DNA from: an uncultured virus (IMG/VR IMGVR_UViG_3300025869_000012) | Lineage: Duplodnaviria; Heunggongvirae; Uroviricota; Caudoviricetes | Direction: 5' to 3' (one strand) | Length of the DNA stretch: 64,000 bases | Virus record (IMG/VR): IMGVR_UViG_3300025869_000012 | Part shown: piece after piece, positions 1 through 64,000 of the stretch | Layout: each line of letters opens with the position of its first letter | How positions within the stretch are numbered: the first letter of the stretch is position 1 | Translations under genes and position numbers: made by a program | The notes under the pieces: model-generated | The model's input: only the letters and a program-made list of their open reading frames with translations | Database searches by the model: none | Told to the model about the DNA's origin: nothing

Positions 1-140
1 TAGATTCCAATAATAATGATTATACAATTGAAACTGATTATTTAGATTCTTATTATATAATAATAAAATAAATAGAAAAAGAGAGATAGTGCGGTATACT
101 TTACTAACTAAAAATATACAATAAACAATTACACTACTTT

Positions 141-170
141 ACAATGTAAATACTATAACTATAAGATAAC
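141..170 (+). promoter_or_regulatory. Early promoter-like motif, copy 1 (ACAATGTAAATACTATAACTATAAGATAAC)
   Basis: Aligns without gaps to four other copies; lies upstream of ORF 207. Confidence 0.7.
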
Positions 171-206
171 ATTACTATACAACTTAAACATAAAACAAAT
201 ACAACT

Positions 207-434
207 ATGAATACAATCACTTCTAAAAGATTTGTAGTAAGAAAAAGTCTTCTTAATACAAACACAAACATAACTTTCACTAATAAAAAAGGAAAAGAAA
301 TTACTTACTCACACGATAAAGTATTTAATATAATGAAAGATACTCTCACTAACTTACCATGTTGGTTAAAGTATAAGAGTTACACTGCTACTAATAATAT
401 TCCATTAGTACTTAGAGATAAAGAGTTAGTTTAA
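207..434 (+). CDS. Hypothetical early protein (75 aa)
   Basis: ORF directly downstream of motif copy 1, A-rich leader. Confidence 0.65.
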   Translation: MNTITSKRFVVRKSLLNTNTNITFTNKKGKEITYSHDKVFNIMKDTLTNLPCWLKYKSYTATNNIPLVLRDKELV

Positions 435-449
435 TAGCTCTTTACCTCA

Positions 450-496
450 TCTAGTCTTGGAGCAGAGGTGGGTTTCGACTACTCACACTAGAACTA
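450..496 (+). ncRNA. Minimal tRNA-like element (acceptor-like stem plus T-arm)
   Basis: TCTAGT(450-455) pairs with ACTAGA(487-492); GTGGGT/ACTCAC stem closes the 7-nt loop TTCGACT; no anticodon arm. Confidence 0.45.
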
Positions 497-683
497 AATT
501 ACAACTTACTATGAAGAATAATAAACTAATTACAGAGACACTAATGTCTATAACTTTCTTAACACTTTTAACATTACTACTATGGATAACACTAATAATA
601 ATAGGATAACTATACTAACCTCAGAAGAAATACAAATGGTTTTAGATAACTGGTATGACAGGTTAGATTCAAGTGATGAGTTT

Positions 684-713
684 ACAATGTAAACACGATC
701 ATTAATAGATAAT
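684..713 (+). promoter_or_regulatory. Early promoter-like motif, copy 2
   Basis: ACAATGTAAACACGATCATTAATAGATAAT. Confidence 0.75.
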
Positions 714-812
714 ATATATAAACAACTATGAATACAATTAAATTTCTACCAAACAATAAAATACTACTTAATAATAAAACATTATTAAACAAAATAAATA
801 ACACTAACCAGT

Positions 813-1016
813 ATGCCTCTTGGTATACTATTAAAAACAAAAACTATGGCGATACAATACAACGCTTACCAATCAATTAAATGTGGTAAAAACACAACAG
901 AAAAAGATTTATACGAACTATTTGGCGACGCTATAACCGTCCATGATGGTAAAGGTAATGAAATAAAAGACTATTTTAAACATAAATACAACAAAAGAAA
1001 TGGCTGGAATAACTAA
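813..1016 (+). CDS. Hypothetical early protein (start may be ATG 846)
   Basis: ORF; overlaps next gene. Confidence 0.5.
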   Translation: MPLGILLKTKTMAIQYNAYQSIKCGKNTTEKDLYELFGDAITVHDGKGNEIKDYFKHKYNKRNGWNN

Positions 1017-1431
1017 ATACCAACAAGAAAAGCAAGCATTAGAAGATGCTTTCGCAAGAAAAATGTTACTTGACTATGATATACGTGAAGTAACTACGCA
1101 AAGACAAGCTAAAAATGGCACTAGAGAGTTTAAATTCCCTGTTAGTTGCTTCAGTAAGCAAATGATTAAGTGGCATAGTGAGCATTCACTACCAAAAACT
1201 AGACTTAGAATGGCTATATTTAAAAATGGTTATGTAAGAAAACAAAATGGTGCGTACTGTCCTTACCCAATTAACAAAAGGTATAGACAAAATGTGCAAC
1301 ATACTTTACTAACTATTAACGGAGAGTTGAAAACTAGAAGATATAATACTCTTGCCTATGAAATAATACATGAAAGTATTGCTATGATGAACTATATGTT
1401 AAACTATTATTTAAAGAACTATGCTAAGTAA
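1000..1431 (+). CDS. Hypothetical early protein (143 aa)
   Basis: ORF in tightly packed co-directional run. Confidence 0.65.
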   Translation: MAGITKYQQEKQALEDAFARKMLLDYDIREVTTQRQAKNGTREFKFPVSCFSKQMIKWHSEHSLPKTRLRMAIFKNGYVRKQNGAYCPYPINKRYRQNVQHTLLTINGELKTRRYNTLAYEIIHESIAMMNYMLNYYLKNYAK

Positions 1432-1624
1432 ACTAAGTATTGAAGAATTTGAGAAATTAGCAGATCAAACTGCTGAAGAATCTATAAAAGATATATATAG
1501 AGCGTGCGATTGGGCACTAGATGGATACGAAATCAAGAAAGATTTCAATGAAATTCATGGCACACTGATGAAAGCTGTCACTAAAAGAATAGCGATTCAA
1601 ATGGGTGTAACAAAAGAAAAATAA
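1421..1624 (+). CDS. Hypothetical early protein (67 aa)
   Basis: ORF overlapping the previous stop. Confidence 0.6.
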   Translation: MLSKLSIEEFEKLADQTAEESIKDIYRACDWALDGYEIKKDFNEIHGTLMKAVTKRIAIQMGVTKEK

Positions 1625-1626
1625 AT

Positions 1627-1656
1627 ACAATATAAATACGACAACTATTAGATAAT
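1627..1656 (+). promoter_or_regulatory. Early promoter-like motif, copy 3
   Basis: ACAATATAAATACGACAACTATTAGATAAT, fills the intergenic gap before ATG 1663. Confidence 0.8.
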
Positions 1657-1662
1657 ATTTAT

Positions 1663-1884
1663 ATGATATGTAACAAATGTAATAAAAATATAATACCTCA
1701 AGCACGGTTGGCACTAGGTTATACCTCTTGCGTCGACTGTTCCACTGTTGAACCTTATGGCTGTGTGGCACTCACATACCACAAAACCGGCAACACTATC
1801 CAAATTATGCCGAAAGCACAGGCGAAACGTATACGTAAGCTAACCGAGCGCAGAGGTTACGGCACTATGTTAAGAAACATATAG
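1663..1884 (+). CDS. DksA/TraR-like C4 zinc-finger protein
   Basis: CNKC...IPQARL...CVDC pattern. Confidence 0.65.
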   Translation: MICNKCNKNIIPQARLALGYTSCVDCSTVEPYGCVALTYHKTGNTIQIMPKAQAKRIRKLTERRGYGTMLRNI

Positions 1885-1997
1885 TTGTATATAAGCTCTA
1901 AACCTAGAAAGCATTGATGCACTTCAAATTAAGAGTACAGAGTATATCTTAAATAGGAGTACAAAGCAGATGTAAGACTTTCAAGGGTCGAGAGCGC

Positions 1998-2106
1998 AGA
2001 TCAGGTATGGACTTGCGACGTAATTAAGTTTACGCATCAAGTAATACAGGAAACACAGTTGATCATGTGTTGAAAACAATGGAGGTTCGATTCCTCCACT
2101 GATCTC
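1998..2106 (+). ncRNA. tRNA-like structured RNA with non-canonical arms
   Basis: AGATCAG(1998-2004) pairs with CTGATCT(2099-2105); T-arm TGGAGG-TTCGATT-CCTCCA; two internal hairpins; lies in a ~290-nt non-coding gap. Confidence 0.55.
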
Positions 2107-2178
2107 TTAAACAGTAGGTACCAAGCCTGGACAAGAAGGGTGCAGCGTTACCGAGTCGCAATGCCTACTGTTACCGAT

Positions 2179-2385
2179 ATGAATATGAGTTATTGCAGAT
2201 TCGAGAATACAAGTAGAGCTTTAAGCGACTGCTTGGACGCCATAAATGACGGCGATTATAGAGATCTAACAGAACACGAAAGAAATGGTCTGATAGATAT
2301 GTTAGCCTACTGTGACGATATACTTCACCACAGAGAGGAAATTGAAGAGGAATTAAAAGTTATACAAAGTAAATACGATTACTAA
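2179..2385 (+). CDS. Conserved phage hypothetical protein (MSYCRFENT N-terminus)
   Basis: ORF 2140..2385; ATG 2179/2185 preferred because the upstream part forms an RNA stem. Confidence 0.6.
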   Translation: MNMSYCRFENTSRALSDCLDAINDGDYRDLTEHERNGLIDMLAYCDDILHHREEIEEELKVIQSKYDY

Positions 2386-2393
2386 TAGATAAT
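2364..2393 (+). promoter_or_regulatory. Early promoter-like motif, copy 4
   Basis: ACAAAGTAAATACGATTACTAATAGATAAT, just upstream of ATG 2400. Confidence 0.8.
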
Positions 2394-2399
2394 ATTGAT

Positions 2400-2621
2400 A
2401 TGAAAAATTTATACCAAAAACTAAAACCAGAAATTAAGTCAAGGTTACACAGTAACAGTGACAAGTACGCTGTAAGCGTTAGTGGTGTTGTTGAAAGACT
2501 AAAGTCTACTAGATACTACAACGAGCTAACTATCGGCGATATTAAGCAGATCAGAGCATTCGGTGGTGTATCATCAACTGATATTCTTTGGCCTGAAACC
2601 ATGTTTAATACTAAATACTAA
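2400..2621 (+). CDS. Hypothetical early protein (73 aa)
   Basis: ORF directly after motif copy 4. Confidence 0.6.
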   Translation: MKNLYQKLKPEIKSRLHSNSDKYAVSVSGVVERLKSTRYYNELTIGDIKQIRAFGGVSSTDILWPETMFNTKY

Positions 2622-2867
2622 TGAATGAAAGCATTATTAGACGAGCAGCAGATGATCGAAGAACTATGCGCGCATTATGGCGAGCAAGAAGTCGAACGAT
2701 TGATTGCAGAAGCAAAGACAGATACGTTAATAGAATTATATAATGACATGCCAAACGGCAAGAGAATAAACTAATGATAAGAAAAAACGTAACAAGTATA
2801 AGCGAAGTTAACAAACTACGTAAGTCTGTAGAAAGAATAGAAAAATTATTAAGTAAAATAATAAAGA

Positions 2868-3176
2868 ATGACACAAGCAGAGTTTAACAAGCTAAATAAA
2901 GCTATTGATTTAATGGCTAAAAATATAATGGGTGATAAAGGCCCTGAGTATACACTAATGGACGATGATGTACTAAATAACTTTAAAAGTACAGCTAACA
3001 GGCTGAATACCAGCGCATTAAAAGTATGGGCTACATACTTTGATAAGCAGGTAAATAGTGTATTTGCGCATGTAAATCATGCTAATGTAAAGAAAGCAGA
3101 GTCTATTGACAGTAGGTTTGCTGATATTATTAACTATGCGAAGCTTGGCTTAGCATTATTTAAAGAAGAAAGATGA
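2868..3176 (+). CDS. Nucleotide-modification-associated all-alpha domain protein (DUF1599/Nmad1-like)
   Basis: K-x-x-EY...NNFK...ESIDSRFADIINYAKL pattern. Confidence 0.55.
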   Translation: MTQAEFNKLNKAIDLMAKNIMGDKGPEYTLMDDDVLNNFKSTANRLNTSALKVWATYFDKQVNSVFAHVNHANVKKAESIDSRFADIINYAKLGLALFKEER

Positions 3177-3331
3177 GAACAGATCACTTACAGAGTCTAT
3201 TAAAAATAATAAAAGACGATATGAAGAAAAGATGTGAACAGTCTTTTTATGAAGAACACAGAGATAAATGGGGTGACTATCACGGTGACATCCATGAGAT
3301 CATTAAAGATATGAAAAGAGGATTAAAATGA
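3173..3331 (+). CDS. Small hypothetical protein (52 aa, not in ORF track)
   Basis: ATG overlaps previous stop (ATGA); MRTDHLQSLLKIIKDD... Confidence 0.45.
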   Translation: MRTDHLQSLLKIIKDDMKKRCEQSFYEEHRDKWGDYHGDIHEIIKDMKRGLK

Positions 3332-3394
3332 CAATAGAATCAATATTTATTATTATGAGTATGGCATTATTTTTTGTGGCAATGATAACAGTAC

Positions 3395-3703
3395 TTGACA
3401 ATGCCAATAAGAAGTGATGCAAGAGGTAACTTAATAAAGAAATCTCAGTACAAAAAGAAAAAATACAAGTACAGATTTATATGTGGCGACGAACATATCG
3501 TTGGCACTACTGACGATCCACGTAGAACATTAGAGTCTATATGGAAAGTTTATTGGGACTGCAAAAAAGATATATGTGTAGACTTTGGTACGCGAAATAA
3601 AGTAAAAGAATTATGCGTAACACAAGATGAAGAAACAATATATACTTATTGCAATGAAGAAATAACTAAACACAAATTTAAACAATTATTAGATGAGCAC
3701 TAG
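3395..3703 (+). CDS. Hypothetical protein
   Basis: ORF; ATG start likely 3401. Confidence 0.55.
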   Translation: MTMPIRSDARGNLIKKSQYKKKKYKYRFICGDEHIVGTTDDPRRTLESIWKVYWDCKKDICVDFGTRNKVKELCVTQDEETIYTYCNEEITKHKFKQLLDEH

Positions 3704-4190
3704 AAACTTAACAATGGTAATCGATAGAGATTACGCAAGCAACCACGAACTAGGTTTTGCACAAAACCCTGAGTTGCTAACAGAACATAGCTATGTTAAT
3801 ATGTACCTGCATCACGATGGTTATCCTGAGTGGCAAGGCGTACAACTAGCTAACTGGTTACTAGCTAACCAAACAATTACTGATGGCACTAGGCTTGCGG
3901 CTAAAATGGTACATGATATGTACTATGACAGTTGCTACCTATATGCATCACCAGAAGATATAGATCACAACTATACATACGTGATATGGACAGGTGATAA
4001 CAAAGATATATGGGTGAGCTGCTATGATCAATACGCAACAGCGAATGTATTTGTGCTTACTCCTGACAAGATACTTGCAAAGTATAGTAATCAGAAGTAT
4101 AGCTACACAGACTTTGCTACACAAACCAGATCACAACAAGAAAAACAGTATGTTGCAAAAGATATACTACACCCATCAGGTTACGATTAA
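3693..4190 (+). CDS. Conserved phage hypothetical protein
   Basis: MSTR...YLHHDGYPEWQG motif seen in many phage early genes. Confidence 0.65.
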   Translation: MSTRNLTMVIDRDYASNHELGFAQNPELLTEHSYVNMYLHHDGYPEWQGVQLANWLLANQTITDGTRLAAKMVHDMYYDSCYLYASPEDIDHNYTYVIWTGDNKDIWVSCYDQYATANVFVLTPDKILAKYSNQKYSYTDFATQTRSQQEKQYVAKDILHPSGYD

Positions 4191-4220
4191 ACAATATAAA
4201 TACGATATATGAAAGATAAT
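4191..4220 (+). promoter_or_regulatory. Early promoter-like motif, copy 5
   Basis: ACAATATAAATACGATATATGAAAGATAAT, starts right after stop 4190. Confidence 0.7.
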
Positions 4221-4415
4221 ACTGATGAATTCGATTTAAGACTTGAAATATCCGACATGATGTGGGAAGTTGATAGACTAAGAGAGATAGAAGAATCTTA
4301 TGTAGATTCAGAAGAATACGAAAAAGCAGGTCTTGTACTTGCTAAACAAAAACGATTAATACGATTACTTAAAAACAAAGAACAAAAACTAAAACAATAT
4401 GACAAAACACTTTAA
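4209..4415 (+). CDS. Small coiled-coil protein (UVR-like EEYEKA motif)
   Basis: ORF; start may lie downstream because ATG 4209 is inside motif copy 5. Confidence 0.5.
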   Translation: MKDNTDEFDLRLEISDMMWEVDRLREIEESYVDSEEYEKAGLVLAKQKRLIRLLKNKEQKLKQYDKTL

Positions 4416-5271
4416 ACCTATGCTCGCACACAAATTCGATAATAAGCGAGTTGACTGGTCCAAACCAGTATTTATACAACCTAAACTCGACGGCGTTCGC
4501 TGCGTGTTTACAAAAGACGGCGCGTTCTCACGTACCGGTAAAAAATTCATGAACTTACAACATTTATTTACACCAAAAATGTTCAGTATGTTCAAACAAA
4601 ACCCTTGGCTTGTCCTTGACGGTGAGTTGTATAATCATGATCTAAGAGATGATTTTGAAAAAATCATATCATTAGTCAGAAAACAAAAACCAACAGACGA
4701 CGACAGGAAAGAGGCACGCAAGCTCATACAATATCATGTGTACGACTACGCGTTTTGTAATCCAAATGAAAACAAAGTAGATTTAATAGAGTCTGATATG
4801 AATAGATACGGCAAACGTCATGATCAACTAACTCGCTCTAACATGTACGGTAAACATATTCGATATGTACCTGCAAGAGGTGTACACACACTTGATAAAG
4901 CCAAAGAAATACACAACAATTTTCTAGAACAAGGCTATGAAGGCTCTATACTAAGACTAGACGGTGCATACAAAAATGGCAGGTCATATGATCTTATGAA
5001 GTTTAAAGACTTCAGCGATACCGAAGCTACAATTGTAAGTTGGGTTGAAGGCAAAGGCAAAAGACGTGGCACAATCGGTAAGTTCATTGCTGTTGACAGC
5101 GATGGCATTAAATTCGGTATGCCAGTCATGGACAAGTTTGTATATCTACAGAAAAACTTCAAAGCTATGCAAGACTGGGTTGGCAAGACTGCTACGTTTA
5201 CATACTTTGAAAGAACTAAAGCAGGTAGTTACAGACATCCATTGTTCAAAGCAATACGTAACTACGAGTAA
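4399..5271 (+). CDS. ATP-dependent DNA ligase
   Basis: Motifs QPKLDGVR, LDGELY, EGSILR, LMKFK; C-terminal OB fold. Confidence 0.93.
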   Translation: MTKHFKPMLAHKFDNKRVDWSKPVFIQPKLDGVRCVFTKDGAFSRTGKKFMNLQHLFTPKMFSMFKQNPWLVLDGELYNHDLRDDFEKIISLVRKQKPTDDDRKEARKLIQYHVYDYAFCNPNENKVDLIESDMNRYGKRHDQLTRSNMYGKHIRYVPARGVHTLDKAKEIHNNFLEQGYEGSILRLDGAYKNGRSYDLMKFKDFSDTEATIVSWVEGKGKRRGTIGKFIAVDSDGIKFGMPVMDKFVYLQKNFKAMQDWVGKTATFTYFERTKAGSYRHPLFKAIRNYE

Positions 5272-5753
5272 TGAATATATTTTACTTAGATAAAGATCCT
5301 AAGCTTGCCGCTATATATCAATACAATAAGCATGTTGTTAAAATGATACTTGAGTCGGCTCAAATGTTATGTACAGCGCATCATTGTTATGGTAGCGCTG
5401 AACAAAAAGCTAATGTACCTTATAAACAAGCACATCTGAATCATCCATCAACAGTATGGGCTAGACAATCTAAGTCTACTTACATGTGGTTATATGACCA
5501 CATGATGGCTCTTGGTACAGAGTATTATGTTAGATATGGTAAGACACATTTAACAATTACTAAATGCAAAGATTTTTTAGCCACACCACCTAAACATATT
5601 CAAGGTGATGAGTGGTCACAACCTCCACAGGCTATGCCTGATGAGTATAAACACAAAGATAGTATTATTGCTTATTGGCAATATTATATTAATGATAAAT
5701 CTCATATTGCAGGTAAAACTGAAAATAAATATAGAGAAATACCAATTTATTAA
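5271..5753 (+). CDS. Pyrimidine-dimer DNA glycosylase (DenV-like family)
   Basis: MNIFYLD...KHVVKMILESAQMLCTAH...HLNHPS. Confidence 0.75.
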   Translation: MNIFYLDKDPKLAAIYQYNKHVVKMILESAQMLCTAHHCYGSAEQKANVPYKQAHLNHPSTVWARQSKSTYMWLYDHMMALGTEYYVRYGKTHLTITKCKDFLATPPKHIQGDEWSQPPQAMPDEYKHKDSIIAYWQYYINDKSHIAGKTENKYREIPIY

Positions 5754-5768
5754 CTAAATAATTATTAT

Positions 5769-6173
5769 ATGTTAAAGTTATTAATTATATTTACAAGCCT
5801 ATTGTCATGTGACAGTAGCAACTTAAATAATGAAAAGCAGAGACTTTATGTAACTGCTACAATATATCATGCTGTTGAAGCACAAACCGATAGTACACCA
5901 GATATTACAGCGTCAGGCTATAAAATTAATATAGATGACCCATTATCCGATAGGATAATAGCTGTAAGTTGGGATCTTGAGAACGAATACAAATTTAAGA
6001 TGGGTGATAAAGTCCATGTTGAAGGCGCAGGACTTCTTGATGGTATATGGTTTGTAAGAGATCGTATGAATCCAAGGTTTAGAAAACGTATAGATTTTCT
6101 TGTACCACAAAGTATGAAAGGTGGTAAATGGGAAAAAGTTATCTTAACCCACGAAAAATCATTTTTTAAATGA
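5769..6173 (+). CDS. 3D-domain (lytic transglycosylase-like) putative lipoprotein
   Basis: Signal peptide with LLSC; TAT-Y...ITASG...IIAVS...RDRM...RIDF. Confidence 0.7.
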   Translation: MLKLLIIFTSLLSCDSSNLNNEKQRLYVTATIYHAVEAQTDSTPDITASGYKINIDDPLSDRIIAVSWDLENEYKFKMGDKVHVEGAGLLDGIWFVRDRMNPRFRKRIDFLVPQSMKGGKWEKVILTHEKSFFK

Positions 6174-6222
6174 TTTAATATAGGGTGACAAAAGCCCTAT
6201 ATAGTATAATAATAACAGGCTA

Positions 6223-6843
6223 ATGTCACACAGAAATTTAGAGTATTTACATCGTAAAAGAATAATATACAGAGGTTATCCTGATAACGACGAACCTACG
6301 CAGTCATATTGGTGGGGTAGTTATTATCAACAAGGTACTTATGAATGTTATGAGTTGTTTAGAAGTACAGCCAAGATTACTACGTTTAGATCTTTAAAGT
6401 GGCATTTGTCCGTGTTATGGTGGTTAAATCCTAACATTGATAGAAAAAAGTTTGAAAATTTATCACAATTTATCTGTGATAAGTCAAATGGATTTATTAC
6501 CTTTACAATACCAAGTAAAACCCTTGATATTTTAATTAACAGTTTTGCTAAAACTAAGAAGCCTCCTAAGAATAAATTGAGGAAGATTATATTTAAGCCA
6601 AACCTAATAATTGATGTATCTAAAAAACTAAAAATAGTTGGGTCGTTAATTGGGCGGGGGAGAATATCAACAAATGATATTTATGAGTGGATGTTGAACA
6701 TTAACAGCTTGGAACAAAAGATAACTATAGCTAAGCTAGCTAATTGTTTGAAATGTTCTTCAAGAACTATTCATAGACATATGACTGATGAATTAAAAAA
6801 TGAAAAAGAACAATTAAACAATATGTTAGATGAGAAAGTATAA
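6223..6843 (+). CDS. Putative DNA-binding/replication protein with C-terminal HTH
   Basis: ITIAKLANCLKCSSRTIHRHM helix-turn-helix. Confidence 0.55.
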   Translation: MSHRNLEYLHRKRIIYRGYPDNDEPTQSYWWGSYYQQGTYECYELFRSTAKITTFRSLKWHLSVLWWLNPNIDRKKFENLSQFICDKSNGFITFTIPSKTLDILINSFAKTKKPPKNKLRKIIFKPNLIIDVSKKLKIVGSLIGRGRISTNDIYEWMLNINSLEQKITIAKLANCLKCSSRTIHRHMTDELKNEKEQLNNMLDEKV

Positions 6844-7591
6844 CGTTGAGAACTATATCAGGTATAAAACCGATGTAGGAAACGTCTTAACAAAAGACTT
6901 ATATGAAAGTGAGGACTTCAAGAGTATGACTCGTGATGATCTCATACACAAGTTTCTACCTTTAGTAGAAAATATAGCTAAAAAGTTTTCAACAGCGCAA
7001 CCTGCATCAGGTGTATTAGATATATTAGATCTTATACAGTTTGGTAATATAGGTTTAATAAACGCTGTCGATAAGATTGTACATGAAAAACTAGATGAAT
7101 CAAAGGATAAGAATAATACATTGAAATCATTTTTATCTAAACGTATCAAAGGAAACATAAGACGTTCTATTGATATAAATAAAGGTGGTTTACGTATACC
7201 AGAGCATAAGCTCGCAGAAATGAGGAATCAAACTGCTGATCAAAATGCTGTAAGTAAATTCTTTGACTCATTGTTTTTAAGTATCGAAGAGATATCTGAG
7301 AATAACAACCAGGTCTTTGAAATACCGGATAAACAACCCGAGTACAATGAGGAAATGTTTAGTATTTATTTAAAATCTTTATTACAAAGGTATTTAAATA
7401 GAAAAGAGTACGAAGTACTAAGATTAAGCTATGGCCTAGACTGTCCAAAACACAGCGCTAAAGAAATAGCATATAAATTACAGATTAAAGGCCAGAGTGC
7501 TTATGTAAGAGTTTCACAGCTTAAAAAACAAGCTGTTGAAAGATTAAAACAGAATGTAAAACATTCAGAAATTTTAGATTATATACCATGA
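6830..7591 (+). CDS. Phage sigma70-family RNA polymerase sigma factor
   Basis: Region 2 (LPLVENIAKKF, DLIQFGNIGLINAVDK, LRIP) and region 4 (EVLRLSYGL...KEIA...RVSQLKKQAVERLK). Confidence 0.88.
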   Translation: MRKYNVENYIRYKTDVGNVLTKDLYESEDFKSMTRDDLIHKFLPLVENIAKKFSTAQPASGVLDILDLIQFGNIGLINAVDKIVHEKLDESKDKNNTLKSFLSKRIKGNIRRSIDINKGGLRIPEHKLAEMRNQTADQNAVSKFFDSLFLSIEEISENNNQVFEIPDKQPEYNEEMFSIYLKSLLQRYLNRKEYEVLRLSYGLDCPKHSAKEIAYKLQIKGQSAYVRVSQLKKQAVERLKQNVKHSEILDYIP

Positions 7592-8124
7592 ATTTAAACC
7601 AAAAATTAAAAGACATACAGGTACATTTTAAAGCTAAGAAAACTAGGTTTAATAGCTTCGGTAAGTATTATTTCAGGTCTGCTGAAGATATACTTGAAGC
7701 TGTAAAGCCTCATTTAACTAAGCACAATGTAACTGTTATAGTTAATGAAGATCTTGTTATAGGCGAATTTGGTCCTATAATAAAGACTACTGCTACAATT
7801 ACTGACGGCACTGATTCAATAAGTGCTGCCGCGGTTGTTGGTGTAGACCTTGCTCAAAAAGGTATGCAAGTGCCGCAGCAATTTGGCAGTGCAAGCTCGT
7901 ATGGTAAAAAGTACGCGCTTGGTAATTTATTCTTAATCGATGATACGCAGGATAGTGATGCGACTAACAGTCACGGCAAAACGTCTAATAAAGCTTTTTT
8001 GAAAGCTGGAACAGACTCGTTTACTAAAGCTGTTGACTATGTTAAGGCAGGTGGGAAAGTTGACGCGATTAAGAAGAAGTACTCTATGTCAAGTGAGATA
8101 GAGTCACAACTTAAATCTATTTAA
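7588..8124 (+). CDS. ERF-family single-strand annealing protein
   Basis: FGKYYFRSAEDIL; QQFGSASSYGKKYAL..LF.IDD..DSD. Confidence 0.85.
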   Translation: MNLNQKLKDIQVHFKAKKTRFNSFGKYYFRSAEDILEAVKPHLTKHNVTVIVNEDLVIGEFGPIIKTTATITDGTDSISAAAVVGVDLAQKGMQVPQQFGSASSYGKKYALGNLFLIDDTQDSDATNSHGKTSNKAFLKAGTDSFTKAVDYVKAGGKVDAIKKKYSMSSEIESQLKSI

Positions 8125-8125
8125 G

Positions 8126-8866
8126 ATGAATAAACAGGCGATTGAAAAGCTTCGTAACGACGAGCTTTACTACGGAGATTATGGAAAGAAGTTCCTAAGT
8201 AACAGTGACATCGGTACGTTGTTTAACAATCCTCTAGCACTTGGACAACCAAGTACTGAAACTTCTGCTTTTTTAGTAGGTAAGTATTTTCATACTGCAA
8301 TACTTGAGCCAGACAAATTGAAAAGCTTTAAGATTATAAAGTCATCGACTCGTAATACTAAAGTTTATAAAGAGATGTCAGGCGGAGAGCTATGCCTACT
8401 AGAAAAAGAAGTTGATATGATCGAGGCTATGACGGCAAAGATTATGGACAATGAAGTATGTAGAAACTTAATACTAGGTTCAGATGGTAGCAATAACGTG
8501 GAGTATGAAGAACCAGGTATTGTCGAATTATATGGCAATAAATGGAAGGGTAAGGCTGATATTGTTAACCATGATGAAAAAGTTGTAGTTGATTTGAAAA
8601 CAACGGCTGATATAAATAAATTTACGTCTAGTGCATATCGTTATAATTACGATTCACAAGCGTTTATATATCAAAAGCTATTTGGATATGACTTCGTTTT
8701 CATAGTAATCGATAAGAGCACAAAGCAAATAGGAATATTTGACTGCTCAGATGAATTCTTACAGCGTGGGGATTTGAAGGTAGAGAGGGCTAGCGGAATT
8801 TATGATTTATTTTTTAAGACTAAGGATTTCGATCCTAAGCAATATTTTATAACCAAAACACTTTAA
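8126..8866 (+). CDS. RecE/exonuclease VIII-like PD-(D/E)XK nuclease (DUF3799-like)
   Basis: G.YFHTAILEP; KGKADI; VDLKTT; YNYDSQAFIY. Confidence 0.82.
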   Translation: MNKQAIEKLRNDELYYGDYGKKFLSNSDIGTLFNNPLALGQPSTETSAFLVGKYFHTAILEPDKLKSFKIIKSSTRNTKVYKEMSGGELCLLEKEVDMIEAMTAKIMDNEVCRNLILGSDGSNNVEYEEPGIVELYGNKWKGKADIVNHDEKVVVDLKTTADINKFTSSAYRYNYDSQAFIYQKLFGYDFVFIVIDKSTKQIGIFDCSDEFLQRGDLKVERASGIYDLFFKTKDFDPKQYFITKTL

Positions 8867-8875
8867 TTTAATATT

Positions 8876-9043
8876 ATGGCAAGAACCAGAAAAAGAACAT
8901 GCGACGTAACAGGCATGACAACAAGCGTAAATAATTTTTACACAAACCAAAGCCACGTGAAAGCCGTGGACAATTTAAGAAGACTAACTGGCGCAAGTAA
9001 AGACCAGATGTCTAGAATGTTTAACCAAATATCAACCTACTAA
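8876..9043 (+). CDS. Small hypothetical protein (55 aa, not in ORF track)
   Basis: MARTRKRTCDVTGMTT...; fills the gap between flanking genes. Confidence 0.55.
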   Translation: MARTRKRTCDVTGMTTSVNNFYTNQSHVKAVDNLRRLTGASKDQMSRMFNQISTY

Positions 9044-9044
9044 T

Positions 9045-9356
9045 ATGGCTGGTATTATAAAAACAAGTATCAACCTTACACTTATTCCTAAGGATAAGAT
9101 TATCACGGGTAAAAAAGGTAAATATTTACCCATATCTATCAGTGTTAATGATGAACCTGATCAGTTTGGTAACAACGGTCCTGTGATCGTTGATCAGACT
9201 AAGGAAGAAAGAGAGGCCAAAGCTCCTAAGGTTTACCTAGGTAATTCAAAGGTAGTTTGGACAAACGGTACTTTTCCTGAGCCGGTTAAAGCACAAGGTG
9301 CTTCACAACCTGCTCCACAAGCAGTTGCAGATAAACATGATGATATACCATTTTAA
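9045..9356 (+). CDS. Single-stranded DNA-binding protein
   Basis: Acidic C-terminal DDIPF tail; located in the replication module. Confidence 0.65.
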   Translation: MAGIIKTSINLTLIPKDKIITGKKGKYLPISISVNDEPDQFGNNGPVIVDQTKEEREAKAPKVYLGNSKVVWTNGTFPEPVKAQGASQPAPQAVADKHDDIPF

Positions 9357-9359
9357 TAT

Positions 9360-11075
9360 ATGAAAGTAAACGAGACAGAGATTAACGGATTTACGATTGA
9401 TAACTTCAATCAACACAAGCTGGATGTGGGTAAACCACAAGGCACGTGTCCTTTATGTTCTCATGATCGCAAACCCAAGAATAGAAAGCTTAAATGTGCT
9501 AGCTATGATTGGGAGCGAGGTCTCGGTACTTGTCACAACTGCAACGAAACATTTCAACTACACACATATGAGAGAAAAGGAGGTGCTGCCAAGGAATATG
9601 TAAAACCGGAGTTTAACGATACTACTAATAAACCTCCGGGTAGTAAAATGTTGAGGTGGTTTGAATCAAGAGGAATATCTCAGGATACATTAGATACGTT
9701 TGACGTATCTGAGGGTCCTGAGTATATGCCTCAAACTAATCAGATCGAAAACGCTATTAAGTTTAATTACCGCATGGGCGGTGAGCTCGTTAATGTTAAA
9801 TACCGTGATGGTAGAAAAAACTTTAAATTATATAAAGGAGCAGAAAAGATATTTTATAACGTAGATAGTGTTGTTGGATATGATTGGTGTGTTATAACTG
9901 AGGGTGAGATAGATGCATTATCTTTACATGAAGCTGGCGTCAAGTCAGTTGTGTCAGTTCCTAACGGAGCTACATTAAACAGTAACAACTTAGATTATCT
10001 TGATAATTGTATAGATTATTTTGAAGATAAAACTAAAATTGTTTTAGCTATAGACAATGACGAAGCAGGTCAGGCGTTACAACAAGAGCTTATACGTAGG
10101 CTCGGCGCTGAAATCTGTCACGTTATAGATCTAAAAGACTGTAAAGATGCTAATGAATATCTCGTTAAATATGGTAAGGAAGATCTTGCAAATATAATAG
10201 CGATCGCACAACCTGTGCCACTTGAAGGTGTTTCAACTTTGAAAGACTTTGAAGAGGAACTAAAAGACTTTGTCAAACATGGTTTTAAACCTGGATATCA
10301 AATAGGTTTAGATAACTTTGATAAAGTATTTAGTACATATACAGGTCAATTTATAACTGTAACAGGTATACCGTCGTCAGGTAAGTCTGACTTTGTAGAC
10401 CAAATGGTTGTTGGATATAACCAAAAGTACAGCTGGAAAACAGCATACGCTTCCCCGGAAAACCAACCAACCTTTTTACACGCACATAAATTAATGCGTA
10501 AGTTTTGGCAGGATCTGCCATTACCCTCTGATATTGATAATAAGACTTGGAAACATGTGTCATCACATGTAGACGATAACTTCTTTTTTATTGATATGGA
10601 CAAGTATGACCTCAAGTCAGTACTTAAAAAAGGTGCTGAGCTTGTTAAACGTAAAGGTATTAAATGCTTAGTCATTGATCCTTTTAATAAAGTTAGAAAT
10701 ACTGATTGTAAATCTGATGATGTTAATAAATATACATTAGATTATCTAACTGAAATAGAAGTCTTTGCTAAGAAATATGATGTATTAGTTATTATAGTAG
10801 CACACCCTACTAAGATGTATAGAACACAAGATGGTAAAATTGAAGAGCCAACTATGTATAACATCAAAGGTGGTGGTGAGTGGTATGATGCAAGTTATCA
10901 CGGCTTGTTAGTACACAGAGACTATGAGGCTAAGAACACAAAAGTAAAAGTATTAAAAGTTAAATTCCAAAACTTAGGTGAAAACGGTGCTGAAGCATTT
11001 TTTAAATGGGAGCCAAAGTCAGGTTGTTATATACCTGATGAGAAACCAGTTGAGGAAGAATTACCATGGAGCTAA
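9360..11075 (+). CDS. Primase-helicase (T7 gp4/Twinkle-like)
   Basis: N-terminal CPLC/CHNC zinc finger, TOPRIM (TEGEIDALS, DNDEAG, KDAN), Walker A GIPSSGKS, IDP, VAHP. Confidence 0.93.
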   Translation: MKVNETEINGFTIDNFNQHKLDVGKPQGTCPLCSHDRKPKNRKLKCASYDWERGLGTCHNCNETFQLHTYERKGGAAKEYVKPEFNDTTNKPPGSKMLRWFESRGISQDTLDTFDVSEGPEYMPQTNQIENAIKFNYRMGGELVNVKYRDGRKNFKLYKGAEKIFYNVDSVVGYDWCVITEGEIDALSLHEAGVKSVVSVPNGATLNSNNLDYLDNCIDYFEDKTKIVLAIDNDEAGQALQQELIRRLGAEICHVIDLKDCKDANEYLVKYGKEDLANIIAIAQPVPLEGVSTLKDFEEELKDFVKHGFKPGYQIGLDNFDKVFSTYTGQFITVTGIPSSGKSDFVDQMVVGYNQKYSWKTAYASPENQPTFLHAHKLMRKFWQDLPLPSDIDNKTWKHVSSHVDDNFFFIDMDKYDLKSVLKKGAELVKRKGIKCLVIDPFNKVRNTDCKSDDVNKYTLDYLTEIEVFAKKYDVLVIIVAHPTKMYRTQDGKIEEPTMYNIKGGGEWYDASYHGLLVHRDYEAKNTKVKVLKVKFQNLGENGAEAFFKWEPKSGCYIPDEKPVEEELPWS

Positions 11076-11716
11076 TGAAAAGATTTTATAACGCAAATCA
11101 CGCATTTAATTATTATCACGATTTGATAATTAGAAAGGGTATAGATTTTGATAATACAAAAGCTATATTTAACTGTGGGTTTTATATAGAAAACCCATTA
11201 GATAACCACATAGTAAATGAAGAACGTGGTTGGAAATATGAATATGCAGATGCCGAATGGCAATGGTATTTATCAGGCGATCAGAACATAGATAAACTAG
11301 GTGAGATCTACGGTAAAGTACCTCCTATATGGGAGCGTATGGCGGATGATAATGGTAACGTAAATAGTAATTATGGTTATCAGTGGAAACGTAATGGACA
11401 ATTAAATTATATTGTTAATAAATTGCGAGATAAACCTGATACACGCCACGCTGCTATATCAATTTACGACGGCAAAGAAGCTAGTAGTAAATATATGTAT
11501 GATACACCGTGTACTTATGCGGTTCAGTTTACAATAATAAATGATAAACTATGTATGTCTGTGTACATGCGATCTAATGATCTCTGGTACGGCTTTTGTA
11601 ACGATCAATACTGTTTCAGTATGTTGCAAAAGAAAGTCTCAGAGGATGTAAATAAGGAGGTCGGATGGTATTATCATCATGCACATAACATGCATTTATA
11701 TAATGACAAATTATGA
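11066..11716 (+). CDS. Thymidylate-synthase-family enzyme, probably dCMP-specific (hydroxy)methyltransferase
   Basis: DTPCT catalytic Cys; MRSNDLWYGFCND; HNMHLY. Confidence 0.8.
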   Translation: MELMKRFYNANHAFNYYHDLIIRKGIDFDNTKAIFNCGFYIENPLDNHIVNEERGWKYEYADAEWQWYLSGDQNIDKLGEIYGKVPPIWERMADDNGNVNSNYGYQWKRNGQLNYIVNKLRDKPDTRHAAISIYDGKEASSKYMYDTPCTYAVQFTIINDKLCMSVYMRSNDLWYGFCNDQYCFSMLQKKVSEDVNKEVGWYYHHAHNMHLYNDKL

Positions 11717-12483
11717 TATACTACATTTATCACATACCAGGTAAAAAGATTGGTGTGACGTGTGATCTTAATAACCGGGTCACTGCACAACAAGGTTATG
11801 CACCTGACGAATACGAAATACTAGAAACACATAAAGATATAGATGTTGTTTCTAATAGAGAATTAGAATTACAAAAAGAATATGGTTACAAGGTTGACCA
11901 TAGACTTTATAAAACTTTAAACCCCAAAACCAAAATGAAAATAAACGTAACAGAACAAACTACTACGTTTCCAGTACCTATCGATAGACTAAAAGGTAGA
12001 TTACACGATGTTATCGGTATGGAGTGGGAAACAGATCACGGTCGATTTAAAATAGACAGTGATACAATACAATGGATAATGAAAAACGTTAAAACTTCTA
12101 TGTATAATCCTAACAGATCTTACATATATAACAAAGCGTTTTCAGTATTTGCTAGTAAACCTAGTGTTAAATGCTCTAAAAAACCTCTTAAGATGTTTGA
12201 AAGTATTAGATCTTGGGCTGAAGAGAGAGGTATATACGCTGAAGGCGATTCAAAAACTCAATTAATCAAACTACAAGAAGAAATGGGTGAGCTAGCTAAA
12301 GCTACATTAGAAAACGATAAGCCAGAAGTTATAGATGCTATTGGTGATATGGTTGTAGTATTAACTAACTTAGCACATTTAAATGGTGTACACATTGAAA
12401 CGTGTATAGCAGAAGCATATAATGTTATTGCTAAGAGAAAAGGCAAAATGATTAACGGTACATTTGTAAAAGATGAAGGTTAA
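11713..12483 (+). CDS. Fusion protein with C-terminal MazG-like NTP pyrophosphohydrolase
   Basis: KLQEEMGELA...DAIGDMVVVL; N-terminus YIYHIPGKKIG is GIY-YIG-like. Confidence 0.72.
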   Translation: MIYYIYHIPGKKIGVTCDLNNRVTAQQGYAPDEYEILETHKDIDVVSNRELELQKEYGYKVDHRLYKTLNPKTKMKINVTEQTTTFPVPIDRLKGRLHDVIGMEWETDHGRFKIDSDTIQWIMKNVKTSMYNPNRSYIYNKAFSVFASKPSVKCSKKPLKMFESIRSWAEERGIYAEGDSKTQLIKLQEEMGELAKATLENDKPEVIDAIGDMVVVLTNLAHLNGVHIETCIAEAYNVIAKRKGKMINGTFVKDEG

Positions 12484-12721
12484 TACTAAAGATCAAATAG
12501 TTCTTGACGTCATCAAGAAGATGGATGAAAGAAGTTTAGTTGGCCAAAAAAAGTATGGCCAAACGATGACCAGTGAGGTCGAACAAGGCATGAAAGATCT
12601 TAATGATTTTTTAGATGATACTCAAGAAGAGATAATGGATGCATTGTTATATATACAAGCTGCTAAGAAATGTTTAGGAGATAAAATAATATATAGTTAT
12701 CCAGATGAGGAGGAAAATTAG
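12473..12721 (+). CDS. Small all-alpha NTP-pyrophosphatase-like protein
   Basis: R..VG.KKYG...QEEIMDALLY. Confidence 0.55.
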   Translation: MKVNTKDQIVLDVIKKMDERSLVGQKKYGQTMTSEVEQGMKDLNDFLDDTQEEIMDALLYIQAAKKCLGDKIIYSYPDEEEN

Positions 12722-13148
12722 AAGAAAAAAACGAGGTCCTGTCGTCAGTAAAAAAGTTACTGTTGATGGTATTAAGTTTGCTAGTGGACTTGAAGCCTAT
12801 ATGTATAGAGCTTTAAAGAAAGCTAAGATAAAAGCTCAGTACGAGAAACGTTCGTTTGAATTACAACCTTCATTTGAATTAAAAAATTCATCATATGAAA
12901 GGCAATCAAACGGTAAAGGTGATATGATTAATAGAGGAAACAAAAAGGTTTTATCTATAAATTATACACCAGATTTTGAAGGCACGAATTTTATTATTGA
13001 ATGTAAGGGTAGAGCTAATGAATCATTTCCACTACGTTGGAAGTTATTCAAAAAAGTTATAGCTGATAACTACCCTAAAGTGAGGTTATTTAAACCTCAA
13101 AAACAAAACGAGTGCGATGAAGTTGTTAAATTAATAAAACATGGCTAG
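12705..13148 (+). CDS. PD-(D/E)XK endonuclease (T7 endonuclease I/DUF1064-like)
   Basis: DGIKFASGLE; YTPDF...IIECKG. Confidence 0.78.
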   Translation: MRRKIRRKKRGPVVSKKVTVDGIKFASGLEAYMYRALKKAKIKAQYEKRSFELQPSFELKNSSYERQSNGKGDMINRGNKKVLSINYTPDFEGTNFIIECKGRANESFPLRWKLFKKVIADNYPKVRLFKPQKQNECDEVVKLIKHG

Positions 13149-13281
13149 AACATTAAACTTACAAGCGTATAGGTTTAAACCTAAAAAGAAAAGACCAGGT
13201 ATTCACTCTAAAAATAGGAATACAAAAAATATAAACGGTAAGTATTATAGTGGGTCTAGCTACAGAGGACAAGGAAGATGA
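13141..13281 (+). CDS. Small basic protein ending YRGQGR (46 aa, not in ORF track)
   Basis: KKKRPGIHSK...YRGQGR motif common in phage small basic proteins. Confidence 0.6.
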   Translation: MARTLNLQAYRFKPKKKRPGIHSKNRNTKNINGKYYSGSSYRGQGR

Positions 13282-13427
13282 AATTAATTAGTTGGGAATT
13301 AAGCTTTGGAATTTATCCAGGGTTTTTAGCAGGATACAGGCAGTACATTGATAACGATAATTTAAAAGTTGATCACGTGTTGTATGTATTCTTATTTGAT
13401 ATTTGTTTATCTTTATACTACGAATAA
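13278..13427 (+). CDS. Small hypothetical protein (49 aa, not in ORF track)
   Basis: ATGA overlap; ends 2 nt before the nrdB start. Confidence 0.5.
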   Translation: MKLISWELSFGIYPGFLAGYRQYIDNDNLKVDHVLYVFLFDICLSLYYE

Positions 13428-13429
13428 TT

Positions 13430-14389
13430 ATGGGACTATTTGATAAAAGAATTGCATATAAACCTTTTGAGTATCCAGAATACTATACAGAAGGTTGGTT
13501 ACCACAAGCGCAAGCGTTTTGGTTACACACAGAAATACCTATGTCAGGTGATGTGAAAGACTGGAACGAAAAACTTACTAAAGAAGAAAAGCATTTAGTT
13601 GGTAACATATTATTAGGGTTTGCTCAAACTGAGTGTGCCGTGTCAGATTACTGGACACAGAAAGTTGTTGGTTGGTTTCCTAAACATGAGATACAACAGA
13701 TGTCTATGATGTTTGGAAGTCAAGAAACAATACACGCAGTAGCATATTCCTATTTAAACGAAACGCTAGGTCTTGAAGACTTTGAAGCGTTTTTACACGA
13801 ACCTGCTACAGCAGAAAGGTTCGATAACTTAGTTAGTTATGATGGTACAGATCCAATAGAGATAGGTAAATCTTTAGCAGTGTTTAGTGCATTTGCTGAA
13901 GGTGTAAGCTTATACTCTGCGTTTGCGGTACTATATAGCTTTCAACTAAGAAACTTGTTAAAAGGTGTCGGTCAACAAATGAAGTGGTCTGTTAGAGATG
14001 AATCGCTTCATAGTAAAATGGGTTGCAAGTTGTTTAATCACATGTGTGAAGAAAAACCACTATTGCGTAAAGCTTGTAAACCTCATGTTCATGATGCAGC
14101 TATGACAATGCTAGAATTAGAAGAAAAATATATAGACAAGATGTTTGAGAAGGGTGATCTGGAAAACTTAACTGCTTATGATTTAAAACAATTTATAAGA
14201 AGAAGAACAAATGAGAAACTTAAGGAACTCGGATATGAAGAGCTCTTCGACTACGACAAAAAAGCCGCGAAAAACCTGGATTGGTTTTATCATCTTACTG
14301 GCGGGCATACTCATACCGACTTTTTTGCTATTAGGCCAACAGACTACAGCAAAGCGAACGAAGGCGAAGATTTCGAAGATATTTGGTAG
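13430..14389 (+). CDS. nrdB: Ribonucleotide reductase class I beta subunit
   Basis: ETIHAVAY, EGVSLYSAF, DESLH di-iron motifs; ATG 13430. Confidence 0.95.
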   Translation: MGLFDKRIAYKPFEYPEYYTEGWLPQAQAFWLHTEIPMSGDVKDWNEKLTKEEKHLVGNILLGFAQTECAVSDYWTQKVVGWFPKHEIQQMSMMFGSQETIHAVAYSYLNETLGLEDFEAFLHEPATAERFDNLVSYDGTDPIEIGKSLAVFSAFAEGVSLYSAFAVLYSFQLRNLLKGVGQQMKWSVRDESLHSKMGCKLFNHMCEEKPLLRKACKPHVHDAAMTMLELEEKYIDKMFEKGDLENLTAYDLKQFIRRRTNEKLKELGYEELFDYDKKAAKNLDWFYHLTGGHTHTDFFAIRPTDYSKANEGEDFEDIW

Positions 14390-14396
14390 GTAATAT

Positions 14397-16118
14397 ATGT
14401 GGAGTAACAGATGGATAAAAGGTCAGGACTACCCAGAGTGGGCAGACGCTGATGTGTATAAAAAAACAATAACTGGTGGTTATCTTTATAACGGAGAGAC
14501 ACCTAAAGAAGCTTACAAACGTGTAGCTAAAACAGCTGCAATGCGACTTAAAAAGCCTGAGCTTGAAGAAAAATTCTTTGAGTATATATGGAATGGTTGG
14601 TTATGTTTAGCTTCGCCAGTTTTATCAAACCTAGGTACAGAGAGAGGTTTACCTATCTCTTGCTTTGGTATTGATGTAGCTGATAGTATACAAGACATAG
14701 GACAAAAAAACCTAGAGATGATGCTATTAGCTAAACACGGTGGTGGCGTAGGTATAGGTATAAATCAAATTAGACCAGCTGGATCAGAGATTACAATGAA
14801 CGGTACATCGGATGGTGTTGTACCTTTCTGTAAGATATATGATTCAACTATACTTGCTACAAACCAAGGTGCTGTAAGAAGAGGTGCAGCATCAGTTAAT
14901 TTAAATATAGAACATAAAGACTGGGAAGACTGGTTAGAGATAAGAGAGCCAAAGGGTGACGTTAATAGACAATCACTTAACTTACATCAATGCACTGTTA
15001 TTGGTGATAAGTTCATGAGAAAGCTTGCTGCTGGTGATAAGGTTGCAAGAAGAAAGTGGGGTAAGCTATTACAAAAACGTAAAGCAACTGGTGAGCCTTA
15101 TATAATGTTCAAGGGTAATGTTAATAAACAAAACCCTAGTATGTATAAAGATAATGCTTTGAAAGTTTATATGACTAACATATGTTCTGAAATAGTATTA
15201 CATACAGATGAGAACCATAGCTTTGTATGTTGTTTATCTAGTTTAAACCTAGCTAAATATCATGAGTGGAAAGATACAAATCTAATATACGATAGTATAT
15301 GGTTTTTAGATGGCGTACTAGAAGAGTTTATACAGAAGGCTAAGAACAGAAGAGGCTTTGAAAACGCTGTAAGGTTTGCTGAGAAAAGCAGAGCTTTAGG
15401 CTTAGGTGTTTTAGGTTGGCATACTTATTTACAACAATTAGGTTTTCCTTTCGAAGGATTATTAGCACAATATGAAACAAGAAGGATTTTTAGTCAGATT
15501 AAAATTGAAAGTGAAAGGGCTAGCATGGCGCTTGCAGAGACGTATGGTGAGCCGCTATGGTGCGTGGGTTCCGGATTCCGTAATACTCACCTTCGTGCTA
15601 TTGCACCTACCGTTTCTAACTCAAAGCTTGCTGGCAATATTAGCCCAGGAATCGAGCCGTGGGCTGCTAATGTATTTACGGATCAAAGCGCGAAGGGCAC
15701 GTTTATCCGTAAGAATCCGACTCTTGTCGAAGAATTCAAGAAACACAACTTGAATAATGACAAGGTATGGGATCAGATATTAGCTGATGGTGGATCTGTG
15801 CAAGGTATAAAGGCATTAGATAAGATTACTGTAGGTGAACACGATGTACCTATAAAAGATGTTTACAAAACATTTAAAGAGATAAATCAACTAGAGCTTG
15901 TTAATCAAGCTGGCATACGTCAGCAATATATAGATCAAGCTGTTAGTTTAAATTTAGCATTTCCTTCTGAGGTAGATCCTAAGTGGTTAAACAAAACACA
16001 CTTAGAAGCTTGGAAAAGAGGAATAAAAACATTGTATTATATGAGAACCGAGTCTGTGCTTAGAGGTGATATAGCCAAACAAGCAATGGACCCTAACTGT
16101 TTAAGTTGTGATGGATAA
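14397..16118 (+). CDS. nrdA: Ribonucleotide reductase class I alpha subunit
   Basis: SCF, GGGVG, TNICSEI, VCCLSS, IAPT, KTLYY, C-terminal CLSC. Confidence 0.95.
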   Translation: MWSNRWIKGQDYPEWADADVYKKTITGGYLYNGETPKEAYKRVAKTAAMRLKKPELEEKFFEYIWNGWLCLASPVLSNLGTERGLPISCFGIDVADSIQDIGQKNLEMMLLAKHGGGVGIGINQIRPAGSEITMNGTSDGVVPFCKIYDSTILATNQGAVRRGAASVNLNIEHKDWEDWLEIREPKGDVNRQSLNLHQCTVIGDKFMRKLAAGDKVARRKWGKLLQKRKATGEPYIMFKGNVNKQNPSMYKDNALKVYMTNICSEIVLHTDENHSFVCCLSSLNLAKYHEWKDTNLIYDSIWFLDGVLEEFIQKAKNRRGFENAVRFAEKSRALGLGVLGWHTYLQQLGFPFEGLLAQYETRRIFSQIKIESERASMALAETYGEPLWCVGSGFRNTHLRAIAPTVSNSKLAGNISPGIEPWAANVFTDQSAKGTFIRKNPTLVEEFKKHNLNNDKVWDQILADGGSVQGIKALDKITVGEHDVPIKDVYKTFKEINQLELVNQAGIRQQYIDQAVSLNLAFPSEVDPKWLNKTHLEAWKRGIKTLYYMRTESVLRGDIAKQAMDPNCLSCDG

Positions 16119-16890
16119 TTTAATGAAAGAGTTACTAGATCCTGTTGATCCTAAAGTATTTTTTAAAGAGTACTGGGGTAAAAAGCATTTAGTATTAAGA
16201 AGAAATAAATTTAAAAACCTGTTTAATTGGAATGACTTTGAGCAGTATGTGAACGAGTTTCCTAAAATACCTAACCTACAAATAATAGGTTGGGATGATA
16301 AACATGAGAAGTGGTGTCTTGATAAGGTTAAAAAAGGTAAATTAAAATTACCTATGCTAACTAAAACACAAGTACACAAAGCATGGACAGATGGTAAGTC
16401 ATTTGTAATACCATTTGCTGAATATAGAAAAGAAGTACTTATGAATGTTTGTAAAACATTTGAAAGGTATTTTGCAAAAGGTCAGGTTAATGTATACGCA
16501 TCGCCTGGTAAAGGATCTAAAAGTTTTCCAGCGCACGCTGATAATACAGAAAACTTTTTATTTCATACTCAAGGTAGAGTTAAATGGAGAATATTTAAAG
16601 AGTTTGCACCAGATAAACCTAAAGAAATACTTGAAGAGTTTATATTAGAAGCAGGTGATTTATTATATATACCACAGTTTCAATATCATGAGGTTATACC
16701 TATTGGCGCTAGAATATTATGTAGTATTCATTTTCCAAACAAACCAAAGCAGTCATTAAAGAATTTTCAAATATCAAAAAATTCTAAACGTGAGCCATGG
16801 TATAAATGGCAACCAGAAAAGTATGATGCTGATGGTTATAGAAATAATGAAGACTTTCCATACAAATGGAAACATTCTAGAAAATGGTAA
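16108..16890 (+). CDS. JmjC/cupin-4 family Fe(II)/2OG oxygenase
   Basis: FFKEYWGKK; HAD...GRVKWRI...LEAGDLLYIP...HEV (HxD...H triad). Confidence 0.8.
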   Translation: MMDNLMKELLDPVDPKVFFKEYWGKKHLVLRRNKFKNLFNWNDFEQYVNEFPKIPNLQIIGWDDKHEKWCLDKVKKGKLKLPMLTKTQVHKAWTDGKSFVIPFAEYRKEVLMNVCKTFERYFAKGQVNVYASPGKGSKSFPAHADNTENFLFHTQGRVKWRIFKEFAPDKPKEILEEFILEAGDLLYIPQFQYHEVIPIGARILCSIHFPNKPKQSLKNFQISKNSKREPWYKWQPEKYDADGYRNNEDFPYKWKHSRKW

Positions 16891-16891
16891 C

Positions 16892-17830
16892 ATGAAACAA
16901 GAAGAAAGAAAAAATCATCAAGTACACGATGCAGACACTTTTCTTGAATATAGAAGAAAACAAGAACAAGTACATTTAAATAGAATAAAAGGTAGTACTA
17001 ATCCGTTAGATGCTATACTTACTATTGAACTTAATACAACTGAGTTGTGTAATAGAAAATGTATATTTTGTCCAAGGTTTGCGGCTGATGTTTATCCTAA
17101 TAGGAATTTAAACATGAGTGTTGAAGTTGCTGAAAAAATAGCTAAGCATTTAGCTGATGCTAATTATACAGGTAGAATATCTTTTAGTGGATACAGTGAA
17201 GGACTATTAAATAAAAGCTTTGCTGATATAGTTTTTACTTTTAGAAAACATTTAAAAGATAATCTACTAGAGTGTAACACAAATGGTGATGTGTTAGGTA
17301 CGAGAGTAAATCCTCAGGACCTATATAACTCAGGCTTAGATATGTTGTATATAAATATGTATGATGGACCAGATCAAGCCGATCACTTTCTTAAAATAAT
17401 GGAAGAGGCTGGTGTATCAAAACGTAAGTTTAGTTTGCGAGCTCATTATAATTTAAAAGATTATGGTTTAAAGCTTAATAATAGAAGTGGTGTAATAGAC
17501 TGGATAGGTTTTGAAGATCACGATATTGAAGAGTTGAAAGGTAAACCATGTCATTATCCATTTTATAAAATGTTTGTTGACTGGAATGGCGATGTATTGT
17601 TTTGCTCAAACGATTGGGGTAAAGAAAGAAAGATAGGTAATATAGCTAAACAAACTTTAGAAGAGGTTTGGATGGCTGATGATATGAAAGAGATAAGACA
17701 AAGATTAAAGCACGGTGATAGATCACAGAGCCCATGTGATAAATGCTCTGTTAAAGGTGATTTATTTGGTAAGCCTAGTTTTGATCTTATAAATAAACAT
17801 TATGAAAGTAGCGATAACGGGAACAACTAG
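16892..17830 (+). CDS. Radical SAM protein with SPASM/Twitch domain
   Basis: CNRKCIFC; C-terminal CHYPF...DWNGDVLFC..D...IGN...CDKC; ATG 16892. Confidence 0.88.
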   Translation: MKQEERKNHQVHDADTFLEYRRKQEQVHLNRIKGSTNPLDAILTIELNTTELCNRKCIFCPRFAADVYPNRNLNMSVEVAEKIAKHLADANYTGRISFSGYSEGLLNKSFADIVFTFRKHLKDNLLECNTNGDVLGTRVNPQDLYNSGLDMLYINMYDGPDQADHFLKIMEEAGVSKRKFSLRAHYNLKDYGLKLNNRSGVIDWIGFEDHDIEELKGKPCHYPFYKMFVDWNGDVLFCSNDWGKERKIGNIAKQTLEEVWMADDMKEIRQRLKHGDRSQSPCDKCSVKGDLFGKPSFDLINKHYESSDNGNN

Positions 17831-18401
17831 AGGCTTAGGTAAAGCAATACAAAATGAGTTGTGTGGCAAGTGGGTACCAGTAGGTTTTAATAGGCCTAAG
17901 TATGATATATGCTGTCCTAAATGTATAAATGCATTAACTGAAGAATTAAAAAACCCTGAGTATAGAGTTTTTATAAACAACGCTCATGAAACATTTTGTC
18001 AGACAGAAGTGTTAGCGGCTGTGTTTAACTTATGGGCTAATGACTCAAGTAAAGTTATTGTAAATATAAATAGTAGAGCAAAGTATCCTAACCTATCAAA
18101 GGGTCTTATGTATTCGGCTTCTAAAGCTTCGTTATCACATTTATCAGATAGTTTAAAATTTACTACACCTAAAAAATGTAAGATAGTAGATGTTAACTTA
18201 GGTTTACTTGAATCAGATTTACCCAGTTTAACATATAAAGAAGCGGCACATACTATAGTATGGGTAATTCAAAACGCTACTCAAAGAAGAAAATTAGAAA
18301 TAGGCTCAATAGATTTGTATCACAATGAGTCTTATGTAGAAGTACAAAAACAAAAACAAATAAAATTAAATGAAAGCAGGAAAAATATGGGGAAAAACTG
18401 A
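17802..18401 (+). CDS. Short-chain dehydrogenase/reductase
   Basis: ITGTTRGLG, INNA, YSASK. Confidence 0.85.
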   Translation: MKVAITGTTRGLGKAIQNELCGKWVPVGFNRPKYDICCPKCINALTEELKNPEYRVFINNAHETFCQTEVLAAVFNLWANDSSKVIVNINSRAKYPNLSKGLMYSASKASLSHLSDSLKFTTPKKCKIVDVNLGLLESDLPSLTYKEAAHTIVWVIQNATQRRKLEIGSIDLYHNESYVEVQKQKQIKLNESRKNMGKN

Positions 18402-18714
18402 AAAGATCCACGCTAATGGAGTTTTTGAGTTTCACCGAATAGAATTTAATAAAGGATTTAAATGCTCAGAACACGAGCATGAATTTAAATGGAACGGATT
18501 TTATGTAGAGTCCGGTAAAATGTTAATCAGAGTCTGGCAAGATGATCAAAATCTTTTAGATGAGACAATATTAGAAGCAGGTGATTTTACTATGGTTAAA
18601 CCTGGTAAATATCATCAGTTTGAAGGTATTGAAGATGGTGTAGCTTTTGAGTTATACTGGGCTGAGTTTAACCACGATGATATAAAAAGAAGAACATCAG
18701 GTAAGAGAGCATGA
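18370..18714 (+). CDS. Cupin-fold protein (sugar isomerase-like)
   Basis: CSEHEHEFKWNGFYVESG...PGKYHQF. Confidence 0.7.
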   Translation: MKAGKIWGKTEKIHANGVFEFHRIEFNKGFKCSEHEHEFKWNGFYVESGKMLIRVWQDDQNLLDETILEAGDFTMVKPGKYHQFEGIEDGVAFELYWAEFNHDDIKRRTSGKRA

Positions 18715-19343
18715 AAGATATAGTATTTGTAATACCAGCTAGACTAGAGAGTACTAGGCTAAAACATAAAATGCTTATGATGTTTGATGATGAGCCACTA
18801 ATACGTATAGTATTTGATAAAGTACGTACTATGGGTTATGATACATTTGTTATAACTGATAGTCCTAAAATAGCAGAAGTTATACCTAGCAACAATGTTA
18901 TCATGTCTCATGAGGCAGAAAATGGGACAGCTAGAATAGCTCAAGCTCATGAATTTTTAAACCAGTATCAAACTATAATCAATATACAGGGTGACATGAT
19001 AGATATAACACATAAAACTGTAAAGCCTTTTATTGATAGAGCTAAAAATAATTTTGTAGTATACACAGCTTACACAAAAGGTTACGAGCCAAACGGTGTT
19101 AAGGTTGTACATCAAGCAGGTAAAGCTATGTGGTTTACTAGATCTGATATTGGTTATGGTGATAGACACCTTGGTATATATATGTATAGACCATACGCTT
19201 TACAGTGTTATGACTTATTAGATGATGAATATCCACAAGAAAACTTAGAACAAAATAGATATTTAGGTTTATATGATATTAAAGTATGTGAGGTTAAATA
19301 TGAAGGTAGAGAAATAAATACACAAGAAGATGTTAATGGATAA
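18711..19343 (+). CDS. kdsB: CMP-Kdo synthetase (3-deoxy-manno-octulosonate cytidylyltransferase)
   Basis: VIPARLESTRL..KML, GT.RI, INIQGD, RHLGIY.Y, LEQ.R.L, INTQED. Confidence 0.88.
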   Translation: MKDIVFVIPARLESTRLKHKMLMMFDDEPLIRIVFDKVRTMGYDTFVITDSPKIAEVIPSNNVIMSHEAENGTARIAQAHEFLNQYQTIINIQGDMIDITHKTVKPFIDRAKNNFVVYTAYTKGYEPNGVKVVHQAGKAMWFTRSDIGYGDRHLGIYMYRPYALQCYDLLDDEYPQENLEQNRYLGLYDIKVCEVKYEGREINTQEDVNG

Positions 19344-20088
19344 GTTTATAATATCAGGACCATGTGTTATAGAAAGCGAGTACACATGCATGAAAATAGC
19401 AGAGAAAGTAAAAGAACTTACAGCTAAGTATGGTTTTGATTACATATTTAAAGCTTCATTTGATAAAGCAAACAGAACTTCTGTAGACTCATACAGAGGA
19501 CCAGGTTTACAAGAGGGATTAGAAATACTAGCTAAAGTTAAAAAAGAGTTTGATGTTCAAATAACAACAGACATACACGAACCTATACAAGCTATACAAG
19601 TTAAAGATGTTGTTGATGTTATACAAATACCTGCTTTTTTATGTAGACAAACAGATCTTTTACTTGCAGCCGGCAGAACAGGTAAGACCGTAAATATAAA
19701 GAAGGCACAGTTTATGAGTGGTAACAACATGGAGCACCCAATTAAAAAAGTGCAATCCACGTGTAATAATAATATAATGGTAACTGAGCGTGGAACTATG
19801 TTTGGTTTAGGTAACTTAGTTGTAGATTTCCGACAGATACTAGATATGAAAAAATTTAACGTACCTATAGTTATGGACGTTACTCATTCAACTCAAAAGC
19901 CTAGCGCTCTTGGCAATAAAAGTGGTGGTGATAGAAAGTATGCACCATACATAGCTAAGTTAGCACAAGCAGTTGATGTTGATGGTTACTTCTTTGAAGT
20001 ACACCCTGACCCAGACAACGCTTTAAGCGATGGTCCTAACATGGTACCGTTAAATAATTTTGAAACAATATTAAAATTTATAGCATGA
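19330..20088 (+). CDS. kdsA: Kdo-8-phosphate synthase
   Basis: GPCVIES, KASFDKANRTS, RGPG, QIPAFLCRQTDL, NIKKAQF, ERG, DVTHS, EVHPDP..A.SDG. Confidence 0.95.
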   Translation: MLMDKFIISGPCVIESEYTCMKIAEKVKELTAKYGFDYIFKASFDKANRTSVDSYRGPGLQEGLEILAKVKKEFDVQITTDIHEPIQAIQVKDVVDVIQIPAFLCRQTDLLLAAGRTGKTVNIKKAQFMSGNNMEHPIKKVQSTCNNNIMVTERGTMFGLGNLVVDFRQILDMKKFNVPIVMDVTHSTQKPSALGNKSGGDRKYAPYIAKLAQAVDVDGYFFEVHPDPDNALSDGPNMVPLNNFETILKFIA

Positions 20089-20735
20089 GAATATTTATAG
20101 GAAGTGATTCACGTCATCCGCAAGCTACAAAAGTAGTTAGAAAGTCTATACTAGACAACGGTGATCACGAGGTTATGTCTTTAGTAAAAGCGCAGCTAAT
20201 TAAGCGTGGTATTTATGGTAGAAAAGATGTGCCTAATGAATCAACAGAATTTTCTTTTACAAGGTTTTATACACCTTTGTGTAACAACTGGAATGGCATA
20301 GCCATCTTCTGTGATAATGACTTCGTTTGGAAGTGTGATCCTGAAGAGATTGTGCAGTACTTAGGAGATAAAACAGTAGCGGTTGTAAAACATAAAATTG
20401 ATGATGTTAAAGGAACAAAGATGGATGGAGTTAAAAACAAAATGTACCCAAAGAAATGTTGGAGTTCATTAATGGTATTTAACTGTGAGAAATTAAAAGG
20501 TATATTAACTAAAGAATATTTAGACAATGCTACACCACAGCAATTACATCAGTTTGAGTGGGTAGATGATAGTGAGATAGCTGAGATACCCGTTAAATAT
20601 AATCACTTAGTAGGTTATTACGAAAAAAATGATGACATAAAAGCGATACATTATACTAACGGTGGGCCTTGGTTTGATAAGTATAAGGATGGAGAGTTAT
20701 CAGAAGAGTGGTGGAGCGTATACAACAGCTTGTAA
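20085..20735 (+). CDS. GT-A glycosyltransferase (GT8/plant CDI-like)
   Basis: IFIG.D; STEFSFTRF; FCDNDF (DxD); WSSLMVFN; LHQF.W; NHLVG; HYTNGGPW. Confidence 0.8.
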   Translation: MRIFIGSDSRHPQATKVVRKSILDNGDHEVMSLVKAQLIKRGIYGRKDVPNESTEFSFTRFYTPLCNNWNGIAIFCDNDFVWKCDPEEIVQYLGDKTVAVVKHKIDDVKGTKMDGVKNKMYPKKCWSSLMVFNCEKLKGILTKEYLDNATPQQLHQFEWVDDSEIAEIPVKYNHLVGYYEKNDDIKAIHYTNGGPWFDKYKDGELSEEWWSVYNSL

Positions 20736-21502
20736 AAAATAAATCAGTAATACTTGTTGGCAACTCTGTAGAGTTAATGCATCATGATTATGGCAAGTTC
20801 ATAGATAGCCATGATATTGTTGTACGCTTTGGTAGAGCTGTTGATAGTATAGCTGATGATAAAGGAAAACAATTAGGTAGTAAAACAAACATATGGGTGA
20901 CTGGTCAGTTCAGAGCTCCTATATGGAAGAGGCGTAATAAAGAATTTACAAAAGGTAAATTTAAAGATGTTGAAATATTACTTAATAGATGTCGTGGTAA
21001 TTTTTTACTCAAAGACTGGGTATTAGAAGATCATCTACCAAAGGGTATGCCTTATACTCAGATGTGGTCAGACGCAGAACTAGAATCACTCTGGAACGGT
21101 TTTGGCAATTCAATGTACAGCTTACAACTCAGGCCTTCAGCTGGGTTTTTAACAATACTATATTTTATTAGGGAAATTAGTACTCAAAAGAAATTGAGTA
21201 TTATTGGATATGACTTCTTTCATAAGAGCGTAAAGAAGAATACATATATGGCTAAGAACGTAAAAGACGGTAATGGTGAATGTGATCCTCACAGCTGGCA
21301 TTTACCTCTTTATACTACAAGGCATTCAGCGCATGATCGTAATTTAGAAAATCAATATGTGAGTAAGTTAGAACGTGATGGTTTGCTTGAGTGGCACGCG
21401 TTAAGTGATATGAAAAGAAATAAAGTTAAATATACTGGGTGGATGAAGGGTCAGAAGATAATAAGAAGTGTGGCTAGAAAAACGGCTGTGTCAAAAATCT
21501 AG
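20708..21502 (+). CDS. GT29 sialyltransferase-like (probable Kdo/ulosonate transferase)
   Basis: Sialylmotif L (VGNS...G..IDSHD.VVRF...G.KT), S (PSAG...IIGYDF), VS (HDRNLE). Confidence 0.78.
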   Translation: MVERIQQLVKNKSVILVGNSVELMHHDYGKFIDSHDIVVRFGRAVDSIADDKGKQLGSKTNIWVTGQFRAPIWKRRNKEFTKGKFKDVEILLNRCRGNFLLKDWVLEDHLPKGMPYTQMWSDAELESLWNGFGNSMYSLQLRPSAGFLTILYFIREISTQKKLSIIGYDFFHKSVKKNTYMAKNVKDGNGECDPHSWHLPLYTTRHSAHDRNLENQYVSKLERDGLLEWHALSDMKRNKVKYTGWMKGQKIIRSVARKTAVSKI

Positions 21503-21611
21503 CTATAACCTCAGCTATAACCTCAATAATTAATAATATAACAATTGGTAGTATATATTCCCACCAGTCATATTTACCGTTTTCATTTAAATCAAAAAAA
21601 TTAAATTTCAT
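21474..21611 (-). CDS. Small membrane protein (45 aa, not in ORF track)
   Basis: MKFNFFDLNENGKYDWWEYILPIV...; convergently overlaps the end of the + arm. Confidence 0.45.
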   Translation of the reverse strand: MKFNFFDLNENGKYDWWEYILPIVILLIIEVIAEVIARFLTQPFF

Positions 21612-21862
21612 TTTGCTCCGCAAGGCTTGCCGTTGGCTATGTTAACCCAATTTTCTTTTTGAAACCAGTCACGTAATGTAGCACCTTTTTTTCTAGCACC
21701 TTTAACATTAGACTTACTGGATCTTTTATATTTACCTTGAGCTGCAGCAGATCTCTTGGCACTAATTACTTTTTGCCTCTGCTCTTTACTCATACTTTTG
21801 TATTTCTTATATGGTAAACAAACTTTCTTTGTTCCACCACCCTTTACTTTACTTTTTGGCAT
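21608..21862 (-). CDS. Small basic phage protein
   Basis: CLP...MS.E....KR and LRDWF.KE.WV...GKPCG motifs. Confidence 0.6.
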   Translation of the reverse strand: MPKSKVKGGGTKKVCLPYKKYKSMSKEQRQKVISAKRSAAAQGKYKRSSKSNVKGARKKGATLRDWFQKENWVNIANGKPCGAK

Positions 21863-22410
21863 TATACCTTATCTTTAATGTGGTTATACATTGCATCACC
21901 TATTTCCTCTCCAAACGTTGAGTCTGATTTATAGTGTGCTTTAGCTACATTTCTGCTGTATGAAATATCTTTACCAGCCTGTATGAAGTCCTTTGCTGCA
22001 TTAGGATGTTTATCTGCTAATAATTTACCTATCATAACACCTTGTGCTGAGTGACCTGATGGGTATGAAGGTGTCTTCATGCTGTTAAGCTCATATTGCT
22101 TTAAATCAATATCAATTTCTTCTGCAACTCTTTTAGGCCTAGGTCTTTTATAAAACCTTTTTAGTTCTAATATAGGCTTTGAACTTTGTTCTATTAAAGA
22201 ATCAACTAATTTCTTATCGTGCGATACTTTATTTTTTTTAGCAACATTACTAAATGTACCTGCTATATCGTCTTTATCATCAACAAATTTTTTATTCATT
22301 GGTATCTTTGATATTTCTTTTACCTCATTGTAAGTACCAAGTGATTTATTTGCAGGTGGTTTTTTACCTTTAAACTTATCAACATCAAAGTCTTTAAATA
22401 AATCTTTCAT
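21862..22410 (-). CDS. PAP2/vanadium-haloperoxidase superfamily phosphatase
   Basis: K..YKRPRP, PSYPSGH, SR....HY.SD; ATG 22410 preferred. Confidence 0.82.
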   Translation of the reverse strand: MKDLFKDFDVDKFKGKKPPANKSLGTYNEVKEISKIPMNKKFVDDKDDIAGTFSNVAKKNKVSHDKKLVDSLIEQSSKPILELKRFYKRPRPKRVAEEIDIDLKQYELNSMKTPSYPSGHSAQGVMIGKLLADKHPNAAKDFIQAGKDISYSRNVAKAHYKSDSTFGEEIGDAMYNHIKDKV

Positions 22411-22511
22411 TTTTTTACACAATTGGGTACACGTCTGCCACCCTTCTTTTTGAAGCCAACTTGTTTATAACCAGTCCAACATTTAGGTTTTTTCTTATAA
22501 TCTTTTTTCAT
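22407..22511 (-). CDS. Small basic Cys protein (34 aa, not in ORF track)
   Basis: CWTGYKQVGFKKKGGRRVPNCV. Confidence 0.6.
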   Translation of the reverse strand: MKKDYKKKPKCWTGYKQVGFKKKGGRRVPNCVKK

Positions 22512-22654
22512 TACTTCTTCTTTTTACCTCCACCAAATCTACCTGGACCACCAGCTTTAGTACATCTCACACCCCATCCTGAAGCGTAAGCGCTAGGCCA
22601 TACTTTAAATTTCTTTTTTGCTGCAGCTTTACATGCCGGACTAATTTTACCCAT
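22511..22654 (-). CDS. Small basic protein (47 aa, not in ORF track)
   Basis: ACK...KKFKVWPSAYASG...C. Confidence 0.6.
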   Translation of the reverse strand: MGKISPACKAAAKKKFKVWPSAYASGWGVRCTKAGGPGRFGGGKKKK

Positions 22655-22656
22655 AA

Positions 22657-22815
22657 TTATTTGTTTTTATAAGGAAACATTATATTCAAAGCTTCACGTC
22701 TACCTTCGCATCCGCAAGGTATATTTAAACCATCTGATACTCTATCTACTACAGACTTAATACCAGTTTTACTTGTGAAGTTATGTATACTATCTCCTAA
22801 TCCTCTTGATTTCAT
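22657..22815 (-). CDS. Small protein with CGC motif (52 aa, not in ORF track)
   Basis: KSRGLGD...TGIK..V....PCGCEGRREALN. Confidence 0.6.
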   Translation of the reverse strand: MKSRGLGDSIHNFTSKTGIKSVVDRVSDGLNIPCGCEGRREALNIMFPYKNK

Positions 22816-22819
22816 TTCT

Positions 22820-22993
22820 TTATTGCCAAGGTAACATAGTCATACCTATTTTATTTAATAAGTATTCTATAAGTATAAACCCAATGCCACCGATTACTAC
22901 TTGATAAAACCACCATTTCCAGCCTGTTAAAGATAAAGCCCACTTGCGTATCGGTGATTTCATAGCAAGATTATATAAATATTTTTTTAACAT
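22820..22993 (-). CDS. Small membrane protein (57 aa, not in ORF track)
   Basis: Trp-rich segment plus one hydrophobic helix; fills the gap. Confidence 0.5.
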   Translation of the reverse strand: MLKKYLYNLAMKSPIRKWALSLTGWKWWFYQVVIGGIGFILIEYLLNKIGMTMLPWQ

Positions 22994-23235
22994 TTCCATC
23001 TGCGTCTAGCGGCTTTACCTCTTTCACCTGTCCAACCTTTTGATCTAGCGCAAAATGATTTTCTACGTTTAGCAGCTTTACTACCAGGCTTTACTTTACC
23101 GGTTACAGCTGTTTTTAATTTACTACCAGGATTTTTCTTTTTGTATTCTCTAACGCCTTTAGCTGTCATGCCAGCTCCTTCTTTAGTTGATCTAAAGTTA
23201 CGTCCCTTTCCCTTTGTAGTTTTTCTTATTGCCAT
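22987..23235 (-). CDS. Small basic conserved phage protein
   Basis: GAGMTAKG...NPGSKLK...KRRKSFCAR...RRRWKC. Confidence 0.7.
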   Translation of the reverse strand: MAIRKTTKGKGRNFRSTKEGAGMTAKGVREYKKKNPGSKLKTAVTGKVKPGSKAAKRRKSFCARSKGWTGERGKAARRRWKC

Positions 23236-23742
23236 TTAATTATTTTTTTTACCGCCACCTGTTGATGTGACTGGATTTACAGCAACTGGGTTACCTCCAC
23301 CGCCTGTTGTGTTACCACCATAGCTTTGTGATCCACCAGCGTTACCCACTGTGATAGGTGCGTTATTATTATTATTTGGGTTTGGTATTACATAACCATA
23401 TGTGCCATTTGCTTTACCATGATATCTCCACCTGCTATCGTGATATCTGTAATCATACCTATAATCATTATATGGATTATAATATCTATTATCTTGCCAT
23501 CTAACAAAGTCGTAACCAACAACATTATAAGTTTGTTGTGGTCTTATTTGATCTATTTTTATCTTAACGGTGTCACCCATTTTAGTTAAAGCAAGTACAT
23601 GTGTGACCATTACTTGATTATGATCTATCCCTCGGTATAACATAGGTGAACAGCTTGATAGCGCGCCTGCTAATAAAACACCCACAAGTGCTCCTATTGT
23701 TATTAATCTCCCTAAGTTTCTTTGTTTTTCTGTCATGTCCAA
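23236..23742 (-). CDS. Putative lipoprotein in lysis region
   Basis: Hydrophobic signal plus LSSC lipobox; Tyr/Asn/Gly-rich tail. Confidence 0.55.
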   Translation of the reverse strand: MDMTEKQRNLGRLITIGALVGVLLAGALSSCSPMLYRGIDHNQVMVTHVLALTKMGDTVKIKIDQIRPQQTYNVVGYDFVRWQDNRYYNPYNDYRYDYRYHDSRWRYHGKANGTYGYVIPNPNNNNNAPITVGNAGGSQSYGGNTTGGGGNPVAVNPVTSTGGGKKNN

Positions 23743-23848
23743 ATTTTATAAATGTAATGTAATACTAAAATAGCTACAAGCAAAGCGCATTGTAGAAAAA
23801 ATATAATTCCAACCACCTTGTCTTCAGGCTTTACGTTGTTCCATTTAA

Positions 23849-24310
23849 TCAAGCTGCGTAATTTGCGTATTGAGTTTTACCGTCTTTTCTAAATGCTACT
23901 AGGCATCTGTTTCTATTTTCACCCGGGTTAACGTAGCTTACGTGTACCCAGTCAGGATTTTTGTGGTCACCAAACTCCCAAATCATCTGATCAAATTGTA
24001 AATTATCTTTTATAAAGTTAAACATCTCAGCGTTTGTCTTATGCCCATACACATCATCTATGTCAACCGCTTGACCATTACAATGTTGTGACTTGCTGCT
24101 ACCGCCGATAGCTTTATTTAATTCTGGTCCACGATAAAATGAATTTATCCTGACAGGACCACCAACCCACTCTCTGAGTGGTTCAAATACTTTTACAGCT
24201 AACATCTTCATATTGTTAAGATGTTCTTCAGTTGGATTGTTTTCTAAGCCAAGGCGTTTTGCTGTTATGCTGTACTTACCTTCGCGCATACTAACGTGCT
24301 TGCTAATCAT
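23849..24310 (-). CDS. Peptidase M15A-family endolysin
   Basis: RINSFYR...SQHCNGQAVD...WVHVS. Confidence 0.85.
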   Translation of the reverse strand: MISKHVSMREGKYSITAKRLGLENNPTEEHLNNMKMLAVKVFEPLREWVGGPVRINSFYRGPELNKAIGGSSKSQHCNGQAVDIDDVYGHKTNAEMFNFIKDNLQFDQMIWEFGDHKNPDWVHVSYVNPGENRNRCLVAFRKDGKTQYANYAA

Positions 24311-24314
24311 TTAA

Positions 24315-24617
24315 TTATCTTTTATACACTTTGTTTTCTAAGTCGCTAACTTTTTCTTCAAGTTTTTCTATTTCTTTTTCCAAGTACGTAACTTTTTGTT
24401 TCAATAATAAACCGTCAGATGTTTCTTTTACTTCATATGTAGGTAGTTCTTTAGCTAGTTCTATTTCTTGCTTAAGGTTGTTATAACCCATAGTACCAGA
24501 GATAATAAAGCCTATAACTATCGCAATACTTTTTACGTCGATCTTGAAGTCTGGCTTTTTATCGCCATCTATATCTATACCAATTGTTTTATCGCCTAGT
24601 TCTTCGATTTGTTTCAT
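24315..24617 (-). CDS. Single-TM coiled-coil protein (possible lysis accessory)
   Basis: One TM segment followed by heptad repeats; adjacent to endolysin. Confidence 0.45.
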   Translation of the reverse strand: MKQIEELGDKTIGIDIDGDKKPDFKIDVKSIAIVIGFIISGTMGYNNLKQEIELAKELPTYEVKETSDGLLLKQKVTYLEKEIEKLEEKVSDLENKVYKR

Positions 24618-24684
24618 TATGAAAGGGATTTAGTTGTTGTGTTTTGTGCTGCCATTATTTATTATTACTTGTTTTCAATATTCT

Positions 24685-27600
24685 TTACCTGTTTTTTCTA
24701 CCTGTTCTACCCTTTCTACCGCCTCTACCTTTTGGCTTTTTCGTTGTCTTTTCACTTAAATCTAATATATCTAAAACAGTTGGAGGTTTGGCCAGACCAA
24801 AGTCATATGTTGACCATCCTAAGCTCATTAGTATTCTTTCGTATGATTTGTATCCCTGATCGTGTAAATCAACACCAGCTTCTATTTGTCTTATTAACCT
24901 TTCTATTCTATCAGTTGGTAGACCATAAATAAATGAAGGTGTTTCAATTAATAAATCTTTATAATTACCTTTACCTATAGCATTAATTATCTTAGCTGCT
25001 TTTCTAAATTTAGTAGATATTGTAGGTGATATTTCTAATACTTTAACATCTAAATTTCGCCTGTTACCTCTTGCTATTTCAATACCTATATTTTTAACTA
25101 CTGATAGTATACCACCAACTATACCACTACCTCTTAATATAGAATCTAGCGCTGCGTTTAAGTAATCTATCTTTTGTTTTTCTTCAACTTCTTCACCTTC
25201 ACCTAAAGCAAACATAAGTATTATAGCTTTTTGTAAACCGGCAAACAATAAGTTTTGATAAGCCATAAACTGAAACATTTGCCAAGCTTGTTCTAACCTA
25301 CTATCACGTAAAGATTTAAATGTACCATCTGCGTTTTTAACTCTTCTACCATTTTTAAAGTCATTAAGTGCTTTCTTACCTAACCTTGTGTACTGCATTG
25401 TAACGTTTTGAAACGTTAAGAATATTCTACCCATAACACTAGCTTGTTGCATAGATATTAAATCAGCTCTTGCGGACTGCTGTGAGGCTTCAGCTTTTTC
25501 TCTAAAGTCTCTCATAGCTGTTCTCTCTGCTTGTACCTGATCCATACCCTTACTAACATAATCATTAATAAGGTTTCTATAATAAGCCGCACCACCAAAT
25601 GCTATAGCTAAACTATCCATAAACCTAGTAGGCGCATAACCTTTATTTTGTAATATGCTAGCTAAACGTAAGAATGGATCTTTTTCAGATGCTACAGTAC
25701 GCTGTATCTCTTCTTGTACAATATCTATTTTACCTCTGCCTCTTCTGTTTCTTAAAAACTCTGAGTTCCATAGTGCTGTAAAATCAGCAACCCATTGTTT
25801 TCTATCCATAACTCTAGCTAGCGTATTAAATAAGTTATTAGGTCCAGTAACCTCTATAAAGTTTGTTGCTGATATAGACTGTAACAACGCTGATCTTATA
25901 TTCACAAACATTATATTACCTGTAGCAAAGTTTAACCACTTAATCCAAGGGTTATTTATTTGACTAGCGTTCCTGTTAACACCTTCTTCCATCCTAAAGA
26001 ATATATCTTCTAATGCCTCTCTAAACTGAGTGCCATATATAGCTTGAATCTTATTCATCATCTCAGGTGTAAACACATTGTATCTATTGTCAATGAATTC
26101 TTGATGTATACTTGGTCGTATAAATTTAAACACAAATTCTACATCAGAGTTTATATCTTGTTGTTTCCAGTATTGTGTTGGTGGTGGATACAATTCAAAT
26201 AAAGGTACTAACGCAGGTTTTATATTATCATTTAATAATTCAAAAACATTATCAGCATAGTTCTTTAGTTGCTGATCTTTCATTACATAATCTAATAACT
26301 TATCAAACTGTTCTGTTGTTACACCAGGTATATCATGTCCTGCTCTCCACCATAAATATATTCTAGCAGCATCCATACGTGTAAACTCTGGCATAGCATC
26401 TTTGTATAAATCTTGTACAAAGTCTTTACCGTACATTTTCTTTAGATTAACCATGCCATCTCTAATGGCTAACTTAATTCTATCAAGTGCACGTTCTGCT
26501 CTAGCATAAGGCCTTAGTATAGTTTCCTCAAACCACACTTTATCAGACTCACCTTTTCTACCTTTACCAGCTATGTGATTGTCCCATAACCCTTTTAAAT
26601 CTTCAGCAGACGGTGGAATAAATATTTGATTAATTTTTGATCTAAAGTTAAATAGTTCTTTTAACCAAAAACCAGGTCTACCCTTTTCTCTTGCTTCTGT
26701 TTCATCTACAGTTCTACCTGCAACGTCACTATCAGGATTATTTTCGTCTAATATTTTATCTAATGTTTTTTCTGTTGATCCTTCTTTACTAAACTTTTGC
26801 CTTGCTTGATATATCTTACCACCAATGTTAAACATATCTAGTACATTGGCTACTGCTTTAACATTTTTAATAGCATCATCAGCAAATAATATATCATTAT
26901 AACCTTCTGCTACCTTGCTAGTTATCCAGTCTGCTTTAGCTTGTGGCGTACCATTTTCTAGTCCAATTATATTTTCTATTTTTAAGTCTAAACCTATACC
27001 ACTTAAAAACTTTTGTATAGCTGGTGCAGCATCTTGTGGCCTTGCTGTTAACACAAATATATCTGTGTTACCAAACTTATCTTTTAATGCTTGTGCTTTG
27101 CCAAAGAAAGGTCCACGTTTACCAGCTTTTACCTTAGTAAATTCACTAAAATCAAAATCTGCTCCTTTAGCTTCTAAGGCTTCAGAACGTGTTGCAAACT
27201 CTGTAGCATCTATTTTACCCTTAGTTCCGTTAGGAAGCGTGTAAAGCACCTTAGAAGTAGTTTTAGCTAACGTGTCATCAAAGTCTATAACGCTAGCGCC
27301 TTTTTGTTTTGCGTTAGGATCAATTGATTTTTTCATAGCAACAACAAAGTGTTGTGCTGCTTTAGAATCTGATCGTTTTTCAACGCTATTTTTTGCTCTT
27401 ATGTTTAGCCTTTGTAATGACTTTTTACTAAACACGTCACCAAACACATCACCGTTATTTATATTTTTTACAGGATAAAAATTGTCTTTGCCAAAATTTG
27501 CTATAGTATAATATCTATTAGCCAAAGCATTGTCACCAGCTTGATAACCTCTAGCCATTAACGATCCCATAGGTATCTGCTTATCCATAGTCTCTGGTAT

Positions 27601-30600
27601 AATAGCAACTTCATATTTAGACATTAACTTTTTAAGATCTGCTTTTGTCTTTCCTTTGTTTAAGTAATGATCAGCTATGTTTGTTAATATATAACCAGCA
27701 GGTATTATATGTTCATATCTTAACGCACCTGTATAATCACCTACAAACTTATATGTGTATGGCGCAGATCTACGCAACATAGTTTGCATGTTGCTATTTA
27801 AAGACTGTAATGCTAATATAAAATCTATATCATCGTAGTTATTACCCCTTTGTTTGTTTAAGAAGTCTAGATATTTAAACATAGCAGCTGTTTGCTCGTC
27901 GGCTTCAGTTTTGCTTTGATCGTAAGTTATGTTATTTTTTATTACAGCTTTTGACTCTATTGGGTTTAATTTTATTTCAGAATTACCTAAGAATACATCT
28001 TGACCTTCGTATGTTATTTCATAACCACCTTCTCGCTTGCCTAACTTATTTACTTTAGTAATTTGCATGCCAAGGTTATCACGTAATAACGTGTTTAGCA
28101 TCTCGTCTACATTCTGGTAGTTTTGAAATCTTGACCTTGCGCCAACTCTATCTTTGTCAATTATACTAAGTATACCATCAATAATACCAAAAGCTTTGTT
28201 TGATATTTGACTTGCTGAAGCTGTGTGACCCTTCATAAACTTTAAAACAAACTTAGCAACTTCTTTAGGGTCGTTGTTAAATTCTTTCATTAAGCTCTTT
28301 ATAAACTTCTTGTCTGTTTTTCTTGCTGTTTCTACTCTACCATCTTCAAGATGATAAGCATTTAAATCTTTTTCTAAGTTAGCTATTTTATCTACATATT
28401 TACCAAACATTAGATCATCACTTACTATATCAGCAAACTCTTGCTGTATAAAATCTTCTAATGTAACAACGCCTGGTTTTATTTTAGATCTTTCTGCTTT
28501 TGCTAGCTTTGTAAAGTCACCATACTTAGCGATAACACTACTATATGCTTTTGCCACTTGCAACATTTTTTTATCACCAAACCTTAATAGTTGCCTTACA
28601 GCAGCCTCAACATCAACACCTTTTCTTATTAGCTCAACAATTTGATCGTTAACTTCAAATACTTTTATTCTATCAGGCGGAGCTAATGTTTCTACACTAT
28701 TTTTTATTCTATCACTCTGCCTTACTATTTCAGCTGCTTTAGCTTCGCTTATAACTCTATCAAATAAGCTTTGTGTTTTTGCTAGTCTTTCTGCTATAGG
28801 TGAGTTTTTAAAGCTACCTGTTTTTATATAGTTAAGTAAATCATTTTGTAATATCTCTCTTGCTAGTCTTTGTGATAAATTAATAGCTAAACCTTCTTTT
28901 TTAGCTTGACTTGGTTTGTTATTAGGTAAGAATATATCTAACAAAGCTTGTGGATTTCTTATAAGATTTCTTATACCTTGCTTATCTTTTCTCATTATCT
29001 GTGGACCAGATGTTTTACCCGTGTCAGCTTTACTTTGTCTGTCTATTTTTTTACCTTGCCAGTCCGATATAAACTCACCATTAACAGATTTTTGTACTAT
29101 CTGTGGTATGTTCTTAGCAGCATATTCAGTGCTAACTTCATTTAGCATTGTAGCTGTATTATTTTCTATGAAAGATTTTAAGTCTTTTAATAAAGGTGCT
29201 ATTACTCTCCAGTTACCACCACCTGGGTTTTTAGCTGTAGCTTGAGCAAACCTAGCATTTAATGTTTGAAACAAAGGCGATATACTTCTATTAAGTGTGA
29301 CACCCTCTGTAATATCCTTTGTAAACCTACCTAACTCACCTTGTACTAACTTAGTTAACTCTTTAATTGTTTCTACCGGTACACCTAACTTTTCAGCAAC
29401 ATCAGTAAAACCAAAGTCTTCTACTGTATCTCCTATTTCAGCGGCTATACCTCTTGCTTCATCTATGTCAACTGTCTTCGCTCTTTGTTGCTGCTCTTTA
29501 ATTACTGATTTAGTAACATCAAGTGCTTGGTAGCCTAAGTTACCCATTAGCCAACCAAAGTAATCTGCTCTACCATCAGCATCTTTTATTCTACCGTCAT
29601 AGTTATTAGAAACACTTATAAACTCAGTATATACGTCGTTTATCCATTGTGTAGGTGATATACCCATAGGCCTTTTACCTAGTATGTAGGTATCTAAAAT
29701 TTTATTCTCGATTGCAAACGCTAAAACTTCAGCTGCTATTTCTTCGTTCCAAACAAAATCATCAACAAGTTCATCTTCTTCTCTTCCAACTCTTGAGTCT
29801 CTATAATTTTGCATTATTCTCTCAACAGCATTGTTCATTTTATCTCTTCTTCTAGCAAAGCCTTTAGGATCTTCTTGTAAACTAAATTTTGGTTCTGCTC
29901 TTCTAGCTTTTTCTAGTGATGATCTTTTTTGATTATACTGTACAAAAGAATCAAAATATCTTAACAACTCCGCAGCATTGTTAAAATCTATTTGAGGTAC
30001 AACAGCACCAGCAAATCCGCCAAAGAAAGCAGCGTGGTCTTTAACCTTATGTTTATTTGCTAAGAAATACTCAAAGAACATTGGAATAACTTCAACTTGA
30101 CTTTGATCTTTTATTTGCTCGTATATATCAGGCAACGCGTTTTTAGTGTACTCTTTTATAGCGTCTGATATTTCTGCTTCTCTAGCTGTATCAACACCTT
30201 TGCTTGAATCAAATGTTAAAGCGTCATCAACAACAGCGTGAATAACCTCATGTGGCATTGTATACGCTCTTCTATTTTTAACTGCGTTTTCTTTTATAGA
30301 TATTGCTGTTCTAATATTTTGGCCGTTACTATTCGTAGAATCAAGCTGTATACCATTTTGTTTGCCCTCTCTAATATTTCTTATTATCTCTGCTTTTTCA
30401 GCTTCTGTTTTGTCAGACTCTTTTATTCTTTCTATAGCTTGCTCTTTTGTCATGGACTTAACTTCCATGTCATATCTTCTACCTTTCTTTTTATTATGCT
30501 CTTTTGCTATTTTTTTATATACTAAAACTTGACTATCATGTAAGTCTTCGTAGAACATTTCTTCAGCTCTAGCTTCAACATTTTCAACACCTTCAGCTTT

Positions 30601-33369
30601 TGCGGCATCAATGTACTGATCATATTTATCTTCATTTTGCTTGTCTTTAGAATCTTTTAATAGCTTAAATTGATTTAGCTTACCACTTTTTATTGCATCA
30701 AGATGAGCAATAAGTCCATCTTCTTTAGCAAGCTCAACTTCAATCTCTAGTTTTCTAGTATCAAGCTCTGCCGCTGTTATTTCACCATCTTTGTACTGCT
30801 TTTCTAAAGCTTCATACTCTAGTCTTTTTTGGTTTATGAGAGCTTCTTGTCGCATTATCTGACCCAATATTGCTTTGTTAAAAGCTGGTAGTTCAGGTAT
30901 TAAAATTTTATATTGTTTATCTAAAGCATCAGCTGACTCTTGTACTTTCTTTTTTTGCGCTTCAATTAACTCGTCATATTTTTTAGAGTCAATTCCAGTT
31001 CTAGATTTAAAATCATTTTGCCTTCTTCTTAGATCATCTAATCTACTAACTTCATTGTGAAAGCCTTCATATTGTTTTGTTAAACCATCTCTTGTTTTAC
31101 TATCAACAGTGCTTGCTATAGCTGCGCCGTGAAGTGTACTTGCAATTCCCATACCTCCACCCATAATCATACCACCAAAAAAAGCTGTAGGTACACCTTC
31201 CATTATTGGTCTTTTATCTAAAACATTTTGCATTACTTGAGTAGCGCTTTCACCTAAACCTTCAGCTCCAAAAGCAAGTGGAACAGCTGATAGAAAGTTT
31301 TTTTGCAAGTATTTTCTACCTGTTGGTGCAAGTGCTTTTATCACCTCATCGCTACCTATTCTAGGTAAACCTCTAGGTGATATCATATTATCAACTAATT
31401 TAAATGTTGTTAACCTTTCACCCGCGTATTCTGCTAAACCATGACCAGCGGATATAAACATTTTTTGTGCTAATGATGTTTTGCCAGCTGTTGGATTTAT
31501 ATATTCGTCGAAGTCATACTCTGATCTTCTAGCACCACCACCTAATCCCATCATACTACCAAATCTTGCAGCTCCAGTTAATGGCCCTGCGAAAGAGGTT
31601 AAAGCTATAGTACCAACTATAGGTAAAAAATCAGCAATCATATCAAAAGCTAATTCACCAACACGGCCCTTTTGAAACGCGGTGCCAATATCTTTTACAC
31701 CTTCTCTATATTTACCTTCTATTTTTTGGTATTGCTTTTGCCTTTCAATATTAAACTTATTTATAGATTCGTCTGATAGCGATGGAAAAGTTTTTTTAAA
31801 CCAGTCAGAGTTTTGTTCACCACCTTCAAATAGTGTTTTTTCTAGTGATTCACCACCATCTTTACCTGCTTTAGAAGCAGCTGTTAATATCATATCTACA
31901 TCTGATGCTGTTCTACCCCAAAATGTCCATAAGTCATTTATAGTTCTATCTGTTGCTTGATCAAATTTATCAAACCACCTTTTGGTCATATTAAATGATT
32001 TTCTAGCAACCTCTAATTGTTCAGATGTATTTTCAACATAATCAATACTACTTAATATGTTTCTGCTTTCAGCATCGATATCAAATATTTTACCACTAAC
32101 TCTTTCACTTAAAACTCTAAGTCTTTCTCTATCACCATCATTCATGCTGTACATCATTTGCTGAGAGTTTTCATGCTCATCATACTTGTCTAATAAAGTA
32201 TTTAATGCAACAACATCTGGGTCAGCGTCAAAGTTTTGATTTAACAAGTCAACAGTTTCTATTCTACTTTCAAGGTTTTTTGCGGCTGATGATTCTAAAG
32301 CTTTACCACCTATATACACTTGCGCTTGCTTTTCAAGGTCCGCCTCAGAATCAAAAACTGGAAGTCCTGTAGAGGATGAAAAGATCTCAGTTTTACCTAT
32401 GTCTGATAAGTACTTATCACCCTTAGCTGCTCTTTTATCAAACAGAGCTTTACGTGTGTATAGTTGCCTAGCTATTCTTTCTATATCTTCGTTTGTTGGG
32501 TTTTTATTATCTTCTTTGTCAGCTAAATAAAGTTTTGCTTGTTGAATAATTTCTTTATACGGCATGTAAGTAGTTGTTACTTGAGTACCAGGTGCTGTTC
32601 CAGGCATTCTACTTGTTTGTACTTCAAATAGGTTTACCTCTTTTGCAGATGCTATTACAGCGTCTTCTTCTGCGTCAGTTAACTTAACAGCGTCATAGTA
32701 ATCTCTACCTATCTCGCTATATACAGATCTAATTTTTGACTGTCCTTTTTTAAAAGCATCAGAGTCTCTATCAACATTAGCGTTAAAAAACTCTGTTAGT
32801 ATTTCTTTGTTTTTGTTTTGATCAGTAGGATCAAGTAGTATGGTTTGCTCTTTACCGTTAGGTGCAGTTATTATTAAAGATCTTTTACCTTCAACACTAA
32901 ACTGAGCGTTCATTACACTACCAGCTTCCATAAGACGTTTCTCTGTCTCGCTGTAGCTGTTACCTTTTTTAACTTTAAAACCGTATGGGGAAAGTAATTG
33001 TTTGACATGATGGTAGTCTTGTGTGAGTGTTTTTGTACCATCATAAAAATTATCCAATAATTCTGTTGGATCTATGTCGGGATCGACTTTAACTTTTTCT
33101 TTAGTTTGTAATCTTCTTTCTGTTTCTTCGTTTTCTATTACAGCATCTACATCAGCCTCTTCATATGCTCTATATATTCTTGCACCAATAGCAGCTGACT
33201 CTTGTCTGTCAAGAGTTATGCCCTTTGGGTCAGTGACTTTTTTCTTAAAGTCATTAATAAATCTATTTACATCGCCTCTGTAATACGTCTCTATCTCGTT
33301 AATTTTATCATCAGTAATCTTAACGTCTGGAGCATATTGACGATAAAACTCAAATATAGTCTCCTTCAT
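24685..33369 (-). CDS. Giant polyvalent/ejected virion protein (2894 aa)
   Basis: HEVIH zincin motif, HAD motifs DFDDTL / LTAR / FADD, long helical C-terminus; last of the ejection-type genes. Confidence 0.75.
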   Translation of the reverse strand: MKETIFEFYRQYAPDVKITDDKINEIETYYRGDVNRFINDFKKKVTDPKGITLDRQESAAIGARIYRAYEEADVDAVIENEETERRLQTKEKVKVDPDIDPTELLDNFYDGTKTLTQDYHHVKQLLSPYGFKVKKGNSYSETEKRLMEAGSVMNAQFSVEGKRSLIITAPNGKEQTILLDPTDQNKNKEILTEFFNANVDRDSDAFKKGQSKIRSVYSEIGRDYYDAVKLTDAEEDAVIASAKEVNLFEVQTSRMPGTAPGTQVTTTYMPYKEIIQQAKLYLADKEDNKNPTNEDIERIARQLYTRKALFDKRAAKGDKYLSDIGKTEIFSSSTGLPVFDSEADLEKQAQVYIGGKALESSAAKNLESRIETVDLLNQNFDADPDVVALNTLLDKYDEHENSQQMMYSMNDGDRERLRVLSERVSGKIFDIDAESRNILSSIDYVENTSEQLEVARKSFNMTKRWFDKFDQATDRTINDLWTFWGRTASDVDMILTAASKAGKDGGESLEKTLFEGGEQNSDWFKKTFPSLSDESINKFNIERQKQYQKIEGKYREGVKDIGTAFQKGRVGELAFDMIADFLPIVGTIALTSFAGPLTGAARFGSMMGLGGGARRSEYDFDEYINPTAGKTSLAQKMFISAGHGLAEYAGERLTTFKLVDNMISPRGLPRIGSDEVIKALAPTGRKYLQKNFLSAVPLAFGAEGLGESATQVMQNVLDKRPIMEGVPTAFFGGMIMGGGMGIASTLHGAAIASTVDSKTRDGLTKQYEGFHNEVSRLDDLRRRQNDFKSRTGIDSKKYDELIEAQKKKVQESADALDKQYKILIPELPAFNKAILGQIMRQEALINQKRLEYEALEKQYKDGEITAAELDTRKLEIEVELAKEDGLIAHLDAIKSGKLNQFKLLKDSKDKQNEDKYDQYIDAAKAEGVENVEARAEEMFYEDLHDSQVLVYKKIAKEHNKKKGRRYDMEVKSMTKEQAIERIKESDKTEAEKAEIIRNIREGKQNGIQLDSTNSNGQNIRTAISIKENAVKNRRAYTMPHEVIHAVVDDALTFDSSKGVDTAREAEISDAIKEYTKNALPDIYEQIKDQSQVEVIPMFFEYFLANKHKVKDHAAFFGGFAGAVVPQIDFNNAAELLRYFDSFVQYNQKRSSLEKARRAEPKFSLQEDPKGFARRRDKMNNAVERIMQNYRDSRVGREEDELVDDFVWNEEIAAEVLAFAIENKILDTYILGKRPMGISPTQWINDVYTEFISVSNNYDGRIKDADGRADYFGWLMGNLGYQALDVTKSVIKEQQQRAKTVDIDEARGIAAEIGDTVEDFGFTDVAEKLGVPVETIKELTKLVQGELGRFTKDITEGVTLNRSISPLFQTLNARFAQATAKNPGGGNWRVIAPLLKDLKSFIENNTATMLNEVSTEYAAKNIPQIVQKSVNGEFISDWQGKKIDRQSKADTGKTSGPQIMRKDKQGIRNLIRNPQALLDIFLPNNKPSQAKKEGLAINLSQRLAREILQNDLLNYIKTGSFKNSPIAERLAKTQSLFDRVISEAKAAEIVRQSDRIKNSVETLAPPDRIKVFEVNDQIVELIRKGVDVEAAVRQLLRFGDKKMLQVAKAYSSVIAKYGDFTKLAKAERSKIKPGVVTLEDFIQQEFADIVSDDLMFGKYVDKIANLEKDLNAYHLEDGRVETARKTDKKFIKSLMKEFNNDPKEVAKFVLKFMKGHTASASQISNKAFGIIDGILSIIDKDRVGARSRFQNYQNVDEMLNTLLRDNLGMQITKVNKLGKREGGYEITYEGQDVFLGNSEIKLNPIESKAVIKNNITYDQSKTEADEQTAAMFKYLDFLNKQRGNNYDDIDFILALQSLNSNMQTMLRRSAPYTYKFVGDYTGALRYEHIIPAGYILTNIADHYLNKGKTKADLKKLMSKYEVAIIPETMDKQIPMGSLMARGYQAGDNALANRYYTIANFGKDNFYPVKNINNGDVFGDVFSKKSLQRLNIRAKNSVEKRSDSKAAQHFVVAMKKSIDPNAKQKGASVIDFDDTLAKTTSKVLYTLPNGTKGKIDATEFATRSEALEAKGADFDFSEFTKVKAGKRGPFFGKAQALKDKFGNTDIFVLTARPQDAAPAIQKFLSGIGLDLKIENIIGLENGTPQAKADWITSKVAEGYNDILFADDAIKNVKAVANVLDMFNIGGKIYQARQKFSKEGSTEKTLDKILDENNPDSDVAGRTVDETEAREKGRPGFWLKELFNFRSKINQIFIPPSAEDLKGLWDNHIAGKGRKGESDKVWFEETILRPYARAERALDRIKLAIRDGMVNLKKMYGKDFVQDLYKDAMPEFTRMDAARIYLWWRAGHDIPGVTTEQFDKLLDYVMKDQQLKNYADNVFELLNDNIKPALVPLFELYPPPTQYWKQQDINSDVEFVFKFIRPSIHQEFIDNRYNVFTPEMMNKIQAIYGTQFREALEDIFFRMEEGVNRNASQINNPWIKWLNFATGNIMFVNIRSALLQSISATNFIEVTGPNNLFNTLARVMDRKQWVADFTALWNSEFLRNRRGRGKIDIVQEEIQRTVASEKDPFLRLASILQNKGYAPTRFMDSLAIAFGGAAYYRNLINDYVSKGMDQVQAERTAMRDFREKAEASQQSARADLISMQQASVMGRIFLTFQNVTMQYTRLGKKALNDFKNGRRVKNADGTFKSLRDSRLEQAWQMFQFMAYQNLLFAGLQKAIILMFALGEGEEVEEKQKIDYLNAALDSILRGSGIVGGILSVVKNIGIEIARGNRRNLDVKVLEISPTISTKFRKAAKIINAIGKGNYKDLLIETPSFIYGLPTDRIERLIRQIEAGVDLHDQGYKSYERILMSLGWSTYDFGLAKPPTVLDILDLSEKTTKKPKGRGGRKGRTGRKNR

Positions 33370-33370
33370 T

Positions 33371-34987
33371 TTATTCTGTTACTAGTGGATTATCTGGCGT
33401 TGTGCCGTCACCTTGTCCTGATATGTATGCGTCATCAACAATCATATTTTCAAAAGAGTCTCTGTAAGCTTTTCTAAAGAAAGCTTCTATTGATCGCCTA
33501 CTGTTTAAACCTGCTGGTATCGTTATAACTGAAGGTTTATATTTAGCTCTTTGTTCTCTAGTTGTTTGTTCGTCACCAGCTGTTCTTATTTCACTTGGGT
33601 ATATAACTATAGAATCACCAGCCTTTAAAGAGTCTACATCATATATTGATTGTTTAAATCTACCTGCTTCATCACCTCTTATGTTTGCATCGTATCTACC
33701 AGTTTTTCTTGCTTGTTCTACTAAGCTAACAACATCTTCGTATCCGCCTGTTGTAACATCTACACCTTTTGTATCCATACTTGCAGGTATAAATCCAATG
33801 TTAAGTGGTGCACCGTCTGCATCAACTAAACCAGCACCATTAAATACAGTCTCTATTTGACTTATATACAGTTTACCATCTTCACCATTTGGCACGTTAT
33901 GGCTACTAAGCATCCTTCTAACATCATCATTTATTTGCATTGTTTTATATACATTAAATGCGTTTTTATCACCACCTAAAGCTCTATTGTAAGCTTGGTT
34001 TCTTCTGCCCGTTGCCTCTTGCTCTACTTTAAAAGCTCTAAATTTAGGTAAATATGTGTCTTTAAAAAACTGAGTTATACCTTCTTTTAATTCACCTTTA
34101 TTAGCAGGGTCTTGCCACCACTTGCCAAAATCAGAATCAGGATTTGTTTTTTCGTATTGTTCTTGTCTTGTTTTTACAAACTCTATATCATCAAATGTTT
34201 GTAAGCCATTTACCGATTCAAAATCACCGGCAAAACTTCTTAACTGATCAAAGTTTAATGTGTTAGTGAAGTTTCTAACGTCTTGTGTCCATGCTGTTTC
34301 GTTCCATTTACCCTCACCTATAAGCTTAACAGCATCGTTATATTTAGCATTCATAGCTTCTATTTCTTTTGTTGCAGGTGCAACAACTCTAGGCTCTTCA
34401 CCTTCGTAAGCTGTGCTAGTTTGTGGGTTACCATCTTTATCAATCCAATTGTATTCAACACCAAACCTACCATCTCTAAAAACTGGTTTTGTATTTTTAG
34501 AGTTATTGTAACCAAGTAGTTTATTTCTTTCGTTTACACTTAAACCTTCTGTTATAGCTCCTTCTTCAGCTAACTGAGCAAACTCTCTCGCGTTTTCTTT
34601 CCACAAGCCTATTTTGGTTCTCATGCCAGACATGCCTACCTTTAACTTAGACATTTTAGCTACAGCATCGATATACTCTTTACTTGTCTTATCTCTTGTT
34701 GTCTTAACAATTTGTGCGGCCTCAGCATACTCTTGTTTTTGTTTACTTAACTCAGCTGTCATTTGTGGTCCCCAGTCTTCTGGATACTCATCTGTTTGTA
34801 GCCTCTCTATTTCATACGCTGTCATAGTTTCAGAGTATGTATCTTCTGCTTTCTTACGTATTTCTACTTCTTTTTCTATAGCTTTGCCTAAAGTTTTATT
34901 AATAGTTTCGCTATAGTCTACAAACTTGTTAGCATCACCTAATGCTTTTTGCTGTTGTAATAATATACTCGTTGATTCTAATGCCAT
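33371..34987 (-). CDS. Putative internal virion (ejection) protein
   Basis: Helical 538-aa protein next to the giant protein. Confidence 0.5.
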   Translation of the reverse strand: MALESTSILLQQQKALGDANKFVDYSETINKTLGKAIEKEVEIRKKAEDTYSETMTAYEIERLQTDEYPEDWGPQMTAELSKQKQEYAEAAQIVKTTRDKTSKEYIDAVAKMSKLKVGMSGMRTKIGLWKENAREFAQLAEEGAITEGLSVNERNKLLGYNNSKNTKPVFRDGRFGVEYNWIDKDGNPQTSTAYEGEEPRVVAPATKEIEAMNAKYNDAVKLIGEGKWNETAWTQDVRNFTNTLNFDQLRSFAGDFESVNGLQTFDDIEFVKTRQEQYEKTNPDSDFGKWWQDPANKGELKEGITQFFKDTYLPKFRAFKVEQEATGRRNQAYNRALGGDKNAFNVYKTMQINDDVRRMLSSHNVPNGEDGKLYISQIETVFNGAGLVDADGAPLNIGFIPASMDTKGVDVTTGGYEDVVSLVEQARKTGRYDANIRGDEAGRFKQSIYDVDSLKAGDSIVIYPSEIRTAGDEQTTREQRAKYKPSVITIPAGLNSRRSIEAFFRKAYRDSFENMIVDDAYISGQGDGTTPDNPLVTE

Positions 34988-34998
34988 ATCTTTTTATT

Positions 34999-35760
34999 TT
35001 AACCTGCGCCTACAAAACTTAACGCTGCTCCTGCTACGTTACCTATACCACCGACTAATGCTTCTGTAGCGTCTTTTCTTGCTTGATCAGCTATTGCTTT
35101 TCTCTGTGTTGCTAACGCTAATAAGGTTTCGTTTTTATCTCTTACTCTTTGTTCAGCTGCTTGTTGTGCTTGAAATCTAATGTTTTCACCCTGAGCTATA
35201 TTTATTTGGTTTGTAGCTTCTTGCTGACCTATACCACCAGCTATTTGTGCTAGGTTGCCTTGTTGCTGCTGTGATAATGTTTGAGCTAAACCGGCTATAC
35301 CTGATCCACCCGCTGCGCCTCTAAGTTGTGCCATTGTGTTGGCTGCCATTTGTTGTTGTTGTCTTGCTTGAAATTGAGCTTGTAATTGATTAACAGTAAG
35401 GTTTGCAAATGGGTTTATTGGTTGACTACCATAATAATTCATTTGTTCAAACGACGACATCCTGTTTCTGTACGCATCTCTAGCTTGTGCCTGTTCTTGT
35501 CTTCTAGCTCTTCCACCTACTATACTAGATGCTATACTAGCTAGACCTCCAATGCCTTGGCCTATTGCTCCTACTTGTCCACTTGATAAATCTCCTAACA
35601 TACTTGTTTTGTTTTCTTTTTCTGTACCATATATTTTATCAACACCACCTCGATCAGCAACTTGTTGATTTAAGTCTGCAATGTTTGAAAGAATATTTCC
35701 TTGTCTTGAAATAGGAATTGCACCCATTGCTTGATTCAGCGCTCTAGTTTGTTCACTCAT
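34999..35760 (-). CDS. Putative ejection/pilot protein
   Basis: Gly/Ala/Gln-rich amphipathic helices typical of podovirus core proteins. Confidence 0.55.
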   Translation of the reverse strand: MSEQTRALNQAMGAIPISRQGNILSNIADLNQQVADRGGVDKIYGTEKENKTSMLGDLSSGQVGAIGQGIGGLASIASSIVGGRARRQEQAQARDAYRNRMSSFEQMNYYGSQPINPFANLTVNQLQAQFQARQQQQMAANTMAQLRGAAGGSGIAGLAQTLSQQQQGNLAQIAGGIGQQEATNQINIAQGENIRFQAQQAAEQRVRDKNETLLALATQRKAIADQARKDATEALVGGIGNVAGAALSFVGAG

Positions 35761-35763
35761 GTT

Positions 35764-35774
35764 ATTATAATTAC
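35764..35774 (-). promoter_or_regulatory. Candidate late promoter TGTAATWRTA
   Basis: Same motif upstream of genes starting at 35760, 55276 and 59935. Confidence 0.35.
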
Positions 35775-35786
35775 ATTAATTTTGTT

Positions 35787-36290
35787 TTATTTACTACTTT
35801 CAAATATCTCGCTACCTACAGCGAATAATTCAGTCTTTTTACTGCTACCAGGTGTTAGTCGCATCTTAACTTGCATGTAATAACCTAGTAAGCCATTGCT
35901 TTGTGCTACTTTATCTTTAACCACAAAAAAGTAATGGTTACCTCTTGCGCCTGTGACGGTAAAAGGCCAAGACCCACTGTCCCACTCGCTACTGTTAGCT
36001 GTTGATATGCCTAAACCAATATTAACCACATCTTTTAAATCTATTGCATGTTCATTTAACGTGGCATTATAAGTTGCCGTACCGTATACACTTGTGTCTA
36101 TAGTTAATACAGTAGTACTTTTTGCTATAATAGCACCGCATAAATGAGGTGTAGCCATGCTACCAGATGATATATCTGAAACATACAATAGATCATATGC
36201 TCTATCGTCTACGTCAAAACTGCTATAACCAGCTGAGCTTTTTGCTTCTATGTCTGCTGGTATTTCACTAAATGATATTGTTGCACTCAT
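35787..36290 (-). CDS. Tail protein resembling a muzzle C-terminal segment
   Basis: GLLGYY...ELFAVGSE..ESSK C-terminus; directly after the 2065-aa tail gene. Confidence 0.5.
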   Translation of the reverse strand: MSATISFSEIPADIEAKSSAGYSSFDVDDRAYDLLYVSDISSGSMATPHLCGAIIAKSTTVLTIDTSVYGTATYNATLNEHAIDLKDVVNIGLGISTANSSEWDSGSWPFTVTGARGNHYFFVVKDKVAQSNGLLGYYMQVKMRLTPGSSKKTELFAVGSEIFESSK

Positions 36291-36296
36291 AATTTT

Positions 36297-39200
36297 TTAA
36301 TTTAATAAACTTACTGCTACCGTTGCACTTGCTGCTGTGCCACCTGTTATTGCTCCATCAGCTAATACTTTAAAGTTAGCTATTGCTGTATCACCTTCTT
36401 TTATTCTACCAAACTTATCACCTGATCCACTTTCTAACAAAAGATATGCATCTGATGTATTGTTATCTATGTTTGAACTTAGTGAACTATATGTTACCTG
36501 AAACTCATCAACAAACCTACCCGCTGCTGCGGCTGTAAACGTAACAATATACTGAAACGTTATCGGATCGTTATTTGCTTTTGTAGCAAATACATTACCA
36601 GCTCTTTCATCTATATCAGCAGCTATATAAGTAGTTGGATTTCCAGTTAAAGTTACTGTTGACACTGTAGAACCTGAGCCACCAACATTTTGAGATAAAT
36701 TAAGTACGTTCTGTGTTTTTAAAACAACGTAGTCATCAGCTGTACCATATTTAAGTATTTCAAATTGTATAATTATAGCGCCTCTACCACCACTACCAAT
36801 AACACCATATCTATGATCAATAACTTGTAATATACTACCGTTAGCTAATATAAGATTACCGGTGCTAGAATCATAAGCGTTTGTACCATCAGTTTTTAAG
36901 AAGTCATTTTCTATATCAAGGTCATCTACTTTAACAATTCTACTATCACTGTCACCGGAATTATCTCTTGCAAGAGAAAACGTCTGCTCGAATATATTGT
37001 TTTCTGTAGGAAACTCTGTATTAGCAGGTAGTCGCATTGGACTAGTAGAAGCAGCCACGTTATGCATTTGTACACCTGTACCTACACTTGTACCTATTAT
37101 TGAATTGTTTGTTAAGCTTAGGGTATGCTGCGTACTGTTTGCTGGTCCAGCTGGTAGTGAACCAAAAGAACTATGCGGCGTTAGAGACGCTGCTACTAAC
37201 ATAAAACCACTAATATGTACTAACAATGTCTGCGGTATAGTGTATAATACTTTAGAATCATCTGCGCCATCAGAGTTATCAAACTCATCTGTTATTACGT
37301 AACCTGTAGTTTCGCTAAGTAATATAAACACGTTTCGTCTTCCACTTGTGCCGTTAGCTGTTACCTTTATTATTGCTTTTGCTTCACCGTTATCACCTAT
37401 TGTTAACGTCTTTTGACCTGTTGAAAAGCCACTACCGTTTAATATATTAATAGCAAGGTCAGTACCTGTTGAAGATACAATACTTGCTCCTAACAAAACT
37501 TGTGCGCCAACAGATCCTCTAACTATTATCTCTCTTTCTTCTTCATCCTTAGCAAAATCTTCTTGTGATATATCTGCGCCCCATATAGCATTAGTCTCAA
37601 GACTAACAGCTTTATTTGGTTTAGATATTAATTTAATATTTTCTGCTGTAAGATTTTTATTAACCCTTGACCCAACAACTTTAAATGTATAACCGTTGGC
37701 TTGAGCTGTAGGTCCAGTTATTTCGTAGTTATCATTAATTTCACCAGTCACAATTAGTTGTGGTAGATTATCATCTGTAAATTCGTGGTTAGAGTGAGGC
37801 GTAACTAATATATTCATTAAAGTTGTACTTGTATTACTAGTACCAGAAGTAGTCCATGACGAACCATCTGCTGCGCCTGCTGATATAGTACCACCACCAT
37901 TAATGTCATTTACAGAAGAATTTTGTATTGTCTTATTGAACGTACCAGCTAAAGTAAATGAGTTAGTAGATATTTTACCTGACGTTACAAGTGGTAAATC
38001 TAATTCAATATTTTCAGGTATCATTTTAAAGCTACTTAATTGCGTAGCAATAACCATATTACCATCTGAATTTATTGATGCTTCTGTGAGATGAGGTACT
38101 AAATAATTTTCATTAAAACTTCCAAATGTAAACGCTGAATCAAACTTATAACCTGATTTTGGTTTCACAATAAATGTAAATGAGGTTGAAGCTGTTGCAC
38201 CAGGTAGTATATTAATGTTTTGACCATCAGGTATTATTATATTACCGCCATCACTGTTACCTATGTCAATTGTAACTTTATGTTTCTTAACATGTTTCAT
38301 ATGTGCAAAGTACTTGTTTTCCTTTGCTTTAAAACTAACGTCAGCGCCAGTCTCTTGATCTGTTGTTATTTCATCTGCTACCCAGCCACTATCACCTTCG
38401 TAATTTAGCGTTTTAAATTTCTTTATAGCGTTTCTATTTTCATTAAATAGAACGTCTATGGTTGAGTCTGCTTGTGCAGCCCCATAAAATGTATTCTTAT
38501 TAACGTCATTAGTGTGTTCATAAAGATCACCGTTGTTAAACGTGTAGTAAGTATTGTTAAGTGATATACCATATTCTGGTATGTAAGACTTTCTACTTGG
38601 CCAACCGTCTACAGCCTCTTTAAAACTAACAGTGTCATTATTTAATGTTATGTTATAGCTATTATTATCTTCGTTGTAATTACCAATAACAGTATCAGCT
38701 AACGATAAGTTATCACTAAAGTAATCACCCATACCTTTACCAGAGATATCAGTTAAACCATCAATTGATAATCTTAACACTTTACCTCGATCTTTATCAG
38801 AGAAATAGCTTCTAAAGCTAAAGTCAGCAAATGATTCTGGATTTTTACTTATACCAAAGTCACCAGCGTAAGGTACTGCTTGACCTAAAACATTATTTGT
38901 TGACACTAATCTAGAGTCACCGTCTGCTTCAAATATAGCATCTTTATTAGCTAGTACTTTTAATACTTTATCCTCACATAAAACGGTAATGTCATTATCT
39001 CTACTATGCAGCTTCTGTATAGAGCCATACGCATCATTTAAATCTTTTGTTATTTTTTCTGCTTGTATAAATTGATTTAGTTTATTAACACCACTTGTAG
39101 AGTTAAATACACCTGAGTATATTATGCTTGATTTTCTTCTTTCTTCTGCAAAAGGCTCATCAAGTGTTGCTGATGCGGTAGCACCTTTATCAAAACGTAT

Positions 39201-42200
39201 GCCATTAAAGTCATCTCTAATTCGATCTGATTCAACACCGTTACCAAAACTAAAACAGTTATACCATATCTTACTGCCGTTTCTATTGTTACCTAGGTTT
39301 TGCTCGGTACCATGGTCTGCTATTGCGTAAGCGTCACTTGCCTCGTAATATAAATCAAGATCAACTATAGAAGGTTTTGGTTCTGTTTCCCACACAGCAG
39401 GGTTACCAGTTTTCTTTTGAACTTGATTAGTCCTTTTTCTCCATAGCTTTATTGTAGCATAATTAAGTCTTTTTCTTATTGGAAACACTTGGCCAGTACC
39501 TAAACCATCTACACGTAAGTTACCACCATCAGTACCACCAGTTTGTGATGCTAATGGTCCCCATACAATTGGTGATTCTAAAACTATATCATATCTTATA
39601 CCTCTATTTGCACTACTAGCATGCCTCCTTGTAGAGTTAAAGTTTCTTACAGAGCTTAATTTTATACTTCTAATTCTTATCCTATGTTGATTAGGATCAC
39701 CGGCAAAAGATAAATATATTCCCTTTTGTCCACGTAGCATTTCATGAAACTGAAAGTCAGTTTGACCTGTTATTCTTTTATTCTCATCGTCTCTTGCTGT
39801 AAAGTCTCTTTCTTTTGGCGCTGTAGTATCTGAATTTTTTCTATCATCGCCGTAATCTATATAACGTAGCGTTAATCTGTTATTACCTTTTTTAGGACCA
39901 ACAACTGTATTTTCTTCTACAAATTTACCGTTAGCTCCTTTGACAGTAAATGCTGCTGTGCCAGCTGCCAAATCACCCGTTGGCTTGTTACCGCTTTTAT
40001 CTAAGTCATGTTCTATAACAAAACCAGCACCAGCAAAATCACTTCTTCTTGCATCATCTATATATAGTATGTTAGTATCAGCCTGTTTAGATGTTAATGT
40101 TTTAGTAGCAGCCTTACTGTCGTTAAAGTCAAACAATTTAAATTTAGCTTCAGCCACTTGATCAAACTCATCAGATGGTCCACCAAATATATTCTCTGCT
40201 ATAACATCATCACGTTTTAGCTTTACAAAAAATCTACCCGAAAACTCTTCGTTTTGTATTATTACTTCTTCAGAAAATAACTGTAACTTTAAACCACTAA
40301 CTCTGCTATCCTTTGTACCTACCCAGTTAACATCAGCACCAAACTTTTTTACTAACGTAAACTCATAGTAATCATCAGCGTCATTAAAATCACTACCACC
40401 ACTATTATCAAACTTAGTTACCTTTTCTATTTGATAATAATTACTAGCACGCACGTCTGTTATGTCTGTAATACGTATAAACTTATTTTGATTAAAGAAG
40501 TTATCGTTACTAGCTAAATCTCTTAACTCGCTATCATCAATACCTATTTTATCACCAGCAACTCTAAACGTTCTAAAACCTTCACGTGGATGACCAACTA
40601 ATGTATTTGGAAATAATGTACTAGCATCAGATAATTCACCAACTAACTCTTTTTTCTTTGCTATAAATTCTGGTGGACTGTTTTGTATGTCTAATATTTT
40701 ATATTTCTTAGATTTAAAACCATATTCATCTGGATCAAACGCAACGTTTTTACCGTTTTGTTTTTTAAGTATCAAGTAATCATCTTCTGTTAGCTTGTTT
40801 CTTTCTGATGATGGAAAACTTAACCAGAAGTTATCTTCTTCACCCTCATAAAACCTGTCCATTATAACGTTATAATACTCGTTTGAATTTTCTTTTATGT
40901 AATACTTATAATGAGTTGCCCAAGATGGTGCATCAGAATTAATCTTTGCTTTTAACGTATTCTTTTTATCGGCGTACGTTCCATCTAATTTTAAAGAACT
41001 ATCTGTGCCAGTAAAAACAGGTGACTGTCTACCAAACTCGTCTAAGTAAACAACACCAACTTGATATGTTCGTAAGCTTTTAGCAGATGGTTGAGGTGAG
41101 TCCCTATCAACCTCTGTAGGCGTATTTGTTAATTTTATTTTAACAGCTTCTCTAAATGTATTGTTTTGAAGGTAGTTACCATACATTAATCTACCAGCTG
41201 TAATCTCTTGCGCTTTAGCTTTACGTGGTACATTATCATAAGGTCTTAATGATTGATTTGATTCAATAGTTTTTTCTATTTGTTCAGACGTGATTGTTAT
41301 AGACTTTTCTTTATTTTTTAATGTAGAAACTAAATAAATATTAGCGGCGTTAGATTCTTTATATAAAACATCAACTTCTATTACATCAGCTGGTAACGTG
41401 TCAAAAGTATTTAAAGTAATTTTTCTAACGTTGTTAACCATATTAACATTATGGCCTTCTTCCATGTTGTATATAAAATCTTCGTCATCAGGTATAAACG
41501 CTACACCTGTAAAAGGTGAAAATGCAGAATACTCACCATCGTTATATTTCCACCTATACGCGAACCTAGGAAACTTATCTTGAAAAAACGAATCACCTTC
41601 TTCAAGCTCAATGTTCCACAATTGTTTATCAGAGCTTAACATTTCATCTGACGTTGATAATAATATAACTGTTATTGTTTGACTAGTGCTGCTTATATCA
41701 TCTATAGACTTAATGCTAACTCTTGCTGTATATACAGTTGAGTTATCAGTTGTTGTAACCTTTAATATGTCATTTTCTTTATAATCTGGTTGACCTGACA
41801 AAACTAAAACAATCTCACTACCTATAGCTTTTGGTGTTGTTGACTCATCAGCTTCAACAAACTTATCTCCATCTGTATCTATAAAAGTTGAATCAACTAT
41901 ACCATCTCTTAATGTTCTTTTTATAGATAAATTTGGTGAAGACTTAGGATATTTCTTTATTGTAGTAACATGTTCTTCCAATAAATTACCACCATATATT
42001 TGTGTATGCGTATCAAAGTCACCATTAGTAGCTGCTTTAAATCTATTTATATTTAATTTTTTTGGTTCAGAGTTGTCGTCAGTAAAGAATAATAGATCAT
42101 CAATTATGTTTATACCTGTTATTAAAAAGTTTTCACTAAACTTAAAAACATCGCTAGTTGCCTTAACAGCAACAGCAACAGGTGATACTACGCTTGAGTT

Positions 42201-42494
42201 TGCGTCGTATTCTAATATAGCATCTTTATTATCAGACGTAACAAACCAATATATCTTGTTATTCTCCGTATCTCTCGCTGCTCCAATACATTTAGGGTTA
42301 GTGTAGCCATCAAAGACTGTTGATGCTGTTATTTTAGAATTACCATTTGACGCTTCTATAGCAAAAGCATCAGAAGTTTCTGATGTTGAAACTTCAATGT
42401 TTAAGGCGTCTCTGTATTCACCTGGTGGTACTAGTCTTTCATCCAAGTCTTTATTCATCTTGGATTTTAAAAATTCTCGTCTAAACTCTGGCAT
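36297..42494 (-). CDS. Tail stabilisation/muzzle protein with beta-rich C-terminal extension (2065 aa)
   Basis: KMNKDLDERL..PGEYRDALN, RFAYRWKY, GNGVESDRIRDDFN, GISKNPES, KFKTLNYEG. Confidence 0.75.
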   Translation of the reverse strand: MPEFRREFLKSKMNKDLDERLVPPGEYRDALNIEVSTSETSDAFAIEASNGNSKITASTVFDGYTNPKCIGAARDTENNKIYWFVTSDNKDAILEYDANSSVVSPVAVAVKATSDVFKFSENFLITGINIIDDLLFFTDDNSEPKKLNINRFKAATNGDFDTHTQIYGGNLLEEHVTTIKKYPKSSPNLSIKRTLRDGIVDSTFIDTDGDKFVEADESTTPKAIGSEIVLVLSGQPDYKENDILKVTTTDNSTVYTARVSIKSIDDISSTSQTITVILLSTSDEMLSSDKQLWNIELEEGDSFFQDKFPRFAYRWKYNDGEYSAFSPFTGVAFIPDDEDFIYNMEEGHNVNMVNNVRKITLNTFDTLPADVIEVDVLYKESNAANIYLVSTLKNKEKSITITSEQIEKTIESNQSLRPYDNVPRKAKAQEITAGRLMYGNYLQNNTFREAVKIKLTNTPTEVDRDSPQPSAKSLRTYQVGVVYLDEFGRQSPVFTGTDSSLKLDGTYADKKNTLKAKINSDAPSWATHYKYYIKENSNEYYNVIMDRFYEGEEDNFWLSFPSSERNKLTEDDYLILKKQNGKNVAFDPDEYGFKSKKYKILDIQNSPPEFIAKKKELVGELSDASTLFPNTLVGHPREGFRTFRVAGDKIGIDDSELRDLASNDNFFNQNKFIRITDITDVRASNYYQIEKVTKFDNSGGSDFNDADDYYEFTLVKKFGADVNWVGTKDSRVSGLKLQLFSEEVIIQNEEFSGRFFVKLKRDDVIAENIFGGPSDEFDQVAEAKFKLFDFNDSKAATKTLTSKQADTNILYIDDARRSDFAGAGFVIEHDLDKSGNKPTGDLAAGTAAFTVKGANGKFVEENTVVGPKKGNNRLTLRYIDYGDDRKNSDTTAPKERDFTARDDENKRITGQTDFQFHEMLRGQKGIYLSFAGDPNQHRIRIRSIKLSSVRNFNSTRRHASSANRGIRYDIVLESPIVWGPLASQTGGTDGGNLRVDGLGTGQVFPIRKRLNYATIKLWRKRTNQVQKKTGNPAVWETEPKPSIVDLDLYYEASDAYAIADHGTEQNLGNNRNGSKIWYNCFSFGNGVESDRIRDDFNGIRFDKGATASATLDEPFAEERRKSSIIYSGVFNSTSGVNKLNQFIQAEKITKDLNDAYGSIQKLHSRDNDITVLCEDKVLKVLANKDAIFEADGDSRLVSTNNVLGQAVPYAGDFGISKNPESFADFSFRSYFSDKDRGKVLRLSIDGLTDISGKGMGDYFSDNLSLADTVIGNYNEDNNSYNITLNNDTVSFKEAVDGWPSRKSYIPEYGISLNNTYYTFNNGDLYEHTNDVNKNTFYGAAQADSTIDVLFNENRNAIKKFKTLNYEGDSGWVADEITTDQETGADVSFKAKENKYFAHMKHVKKHKVTIDIGNSDGGNIIIPDGQNINILPGATASTSFTFIVKPKSGYKFDSAFTFGSFNENYLVPHLTEASINSDGNMVIATQLSSFKMIPENIELDLPLVTSGKISTNSFTLAGTFNKTIQNSSVNDINGGGTISAGAADGSSWTTSGTSNTSTTLMNILVTPHSNHEFTDDNLPQLIVTGEINDNYEITGPTAQANGYTFKVVGSRVNKNLTAENIKLISKPNKAVSLETNAIWGADISQEDFAKDEEEREIIVRGSVGAQVLLGASIVSSTGTDLAINILNGSGFSTGQKTLTIGDNGEAKAIIKVTANGTSGRRNVFILLSETTGYVITDEFDNSDGADDSKVLYTIPQTLLVHISGFMLVAASLTPHSSFGSLPAGPANSTQHTLSLTNNSIIGTSVGTGVQMHNVAASTSPMRLPANTEFPTENNIFEQTFSLARDNSGDSDSRIVKVDDLDIENDFLKTDGTNAYDSSTGNLILANGSILQVIDHRYGVIGSGGRGAIIIQFEILKYGTADDYVVLKTQNVLNLSQNVGGSGSTVSTVTLTGNPTTYIAADIDERAGNVFATKANNDPITFQYIVTFTAAAAGRFVDEFQVTYSSLSSNIDNNTSDAYLLLESGSGDKFGRIKEGDTAIANFKVLADGAITGGTAASATVAVSLLN

Positions 42495-42500
42495 ATTCTA

Positions 42501-43661
42501 TTAGCGTTTAATCCATTTAGATTTGTTTCTCATTATCTGAGCTAACTCCTCTGATTTAAGATTTGATAATCTTATTTTAGCATTACGTAGTGCTGCAAAT
42601 CTTTCTTTTTTTAATAAAGCAACGTATGTTGGTTGAACTGAAGTGTGTGTGCTAGCTATTGCATATGCTATATGTTTATATAAAGCTTCTTCAGCAAACT
42701 TATGTATTTGCATTTCACCATCAGTTCCTAATGTGTCTGATATATAATTAATAACTAAATGATGGCCACTACAATCACCACTTAAGTGTATTCTACCTTG
42801 TACCTCATCAATATAAAAAGTACCGTTATCCTGTGCAAACTCTGGTGATATTCCATATCGTTTACCTTCATTAAACCTAAATTCTATATCTGTGTCGTCA
42901 CTAAGATTCAATGATCTTGATGTTGTTTCTGTACCTGTGTTGTTTGCTTCTTTAAATTTATTCCATGCTTCTGAAGGTGATTTTGTTAAAGCATTGCCAT
43001 CACCATCAAATAGATAATCGTAATTATCATCTTGTAATAAAGATGTGGGGTTATTTGTATATCTTGTAGGGTATAATCTTTTATATATACCTTGTCCATC
43101 AACTAATTGTAAACCAACATAATTAACATAATCATGAGGTAGAGGTATTATAAGAGATGGTGGCACATCTATTTCTTGTGATTTTCTAGATTTTAAAGTG
43201 TCATAACTAAACTCAGCTAAACCTCTTCTAGCATGAAATAAAACATCTGTTCTTTTTACTTTTGGTATTACTTTGTTTTCACCTACATAAGCTATTAAAA
43301 AGTTATTTACAACATCATCTAATGAAACGTATTGATATGTACCAAAGCTTTCACCTAATGCTCTTTCTTGTACTCTTAATGTAGCATTTGCTTTTGGTGC
43401 TCCATTACTTTCAAGCTCATTAGTGTTGTTTGTATTACCTGAAAAAGTTATTACACCCGTAGATCCATCGTAACTATAATTATCAGTATCTATTTCAACG
43501 CTGTTAACAAAAACTCTGATATCTGTCTTAGCACTTGGTATGCTAGGAAAGAAAACAGTTGTTAAAGTAAACGCTCGTTGACTACCATTTGGCTCTGTAC
43601 TAAAAGTACTTTGACTTTGTTGGTAATATGCTTCTTGTGTTTTTTGAAATAATCCTGCCAT
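42501..43661 (-). CDS. Tail ring/structural protein
   Basis: LPHDYVNYV, Y.SD......IHKFAEEALY; position after capsid genes. Confidence 0.65.
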   Translation of the reverse strand: MAGLFQKTQEAYYQQSQSTFSTEPNGSQRAFTLTTVFFPSIPSAKTDIRVFVNSVEIDTDNYSYDGSTGVITFSGNTNNTNELESNGAPKANATLRVQERALGESFGTYQYVSLDDVVNNFLIAYVGENKVIPKVKRTDVLFHARRGLAEFSYDTLKSRKSQEIDVPPSLIIPLPHDYVNYVGLQLVDGQGIYKRLYPTRYTNNPTSLLQDDNYDYLFDGDGNALTKSPSEAWNKFKEANNTGTETTSRSLNLSDDTDIEFRFNEGKRYGISPEFAQDNGTFYIDEVQGRIHLSGDCSGHHLVINYISDTLGTDGEMQIHKFAEEALYKHIAYAIASTHTSVQPTYVALLKKERFAALRNAKIRLSNLKSEELAQIMRNKSKWIKR

Positions 43662-43665
43662 TTAA

Positions 43666-44400
43666 TTATCCTTTTTGTTGTTGTATATCTTCAATATTTT
43701 CTTTGTCACCTATTTGGTAAACATCAGTTGACTTCATTGCGACACCTGCTAGTTCTAATATTTTAATAACTAAAGCTGGTTCTTCTGATCCGTGTAACTC
43801 AAAGTTAGTTGATCCTGTTGCGTTATATAAAGCATCGTTGTTTGCATCTAAATAATAAGCCCAGTTAACTGTTGTAGGTTGTTTTATATAATCAACTTTA
43901 ACCTTTGATGCTGTTGTTAGTTCTTCGTAAAATGGTGTTGTTGCTTTGCCTTTGTAAACTTTAATTGTATTTCCTGTTCTTGTGTATATAGGATTTGTAT
44001 CTGTAGGTAATAATATATTACTCTTTAATAATAATCTAAAATCTTTTTTTGTTACAGTTTCACACTCATGAGCTTCTGTAGAGCTGACATAGTATTCAAC
44101 TGTTGATAGTTTATGAAGAGCTGCGGGTAAACTATAACCACTACTGTATGAACCTAAATCAGTGTCAAAAACCTCAAACAATGCTATTTTTTCTTGTAAA
44201 CTAGTTACAGAGTCTGCATGTCTAGTGTCATTACCTGGTCTTCTTAGATACTGATCTAAATCAAAAAAGTACTGTTCAAATATTTCTAATTGTGCTTGAT
44301 TTGCAAATCTGTTGTATTCAATAGGCGTAAGATAACCTCTTTGCTCTTTGTTTGCAATTGACTGAACTCTAGTATATACCGTGTTTATATTTACTGCCAT
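43666..44400 (-). CDS. Tail tubular/ring (adaptor) protein
   Basis: NKEQRGYLTP.EYN..A..AQ; YIK.P; FELH.SE. Confidence 0.65.
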   Translation of the reverse strand: MAVNINTVYTRVQSIANKEQRGYLTPIEYNRFANQAQLEIFEQYFFDLDQYLRRPGNDTRHADSVTSLQEKIALFEVFDTDLGSYSSGYSLPAALHKLSTVEYYVSSTEAHECETVTKKDFRLLLKSNILLPTDTNPIYTRTGNTIKVYKGKATTPFYEELTTASKVKVDYIKQPTTVNWAYYLDANNDALYNATGSTNFELHGSEEPALVIKILELAGVAMKSTDVYQIGDKENIEDIQQQKG

Positions 44401-44419
44401 AATTTCTTTTTATATAGTG

Positions 44420-44441
44420 TAGTCACCCAATAGAGTGACTA
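44420..44441 (-). terminator. Intergenic hairpin
   Basis: TAGTCAC/GTGACTA inverted repeat between genes. Confidence 0.35.
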
Positions 44442-44458
44442 CTCTATAAAGTGATTAA

Positions 44459-45259
44459 TTAGCTTAATCTTTTTTCTAAATTGTTGTAAGCTTCTAAACC
44501 TTCATCGGTTTTAAACCAAGCTGCTAAAGCTGAATATGGATGTTCATCAAAAGGAACATTCATAACTTTTCTACCTGTCTTGGCCCATGTAAAGACCCTG
44601 TTGTCTCCAGATAAAGTTATTAATCCTAATTCAACACACTTGATTCCAAAGTTTCTAAGCTGAACATTTTCATCATTTGCTAACTCAATAAGCAATTCTG
44701 CATTTTGTTTAGCAAACACTAATATGTCTCTTCTTAGTTCTTTAGAAGTTAACTTTGAAACTTCACTACCTTGTTCTGTTCTTAGTATTGCTTCTGCTCT
44801 ATCAACGTCCATGTCTCTAGCTAGATTTAAAGCTTCTATTTCTAAGTTAAGGTAATCCATATCATCTTCAGCTTCTTTAACTAAGTTTTGTTCTTGGAAC
44901 AAAGTGTTTCTATCTGGATGATATAGTGATAATAGTTTCTGTAATGTTTGTTTTTCTTTTGGTACATATAGTGCACCATTTTCAAATACAATATGACCAA
45001 GTCTTGCATCACCTTTGAACTCATCTACAAATGGTGTTCTTTGGTTGATTGTATATTTTAACTCCCTCTCATATCCTTTCTCTTCATCAAAATAAAATAT
45101 ACCTCTTGATCTTATAGTGTATGTTAAAGGATTTAAATCTCTAAGTAAATAGTAATTCCTATCCTTCATTTCCCAAGAATCTTTTTTCTTAGGTTGTTCT
45201 TTTACAGCAACTACAGGTTCTTCTATAGCTACCGCTTTTTTTGTTTGTTTTTTTGCCAT
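44459..45259 (-). CDS. Conserved structural-module protein downstream of the capsid gene
   Basis: 266-aa ORF; synteny with capsid module. Confidence 0.55.
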   Translation of the reverse strand: MAKKQTKKAVAIEEPVVAVKEQPKKKDSWEMKDRNYYLLRDLNPLTYTIRSRGIFYFDEEKGYERELKYTINQRTPFVDEFKGDARLGHIVFENGALYVPKEKQTLQKLLSLYHPDRNTLFQEQNLVKEAEDDMDYLNLEIEALNLARDMDVDRAEAILRTEQGSEVSKLTSKELRRDILVFAKQNAELLIELANDENVQLRNFGIKCVELGLITLSGDNRVFTWAKTGRKVMNVPFDEHPYSALAAWFKTDEGLEAYNNLEKRLS

Positions 45260-45288
45260 GATATAATAAAATTAAATATTAAAAAAAT

Positions 45289-45323
45289 AAAAAGGGCTAG
45301 GCGCCGAAGCGCCTAACTCTTTT
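45289..45323 (-). terminator. Intrinsic terminator after the major capsid gene
   Basis: Minus strand AGAGTTAGGCGC-TTCG-GCGCCTAGCCCT followed by T-rich run. Confidence 0.85.
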
Positions 45324-45331
45324 AAAAAGTA

Positions 45332-46825
45332 TTAGTTAAGTAACATGAAGTTATTAGCTCCTTGTACTACTAGACATCTTTCTGATAAGAAGTTGATTTC
45401 CATAGCATCAAGATCAGATGTGATGTTTCCACCTACTGAACCTGTTATCCATGTTTTCATTCTCCTGTCATCAGTTTGTGAAGCTCTATATCTTACGTGT
45501 AAGAAAGGTCTTCGCATGCTTCTACCAACTACTTCATCATATACTGTTGAAGTACCAGCTGGGATTAAAACACCTCTGATATCATTGAAAGCGTCTTGAC
45601 CTCTTAATGAAATATCATTTAAATATCTCCAATCTGATTTGTAGAAGTCATATGATGCTCTTCTAAATCCAGAGAAACCTAAATTCAATGCCATATCCTC
45701 AGAGTTGCTGAATACACCGTAAGATGTACCACCAGACCCGTAAGAGTTCTGAGCTGCTAACATATCATCAATTGCTAATGATACTGTTCTGTTACAATAA
45801 AGCATGTACTCTTCAATAGCACCTTGCTCGTCAAACTTTTTAAGAATCTCATCAAAAGATCCTAAGTCATCTACTGCACTAGTTCCTGCAATACCTGAAG
45901 TCACATGACCTCTTGTAGTGATAGCTTTAAACAAACCTTCAGTACCGAATGATTCTCCTGCACCGTTAATTGTTGAATCTGCTACCGATCCACCGACTGT
46001 ACCTTTTTCTGACTCTAAAAGAGACATTTCAAGATAATCAGCAAACCTTAATCTAGTTTCAGCTTCTGCTTTTAGATACCATAAGTATCCTGAAGTACCG
46101 TCTTCTGCGCCAACTTCAACCCAACCGATTCTTGAAGTATCAGATCCAGAAATTGAATAATGATCTTTTAAGATAATTGGTTTGTTGTTAAACGTATTAA
46201 ACTGAGGCATAACTGGGTTGTTACCAGCAGTTTCGCCCATACCATTAGTTCCCTTACCAAATTCAGAACCATAAACAAATACTCTACCACTTGCTGCTAG
46301 AGTTGTTGTGTTGATACCTGAAACATCTGCAATATCACCTGAAGCATGACCTGTTGTATAAGGAGCTACTGTGATTTTATTACCTGCTGGTAAGTGCGTT
46401 ACTAACGCTCTAAATACTACTGCATTAGCTTGACCATCAGATACTAGAACTGTTTGACCAATTCTGATACCGTGAGTAGCTGCTGCTGCTGCGCTTGATC
46501 CTGGAGCCGCACCTAAAGTAAGGTCACCAGTGTTGGATCCTGTTGCATATCCTGTTACTTTATACGAAAGGTGTAACCTACCTTGTTCTGTCCAAACCAC
46601 TTGATCTGAGCTCATTGCCTCTTCTGCCCCAATTGCCGATAAGAAACCAGATATAGTTCTTTTACCATATACTTCTGCTTCTTGTTCAATTAGATCAGGT
46701 AAGTACTGCTGAGACCAGTCATTACTACCAGATGTAAAATCTAAATAGTTAGTAGTTATTGCCGCTTTAACTGGTGAAGGTACGCTATTTAACGCCGATC
46801 CACCTGTTGGAGTAATTGCTGCCAT
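45332..46825 (-). CDS. Major capsid protein
   Basis: 497 aa, follows the scaffold gene and precedes a strong terminator; W.EQGRLH, TEGL, GF..F. Confidence 0.82.
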   Translation of the reverse strand: MAAITPTGGSALNSVPSPVKAAITTNYLDFTSGSNDWSQQYLPDLIEQEAEVYGKRTISGFLSAIGAEEAMSSDQVVWTEQGRLHLSYKVTGYATGSNTGDLTLGAAPGSSAAAAATHGIRIGQTVLVSDGQANAVVFRALVTHLPAGNKITVAPYTTGHASGDIADVSGINTTTLAASGRVFVYGSEFGKGTNGMGETAGNNPVMPQFNTFNNKPIILKDHYSISGSDTSRIGWVEVGAEDGTSGYLWYLKAEAETRLRFADYLEMSLLESEKGTVGGSVADSTINGAGESFGTEGLFKAITTRGHVTSGIAGTSAVDDLGSFDEILKKFDEQGAIEEYMLYCNRTVSLAIDDMLAAQNSYGSGGTSYGVFSNSEDMALNLGFSGFRRASYDFYKSDWRYLNDISLRGQDAFNDIRGVLIPAGTSTVYDEVVGRSMRRPFLHVRYRASQTDDRRMKTWITGSVGGNITSDLDAMEINFLSERCLVVQGANNFMLLN

Positions 46826-46853
46826 AATTATTTATATTTATAATTGTTAAAAT

Positions 46854-48038
46854 TTATTTTGATTTTGGTTTAAAACGAAATGAACTCATATCGTTGTCTT
46901 GTAAAACTTTTACTTTAAGGCCTCCTGCTTCAACTTCACCAAGACCTTGTCTAGGATCCATGTTAACATTTTTTGCTTTTGCGATACTATCTTTTATAGC
47001 ATCAGCTCTACCTTGTTCGTAAAAATGATTCGCAACAGCGTCAGCGTTCATTGCTGTAAACAAAGATTTGTGATATCCTTTTGCATCAGATATGGTATTA
47101 CTTTTGTTGTCAACAAATTTGTTAACAAAATTATTAATATCACCTTGTTGCTCTTTGACATTACTTGCATCTTTAACATTAAATCTAAATCTTTTCTCAC
47201 CTATGCTATATTCAAAACCTTTAAAGTTTTTATTAAATACATCTTTAGTTTTTTGATCAAATGTAGTTTTTTGTTTTTCTACAATCTTATCCTGCTTACT
47301 TCGTTCTTCATTGTATCTATTAAAAAAATCAACAGCCTTTTGTTGGTCAGGTGTTAACTTAACACCAGCGTTAATTTCCTCATAGTATTTAGACTTTTGC
47401 CTGTCTAATTGGGCTTTAGCGTCGGCAACTTGCTCTTTAAACGCTAATTTCTTTCGCTTGATATCTTTTGGATCATCAGCCTCATCGTCGTAAGTAAAGT
47501 TATCTTCCATTAAGAAATCTACTTCATCACTTGCTAGATGTGGTTTTGTTTGTTTATAGTATTCTCTTAATAACGCTGTGTCATCAAACTTACTATAGTC
47601 TTGATTTAATTTAACATAATCCTCAAGATCACCACCAGTTTCTTCCATAAACTTCATAAGCTTTTGGATGTTTTCTGGTAACTCTTCCCCAGCTTCTTCT
47701 GCTTTTTCAATCGCCTCTTCAACTGCTTCCTGTACTTCTTCTACCTTTTCTTCTACTTTCTCGTCAGTTATTTCTTCTAAAACTGGAGCTTCTTTCTCTT
47801 CAACAACCTCTTCTTTCTTCTCTTCTACTATCTCTTCAACAACAGGTTTTTCCTCTTGTTTCACTTCTTCTTTAGGTTGTTCTTCTTTAACCTCTTCTTC
47901 TTTAGGTTCAGCAAGATTTACCTTTATAGGTGTATCATCTTGTTGAAACTTTTTAAGACGAGGTTTTTTTACCTTAGCATCACCTTGTGGTGACTCGGCG
48001 TTTTTTTCGTCTATCTTGACGTTTTCATCTTTTGCCAT
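46854..48038 (-). CDS. Capsid scaffolding protein
   Basis: Glu/Lys-rich N-terminus, helical; between portal and capsid genes. Confidence 0.7.
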   Translation of the reverse strand: MAKDENVKIDEKNAESPQGDAKVKKPRLKKFQQDDTPIKVNLAEPKEEEVKEEQPKEEVKQEEKPVVEEIVEEKKEEVVEEKEAPVLEEITDEKVEEKVEEVQEAVEEAIEKAEEAGEELPENIQKLMKFMEETGGDLEDYVKLNQDYSKFDDTALLREYYKQTKPHLASDEVDFLMEDNFTYDDEADDPKDIKRKKLAFKEQVADAKAQLDRQKSKYYEEINAGVKLTPDQQKAVDFFNRYNEERSKQDKIVEKQKTTFDQKTKDVFNKNFKGFEYSIGEKRFRFNVKDASNVKEQQGDINNFVNKFVDNKSNTISDAKGYHKSLFTAMNADAVANHFYEQGRADAIKDSIAKAKNVNMDPRQGLGEVEAGGLKVKVLQDNDMSSFRFKPKSK

Positions 48039-48083
48039 AATATAATATTATAAAATTAAACATATGTACTCTCGTACAATTTC

Positions 48084-48440
48084 TTAAGCTTTTCCTATGT
48101 ATGCTATAATTTGTCCAGCGTTTATATCGATCTCAGTATATCTACCGTAAATTGTTACACCAGCTGGAACATCTACATTAGTTTGTGTTATTTGCACACC
48201 ACCAGATCCTAAACTTGTTGTTTCAGCGTCAGCATCTGCATCATTAGCTGCTCCTTCAGAGTTAGCCCAAACAGTTGCGTCATCTGCAACCAAGCCACCT
48301 GAGCTATCAAAATCTGTTGCTGTTAAAGCTGTTATAGCTACAAATACATGACCCGTAGGAGGTTTTATAGCATCACTAGACGCTGTTGTAAAAACAGATC
48401 CAGTTATCTTACCAGTCCAATCATTAGTTACTATTGCCAT
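48084..48440 (-). CDS. Small beta-rich structural protein
   Basis: PAGVTIYGRYT; within head module. Confidence 0.5.
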   Translation of the reverse strand: MAIVTNDWTGKITGSVFTTASSDAIKPPTGHVFVAITALTATDFDSSGGLVADDATVWANSEGAANDADADAETTSLGSGGVQITQTNVDVPAGVTIYGRYTEIDINAGQIIAYIGKA

Positions 48441-48464
48441 TATTATTTATTTATTTGTTAAACA

Positions 48465-50873
48465 TTAACTTGGTTCGAATCTTCCTAAACCAATATCTCC
48501 ACTTATTATATCATTACCTGAAGATTCAAAATTTTTATTTTTTGATGCAGCAGTTTTTCTTTGCTCCATACCTTGCATCACAACTCTTGTGTCTTTTCTA
48601 TCTTCACGACCTTCTTCCATAGCCCTTGCAGCTTGTTTGTCAGCTTGCTTTAGTTGTAAGTTATACTGAAACTCTTGCTCCATTAATTGTTTTTTAAGTT
48701 CAGCTTCAAGTTGTAATTTGTTAGCGTCAAGTTCAGCTTGCTGTGCATTGTTTTGTAGCTCCAGCGCTTGTATAGCTTGTTGTTTTTGAACTTCAGCTTG
48801 AGCGGCAACCTGTTGTGCTTGTGCGTTAGCTTGAGCTTGTTGTTGTATGTTTTGCTGTGCTATAGCTTGATCTCTTTCTATTTTCTTTTTACGTCTTAAC
48901 TTTAGTAATTGATTTGCAAGCTTTATATTTCTAACTTCTCTAATATCAATTGCATCTTCAAGTTCTATACTATTAGCTTGTAAAGCCATTTGTATATTGT
49001 TTTCTAATAATTGTTTTTCTTCTTCATCAGGTTGTAACTGTAAGAATATACCAAAGTCATACAAGTGTAATTCACTTAGCTCTGCTAATGTTGCTACGTT
49101 GTGTGCGCCAATTGCTTGTATAAATGCGTCTCTTGTTGGTGAATACTCTATAACATCTGATATTCTCAATGATAAGTTTTCTGCTAGTTCTGATGTTAAA
49201 AATAAACCGCCTTGCAATATATGCCTTGTTGCAACGTTTGAATTTGCAGCTGCTAGTTTTTGTACACCTACTAAAGCGTTTGCATCTGGTGTGCTAGCAT
49301 CTCTAGCTTCGTTTAATCCAGTTACATCTCTTATCATTTGTAAATAATAATTGTATGTAGTGATTAAACTTTGTAGCTTTTGACCACCACTACCACTTGA
49401 TATTTCTTGTATAGGAACTTTACCAGGGTTAGGATCACCTTCTTGCGTTATTGATCTACCTATGATACTACCAGTTTGGAAGAACATATTTAATGCTTCT
49501 TGTGGATTATAATTTGTACCGTTACCTAAATCAACTTCAGCTAAACCGTCGGCATCTAAGTAAACACCATCAGGTACTAATCTTGACATTACTTGCTGTA
49601 ACTTCAAGTGAGTTAACTGTATCATATCAGCAAAACCTGTTACCCTTTTTACTAATGATTCTATTCTTCCCTTGTATATTCTTGGTGCATGTATAGCATA
49701 ATTCATTTTAACCTTAGTATAATCACTCTTTGGTCTTAACATGTTTTGAGCTAAATTCCACTTTAATAATTTTTTTGTACCTAATATTAATGCTCCTTCG
49801 TATAGAACTTCTAGTGAGTTAGATAATTTTTCAAATGGAACTTCACCAACAGCTTCAAATGAATCATCTTTTTGTATAGCCTTTGAACCACCCGTACCTG
49901 TTTGTTTTAACTTATATACTTCATTGTTATATGTTTTATAATTAAAATATAATACTTGAGCGATATTATTATCAACATTATTATCATTGTATGATGAACT
50001 GTATCTATTTGCCGCGTATGCATTTTGATGTGGTTGATCTTCTATTTCCAATAAATCTTCATTTGTTAATTGTGGAAATTGTTTTTTTAACTCGTTTATA
50101 GGTATATTTTTTACTTCACCACAGTAATATATATCATCAAAATACGGAGACTCAGTGTATGAGTATACTAAATTAGCAGGATCAACATAATCAACTGTTA
50201 TACCTGATGATGTATCAAAGTTATTTTTAACGGCAGCTATACCAAGCACCGCTATATCATAATACAATCTTTTTAATGTTTGATCGTATTTATTACCATC
50301 AAACAAAACGTTTATTGCTTGCTCCTCTGCTATTTCTATTGATTGCTTATAAGTTAATTGCATGTGAAGCTCTAACTCTTCTTGTGAACCAGGTAATTCT
50401 GCTTTATCGTTTTCATATAGATTAATACCAAACTGATTTATAGCCTCATCTTGAAACTCTGCCGTTTGCATGTCTCTTATTATTGACTCCATATATTCAG
50501 TTCTTTTTTGAACACCAAATGGATCTTGAGAATATGCTTTAATATCATAAGCCCTTTCTGCTATACCATTAACAACAATATCAACAAATTTTGGAATTAC
50601 AGGGACTGGTGTCCAGTCTAGATTTAGATATGATAAATCACCGTTAATTGATAATTCATCTTTATATTTTTGAACTGATTGTTCGCCTCTTGCATATAAT
50701 CTTAACTTGTGAAAATCTTGTTGGTTTAAACTAAATCTATTAGAATTAAAGTCCTTACCAAACCATTCAGCTTCAATTGCTTGACCTACTTTTAATCCGT
50801 ACTCGTAGCTGTTCTTTTCTTGATCACTGACTACTTGACTTGGAAAATAATTTTGTGCACTTTTTGTGTTCAT
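48465..50873 (-). CDS. Portal protein
   Basis: 802 aa right after terminase; FPSQ, IPKFVDIVVNG, IRDVTGLNEARD; Gln-rich C-terminal barrel. Confidence 0.85.
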   Translation of the reverse strand: MNTKSAQNYFPSQVVSDQEKNSYEYGLKVGQAIEAEWFGKDFNSNRFSLNQQDFHKLRLYARGEQSVQKYKDELSINGDLSYLNLDWTPVPVIPKFVDIVVNGIAERAYDIKAYSQDPFGVQKRTEYMESIIRDMQTAEFQDEAINQFGINLYENDKAELPGSQEELELHMQLTYKQSIEIAEEQAINVLFDGNKYDQTLKRLYYDIAVLGIAAVKNNFDTSSGITVDYVDPANLVYSYTESPYFDDIYYCGEVKNIPINELKKQFPQLTNEDLLEIEDQPHQNAYAANRYSSSYNDNNVDNNIAQVLYFNYKTYNNEVYKLKQTGTGGSKAIQKDDSFEAVGEVPFEKLSNSLEVLYEGALILGTKKLLKWNLAQNMLRPKSDYTKVKMNYAIHAPRIYKGRIESLVKRVTGFADMIQLTHLKLQQVMSRLVPDGVYLDADGLAEVDLGNGTNYNPQEALNMFFQTGSIIGRSITQEGDPNPGKVPIQEISSGSGGQKLQSLITTYNYYLQMIRDVTGLNEARDASTPDANALVGVQKLAAANSNVATRHILQGGLFLTSELAENLSLRISDVIEYSPTRDAFIQAIGAHNVATLAELSELHLYDFGIFLQLQPDEEEKQLLENNIQMALQANSIELEDAIDIREVRNIKLANQLLKLRRKKKIERDQAIAQQNIQQQAQANAQAQQVAAQAEVQKQQAIQALELQNNAQQAELDANKLQLEAELKKQLMEQEFQYNLQLKQADKQAARAMEEGREDRKDTRVVMQGMEQRKTAASKNKNFESSGNDIISGDIGLGRFEPS

Positions 50874-50876
50874 CTT

Positions 50877-53090
50877 TTATTTTATTATTTGTGAAGTAAA
50901 ACCTTCGTTATTATACTTTGAAAAACTTAAGTCTACTTTTGCTTTTTGAATCTTTTTATTCGGCTGATAAAGGTGTCTATTACATGCCATAATAGCAAGC
51001 CCGCTGCTAATAGTAGCATCAAACTTAGTACGCTTAGTAATATCAAACCTCGACCAATCATTTAGTGTTCTGTTAAAATACATGTTACCACAACCTCCAT
51101 CTGACTTTAAACCTACATTTTGTTGTATGTAAGTTTCAATAGCTGCCGCGTGAGCTTGCTTTATATCTTCACTAGAATTTGGTATACCACCTATTTCTTT
51201 TTCTGTGGTTGATAGTTTATTCCAAACTTTATCTGGCCTATTCATTGAATAACCTCTATAACCGCGTCTTCTTAAATGATACAATAAACGTGGTTTGTTA
51301 TTCTCTGCAAGTATTGGCATGCCATAAAACACTAATGCCATTAAAACATCTTCAAAAAATATTTCAGCGGTTGCTGGTCTAGCCACGTACTCTAAAAAGA
51401 ATTGACTAGGAGGCGCGTCCTCCATACTAAACTTTGTTAATCCATGTAAAGCACCATTAGATCCTAAACCGTCTACAGTACCTGATATATCATAACTATC
51501 ACAACCAAAAGCACCCATGTGTTCATTGCCTGGATAATTAGTTCCGTTTTTGTCAATTACTTTATTTTGCAAATGTGACGGTGGTACCCAACTAACTTTA
51601 AATCTACCGCCTGGATCTGGGTAAAACTGTACGTTTGAATCTTTTACCCCGTTAACCCACTGAAAATTACCAGTAGATACACCTTGATTTGTTTCTTCGT
51701 TGTAATCTATTTGTTCGTATATTTTTACTAGATTAAATATACTATTCTTTGTTTCATCTCTAAACGCATGTTCTTCAGATCTTGGAAACTGTCTGTAAAA
51801 CTCGTTTAATGCATCTTGATCATTTTTTAAACCATCTGCTTCATTTTGCCAGTGATCTATAACGCCAGTATCAATAATGTCGTTGTGTGGGCCGTGGATC
51901 TCGTTATCTGGTGTATCAAACACAGGTAAGCCATACTCATCCATAAATCCTTCATAGTTCCACTCCATTGGTATAAAAAACGAATATAGTCCTGAAGCTG
52001 TTTGGCCATTTTTATTTCTTTTAGTTACGTCAGAGTTATAATATAATTTCTTAAAATTATCACCACCTTTATCTAGTGCATTACAAGTACTACCCATCAT
52101 ACACTTACCTATGATTCTACTACCTAATCTTAGAGTTGTTTTAGTTACTCTCCAGTTGTTTAATATATTATCTGGTCTTTCCCACTTACCTGATTCATCG
52201 TGTGCAAGAAGTTTTAGTTTCTCACCATCATATGAATTATCACCGGTGTTTTTCCAATCGATAGTCGTATCAAGACCGGTAAGTTCTTCTGGTTGATCGC
52301 TGGCAGCAACGGTAAGCTTTCTTCTTGTAAGCTTAGACGCTGGTACTCTGTACGCCAACTCTGTCTTCGGCCTGTCCATTCCATCCTGTATAGGTTTGAA
52401 AAAGAAAGGATAGTTGACTGATATTGGAACAACTTTATCCGTGAACATCTTTTTAGCGTCGGCACCAGACTTAGATAATATACCGAATCTTGCATCTGAT
52501 GATATTGTGGCAAGGTTAACGATTTCACCTGAGGCCATAAATGAAAAACCAGATCGTCTGTTTTTAAGGTAACACATGCCATATGATCTTGTATCTGATT
52601 TACAAGCTTCCCAGAATATAAAGAATAATCTATTTGCTTCTCTAAAATCAGGGTGTCCAACGTCAATCTTTGACCATTGGAGGTACATGTAATGAGTACC
52701 AGTAACATAAGTAGCAACACCCTTGTTATAAAACCAGAAACCATTTTCTCTTCTTTTAAATTCATCCTCTATGTAATCAATATATTTGTTTTTAAACTCA
52801 CCAGGATATTCTCTCCAATCAAATATTGATTTTATCTTATTGAGTTCTTTTGGGTATGGCATCACTTGCCATTTGTCATTTTCAAACTTATGTATTTTCT
52901 TTGGCGCTTTTGGTAATGCTATTTGAAAGTTTTGTATTTCTATTATATCACCAATCTGCCCTGTCTTAGATATAACAACAATGTCGTGTTCTTTATTATA
53001 CCCGTACTTCCACTTTTTACTTTTGTTTAACCTATTAACAGTTGTTAACTTTATTGGTTGAACAATTTTGTATAATGTTTGGTTGTACAT
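50877..53090 (-). CDS. terL: Terminase large subunit
   Basis: KNRRSGFS, HDESGKW, GST, FGCDSYD, ENNK, FDATISSG. Confidence 0.9.
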   Translation of the reverse strand: MYNQTLYKIVQPIKLTTVNRLNKSKKWKYGYNKEHDIVVISKTGQIGDIIEIQNFQIALPKAPKKIHKFENDKWQVMPYPKELNKIKSIFDWREYPGEFKNKYIDYIEDEFKRRENGFWFYNKGVATYVTGTHYMYLQWSKIDVGHPDFREANRLFFIFWEACKSDTRSYGMCYLKNRRSGFSFMASGEIVNLATISSDARFGILSKSGADAKKMFTDKVVPISVNYPFFFKPIQDGMDRPKTELAYRVPASKLTRRKLTVAASDQPEELTGLDTTIDWKNTGDNSYDGEKLKLLAHDESGKWERPDNILNNWRVTKTTLRLGSRIIGKCMMGSTCNALDKGGDNFKKLYYNSDVTKRNKNGQTASGLYSFFIPMEWNYEGFMDEYGLPVFDTPDNEIHGPHNDIIDTGVIDHWQNEADGLKNDQDALNEFYRQFPRSEEHAFRDETKNSIFNLVKIYEQIDYNEETNQGVSTGNFQWVNGVKDSNVQFYPDPGGRFKVSWVPPSHLQNKVIDKNGTNYPGNEHMGAFGCDSYDISGTVDGLGSNGALHGLTKFSMEDAPPSQFFLEYVARPATAEIFFEDVLMALVFYGMPILAENNKPRLLYHLRRRGYRGYSMNRPDKVWNKLSTTEKEIGGIPNSSEDIKQAHAAAIETYIQQNVGLKSDGGCGNMYFNRTLNDWSRFDITKRTKFDATISSGLAIMACNRHLYQPNKKIQKAKVDLSFSKYNNEGFTSQIIK

Positions 53091-53362
53091 TATGTAGATC
53101 TGTTTTCAGCAAAGCCGCCAAAAGCTTGTGGCTTATCTTCTTTCAATTTACCATCTAACATATTCTGCTCGTCTTGTATTTTGTTTAATATTTCAAACGC
53201 ATCAAATATAGCTAGCTTTTTAGTTGCTGCTGCATTTTTTAATCTATCAGCTGATACATCTTCTTCTGTATCTATAATTTCTTCTTTGGCTACTTTAATT
53301 AATTCATCAACCGCCTTATAACCAGCTTGGATTATATTCTTCTTCTTGTCCTTGATATTCAT
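53090..53362 (-). CDS. Possible terminase small subunit
   Basis: Helical 90-aa protein overlapping the terL start. Confidence 0.45.
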   Translation of the reverse strand: MNIKDKKKNIIQAGYKAVDELIKVAKEEIIDTEEDVSADRLKNAAATKKLAIFDAFEILNKIQDEQNMLDGKLKEDKPQAFGGFAENRST

Positions 53363-53912
53363 ATTTAATTGTAATTGAATTAGTTAACACTCTATATAAC
53401 CTCTCGCGCTCTATAACAAACTCAAACTTACTATTGGGACTAAACCCCACTAAAGTATTTTTTGTTATTCCTAGCGCGTCTAAGGAATTATTAGAATATT
53501 TTAAAACACCAATCAAAGGTTGTTCTTTTTCCTCACTAAACTTCTCATATGATTTTATTGGTTTTACAAAACAATACTCATCAGGCGCAGTCCATATACC
53601 TTTACTTTTATATAAAAATATTTGGTCTTTAGCAACACAGTATGTATGCTCGTCTATAAAGCTTCTACTGTTTTTCTCTAAGCCCTCTGCGTTATACCAA
53701 CGTCTAAATACATTATGGTGAAGAATTACTTCATCACCAATTTGTATATTAGTATCACCAACTTTAGGTAACGCTTTTACAACTCCTGTACGGTTTATCA
53801 TTAAATGATCTTCTATTGAAGCGTTCAGCACGAGTTTAGTATCACCTACTTGTTTCGTGTTGTTGTAGCGTTTACCTTTTGGTGTTATGATAAAGTCAAA
53901 TAACCCTTTCAA
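53316..53912 (-). CDS. GroES/Cpn10-like co-chaperonin (two lobes)
   Basis: FIITP...GVVKALP...IQIGDEVILHH; second lobe CFVKP...GVLKY. Confidence 0.6.
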   Translation of the reverse strand: MKGLFDFIITPKGKRYNNTKQVGDTKLVLNASIEDHLMINRTGVVKALPKVGDTNIQIGDEVILHHNVFRRWYNAEGLEKNSRSFIDEHTYCVAKDQIFLYKSKGIWTAPDEYCFVKPIKSYEKFSEEKEQPLIGVLKYSNNSLDALGITKNTLVGFSPNSKFEFVIERERLYRVLTNSITIKYEYQGQEEEYNPSWL

Positions 53913-54127
53913 TACTCTAGGTTATACTCGACTGATATTGCCATGTTTTTATTAAAGTCTTTCCATGGTAATACGTCTTCATTTTTTTTAATAAACACAC
54001 TATATTTGTCTTTACCGTCTATGATATCACAAATAGTGTGCCCGCCATAAACCTCTTGACCTACAGAATAGTGCATAGCATCGTTCTTGTAATCTTTGCC
54101 AACACTAATTTTTCTTATTAGTTTCAT
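53909..54127 (-). CDS. Conserved hypothetical protein
   Basis: IRKISVG.DYK.DAMHYSVGQ. Confidence 0.6.
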   Translation of the reverse strand: MKLIRKISVGKDYKNDAMHYSVGQEVYGGHTICDIIDGKDKYSVFIKKNEDVLPWKDFNKNMAISVEYNLEY

Positions 54128-54359
54128 CTTCCTCTATTTTTTGATATTCACCTGAGTTAACATCAATGTTCAACTTATCACCCTTACCGTACAACACATC
54201 CATCTTCTGATGAAACTCTTCTAGTTGTCTCTGTAAATTTATAATAGCTTGTGCTATTACTACCTTTTGTGTTTCTAAAGTACCAAGTCTAAGCTTAGCT
54301 TGATTAATGTTAGAAACTCTATCTTGTAATTCTTTTAGTTCGTCTTTTTTTATTTTCAT
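54105..54359 (-). CDS. Small coiled-coil protein (possible fibre chaperone)
   Basis: Heptad helix plus YG...NID..SGE. Confidence 0.5.
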   Translation of the reverse strand: MKIKKDELKELQDRVSNINQAKLRLGTLETQKVVIAQAIINLQRQLEEFHQKMDVLYGKGDKLNIDVNSGEYQKIEEDETNKKN

Positions 54360-54370
54360 TGTATTAAATT

Positions 54371-55276
54371 TTATTTTTTATTTTTTGGTTTTCTGCTATC
54401 AATAAACCAATTTTTATATTTATCTCTTTTAGCAGTTATGTATTCAAAGTACTTATCAACTTTTTCTTTCCAGTTTTTATCTATCCTAGGACATATAACT
54501 CCTGATTTAGGACTTGAAAAAACTTTGTTGATATAATTTCTTGCATCATGCTTGTTATCAAACAAATGATTACTAACACAATAAAAAGATCCATAAAATA
54601 TATTGTTCCATACATCAAATGGTTCTATGTCTTTACCTAATACACTTGCATATACAGCACTTTCACTTAAATGCGTTGTGTAAACTTTCTTAGACTTTTG
54701 TATATAGTAATACATGTCCATCTCTCTTGGCAATACGTTTTCCTGCCCAAACAAATCTTTCATTTCACCAATTATCTGATGGGTTGTTATCGGGTGTGGC
54801 TTAAATAAAACGTTACCTTTATGTGTTCTTTGTATATGCCTCATTTTATTCAAACAACATCTGTCTTTTAATTTGTTTGAACCTGGAAGTATAACTAAGT
54901 AATCTTTAGCTGGCCACTTTCGGTAGTCATCTAATCTATCTTTGTACTTGTTGGCTGTGTTATCTGTTATATTACTTACAAAATAAGAAGCATAATCTAA
55001 AACTTCATGATCTTTATCATTAAACGCGTCTGGTAATTGCGCATCTCTTATTTTAAAATTCATTGGCTGTAAATAAAAACACGTTGCCAACTCTGTGTAT
55101 GCCATTGTTTTAAAGTAAGGCATTTCCTCTGCCATTACATCATAAGCATACTCTATTCCGTTTTCGCTACACTTTCGTATAACGTAGCCTTCTACTTGCT
55201 CTAAGTAATCGAGCTTATCATTTTTTTGAAGGTGCCCTATTCTTTCTTTAAGGACCTTCCTATTAAACATTTCCAT
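54371..55276 (-). CDS. KpsS/KpsC-like CMP-ulosonate (Kdo) glycosyltransferase candidate
   Basis: VLFKPHP and IQKSKKVYTTHLSESAVYASVLGK resemble the capsule-synthesis GT-B C-lobe. Confidence 0.55.
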   Translation of the reverse strand: MEMFNRKVLKERIGHLQKNDKLDYLEQVEGYVIRKCSENGIEYAYDVMAEEMPYFKTMAYTELATCFYLQPMNFKIRDAQLPDAFNDKDHEVLDYASYFVSNITDNTANKYKDRLDDYRKWPAKDYLVILPGSNKLKDRCCLNKMRHIQRTHKGNVLFKPHPITTHQIIGEMKDLFGQENVLPREMDMYYYIQKSKKVYTTHLSESAVYASVLGKDIEPFDVWNNIFYGSFYCVSNHLFDNKHDARNYINKVFSSPKSGVICPRIDKNWKEKVDKYFEYITAKRDKYKNWFIDSRKPKNKK

Positions 55277-55305
55277 ATTATTAAATTAAATTTAAATTTC
55301 TTTAT

Positions 55306-55315
55306 ATACTATTAC
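55306..55315 (-). promoter_or_regulatory. Candidate late promoter TGTAATAGTA
   Basis: Shared motif in a short intergenic gap. Confidence 0.35.
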
Positions 55316-55335
55316 ACACTTTTAATCTTTTCTAA

Positions 55336-58300
55336 CTAGGTGCCAACGCTGTTGTAGTCTACCCTGTCAGTATTGTAATCTGCTCTTGTAGTATTGTAAA
55401 AAGATATACCAGTAGTAAATGTTGTTGTTGTGTTAAATACCGTGTTAGTACTTATAACAGTATTGGTTGCTCTTGTAGTATTGTAAGTTGTAGTAGTAGC
55501 TCTATTAGTTGATACCACAGTTGTTGTGTTAGTTGAAGTGTTGTAAGTTGTAGTTGTATTTCTGTTTGTAAGGGTTGACGTGTTAAATACAGTAACAGTT
55601 GCTGTTGTGGTGTTGAACGTGGTAGTTGTAGCTGTGGTAGTATTAAATACTGTGGCTGTGATTCTGATTGTTCCTGTAGCCGTGCTGGTAGATTTGCTTG
55701 TTTCGTATGTAGTTGTAGTGGCTCTGTTAGTTGACACAACAGTACTTGTAGCTTTCTCCGTAACAGTACTTGTATTAAATACAGTTGTTGTGTTTCTATT
55801 TGTACTTATAGTAGTTATAAATATTGTAGTTCTTGATGTGTTAAAGGTTGTGGTTGTGTCAATATTTGTTTCGTACGTCGTGCTATATACAGTTATAGTG
55901 TTAGTACTTGTGTTAAAAGTAGTTGTGGTAGCTGTGCTAGTGTTAAACGTTGTTACTGTAGCTGTTGTAGTATTAAATACCGTTATTGTATTTGTTGATG
56001 TATTAAATACGGTATTAGTTGTTCTATTAGTTGACACTACTGTATTTGTAGCTTTACTAGTATTTGTTGATGTGTTAAATACAGTGGTTGTACTAGTATT
56101 TGTATTATAAGCAGTTGTTGTACCTCTTGTAGTATTAAAAGTTGTTGTAGTATCTACATTAGTTGAGTATGTTGTTGTATATGCCGTAATAGTGTTGGTT
56201 GATGTATTAAAAGTTGTGGTAGTATCGATGTTTGTAGATACTGTCGTGCTTGTTGCTCTATTTGTACTAACTACAGTACTAGTTGCTTTTTGTGTTACAG
56301 TTGATGTATTAAATACAGTAACAGTAGCTGTACTAGTATTGAAAGTAGTAGTTGTTGCTCTATTTGTTGATACAGTTGTTGTAGTATTAAAAGTTGTTGT
56401 AGTACTAGTATTAAAAGTTGTAGTAGTAGCTGTACTAGTATTAAAAGTCGTTGTTGTAATAAATGTGGTTGTAGTTGAAGTGTTAAATACAGTAACGGTA
56501 GCCGTGCTTGTATTAAACGTAGTTGTAGTATCAACGTTTGTAGACACCGTGGTACTAGTAGTAACAGTTGTAGCAGTGCTTGTGTTAAATACAGTATTTG
56601 TAGTTTTTGTAGTTTCGTATGTAGTAGTAGTTGCTCTATTTGTACTGTATGTAGTTGTAGTACCAAATGTAGTCGTTGTGCTAGTATTAAAGGTGGTGGT
56701 TGTAGCTTGGTTAGTACTATATGTAGTTGTTGTATTAAACACAGTTGTTGTACTGGTATTGAATACTGTTACTGTGCTGGTAGAAGTATTAAAAGCAGTA
56801 GTAGTGGCTCTGTTTGTAGATATAGTTGTAGTTCTTGATGTTTGCGTTGTAGTCGAAGTATTAAAAACAGTGTTAGTTGTTTTTGTTGTTTCAAACGTGG
56901 TGGTCGTAGCTCTATTTGTACTAATAGTAGTAGTTCTACTAGTTGCTGTAGATGTTGACGTATTAAATGTAGTTGTTGTAGCTCTATTAGTAGATATAGT
57001 CGTAGTCCTTGAAGTCTGTGTTGTTGTGCTTGTATTAAATACAGTATTAGTTGCTGTTGACGTATTATATGTAGTAGTAGTTGCCCTATTTGTACTTATC
57101 GTAGTGGTTCTGCTAGTAGAGGTTGCAGTCGAGGTATTAAAAGTAGTTGTGGTGGCTCTGTTAGTAGAGTATGTTGTTGTTGTAGCTCTATTGGTAGATA
57201 TAGTAGTTGAGCGAGATGTAGATGTAGTAAACACAGTTGTCGTTGCTCTATTAGTAGAATATGTTGTGCTAGTTCCAAATGTAGTTGTCGTTGCTCTATT
57301 GGTAGATATAGTCGTGCTAGTTCCAAAGGTAGTTGTTGTAGACCTATTTGTTGAAACGGTTGTGCTGGTTGCAAATGTTGTGGTTGTGTTATAAGTTGTA
57401 GTTGTATTAAAAGTAGTGGTTGTGGCACGGTTAGTACTAAACGTTGTGGTTGTACTTGTATTAAATGTTGTTGTTGTTGCTCTATTAGTAGAATATGTTG
57501 TAGTAGTTCCAAATGTAGTTGTTGTAGATCTACTTGTTGATACAGTTGTACTAGTTGCAAACGTTGTAGTTGTATTAAAAGTCGTAGTTGTGTTAAACGT
57601 GGTAGTTGTGGCACGGTTGGTACTAATTGTTGTTGTTGTACTAGTGTTAAATGTAGTTGTAGTACTTCTACTTGTAGCGGTGCTTCTACTTGTAGCAGTA
57701 CTTTTAGTTGTGTTAAACGTTGTGGTTGTACTAGTGTTAAACACGGTATTAGTGGCTCTACTTGTAGACATAATGGTGGTTCTACTTGTGGCAGTACTTC
57801 TACTTGTAGATTTATTAGTTACCGTACTTGTGTTAAATATTGTTGTGGTATTAAACGTAGTAGTTGTGTTTCTGTTAGTAGATGTATTTCTACTTGTAGC
57901 TGTTGTTTTATTTGTTATTGTACTAGTATTAAATGTAGTGGTAGTTGCCCTATTAGTACTTATAGTTGTAGTTCTACTAGTTTGAGTTGTTGTAGACGTG
58001 TTAAACGTAGTAGTAGTTGAACTACTTGTAGCGGTGCTTCTAGTTGTTAGTTTGTTTGTTATTGTGCTGGTGTTAAATATTGTTGTGGTGTTAAAAGTTG
58101 TTAGAGTTGTGTAGGTTGTAGTTGTATTAGTACTAGTATTAAACGTTGTAGTTGTGCCAGTACTGTATCCACCACCATCTGTTCTTGCAGCGTGACAGTC
58201 TAATGATGCACCATTATCAAAAATACCAGACGCTGACGGAAGCGTATCACTACCAATAGGAAGTAACACAGGCTGATTAACATCAAACTCAAACCAACTA

Positions 58301-58878
58301 GTATTATCAGTACCACCTTCTATTTCATATGAAACATTTTCACTATCAGCACTATGCCTTAATCTAATTCTACCACCATTATCCATTAAAGCCTTAAGTA
58401 CATTGTACTGGCTATCCCCATCCGCATCTGTAGCAGACATTGCCAGTTTAGTAACACTTAGAACAGCAGCATTATTACCTCTTATTTGACCGGCACCAGG
58501 ATTTGCCATTGAAACATTTGTACTCCAGTTAAATACAGCACCTTCGTTGGTCCCGTCACCTCTAAACAGTATTTGATTTTTTGTTGTAGCAAGAACCGTA
58601 TTAGTACTTGTATTAAACGTTGTTGTAGTATTAAACGTTGTTGTAGTATTTCTGCTAGTAGACGTTGATCTACTTTCCGTCGTGGTTCTATTTGTAGACA
58701 CTGTGGCACTAGTAGCTGTTGATCTAGTTGTAGCTGTTGCTCTAGTTGTGGTAAACGTAGTGGTAGTACTTTTACTTGTAGCTGTTGACCTAGTTGTGTT
58801 AAAAGTTGTGGTTGTATTTGTTGCTGTAAGTCTATCTGTAACTAAAGATGTTTGAAAAGTTGTAGTAGTATTAGGCAT
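55336..58878 (-). CDS. Thr-rich repeat protein B with embedded globular domain
   Basis: TTTTFNTS / STNRA repeats; ATG 58878 (MPNTTTT) overlaps the methyltransferase stop. Confidence 0.85.
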   Translation of the reverse strand: MPNTTTTFQTSLVTDRLTATNTTTTFNTTRSTATSKSTTTTFTTTRATATTRSTATSATVSTNRTTTESRSTSTSRNTTTTFNTTTTFNTSTNTVLATTKNQILFRGDGTNEGAVFNWSTNVSMANPGAGQIRGNNAAVLSVTKLAMSATDADGDSQYNVLKALMDNGGRIRLRHSADSENVSYEIEGGTDNTSWFEFDVNQPVLLPIGSDTLPSASGIFDNGASLDCHAARTDGGGYSTGTTTTFNTSTNTTTTYTTLTTFNTTTIFNTSTITNKLTTRSTATSSSTTTTFNTSTTTQTSRTTTISTNRATTTTFNTSTITNKTTATSRNTSTNRNTTTTFNTTTIFNTSTVTNKSTSRSTATSRTTIMSTSRATNTVFNTSTTTTFNTTKSTATSRSTATSRSTTTTFNTSTTTTISTNRATTTTFNTTTTFNTTTTFATSTTVSTSRSTTTTFGTTTTYSTNRATTTTFNTSTTTTFSTNRATTTTFNTTTTYNTTTTFATSTTVSTNRSTTTTFGTSTTISTNRATTTTFGTSTTYSTNRATTTVFTTSTSRSTTISTNRATTTTYSTNRATTTTFNTSTATSTSRTTTISTNRATTTTYNTSTATNTVFNTSTTTQTSRTTTISTNRATTTTFNTSTSTATSRTTTISTNRATTTTFETTKTTNTVFNTSTTTQTSRTTTISTNRATTTAFNTSTSTVTVFNTSTTTVFNTTTTYSTNQATTTTFNTSTTTTFGTTTTYSTNRATTTTYETTKTTNTVFNTSTATTVTTSTTVSTNVDTTTTFNTSTATVTVFNTSTTTTFITTTTFNTSTATTTTFNTSTTTTFNTTTTVSTNRATTTTFNTSTATVTVFNTSTVTQKATSTVVSTNRATSTTVSTNIDTTTTFNTSTNTITAYTTTYSTNVDTTTTFNTTRGTTTAYNTNTSTTTVFNTSTNTSKATNTVVSTNRTTNTVFNTSTNTITVFNTTTATVTTFNTSTATTTTFNTSTNTITVYSTTYETNIDTTTTFNTSRTTIFITTISTNRNTTTVFNTSTVTEKATSTVVSTNRATTTTYETSKSTSTATGTIRITATVFNTTTATTTTFNTTTATVTVFNTSTLTNRNTTTTYNTSTNTTTVVSTNRATTTTYNTTRATNTVISTNTVFNTTTTFTTGISFYNTTRADYNTDRVDYNSVGT

Positions 58879-59935
58879 TATCTGCACCTCCTTCCCCAAT
58901 AAGTATACCGTTAACAAAGTAATTATAGTTAACGCCTAGCTTACATATTTCGTATATAGTATTATCTGAGTCATCAAAATCTATTTGTGTTATTTCTATT
59001 TCATCACCAGCAACGCCATATAACTTATCACCAACAAGTAGTTGATTTACATTAAAATCTCGCCACGTATTATTTCTTTTTGCTATTATAGGCTGGTTGC
59101 CAGTTGCTTTTAAATTAGAGTTGATAGTGTAAATACCTTTTGCTTTCATTACAAAAACATTTTTATCACCTCTTTGTTTTGTTGATGTTTTACCTGATAC
59201 ATCTGATGTCAATAGTGTGTCGTGTTTAACCGCTTGCCACATAGGAACAGCATCATCACTGTTAACATGAATAGTAGCGTCTTGCCTTACCACGCCATAG
59301 CCTGTTGCTGGCTTTTGATTTGTATACACAGGTAAGTGATATACAGTTCTGTTGAAATATTGATTTGCAGGTGGATTAATATTAACATCGTAAAAATCAA
59401 TATGATCATCTGGCCAATAAAACTTCATCCACGGGTCTGTTGTACCACCGCTCCAGTTCCACCACGATATTCTACTGCCTTGCTTTGCTTTTTGCTTTAC
59501 AAAATACGCAAACTTTGGGTGTAAGTCTGCATCAGCGTATGTGTCCATTAATATAACGTCGTACCTACCCGCTTCTTGCATTAAACTAAACCACCTGTCG
59601 TTTACGGCTCTTACTGTTGGATTACTAGAGGCAAACTCAGCTAGCTTAGGTTGTATTTGTGGATGCGTTTCTGCTATTGTATGTGATGCAGGTTTTCTAG
59701 CCTGCACAGCTGTAGCTAATATACCCATGCCAAAACCACACTCTAGAACATGGTCACCTTCATTAACGCACACCTCTGCCATCTTTTCCATAATAGGCTG
59801 TTCCCAACCCATCATAACCTCCCATGTTTCTTGCGCTGCCGGGTTAAACCAAACAATATCACCATTGTCCCTAACTGTAAGGTCTGCCTCGTGATAATTG
59901 ACTTGTGTATCCGACGGTTTTTCGTATCCTGACAT
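58871..59935 (-). CDS. Class I SAM methyltransferase (RMT2/GAMT-like) fused to degenerate Hint domain
   Basis: VMMGWEQPIM, VLECGFGMGI, HTIAE.HP, YDVILMDTY; C-terminal ATGNQP, LLVGDKL, YNYFVNGIL. Confidence 0.75.
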   Translation of the reverse strand: MSGYEKPSDTQVNYHEADLTVRDNGDIVWFNPAAQETWEVMMGWEQPIMEKMAEVCVNEGDHVLECGFGMGILATAVQARKPASHTIAETHPQIQPKLAEFASSNPTVRAVNDRWFSLMQEAGRYDVILMDTYADADLHPKFAYFVKQKAKQGSRISWWNWSGGTTDPWMKFYWPDDHIDFYDVNINPPANQYFNRTVYHLPVYTNQKPATGYGVVRQDATIHVNSDDAVPMWQAVKHDTLLTSDVSGKTSTKQRGDKNVFVMKAKGIYTINSNLKATGNQPIIAKRNNTWRDFNVNQLLVGDKLYGVAGDEIEITQIDFDDSDNTIYEICKLGVNYNYFVNGILIGEGGADNA

Positions 59936-59940
59936 ATTTT

Positions 59941-59950
59941 TATTATTACA
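59941..59950 (-). promoter_or_regulatory. Candidate late promoter TGTAATAATA
   Basis: Shared motif in a short intergenic gap. Confidence 0.35.
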
Positions 59951-59961
59951 TGTTTATTTTC

Positions 59962-62900
59962 TTAGTTACAACCTCTACTACAGCCACCACCGCCACCACT
60001 TGCTGTGAATGTTGATCTTGATGTGTTGAACGCTGTTACGAATACTGTAGTTGTATTTGTTGCTGTAGATCTTGTTGTATTAAACGTAGTTGTGGTATTA
60101 TACGTGGTTGTTGTACTTCTTGATGTATTGTAAGCTGTAGTTGTGCTAAATGTAGTGGTTGTATTAAACACGGTTGTGGTGTTAAATGTGGTCGTTGTAT
60201 TGTATGTGGTTGTAGTGTTAAATGTTGTTTCAGTAGTTCTATTTGTTGATGTATCTCTATTAGTAGAAACAATTGTCACAAACGCGGTGTAATGAGACTT
60301 GGATCTACCAACGGTTGTCGTAGCGGTAGTAGTACTAGTGTTATATGTTGTACTAGTACTTCTAGATTCTGTTGTATTTCTACTAGTTGCTGTAGCTCTA
60401 TTAGTAGATCTTATATGTGATGAATATGTAGTTGTAAACTGAGTTGTTGTATCAAACGTGGTAGTCGTATTTCTATTTGTACTATATGTGGTAGTGGTAC
60501 CAAACGTTGTAGTGGTACTAGTATTGAAAGTAGTTGTAGTAGCTCTATTGGTTGCCCGTATGTGTGATGCGTATGTAGTTGTGGTATTAAATGTAGTAGT
60601 GGTAGTAAATACAGTATTTGTAGTTCTACTAGTTGCCGTAGATCTATTAGTAGATCTTATAAGCGATGAATATTGCGTTACAAAAGTTGTAGTTGTACTA
60701 AACGTAGTGGTAGTACTAGTATTAAATGTTGTTGTGGTATCTCTATTTGTTGATATAGTAGTACTCTTGCTCGTGTTATATGTGGTTGTTGTGTTAAAAG
60801 TGGTTGTTGTGTTAAAAGTAGTTGTCGTAGCTCTATTTGTACTGATTGTTGTACTAGTACTAGTATTAAATGTAGTAGTTGTTGATCTACTTGTTGCTGT
60901 AGATTTACTTGTAGCTGTACTTCTAGTAGTCTGTGTGTTTGTGCTAGTATTGAATGTGGTTGTAGTTGATTTACTAGTTTGTGTCGTTGTGCTAGTATTA
61001 AACGTAGTTGTCGTGGCTCTATTTGTACTGATTGTTGTACTAGTACTGGTGTTAAACGTGGTGGTCGTTGATCTACTTGTTGCTGTACTTTTGCTTGTAG
61101 CTGTACTTCTAGTGGTCTGTGTATTTGTACTGGTGTTAAAAGTAGTTGTGGTTGACCTACTAGTTTGCGTAGTTGTACTAGTGTTAAACGTAGTGGTAGT
61201 TGATTTACTTGTTTGCGTTGTGGTGCTAGTGTTAAATGTAGTTGTAGTAGCTCTATTAGTACTAGTACTAAACGTAGTTGTTGTAGACGTGTTAAACGTA
61301 GTTGTGGTACTTGTAGAAGTATTAAACGTAGTAGTTGTAGCTCTATTAGTTGAATACGTAGTAGTAGTATTAAACGTTGTCGTAGTAGATGTATTAAAAG
61401 TAGTAGTAGTATTTGTACTTGTATTATACGTTGTAGTCGTATTTCTATTTGTACTATATGTGGTAGTGGTACCAAAAGTTGTAGTGGTACTAGTGTTGAA
61501 AGTAGTTGTGGTAGCTCTATTTGTTGAGTACGTAGTTGTGGTATTGAATGTTGTAGTGGTAGACGTATTAAATGTTGTTGTAGTACTCTTACTCGTATTA
61601 AAAGTGGTAGTTGTATCTACATTAGTAGAATATGTAGTGGTAGTACCAAACGTGGTAGTAGTACTTGTATTAAATACAGTTGTAGTAGATTTACTTGTTT
61701 CATATGTAGTAGTTGTAGCCCTGTTAGTAGATATGGTAGTTGTCCTGTTTGTAGATGTAGACGTACTAGTATTAAATGTAGTGGTAGTTGCCCTATTAGT
61801 ACTTATAGTTGTAGTTCTACTAGTTTGAGTTGTTGTTGAAGTATTAAATGTGGTGGTTGTATTAGTACTTGTGTTATAAGTTGTTGTAGTGTTTCTATTT
61901 GTAGATATAGTTGTACTTCCAGCGGTGGTTGTATTAGTACTTGTATTAAACACAGTATTAGTAGACCTACTAGTTGATACCACCGTATTAGTAGCTCTGT
62001 TAGTTGATATAGTTGTAGTTCTACTTGTAGATGTTGACCTATCAGTTTCGTAAGTAGTGGTGGTTGCTCTATTAGTACTTATTGTAGTTACTCTACTTGT
62101 AGCTGTGGCAGTAGAAGTATTAAATGTAGTTGTGGTTGCTCGGTTAGTAGATACTACAGTATTAGTAGCTATATTAGTTTCGTATGTAGTTGTATATGCT
62201 GTAATCGTATTAGTGCTAGTGTTAAACACTGTAACAGTATCCGTACTAGTATTAAATACAGTATTAGTTGCTCTATTAGTACTAACAACTGTACTTGTTG
62301 ACTTTTGTGTAACCGTACTTGTATTAAACACTGTGTTTGTGGTGGTTGATGTGTTAAACGTTGTGGTAGTGCTTGTTGATGTGTTGTACGTAGTGGTAGT
62401 TGCTCTGTTGGTAGCTATTGTAGTCGTAAATACAGTTGTAGTACTAGTTGATGTGTTGAATGTTGTTGTAGTATCTATATTGGTACTATACTCAGTAGAT
62501 GTTGATCTATTGGTTACAACAACAGTATTGGTAGCTCTATTAGTAGAGTATGTTGTGGTAGTATTTCTATTAGTTGATACCACCGTGCTTGTTGTCTTCT
62601 GTGTTACAGTAGACGTATTGAAAACAGTATTAGTAGTTCTAGTTGTTTCAAATATCGTTGTTCTACTAGTTTCATATGCTGTTTCAAAAACAGTATTAGT
62701 GGTTATGTTAGTAGAGAAAGTCGTAGTAAAGTTTGTTGTAGTATTAGTAGATGTATTAAATGTAGTAGTGGTAGATGTGCTAGTGTTGAAAGTTGTGGTA
62801 AACGTAGTGGTAGTATTGAAAACTGTACTAGTATCTATATTAGTCGAGTATGCAGTATTAGTAGTTCTGTTAGTACTAACTACTGTATTGGTTGATCTGT

Positions 62901-63111
62901 TTGTAGAAAGTGTTGTATTGAAAGCTGTCGTCGTGGATGTTGACGTATTAAAGGTTGTTGTAGTTGATGTAGACGTGTTGAATGTGGTAGTTGTACTTGT
63001 AGATGTGTTGAATGTGGTTGTTGTAGAATACGCTGTCTGCGTCGTACGGTTTGTAGACGTGCTCCTCGAAGTTGAGGTACTTCTCTTAAATATTCTAAAT
63101 AAATCCCACAT
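59962..63111 (-). CDS. Thr-rich repeat protein A (1049 aa)
   Basis: Almost entirely TTTTFNTS / STNRA repeats; ends GGGGGCSRGCN. Confidence 0.85.
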   Translation of the reverse strand: MWDLFRIFKRSTSTSRSTSTNRTTQTAYSTTTTFNTSTSTTTTFNTSTSTTTTFNTSTSTTTAFNTTLSTNRSTNTVVSTNRTTNTAYSTNIDTSTVFNTTTTFTTTFNTSTSTTTTFNTSTNTTTNFTTTFSTNITTNTVFETAYETSRTTIFETTRTTNTVFNTSTVTQKTTSTVVSTNRNTTTTYSTNRATNTVVVTNRSTSTEYSTNIDTTTTFNTSTSTTTVFTTTIATNRATTTTYNTSTSTTTTFNTSTTTNTVFNTSTVTQKSTSTVVSTNRATNTVFNTSTDTVTVFNTSTNTITAYTTTYETNIATNTVVSTNRATTTTFNTSTATATSRVTTISTNRATTTTYETDRSTSTSRTTTISTNRATNTVVSTSRSTNTVFNTSTNTTTAGSTTISTNRNTTTTYNTSTNTTTTFNTSTTTQTSRTTTISTNRATTTTFNTSTSTSTNRTTTISTNRATTTTYETSKSTTTVFNTSTTTTFGTTTTYSTNVDTTTTFNTSKSTTTTFNTSTTTTFNTTTTYSTNRATTTTFNTSTTTTFGTTTTYSTNRNTTTTYNTSTNTTTTFNTSTTTTFNTTTTYSTNRATTTTFNTSTSTTTTFNTSTTTTFSTSTNRATTTTFNTSTTTQTSKSTTTTFNTSTTTQTSRSTTTTFNTSTNTQTTRSTATSKSTATSRSTTTTFNTSTSTTISTNRATTTTFNTSTTTQTSKSTTTTFNTSTNTQTTRSTATSKSTATSRSTTTTFNTSTSTTISTNRATTTTFNTTTTFNTTTTYNTSKSTTISTNRDTTTTFNTSTTTTFSTTTTFVTQYSSLIRSTNRSTATSRTTNTVFTTTTTFNTTTTYASHIRATNRATTTTFNTSTTTTFGTTTTYSTNRNTTTTFDTTTQFTTTYSSHIRSTNRATATSRNTTESRSTSTTYNTSTTTATTTVGRSKSHYTAFVTIVSTNRDTSTNRTTETTFNTTTTYNTTTTFNTTTVFNTTTTFSTTTAYNTSRSTTTTYNTTTTFNTTRSTATNTTTVFVTAFNTSRSTFTASGGGGGCSRGCN

Positions 63112-63119
63112 ATACTACA

Positions 63120-63761
63120 TTATGAAAAATCACCAACAAAATTGACTAATGCTTGAGTTGATGATATCACAACGTATGATATTACTGACGTGTCGTTTGC
63201 TCCTGTAGCAAAATTTACACTAGCACCCGCTGGTGTTAGCATGTTACTTGGTAAAGCTGCCATAGCAAAATCTGCCCCTATACTTGAAGGGTTTTTAAGT
63301 ATTATAACACCAGATTGTCCAACGTTTTCACTGGCTATTGTCATAACTAATGAGTTTGAATTATCTACTAAGTTAACTACAAAGTTATCGTTTGCTGTTA
63401 AATTTATCGTTGATACACCACTACTAGGCGTTACTGTTGTTATTGTTCTTCTTAAATTTTGAGTTACTTTTATACTACCTGTTACATCAAAATCACTACT
63501 TACTGTTCCTGAACCTGTCAGAGCTAATGTGCTACCATCAAATGTTAAATTAGCCTCGCCGTTTAAACTGTCGGCATCAGATGTTGTTATTATCCTATTA
63601 TCAGCGCCATTAGCAATATCTACATTACTATAATTTGCTTTTGTAAAATTACCAAGTTGTGCTAGCGTAAAGTTTTTAGTTGAACCTGATACATCTGTAC
63701 CTATCAACTTATCACCGTCTGTTAAACTTGTGTCTGCTGCTATTCTACTAATTCTAGGCAT
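63120..63761 (-). CDS. Tail fibre/spike-like protein
   Basis: DKLIGTD...TKNFTL, NRIIT...LNGEANLTFDG fibre motifs; ATG 63761 preferred. Confidence 0.6.
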   Translation of the reverse strand: MPRISRIAADTSLTDGDKLIGTDVSGSTKNFTLAQLGNFTKANYSNVDIANGADNRIITTSDADSLNGEANLTFDGSTLALTGSGTVSSDFDVTGSIKVTQNLRRTITTVTPSSGVSTINLTANDNFVVNLVDNSNSLVMTIASENVGQSGVIILKNPSSIGADFAMAALPSNMLTPAGASVNFATGANDTSVISYVVISSTQALVNFVGDFS

Positions 63762-63765
63762 ACTA

Positions 63766-63999
63766 CTATTTTTTATTAAACTTCTCGAAACTTCGACCGC
63801 CAAAATAGGCACCGATTACAGTTATCAATACTAACTGTAGCAAGTCCGTCCATTTTTGTTCTACGTTAAAATTAACTGATCCACTATCCACAAATACCAT
63901 AAGGACAGTTGATACAATAAGGAAAACTAGCACAAGGGGTCTTACCGATCTTGTTAGCCAGTTGCCGTGTTCTAAATCTGCTTTCCATCTTTCTGTTAC
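63766..63999 (-). CDS. Holin of 3TM/GTA-holin type (C-terminal part, truncated by window end)
   Basis: Manual translation RWKAD...WLTRSVRP-TM-...TM-YFGGRSFEK*. Confidence 0.75.
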   Translation of the reverse strand, partial: VTERWKADLEHGNWLTRSVRPLVLVFLIVSTVLMVFVDSGSVNFNVEQKWTDLLQLVLITVIGAYFGGRSFEKFNKK

Positions 64000-64000
64000 G

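Follow-up and report, generated by a model that had tools for sequence, protein, structure and literature searches.

Which structure is specified by two giant threonine-rich proteins whose genes lie between a fibre-type gene and a gene for a glycosyltransferase-like protein? The question is raised by a gene cassette of a marine phage, found in a window (the whole stretch of DNA that was analysed) of 64,000 nucleotides. According to the ORF list, the cassette is tightly packed on the minus strand and is located upstream of the terminase and portal genes (Table 1), with four small genes between p301 and the large terminase on the downstream side of p301. The gene order claimed by the sequence-only reading (fibre, ThrA, methyltransferase-Hint, ThrB, KPHP protein) is indeed seen in the minus-strand ORFs. 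The cassette is no assembly artefact. IMG/VR contig L003 carries it at 100% identity, and both ThrA and ThrB are covered without indels by contigs of other runs, some of which may derive from the source sample.

The presence of two mirror-matched, Thr-rich proteins of ~1,000 residues beside a Kdo-transferase-shaped enzyme points to a probably very long two-chain fibre, perhaps coated with sugar. As the best explanation of the whole, enzyme steps included, this reading is given a probability of about 0.5. Such a fibre would probably be of a kind not described so far; a literature search for a comparable phage fibre found none in print.

Table 1. Features of the window discussed in the text
Feature	Position	Strand	Basis or remark
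Radical SAM/SPASM, short-chain-dehydrogenase-like and cupin genes	16790..18714	+	directly 5' of kdsB
KdsB-like cytidylyltransferase	18711-19343	+	118 bits, below cut-off 193; all best matches KdsB
KdsA, Kdo-8-phosphate synthase	19330-20088	+	NCBIfam equivalog, 367 bits vs cut-off 242
GT29-like protein, 264 aa, candidate second CMP-sugar transferase	20708-21502	+	Pfam Glyco_transf_29; beside kdsA
Portal	48465-50873		phrog_6547, E 2e-139
Large terminase	50877-53090		phrog_6681, E 7e-170
p301, GT-B-like enzyme candidate, CMP-ulosonate (Kdo-type) transferase fold	54371..55276	-	invariant K-x-H-P
ThrB, chain 2, 1193 aa from TTG	55336..58917	-	ORF
ThrB globular insert, residues 112-244, unpaired, looped out of register	58186..58584	-	Thr drop, no ThrA partner
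GAMT-family domain + degenerate Hint/BIL-fold domain, 354 aa	58871..59935	-	sequence matches, AF2 model, Foldseek
ThrA, chain 1, 1049 aa	59962..63111	-	ORF
Fibre-type gene, 230 aa	63120..63812	-	ORF; conserved N-terminal ~58 aa and C-terminal domain of ~140 aa

Mirror complementarity of the two chains

ThrA (47.7% Thr, pI 11.3) is devoid of proline. ThrB (43.4% Thr, pI 10.7) contains five, four of them inside its insert and one at residue 15. Each chain displays about 70 N-x-S/T sequons. The likely start of ThrB is not the TTG but the ATG at codon 14 (58878), yielding 1180 aa, and its entry in the protein atlas begins at this very residue. The repeats of both chains follow a strict even-lag (two-residue) periodicity of the beta type with regularly spaced aromatics: one residue parity is occupied by T/F/R/Y/I/K/V and the other by T/S/N/A/V, with zero slip across 800 residues. 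The repeat units, 6 to 34 residues long, succeed each other in an irregular order, which is mirrored between ThrA and ThrB. The insert of ThrB contains only 5-7% Thr. No partner was found for it in ThrA by gapped antiparallel alignment and no family in Pfam, and its matches in the protein atlas are unnamed viral clusters only, with scores of 0.87 or lower. On the opposite strand, Val-rich ORFs (e.g. 56192-57394) arise as by-products of composition.

At the level of sequence, ThrA and ThrB are mirror-complementary when set antiparallel. In the best register, residue a of ThrA is opposite residue 1183-a of ThrB, and an ungapped block of 818 residues pairs ThrA 1-818 with ThrB 1182-365 in reverse. 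In the core of this single diagonal (ThrA 11-810, 800 residues), all 86 basic residues face aromatic ones (44/44 for the basics of ThrA and 42/42 for those of ThrB), while aromatic-aromatic and basic-basic pairs are both absent. The core pairs Arg/Lys with Phe/Tyr/Trp, Thr with Thr, Asn with Asn and Ser with Ser. There are 35 R-F and 35 F-R pairs (2.1 of each expected), 51 N-N pairs (9.0 expected) and 48 S-S pairs (12.5 expected). Over 684 diagonals, the best one holds 86 basic-aromatic pairs, the next best 40 and the median 2; the maxima were 27 pairs for ThrB in parallel and 43 for ThrA against its own reverse. When gaps are allowed, the antiparallel alignment consists of five blocks (818, 30, 48, 42 and 95) that together span 1033 residues and match ThrA up to residue 1036. 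Summed over both chains, 118 of 135 basics are then opposite aromatics and the chain ends are flush to within 11-13 residues. Inverted similarity between the two genes was not detected at the DNA level (0 minus-strand blastn hits).

The same pairing is observed in relatives, where 22 distinct cognate pairs have on average 0.84 of their basics paired (never below 0.72) and a longest ungapped block that corresponds to 0.83 of the shorter chain, versus 0.48 (maximum 0.77) and 0.19 in 80 non-cognate combinations. Self-antiparallel alignments give a mean paired fraction of 0.565. The chain lengths, from 434 to 1425 aa, co-vary within the pairs (r = 0.93, n = 22). Relative L009 differs from the window by a 62-aa indel that is present in both chains; a 24-aa indel in ThrA of L009 has no counterpart in ThrB, which counts against the two-chain reading. 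A self-fold-back code was found in the small Thr-rich proteins of Vibrio phages KVP40 and 6E35.1a, with 9 and 12 aromatic-basic pairs (shuffle maximum 7) and no like-like pairs. In the same test, Lullwater gp41 displays a marginal hairpin code only (10 pairs, shuffle maximum 9) and Cr30 gp254 none, and both count against.

The enzyme candidate p301 and the sugar genes

The predicted structure of p301 (301 aa, pLDDT 96) was compared with known folds by means of Foldseek and an independent all-against-all aligner. Both place the beta-Kdo transferases KpsC, WbbB and KrkA on top, in agreement with the earlier view of the KPHP protein as GT-B-like. Matches over the whole length are confined to Kdo transferases, one epimerase and one OGT-like protein. 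Matches in BFVD beyond its own family include 'capsule polysaccharide biosynthesis' proteins of Tetraselmis virus 1. The KPHP motif (K159-P-H161-P162) corresponds to the (K/R)XHP of Kdo transferases. An alignment of 98 sequences of the p301 family, some as little as about 20% identical, shows no variation at K110, K159, H161 and P162 and almost none at D46, S204 and E205, which suggests that an active site of the type that binds CMP has been conserved. According to PMC12887879, the His of (K/R)XHP in beta-Kdo transferases binds the CMP phosphate. These enzymes share with p301 both this motif and a Ser at the phosphate-binding position.

The overall GT-B-like fold is likewise common to p301 and the retaining beta-Kdo transferases KpsC/KpsS (GT107), WbbB (GT99) and KrkA (GT140). 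However, sequence similarity is negligible (the best hit of the p301 profile against the PDB is KpsC at E 0.035, with KPHP aligned to KVHP), and p301 is a stand-alone, phage-encoded protein of ~300 aa within a fibre gene block. Its acceptor is presumed to be a protein, whereas beta-Kdo transferases act on a glycolipid or glycan. A conserved copy of the QXXXD nucleophile motif was not found in the alignment of 98 sequences, where 95 have Asn at position 134 and position 138 varies. The membership of p301 in the retaining Kdo-transferase families was therefore not borne out, and its mechanism may differ from theirs because the Asp nucleophile is absent. The GT-B sialyl- and polysialyltransferases with an HP motif (GT80, GT52, GT38) match p301 over one domain only; the window contains a Kdo pathway and no sialic-acid pathway.

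p301 and Thr-rich genes do travel together, among related loci as well as in several lineages of unrelated phages. A Thr-rich ORF ends within 300 nt of p301 in 68 of the 70 related loci that have at least 300 nt of sequence 5' of p301, and downstream of p301 none occurs in any of 80 loci. Synteny inside one phage clade is not independent evidence. The block of fibre gene, two Thr-rich genes and p301 also recurs in a much larger phage type that lacks the terminase neighbourhood (L033, L064-66), and a small Thr-rich protein is encoded one or two genes 5' of the p301 homologue in Caulobacter phage Lullwater and in the Vibrio phages KVP40 and 6E35.1a. Vibrio phage F86 counts against this linkage: the 4 kb upstream of its p301 homologue contain no Thr-rich ORF.

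Two alternatives concern the role of p301. The fibre may be real while p301 acts on a glycan or glycolipid of the host envelope (LPS, capsule linker), e.g. for a surface change late in infection, and is found beside fibre genes only via shared late expression. The solved structural relatives (KpsC, WbbB, KrkA and a polysialyltransferase) all use glycan- or lipid-linked acceptors, phage F86 retains the enzyme without a Thr-rich neighbour, and the kdsAB and GT29-like cluster is located 33 kb away on the other arm. This alternative is nevertheless considered unlikely given the adjacency in 68/70 loci, which is kept in T4-like, T7-like and podophage backgrounds and in the transferred block. Slightly less credence is given to p301 being no glycosyltransferase at all, but a folding or assembly factor of the ribbon with a GT-B shell, or a GT-B-fold enzyme of other chemistry (such as phosphotransfer like TagF, or an epimerase-like activity). 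The invariant and nearly invariant residues argue against it, as does the narrow set of whole-length structural matches.

The sequence-only reading had also claimed KdsA, KdsB and a GT29-like enzyme for this genome, and NCBIfam and Pfam matches support all three, KdsB as a KdsB-like enzyme that scores below the cut-off. The Glyco_transf_29 match (E 2.2e-6, 27.7 bits vs cut-off 23) covers only the 57 residues 15-71; homologues occur in Stenotrophomonas phage DLP_6 and in record LR756500, there about 7 kb from kdsA. KdsA and the KdsB-like enzyme possibly supply the donor for the cassette, and the genes directly 5' of kdsB are possibly involved in sugar tailoring. A fixed link of kdsAB and GT29 to the cassette is not supported, as their presence differs between relatives, all of which retain the cassette. 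Two observations count against it: among 15 long relatives, most of them 12-88% complete, kdsA turned up in only 2, and one relative of 86% completeness has the GT29-like gene and no kdsA.

A candidate two-chain fibre

In the two-chain fibre reading, which is built on the pairing code, ThrA and ThrB would zip into a heterodimeric antiparallel beta-ribbon of ~1030 residue pairs, kept in register by cross-strand cation-pi pairs. If fully extended, the ribbon would measure up to about 340 nm, so that gene length would set fibre length, and the insert of ThrB would form a globular knob near one end. The p301 gene always directly follows that of the second chain. Its product carries the CMP-binding signature (K/R)XHP known from Kdo and sialic-acid transferases and would most likely transfer an ulosonic acid to Ser/Thr of the exposed ribbon. 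The leading candidate is Kdo, from CMP-Kdo of the host or the phage. On the virion, the ribbon would likely serve as a long filament for adhesion or host contact.

The fibre-type protein encoded just 5' of ThrA probably anchors the ribbon or cooperates with it. No family of its own was found in Pfam or PHROG searches. Both of its ends resemble those of a 1422-aa protein of L046: identity is 46% for the C-terminal 142 aa (E 1e-35) and 49% for the N-terminal 55 aa. A further match, of 35% identity over 116 aa, is to the C-terminal part of a 907-aa L065 protein that contains collagen repeats (Pfam E 4.9e-70).

The description of the middle gene as a methyltransferase fused to Hint is supported at the fold level. 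Residues 1-210 (approximately) form a GAMT-family domain with PDB sequence matches to GAMT (E 1.5e-8), and homologues carry PF27704 (GuanidinoAc_N-MeTrfase). With the AF2 model (pLDDT 89.6), the top five Foldseek matches are guanidinoacetate N-methyltransferases (E 4e-10), while the C-terminal domain (about 212-350) matches intein and BIL domains (TMt 0.69-0.78). Unlike in Hint, intein and BIL domains, the catalytic Cys1 (or Ser), the TxxH His and the terminal Asn are not conserved among 63 homologues; self-cleavage is therefore unlikely. To our knowledge, no GAMT-Hint fusion has been described. Speculatively, this guanidino-type methyltransferase may act on the glycan or on the Arg side chains that take part in the pairing code. 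An unrelated 188-aa gene occupies its slot in 14 of 40 loci and nothing in 4 of 40, which counts against such a role.

The sequence-only reading had proposed instead that the Thr-rich proteins are independent, disordered, mucin-like filaments with dense Kdo O-glycosylation and methylation, i.e. a phage glycocalyx. Their very high Thr/Ser content and numerous sequons would fit, as would the adjoining Kdo-transferase-like enzyme and the KdsA and KdsB-like enzymes in the genome. Yet the term mucin-like was not sustained: the repeats lack proline and obey a strict beta-type period with evenly spaced aromatics, and a disordered tract has no need of residue-level antiparallel complementarity and co-varying lengths. 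This explanation is thus improbable. Slightly less probable still is that the complementarity is a side effect of quasi-palindromic units (STNR.....FNTS) in chains that self-fold or homo-oligomerise: the basic unit is itself mirror self-complementary, and off-register and self comparisons do reach the pair counts given above, but only the cognate A-B antiparallel register provides 86/86 pairs without like-like pairs or gaps over 800 residues, a mirrored irregular unit order and flush chain ends, the non-cognate, parallel and self comparisons being far lower.

Mycobacteriophages O-glycosylate virion proteins, and chloroviruses and giant viruses encode glycan machinery; these systems use GT2/GT4-type enzymes to attach hexoses to capsid or tail-tube proteins, on their short tails rich in Ser/Thr. 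The cassette resembles them in that a virus-encoded glycosyltransferase, here a candidate, lies beside the structural protein thought to be modified. It differs in the Kdo-transferase type of this candidate and in the giant two-chain repeat fibre as its candidate substrate. Cross-strand aromatic-cation and Thr-Thr pairs, as in designed beta-hairpins, are known to stabilise two-stranded antiparallel sheets; single-layer beta-sheets such as that of OspA are a further parallel. The pairing preferences of ThrA and ThrB are the same, but here they extend over ~1000 residues and two gene products, whose lengths and unit order co-vary across phages.

Mirror complementarity of the two threonine-rich chains

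The sequence-only reading had arranged a fibre-type gene, two genes for threonine-rich chains (here ThrA and ThrB), a methyltransferase-Hint gene and the gene of a KPHP-containing protein (p301) in one co-directional cassette. All five open reading frames (ORFs) were indeed found in that order on the minus strand. Long Val/Leu-rich plus-strand ORFs opposite the Thr genes (56192-57394, 60458-61828 and 62057-63145) were rejected as genes, being by-products of ACN codon runs.

Features of the cassette and sugar arm, with the paired segments of ThrA and ThrB
Feature	Position	Strand or partner	Remark
Sugar arm	16790-21502	plus	radical SAM/SPASM, SDR-like, cupin, KdsB-like, KdsA, 216-aa protein, GT29-like
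p301	54371-55276	minus	301 aa, contains KPHP
ThrB	55336-58917	minus	ATG at codon 14 is the probable start (1180 aa)
Methyltransferase-Hint protein	58871-59935	minus	354 aa
ThrA	59962-63111	minus	1049 aa
Fibre-type gene	63120-63812	minus	ORF calling
Paired block	ThrA 1-818	ThrB 1182-365	gapped alignment
Paired block	ThrA 820-849	ThrB 364-335	gapped alignment
Paired block	ThrA 851-898	ThrB 334-287	gapped alignment
Paired block	ThrA 900-941	ThrB 286-245	gapped alignment
Paired block	ThrA 942-1036	ThrB 111-17	gapped alignment

The description of the chains as mucin-like had to be abandoned. Proline is absent from ThrA and from the paired repeats of ThrB, and the repeats follow a strict two-residue period with separate residue parities. 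Identities other than Thr occur at even lags only (13 at lag 1, 49 at lag 2 and 4 at lag 3). The parity is kept across 800 residues without a slip, with T/F/R/Y/I/K/V on one parity and T/S/N/A/V on the other. Such a pattern is the signature of a continuous beta-strand rather than a disordered Pro/Thr/Ser tract. The pI is close to 11 for ThrA and ThrB alike. Past its paired region, ThrA ends in GGGGGCSRGCN (59962-60003), and the counterpart chains in the related loci L033 and L065 possess Cys-rich C-terminal tails with four Cys. These Cys-bearing chain ends might serve as an end cap or bind a metal.

When ThrA is compared to reversed ThrB, a single ungapped diagonal (a+b=1183) spans ThrA 11-810. 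Along this diagonal each of the 44 basic residues of ThrA stands opposite an aromatic residue of ThrB, the same applies to all 42 basic residues of ThrB, and neither aromatic-aromatic nor basic-basic pairs occur. R-F and F-R are found 35 times each (2.1 expected), N-N 51 times (9.0 expected) and S-S 48 times (12.5 expected). The diagonal carries 86 aromatic-basic pairs, compared to 40 on the next best of 684 diagonals and a median of 2; the maximum is 27 for the parallel ThrB control and 43 for ThrA against its own reverse. An inverted repeat in the DNA was considered as the source of the pattern and dismissed, as blastn returned 0 minus-strand hits between the two genes. Since the genes share no inverted DNA similarity, the mirror pattern lies at the protein level.

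A gapped alignment carries the mirror match across the whole of ThrA and ThrB, and at either end the chains finish within 11-13 residues of each other. ThrA contains single-residue insertions relative to the ThrB register at positions 819, 850 and 899 (window 60415-60657), each of which falls in the motif SS(L/H)IR or ASHIR. They may represent beta-bulges, located towards the end where the ThrB insert lies. This insert (ThrB 112-244) is an unpaired, low-Thr globular segment, for which an atlas search returned only unnamed viral clusters with a score of 0.87 or lower.

The aromatic-basic code is also kept in related phages, of which 80 IMG/VR loci were collected via p301. In 22 distinct cognate pairs, i.e. 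the two chains of one locus, a mean of 0.84 of the basic residues is paired, and the longest ungapped block, which reaches 1256 residues at most, takes up 0.83 of the shorter chain. For 80 non-cognate combinations these values are 0.48 and 0.19, respectively, and parallel and self comparisons in the relatives are likewise low. The chains are between 434 and 1425 aa long, and the lengths of the two partners are correlated (r = 0.93, n = 22, with pairs that are not phylogenetically independent). Between the window and the related locus L009, a 62-aa indel is found in both chains and a 24-aa indel in ThrA only: L009 lacks the residues of window ThrA 480-503, with no counterpart in ThrB. This unmatched loss is explained either by a loop-out that is tolerated or by a variant in the assembly.

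From these patterns, ThrA and ThrB would assemble into one antiparallel heterodimeric beta-ribbon of about 1000 residue pairs. If fully extended, at 0.33-0.34 nm per residue, it would reach up to about 340-350 nm. Cation-pi pairs would run across the strands on one ribbon face, leaving the Thr/Ser/Asn face exposed, and the chains would recognize each other by a code of aromatic-basic, Thr-Thr, Asn-Asn and Ser-Ser pairs. The gene length would then set the ribbon length, and the ribbon could evolve via matched insertions in both genes.

Putative modifying enzymes and sugar genes

No match to p301 was obtained in Pfam, NCBIfam or the PDB at the sequence level, and the protein belongs to a PHROG of unknown function. 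Its relatives number 265 among 1.84 billion cluster representatives, and overall more than 350 sequences related to the enzyme were identified. In a family alignment of 98 of these relatives, K110, K159, H161 and P162 are invariant (98/98), and D46, Y60, Y111, G132, N134, E205, K215, S258 and G259 are nearly so. The AlphaFold2 model built from the family alignment (pLDDT 96.1, pTM 0.92) predicts a GT-B-like two-domain fold that resembles WbbB, KpsC and KrkA. The first 16 PDB entries listed by Foldseek (ranks 1-20) are the Kdo transferases KrkA, KpsC and WbbB, followed by UDP-GlcNAc 2-epimerases, TagF and a polysialyltransferase. In addition, the family profile finds KpsC as its best PDB match (E 0.035), aligning KPHP with KVHP of KpsC (6mgb) and an S-E...G-K stretch with SSQ...GK. 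The KpsS/KpsC-like GT-B fold suspected earlier is thus borne out by the model, the structural search and the profile match.

Retaining beta-Kdo transferases are described in the KrkA paper (PMC12887879) as using the Asp of an absolutely conserved QXXXD motif as nucleophile and the His of a (K/R)XHP motif to bind the CMP phosphate. The latter motif is kept in the p301 family (K159, H161 and P162). A conserved Asp or QXXXD upstream of the HP motif is absent from columns 124-146 of the 98-sequence alignment, a statement on the columns alone that leaves room for a displaced nucleophile. Position 134 is Asn in 95 of the 98 sequences and position 138 is variable. S204, which aligns with the SSQ of KpsC, is Ser in 84/98 and Thr in 14/98, and the next residue is not Ser: it is E205 in 93/98. 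Because a conserved counterpart of the QXXXD nucleophile is lacking, p301 was not placed in GT99, GT107 or GT140. KpsC/KpsS, WbbB and KrkA are its nearest known enzymes, being alike in fold and (K/R)XHP but not in the nucleophile motif. By its (K/R)XHP motif, p301 carries the donor-binding mark of CMP-ulosonate transferases, CMP-ulosonate transfer being its predicted activity, and its mechanism may differ from that of the retaining beta-Kdo enzymes. The enzyme would add an ulosonic acid, such as Kdo, to the ribbon, and the anionic sugar would offset the charge of the strongly basic chains.

The 354-aa protein had been named a methyltransferase-Hint fusion, and at the level of the fold this name proved right. 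Residues 40-147 match guanidinoacetate N-methyltransferase (GAMT; phmmer against the PDB, E 1.5e-8), and among the matches listed 85 of 88 homologues carry the GAMT family PF27704. The local Pfam set, which does not include this model, gave only Methyltransf_25 (E 0.087). In the AlphaFold2 model (pLDDT 89.6), the top five Foldseek hits of the N-terminal half are GAMT (TMt 0.65-0.73). The C-terminal half adopts a predicted Hint fold, matching BIL2 (6tmm/6y75, TMt 0.69-0.72, rmsd 2.9-3.3), the BIL domain 2lwy (TMt 0.78) and the intein 6rpq (E 7.3e-8). Hint domains typically rely on a first Cys/Ser/Thr, the His of the block-B TxxH motif and a terminal Asn or His-Asn. Among the invariant and near-invariant columns of this half (residues 212-354, 63 homologues), neither Cys nor His nor a terminal Asn appears; the consensus reads ATGNxP at the TxxH site and ends in ...ILIKxG. 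Self-cleavage of the Hint half is therefore unlikely. The methyltransferase might, more speculatively, act on arginines of the code or on the glycan.

The gene between the chains varies among the loci. Two Thr-rich ORFs lie upstream of the enzyme gene in 40 loci: in 22 of these the methyltransferase-Hint gene stands between them, in 14 an unrelated 188-aa gene and in 4 nothing. No homology was detected between the 354-aa and 188-aa proteins. The latter has no PDB match and gives sub-threshold hints of a class-I methyltransferase (Spermine_synth, E 0.042; NodS, E 0.012).

The genome also encodes sugar enzymes on its other arm. KdsA is matched by equivalog models (NF003543, 367.2 bits with a cut-off of 242; TIGR01362, 361.7 with a cut-off of 314). 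For the KdsB-like protein the best five models are all KdsB, with scores below the cut-offs (118 bits vs 193 for the top model; 65 vs 155 for TIGR00466). The GT29-like protein matches Pfam Glyco_transf_29 (27.7 bits vs a cut-off of 23) only over residues 15-71, which correspond to profile positions 58-111 of 272, and finds no NCBIfam match. Directly upstream of kdsB and kdsA lie a radical SAM/SPASM protein, a short SDR-like protein and a cupin (16790-18714), which could tailor Kdo, for instance into a modified ulosonic acid. kdsA is separated from the GT29-like gene by a 216-aa protein without family (20085-20735), and a PAP2-family phosphatase gene (21862-22422, minus strand) stands beside the sugar cluster at the junction of the two arms.

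The proposed tie between the cassette and kdsAB/GT29 holds for this genome and varies among its relatives. kdsA is present in 2 of 15 long related contigs, many of which end before the sugar cluster. Four contigs are at least 86% complete: G004 and G006 contain kdsA, G005 starts inside the GT29-like gene so that the kdsA region lies outside it, and G014 has the GT29-like gene and no kdsA. In GenBank phages kdsA is rare (14 records); GT29-like homologues occur in Stenotrophomonas phage DLP_6 and in LR756500, there about 7 kb from kdsA. Given this variability, the sugar cluster is an accessory rather than a constant companion of the cassette. CMP-Kdo is made by every Gram-negative host, so the phage Kdo genes may only boost the supply.

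Spread and possible significance of the module

Joint occurrence of Thr-rich genes and the enzyme had been proposed as a test, and it was found in most, though not all, of the genomes compared. Seventy loci include 300 nt or more of sequence upstream of the enzyme gene, and in 68 of them a Thr-rich ORF terminates no further than 300 nt from that gene. The remaining two are L082, in which the Thr-rich ORF is masked by an over-extended ORF call, and L071, in which the Thr-type frame is interrupted. Downstream of the enzyme gene, no Thr-rich ORF was found in any of the 80 loci.

The block of fibre gene, two Thr genes and enzyme also occurs in a different phage type (loci L033 and L064-66), in which it is not beside the terminase. 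CheckV completeness for this type is 12-32% at 47-88 kb, which suggests much larger genomes. In L065 the fibre upstream of the block contains collagen repeats (E 4.9e-70), and the enzyme gene is followed (10961-13752) by GT4, a fusion of GT25 with an OGFOD2-like oxygenase, and a HAD phosphatase. The glycosyltransferase and oxygenase genes, together with the collagen-repeat fibre, resemble the collagen hydroxylation and glycosylation of giant viruses.

When distant representatives were used as single-protein queries, no IMG/VR locus came up, and the wider context was taken from GenBank phages that encode an enzyme homologue. Caulobacter phage Lullwater (Autographiviridae) encodes, in this order, tail fibre gp40, a 215-aa protein with 26% Thr and an enzyme homologue. 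KVP40 and 6E35.1a, two Vibrio phages of the Straboviridae, have a Thr/Ser/Arg/Tyr-rich protein of 177-197 aa, followed by a small coiled-coil protein and then the enzyme homologue. In Caulobacter phage Cr30, the Thr-rich gp253 and gp254 precede the enzyme homologue beside neck genes. The sequences of the KVP40 and 6E35.1a Thr-rich proteins are predicted to form hairpins in which the aromatic-basic code recurs (9 and 12 pairs, respectively), with no like-like pairs and a shuffle maximum of 7. This hairpin code is marginal in Lullwater gp41, and none was seen in the self comparison of Cr30 gp254. Vibrio phage F86 carries the enzyme with no Thr-rich ORF within 4 kb upstream. In DLP_6 (L088, 1-1660) the unannotated ORF upstream of the enzyme homologue is not Thr-rich. 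This ORF spans from the record start to just before a small coiled-coil gene and the enzyme homologue, and it ends in a Hint-like sequence with Cys as first residue and His-Asn as last. Cr30 gp253 and Lullwater gp40 match each other by BLAST, and the 230-aa fibre-type protein of the window matches neither at E < 0.01. The small window proteins p84 and p72 were compared with the small coiled-coil proteins encoded ahead of p301 homologues in Vibrio, Stenotrophomonas and Caulobacter phages, and no homology was found.

By gene position, the cassette proteins are predicted to be part of the virion. Taken together, a two-gene beta-ribbon whose chains recognize each other, decorated by a dedicated Kdo-type glycosyltransferase and a guanidino-type methyltransferase, would constitute a new class of protein fibre and virion modification across marine podophages, T4-like, T7-like and very large phages. 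This reading is tentative, with a probability of roughly 0.4. Mycobacteriophages are known to glycosylate their virions with enzymes of their own; those enzymes, and the substrates they act on, are different ones. Among the titles and opening abstract lines of the literature searched, no description of a two-gene mirror-coded fibre or of such a module was found.

If the chains pair as their sequences imply, they would form a protein analogue of a duplex, in which a simple side-chain code some 1000 residues long specifies both register and partner. The number of repeats would tune the fibre length. Such a system has a bearing on how phages assemble their very long, thin appendages and might offer a design rule for programmable beta-ribbon materials. 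Kdo-type (CMP-ulosonate) transferases would be extended from lipid and glycan acceptors to virion proteins, and the linked enzyme would explain kdsA and kdsB in some marine phages. The module is abundant, and its presence in the culturable phages KVP40, 6E35.1a, Lullwater and Cr30 opens it to bench tests.

Genomic setting and environmental occurrence

The window is an arm of a phage genome. A short way downstream of the cassette lie the large terminase (phrog_6681, E 7e-170) and the portal (phrog_6547, E 2e-139); the terminase shares 62% identity with its counterpart in an uncultured podophage and 44% with the terminases of Flavobacterium and Cellulophaga phages. The phage is recurrent in marine samples: region 53316-55276 recurs almost unchanged (word share 0.99 or more) in 14 DNA runs of marine metagenomes, which belong to 13 studies. 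In two metatranscriptome libraries from a single study, 0.82-0.87 of the words of this region are present, and the contigs of these libraries cover 30/30 and 29/30 of the cassette bins, where DNA carry-over is possible.

The virion arm also encodes giant proteins of 2894 aa (24685-33369) and 2065 aa (36297-42494). In the latter, a crAss muzzle C-terminal domain (E 3e-8) was identified, connecting this group of marine phages with the crAss-like tail architecture. Between the cassette and the terminase, a 198-aa protein (53316-53912) matches phrog_13932, annotated as 'co-chaperonin GroES' (E 1.9e-18), and a protein of this type is kept in all related loci.

What the first reader, a model, noticed from the sequence alone, without database searches (positions are those of the whole stretch)
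55336..63111. The two Thr-rich proteins carry the same rare motifs in mirror-image order
Seen, protein A N to C: SRTTIF (~62660), TVTQK (~62605, ~62310), TITAY (~62200), STNVD (~61620), KSTATSRS (~60900-61100), TESRSTST (~60360), FNTTRSTAT (~60070). Protein B N to C: FNTTRSTAT (~58790), TESRSTST (~58670), KSTATSRSTATSRS (~57680), STNVD (~56535), TVTQK (~56295), TITAY (~56185), SRTTIF (~55830). The order is approximately reversed although both genes are on the same strand, so this is not a DNA inversion or a simple duplication. Inference: A and B co-evolve as an in-register antiparallel heterodimeric filament, or motifs are graded by position along a shared fibre axis.
Basis: partly seen in the sequence, partly recalled or inferred. 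Interest (0 to 1): 0.85.

Follow-up and report, generated by a model that had tools for sequence, protein, structure and literature searches.

The report
Two-gene mirror-coded phage fibre zipper
Two neighbouring threonine-rich genes of a marine crAss-like phage encode proteins that match residue by residue when one is read backwards (aromatic opposite basic), and they gain and lose length together at mirror-image sites, so they almost certainly zip into one very long antiparallel fibre.

Summary
All seven motifs lie at the stated coordinates in reversed order. Rare-k-mer positions are anticorrelated (rho -0.45 to -0.54 for k>=8).

The underlying signal is complementarity, not identity. Read A from N to C against B from C to N, and 816 residues align without a gap. 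Of 118 paired Arg/Lys, 117 face Phe/Tyr, and no same-class pairs occur. Forward, shuffled, self and non-cognate controls all score far lower.

All 23 related phage gene pairs tested show the same pattern. Their repeat lengths match within about 2% over a four-fold range (r=0.995). Between close relatives, indels recur with the same size and sign at mirror positions, for example -62/-62, +36/+36 and -14/-14.

A GAMT-like methyltransferase gene always lies between the two genes.

Earlier notes of this scan described the same kind of code on other DNA. I found no publication describing it.

The parts
59962..63111 (-). Gene A: 1049 aa, 48% Thr. Strict dipeptide phase (F/Y/R at even positions 130 of 144; S/N at odd positions 232 of 250). 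No Pro.
55336..58878 (-). Gene B, counted from the ATG at 58878 (MPNTTT...): 1180 aa, 43% Thr. The ORF stays open up to a TTG at 58917. The ATG follows GGAGGT, overlaps the stop of the methyltransferase gene, and gives the N-terminus MPNT shared by 17 of 23 homologues (MANTTT in three more).
58871..59935 (-). P0003, 354 aa. Residues 40-150 resemble guanidinoacetate N-methyltransferase. The C-terminal ~150 aa may be Hint-like (lead only). The gene always lies between A and B.
60658..63105 (-). A residues 3-818: the ungapped arm that faces B residues 1167-352 in reverse order.
55378..57825 (-). B residues 352-1167: the partner arm of A 3-818.
59995..60654 (-). A residues 820-1039. They pair with B 351-252 and B 99-1. 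One-residue bulges (Arg 819, 852, 901) lie at block joints. A 922-940 is unpaired, opposite the base of the knob.
58582..58878 (-). B residues 1-99, which pair with A 1039-941.
57826..58125 (-). B residues 252-351, which pair with A 921-820.
58126..58581 (-). Globular 'knob' of B (aa 100-251), looped out of the pairing. A homologous domain sits in A, 80-108 aa from its C-end, in another clade.
59965..59994 (-). Unpaired C-terminal tail of A, GGGGCSRGCN. A Gly run followed by an Arg-Gly is present in 22 of 23 homologues.
60812..61194 (-). 186-nt (62-aa) tandem duplication in A, 2.1 copies.
57263..57660 (-). 186-nt (62-aa) tandem duplication in B, 2.1 copies, at the mirror position. Its unit has a different sequence from the A unit.
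61328..61665 (-). 174-nt period array in A, 1.9 copies.
56786..57181 (-). 174-nt period array in B, 2.3 copies, in mirrored order relative to the 186-nt array.
63120..63812 (-). Conserved upstream neighbour U1 (230 aa, no family).
54371..55276 (-). Conserved downstream neighbour D1 (301 aa, phrog_26179, function unknown). Small genes, the terminase and the portal follow it.

Best explanation
A and B are the two strands of one heteromeric fibre. The chains run antiparallel and in register over about 1015 residue pairs: the A N-end lies beside the B C-end, and the A C-end beside the B N-end.

Both chains keep a two-residue phase, as extended beta strands do. One face carries Thr plus the 'code' residues. 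Wherever one chain has Arg or Lys, the other has Phe or Tyr, which suggests cross-strand cation-pi pairs, with Thr:Thr pairs in between. The other face carries Ser, Asn, Ala and Thr.

The code fixes the register. A length change in one chain must therefore be matched by an equal change at the mirror site in the other, much as in an RNA stem. A 152-aa knob loops out of B about 100 pairs from one end.

Shown: the sequence complementarity, the length match, the mirrored indels and the conservation.
Inferred: physical binding, beta conformation, cation-pi chemistry, location on the virion as a fibre, and a contour length of roughly 0.34 micrometre if the chains are fully extended.

The methyltransferase encoded between the genes probably modifies a guanidino group. 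The Arg in A's Gly-rich tail is a candidate target (inference only).
For: Register.
- With i+j=1170 over A 1-840 there are 91 aromatic:basic pairs and 1 same-class pair.
- The next-best of 341 registers has 41; the mean is 9.1 with sd 8.5.

Gapped alignment of A against reversed B scores 565, with 122 complementary pairs, 0 same-class pairs and an 816-residue ungapped block. The controls score far lower:
- forward B: 70
- 20 dipeptide shuffles: at most 104
- A against reversed A: 215
- B against reversed B: 211

Pairing in the window's own proteins:
- A Arg faces Phe 47, Tyr 1, Thr 1.
- B Arg faces Phe 46, Tyr 2.
- All 21 Lys face Phe or Tyr.

Family and co-evolution.
- All 23 related pairs score 126-926 for the cognate reversed partner. 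Forward scores are 13-204, shuffles 25-130, non-cognate partners 93-504. One ungapped block spans 1635 residues in L042.
- Repeat lengths: r=0.995, median difference 10 aa over 417-1650 aa, and 0 of 100000 re-pairings do as well.
- The mirror placement of indels fits better than the parallel placement in 15 of 16 locus comparisons, with exact matches in size and site.
- Arrays of 186-nt and 174-nt period occur in both genes, in mirrored order.
- Both partners of a paired site changed class at 74 sites, against 13.7 expected, summed over 12 comparisons.
- The knob sits at the same distance from the A-C/B-N end whichever chain carries it.

Context. The genes lie in the late operon, next to terminase and portal. 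A's repeat type recurs in a phage protein with a baseplate-wedge N-domain.
Against: - No physical evidence exists. The complex predictor was unavailable.
- AlphaFold2 on a short A homologue alone gave mean pLDDT 40, which says nothing either way.
- The gapped alignments reward the code they then count. Only the ungapped scan and the indel and length tests are free of that circularity.
- In the covariation test, one-sided class changes are numerous (211 in A only, 224 in B only). Some come from ambiguous homology alignment of repeats and from Tyr, which faces Thr 14 of 25 times.
- One locus comparison of 16 fits parallel better than mirror (L040/L043). In 3 of 16 the random-position control reaches the mirror fit in more than a quarter of trials.
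- One 24-aa deletion in L008 A has no partner in B.
- A two-stranded ribbon about 0.34 micrometre long has no solved precedent that I know of. The real fibre may be coiled or multi-ribbon.
- Presence in the virion is inferred from gene context only.
Confidence: 0.78

Rival explanations
1. Only a coarse reversal of repeat-type zones, inherited from an ancestor. A and B are independent fibres or rods (for example beta-solenoids) that never pair.
For: Identical-motif order is mirrored only at coarse scale: unique anchors less than 100 aa apart are discordant about half the time. Local tandem duplication preserves zone order without any selection. AlphaFold2 gave no usable model.
Against: It does not explain the 816-residue ungapped Arg/Lys:Phe/Tyr register. 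It does not explain lengths matched to about 2%. It does not explain same-size, same-sign indels at mirror sites. Repeat units vary from 6 to 62 aa, which a regular solenoid would not tolerate.
Confidence: 0.04
2. Each protein folds back on itself or forms homomers (A:A and B:B). The A/B resemblance is a by-product of self-complementary repeat units.
For: A against reversed A scores 215 and B against reversed B scores 211, both above the shuffled controls of at most 104. A single-chain fold-back version exists in Stenotrophomonas phage DLP6.
Against: The cognate A:B score is 565, with one 816-residue ungapped block and no same-class pair. Indels in A are matched in B, not within A. The repeat lengths of A and B track each other.
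Confidence: 0.06
3. A and B are in one fibre in parallel orientation, or the constraint acts on nucleic acid (pairing of the two gene regions as DNA or RNA) rather than on protein.
For: Equal lengths alone would also fit a parallel heteromer.
Against: The forward alignment scores 70 against 565 for the reverse. Indel sites fit mirror better than parallel in 15 of 16 comparisons. Both genes are on the same strand with the same skew. Only 13 short inverted DNA repeats of 16-30 nt, 70-94% complementary, occur in the region. The dominant Thr:Thr pairs are not complementary codons.
Confidence: 0.02
4. The pairing is real, but the product is not a virion fibre. It could be, for example, an intracellular scaffold or ruler, or a secreted or ice- or glycan-binding sheet.
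For: There are no proteomic data. The knob has no clear fold match: best Foldseek E 0.096 and best VIA Z 5.3, both below the tools' own guidance for trust. No PHROG or Pfam family matches A or B.
Against: The cassette is co-oriented with terminase, portal and the structural genes and lies directly upstream of them in all 38 loci that hold the pair. The same repeat type is fused to a baseplate-wedge N-domain in T4-like phages. The cassette evolves faster than the terminase (MT 43-56% against TerL 75-85% identity in most clades), as host-contact modules do.
Confidence: 0.1

Closest known systems
Needle (receptor-binding tip) of the phage T4 long tail fibre protein gp37, PDB 2XGF
   Same: A thin phage fibre element built from long antiparallel beta strands with a two-residue pattern. 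The trimer with seven iron atoms held by histidines is stated in PMC6957217 (passages read). That each chain runs out to the tip and back is recalled, not read here.
   Different: gp37 is one gene and roughly a hundred residues per arm, with register set by His-x-His iron sites. Here there are two genes, about 1015 pairs, only 3 and 2 His, and register set by Arg/Lys:Phe/Tyr pairs. No sequence match to any PDB chain was found.
Single-chain fold-back repeat region of Stenotrophomonas phage DLP6 protein AAY80_265 ('baseplate wedge subunit protein', KU682439.2)
   Same: Same Thr-alternating TNR-type repeats (hit of A at E 3.6e-11). Same aromatic:basic reverse code: 37 complementary against 2 same-class pairs over 274 positions, while the next register scores 12 and the sd is 3.2.
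   Different: One chain with a turn near residue 974, arms of about 270 residues, fused to a baseplate-wedge N-domain, in a T4-like myophage. No methyltransferase gene lies between the arms.
Heterodimeric coiled-coil zippers and nucleic-acid duplexes (analogy of mechanism; general knowledge)
   Same: Two antiparallel or paired chains. Partner choice and register are set by a simple complementary code. Compensatory changes keep the pairing.
   Different: The conformation here is beta, not helical. The code is a sparse binary one (one code pair every 4-10 residues) in a Thr:Thr background. The partners are proteins.
Guanidinoacetate N-methyltransferase (PDB 1p1b, 1khh, 1xcj, 3orh), for the gene between A and B
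   Same: P0003 residues 40-147 align to GAMT at E 1.5e-8, including the Gly-rich SAM motif and the D-T-Y stretch. The catalytic role of that Asp is recalled.
   Different: P0003 carries an extra C-terminal ~150 aa that looks Hint-like only by language-model features (score 0.86, a lead only). It is phage-encoded and locked between two fibre genes. Its substrate is unknown.

Membership tests
Mirror-coded antiparallel fibre pair (class noted earlier in this scan on other DNA; no published family found) | Unbroken two-residue phase in both proteins | tested here: met
   A has F/Y/R at even positions 130 of 144 and S/N at odd positions 232 of 250. B has 139 of 144 and 240 of 252. The same holds in 25 distinct pairs.
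Mirror-coded antiparallel fibre pair (class noted earlier in this scan on other DNA; no published family found) | Residue-by-residue reverse complementarity, aromatic opposite basic | tested here: met
   91 complementary pairs against 1 same-class pair in one ungapped register; the next-best register has 41. 117 of 118 paired Arg/Lys face Phe/Tyr. 23 of 23 related pairs show it.
Mirror-coded antiparallel fibre pair (class noted earlier in this scan on other DNA; no published family found) | Matched arm lengths and mirrored compensatory indels among relatives | tested here: met
   r=0.995 and median difference 10 aa. Mirror fits better than parallel in 15 of 16 comparisons.
Mirror-coded antiparallel fibre pair (class noted earlier in this scan on other DNA; no published family found) | The two chains physically bind in that register | not testable with these tools
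   The complex predictor was unavailable. The single-chain model had pLDDT 40.
T4 gp37-type needle | His-x-His iron-binding sites along the needle | tested here: not met
   Only 3 His in A and 2 in B.
T4 gp37-type needle | One chain running out and back | tested here: not met
   The two arms are separate genes with their own stops and starts.
T4 gp37-type needle | Sequence or fold similarity to 2XGF | tested here: inconclusive
   No PDB chain matched A at E up to 10. No usable model was available for a fold search.
Regular beta-solenoid / TxT antifreeze-type repeat | Constant coil length | tested here: not met
   Units between hydrophobic positions vary from 6 to 62 aa. The two 62-aa duplications have different internal subdivisions.
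GAMT / RMT2-like guanidino methyltransferase (P0003) | Sequence similarity over the SAM-binding core, with the Gly-rich motif | tested here: met
   E 1.5e-8 to 7e-8 against four GAMT chains, residues 40-150. Pfam gave only a weak Methyltransf_25 hit, E 0.087.
GAMT / RMT2-like guanidino methyltransferase (P0003) | Methylates a guanidino group (substrate identity) | not testable with these tools
   That the Arg-Gly tail of A is the substrate is inference from adjacency and conservation.
Hint domain (C-terminal part of P0003) | Match to a Hint/intein profile | tested here: inconclusive
   No Pfam hit at E up to 10. Language-model look-alikes are mostly Hint clusters at 0.86, below the tool's trust level.
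crAss-like (Crassvirales-type) phage | Muzzle-protein C-domain plus the matching terminase, portal and structural families | tested here: met
   PF25729 at E 3e-8 in the 2065-aa ORF. phrog_6681 terminase at 7e-170 and phrog_6547 portal at 2e-139. blastn matches to Flavobacterium and Maribacter phages.

The most novel reading that the evidence does not exclude
A and B form a protein 'duplex'. It would be a two-chain antiparallel beta ribbon more than a thousand rungs long. A binary aromatic:basic code writes its register into the sequence, so fibre length can evolve freely through paired duplications.

The same design occurs as a one-chain hairpin in T4-like phages and as a two-gene version here. 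The methyltransferase/Hint-like gene sits exactly where the hairpin turn would be. It may be the relic of an intein-like insertion that split a hairpin gene in two. It may also still act on the adjoining ends: A's Gly-Cys-x-Arg-Gly-Cys tail and B's N-terminus.
Probability: 0.55. Interest if true: 0.95.

Novelty: categorically new. Interest (0 to 1): 0.9.

Why it matters
If the two chains really pair as the sequences imply, this is a way of building a protein fibre that works like a nucleic-acid stem. Partner, polarity and register can be read from a simple residue code, and they are kept by compensatory changes.

That would give structural biology a new fibre architecture and protein design a natural, addressable beta-zipper. 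It would give phage biology a mechanism for tuning fibre length: the family spans 417 to 1650 pairs.

It is directly testable. The short pair in locus L020 can be co-expressed, and a single-chain version sits in the cultured Stenotrophomonas phage DLP6.

The locked-in guanidino methyltransferase also hints at enzymatic modification of a phage fibre.

Tried and rejected
- **Complex prediction.** Complex prediction on the short homologous pair in L020 was unavailable, so no verdict on binding.
- **Single-chain model.** AlphaFold2 of L020 A alone gave mean pLDDT 40 and pTM 0.35, unusable. I ran no fold search with it.
- **Knob domain.** The model had mean pLDDT 69, with a core of 85-93. Foldseek against the PDB found no match at E<=0.001; the best was an atadenovirus fibre head at E 0.096. 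VIA-align wide gave a best Z of 5.3 to a JBD30 baseplate chain, below the level the tool says to trust. The fold is left unassigned.
- **Family and database searches.**
  - Pfam and PHROGs found no family for A, B or P0003 at default cut-offs.
  - A PDB sequence search with A gave 0 hits.
  - The ESM Atlas gave only unnamed viral clusters.
  - tblastn of P0003 against cultured phages found one unrelated giant-phage hit, so no cultured phage in that collection carries the cassette.
- **The window's own assembly** is not held. The nearest record, G001, is a fragment of the same phage, so it was not used as independent evidence.
- **Ideas considered and dropped.**
  - B as an antisense derivative of an inverted copy of A: both genes share strand and skew, and they share forward peptides of 8-14 aa.
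  - Misaligned patch recombination as the source of the paired indels: it would give opposite signs, and the signs observed are the same.
  - Simple distance-decay similarity around the middle gene: it cannot explain similarity between the far ends.
- **Literature.** Seven full-text searches found nothing describing such a pairing code or this gene pair. Only listings and abstracts were seen, except for passages of PMC3004832 and PMC6957217.

Full report
**Setting.** The window is a crAss-like phage genome or a large part of one. The - strand between about 21.6 and 64 kb carries a late operon:
- a terminase (50877-53090, phrog_6681, E 7e-170)
- a portal (48465-50873, phrog_6547)
- virion proteins
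- a 2065-aa ORF with the crAss muzzle C-domain (PF25729, E 3e-8)
- a 2894-aa ORF
- lysis genes

blastn links the terminase-portal region to Flavobacterium and Maribacter phages at 66-73% identity. The finding covers three genes just upstream of the terminase block:
- A: 59962-63111, 1049 aa, 48% Thr
- P0003: 58871-59935, 354 aa
- B: ORF 55336-58917, 43% Thr

B most likely starts at the ATG at 58878. This start follows GGAGGT and overlaps the stop of P0003. It gives the N-terminus MPNT that 17 of 23 homologues share, with MANTTT in three more.

Positions of shared rare k-mers are anticorrelated: rho -0.41 to -0.55 for k=8-10, and weaker (-0.10 to -0.31) for k=5-6. I moved blocks of B at random. 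For k=8 the observed rho is reached by 0 to 37 of 2000 shuffles, depending on block size (12 to 200 aa). For k=6 it is reached by 114-229 of 2000.

I cut each protein into six blocks and compared them by tf-idf k-mer cosine. The mirror order is the best of all 720 orders. With seven blocks it ranks 113 and 414 of 5040.

This mirror of identical motifs is coarse. Unique exact matches less than 100 aa apart are in mirrored order only about half the time (0.51). Those more than 250 aa apart are mirrored 0.64 of the time.

**Relatives.** A scan of viral contigs with P0003 returned 48 loci. In 38 of them, Thr-rich ORFs flank the P0003 homologue on both sides on the same strand. Two more are cut by a contig end, and eight distant methyltransferase loci have none.

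Gene order is constant: U1-A-MT-B-D1...D5-terminase-portal. Terminase identity is 75-92%, while MT identity falls to 43-56%.

Thirty pairs are complete and 25 are distinct. I used 23 of these, leaving out L028 and L036, which are near-duplicates of L027 and L035.

First, both proteins keep a two-residue phase from end to end. In the window, F/Y/R sit at even positions 130 of 144 times in A and 139 of 144 in B. S/N sit at odd positions 232 of 250 and 240 of 252 times. Every homologue does the same.

Second, the Thr-rich lengths of A and B are matched. The correlation is r=0.995 with a median difference of 10 aa, over 417 to 1650 aa. None of 100000 random re-pairings does as well. The one outlier, L023, has a frameshifted A C-terminus.

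Third, indels between close relatives come in pairs of equal size and sign at mirror-image sites:

| Loci compared | Indels in A (fraction from N) | Indels in B (fraction from C) |
|---|---|---|
| L004 / L008 | -62 at 0.64 | -62 at 0.64 |
| L011 / L013 | +36 at 0.33 | +36 at 0.35 |
| L013 / L016 | -14 at 0.83 | -14 at 0.85 |
| L011 / L012 | three -10 at 0.30, 0.39, 0.58 | three -10 at 0.31, 0.40, 0.60 |
| L020 / L026 | -12, +12, -4 at 0.11, 0.44, 0.71 | -12, +12, -4 at 0.16, 0.46, 0.73 |

The mirror placement fits better than the parallel one in 15 of 16 comparisons; the exception is L040/L043. A random-position control reaches the mirror fit in 2 to 197 of 2000 trials for 13 comparisons, and in 570, 811 and 1507 of 2000 for the other three.

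Not every indel is matched. A 24-aa deletion in L008 A has no partner.

Inside the window itself, both genes hold a 186-nt array of 2.1 copies (A 60812-61194, B 57263-57660). Both also hold a 174-nt array (A 61328-61665, B 56786-57181). The two arrays lie in mirrored order. The 62-aa units of A and B differ in sequence and subdivision, so these are separate events of equal size.

**The pairing code.** After these results I consulted earlier notes of this scan. On other genomes they report Thr-rich fibre proteins that match in reverse, with aromatic residues opposite basic ones. I tested that claim here.

An ungapped scan of 80-residue windows of A along reversed B returned one constant offset for 14 of the 21 windows that start in A 1-801; four more had it as second best.

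In the register i+j=1170 (B numbered from Met at 58878), A 1-840 holds 91 aromatic:basic pairs and one same-class pair. The next-best of 341 registers holds 41, and the mean is 9.1 with sd 8.5.

A gapped alignment with a class-only score gives 565, with 122 complementary pairs and no same-class pair. Its blocks are:
- A3-818 : B1167-352
- A820-851 : B351-320
- A853-900 : B319-272
- A902-921 : B271-252
- A941-1039 : B99-1

B 100-251 is looped out. The controls score 70 for forward B, at most 104 for 20 dipeptide shuffles, 215 for A against reversed A, and 211 for B against reversed B. The gapped score rewards the code it counts, so the ungapped scan and the indel and length tests are the independent evidence.

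In the 1015 paired positions of the window:
- A's Arg faces Phe 47, Tyr 1, Thr 1.
- B's Arg faces Phe 46, Tyr 2.
- All 21 Lys face Phe or Tyr.
- Tyr is looser: 14 of 25 Tyr in A face Thr.
- Thr:Thr accounts for 363 pairs.

All 23 family pairs behave alike. L042 pairs over a single ungapped block of 1635 residues. Pooled pair counts add K:F, K:Y, Y:R, Y:H and W:Q.

At sites paired in one locus and traced by homology to a relative, both partners changed class 74 times against 13.7 expected, over 12 comparisons. Typical changes are a gain, a loss or a swap of a pair. One-sided changes are also common, 211 in A and 224 in B.

Units such as R-x3-F are their own reverse complement under this code:
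- A's SRTTIF (149-154) lies opposite B's SRTTIF (R150:F1020, F154:R1016).
- A's FNTTR (1010-1014) lies opposite B's FNTTR (F1010:R30, R1014:F26).
- TVTQK and TITAY are partners: A K270 faces B Y900, and A Y306 faces B K864.
- The other three motifs merely lie in similar zones.

**The knob.** B 100-251 is a globular insert. A homologous domain (BLASTP E 2e-8, 27% identity over 151 aa) lies in A, 80-108 aa from its C-end, in the L011-L016 clade. In the window's clade and in L033 it lies in B, 79-90 aa from the N-end.

Under the antiparallel register these are the same place on the fibre. The model has a confident beta-rich core but no clear fold match.

**The gene between.** P0003 residues 40-147 align to guanidinoacetate N-methyltransferase at E 1.5e-8. 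Its C-terminal part looks Hint-like only by language-model features, at 0.86, and has no Pfam hit.

A ends in a Gly run followed by C-x-R-G-C-x, or in one clade by G-R-G. An Arg-Gly is present in 22 of 23 tails. In that same clade the match to P0003 stops at residue 203. I can only say that the adjacency and conservation hold here.

**Wider occurrence.** A's best database hits are proteins of about 1250-1420 aa that carry the Pfam baseplate-wedge family PF23786; 13 hits have E<=1e-5. One of them, from the cultured Stenotrophomonas phage DLP6, has a C-terminal repeat region that pairs with itself around a turn near residue 974. It shows 37 complementary against 2 same-class pairs over 274 positions, where the next register scores 12 and the sd is 3.2. 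This links the repeat type to a baseplate-anchored fibre and offers a bench model.

**Alternatives.**
- A nucleic-acid explanation fails. The genes share strand and skew, and only short weak inverted repeats exist.
- Parallel pairing, self-pairing and mere zone reversal are each contradicted by the controls above.
- What is not shown is binding itself, the conformation, the oligomeric state and the presence on virions. The complex predictor was unavailable, and the single-chain model was poor.

**Known and new.** The nearest solved thing I can name is the T4 gp37 needle (PDB 2XGF). Its trimer and seven iron sites were read in PMC6957217; its out-and-back topology is recalled. It differs in gene number, scale and register device.

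Seven literature searches found no description of such a code or gene pair. Within this scan the same kind of code was noted before on other DNA, so this window adds a crAss-like, two-gene, methyltransferase-linked member.

Noticed in passing
window 58871-59935 (-) and 59965-59994 (-): A GAMT-like methyltransferase, with a possibly Hint-like C-domain, is locked between A and B in 38 loci. A's tail keeps a Gly run plus Arg-Gly in 22 of 23 homologues. The clade whose tail lacks the two Cys also lacks similarity to P0003 beyond residue 203.
   Followed up: partly
L055 9001-12867 (KU682439.2, Stenotrophomonas phage DLP6, AAY80_265; protein P0006): A cultured T4-like phage has a single-chain version. 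Two arms of about 270 aa pair in reverse around a turn near residue 974, with the aromatic:basic code, behind a baseplate-wedge N-domain.
   Followed up: partly
window 58126-58581 (-); L013 3416-4048: The ~150-170-aa knob domain sits in B near its N-end in some clades and in A near its C-end in others. In both cases it is 80-108 residues from that end of the pairing.
   Followed up: partly
L009 against L004: Differences between these two relatives are confined to the last 31% of A, the MT gene (80% identity, against 89-95% for the flanking genes) and the first 44% of B. This looks as if the central block A3'-MT-B5' was exchanged or diverged as one piece.
   Followed up: no
window A residues 819, 852, 901 (about 60655, 60556, 60409): Three one-residue bulges, each an Arg in a Y-[SA]-S-[LH]-I-R or similar motif, are the only odd-length interruptions of the pairing in A.
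   Followed up: no
L023 4946-6973: The A homologue of this contig ends in a non-repeat, Leu/Ile/Gln-rich stretch instead of the Gly-Cys tail, and it is 137 aa short of its partner. This is probably a frameshift or a sequencing error.
   Followed up: no
window 24685-33369 (-) and 21862-22422 (-): A 2894-aa ORF has no PHROG or Pfam match; it is possibly a crAss-type virion RNA polymerase (untested). A PAP2-superfamily phosphatase ORF (E 1.1e-7) lies at the end of the late operon.
   Followed up: no
window 53000-56864 = G001:C1:1-3865: The nearest held virus record is a 30-kb fragment 100% identical to this part of the window. It ends inside gene B.
   Followed up: yes
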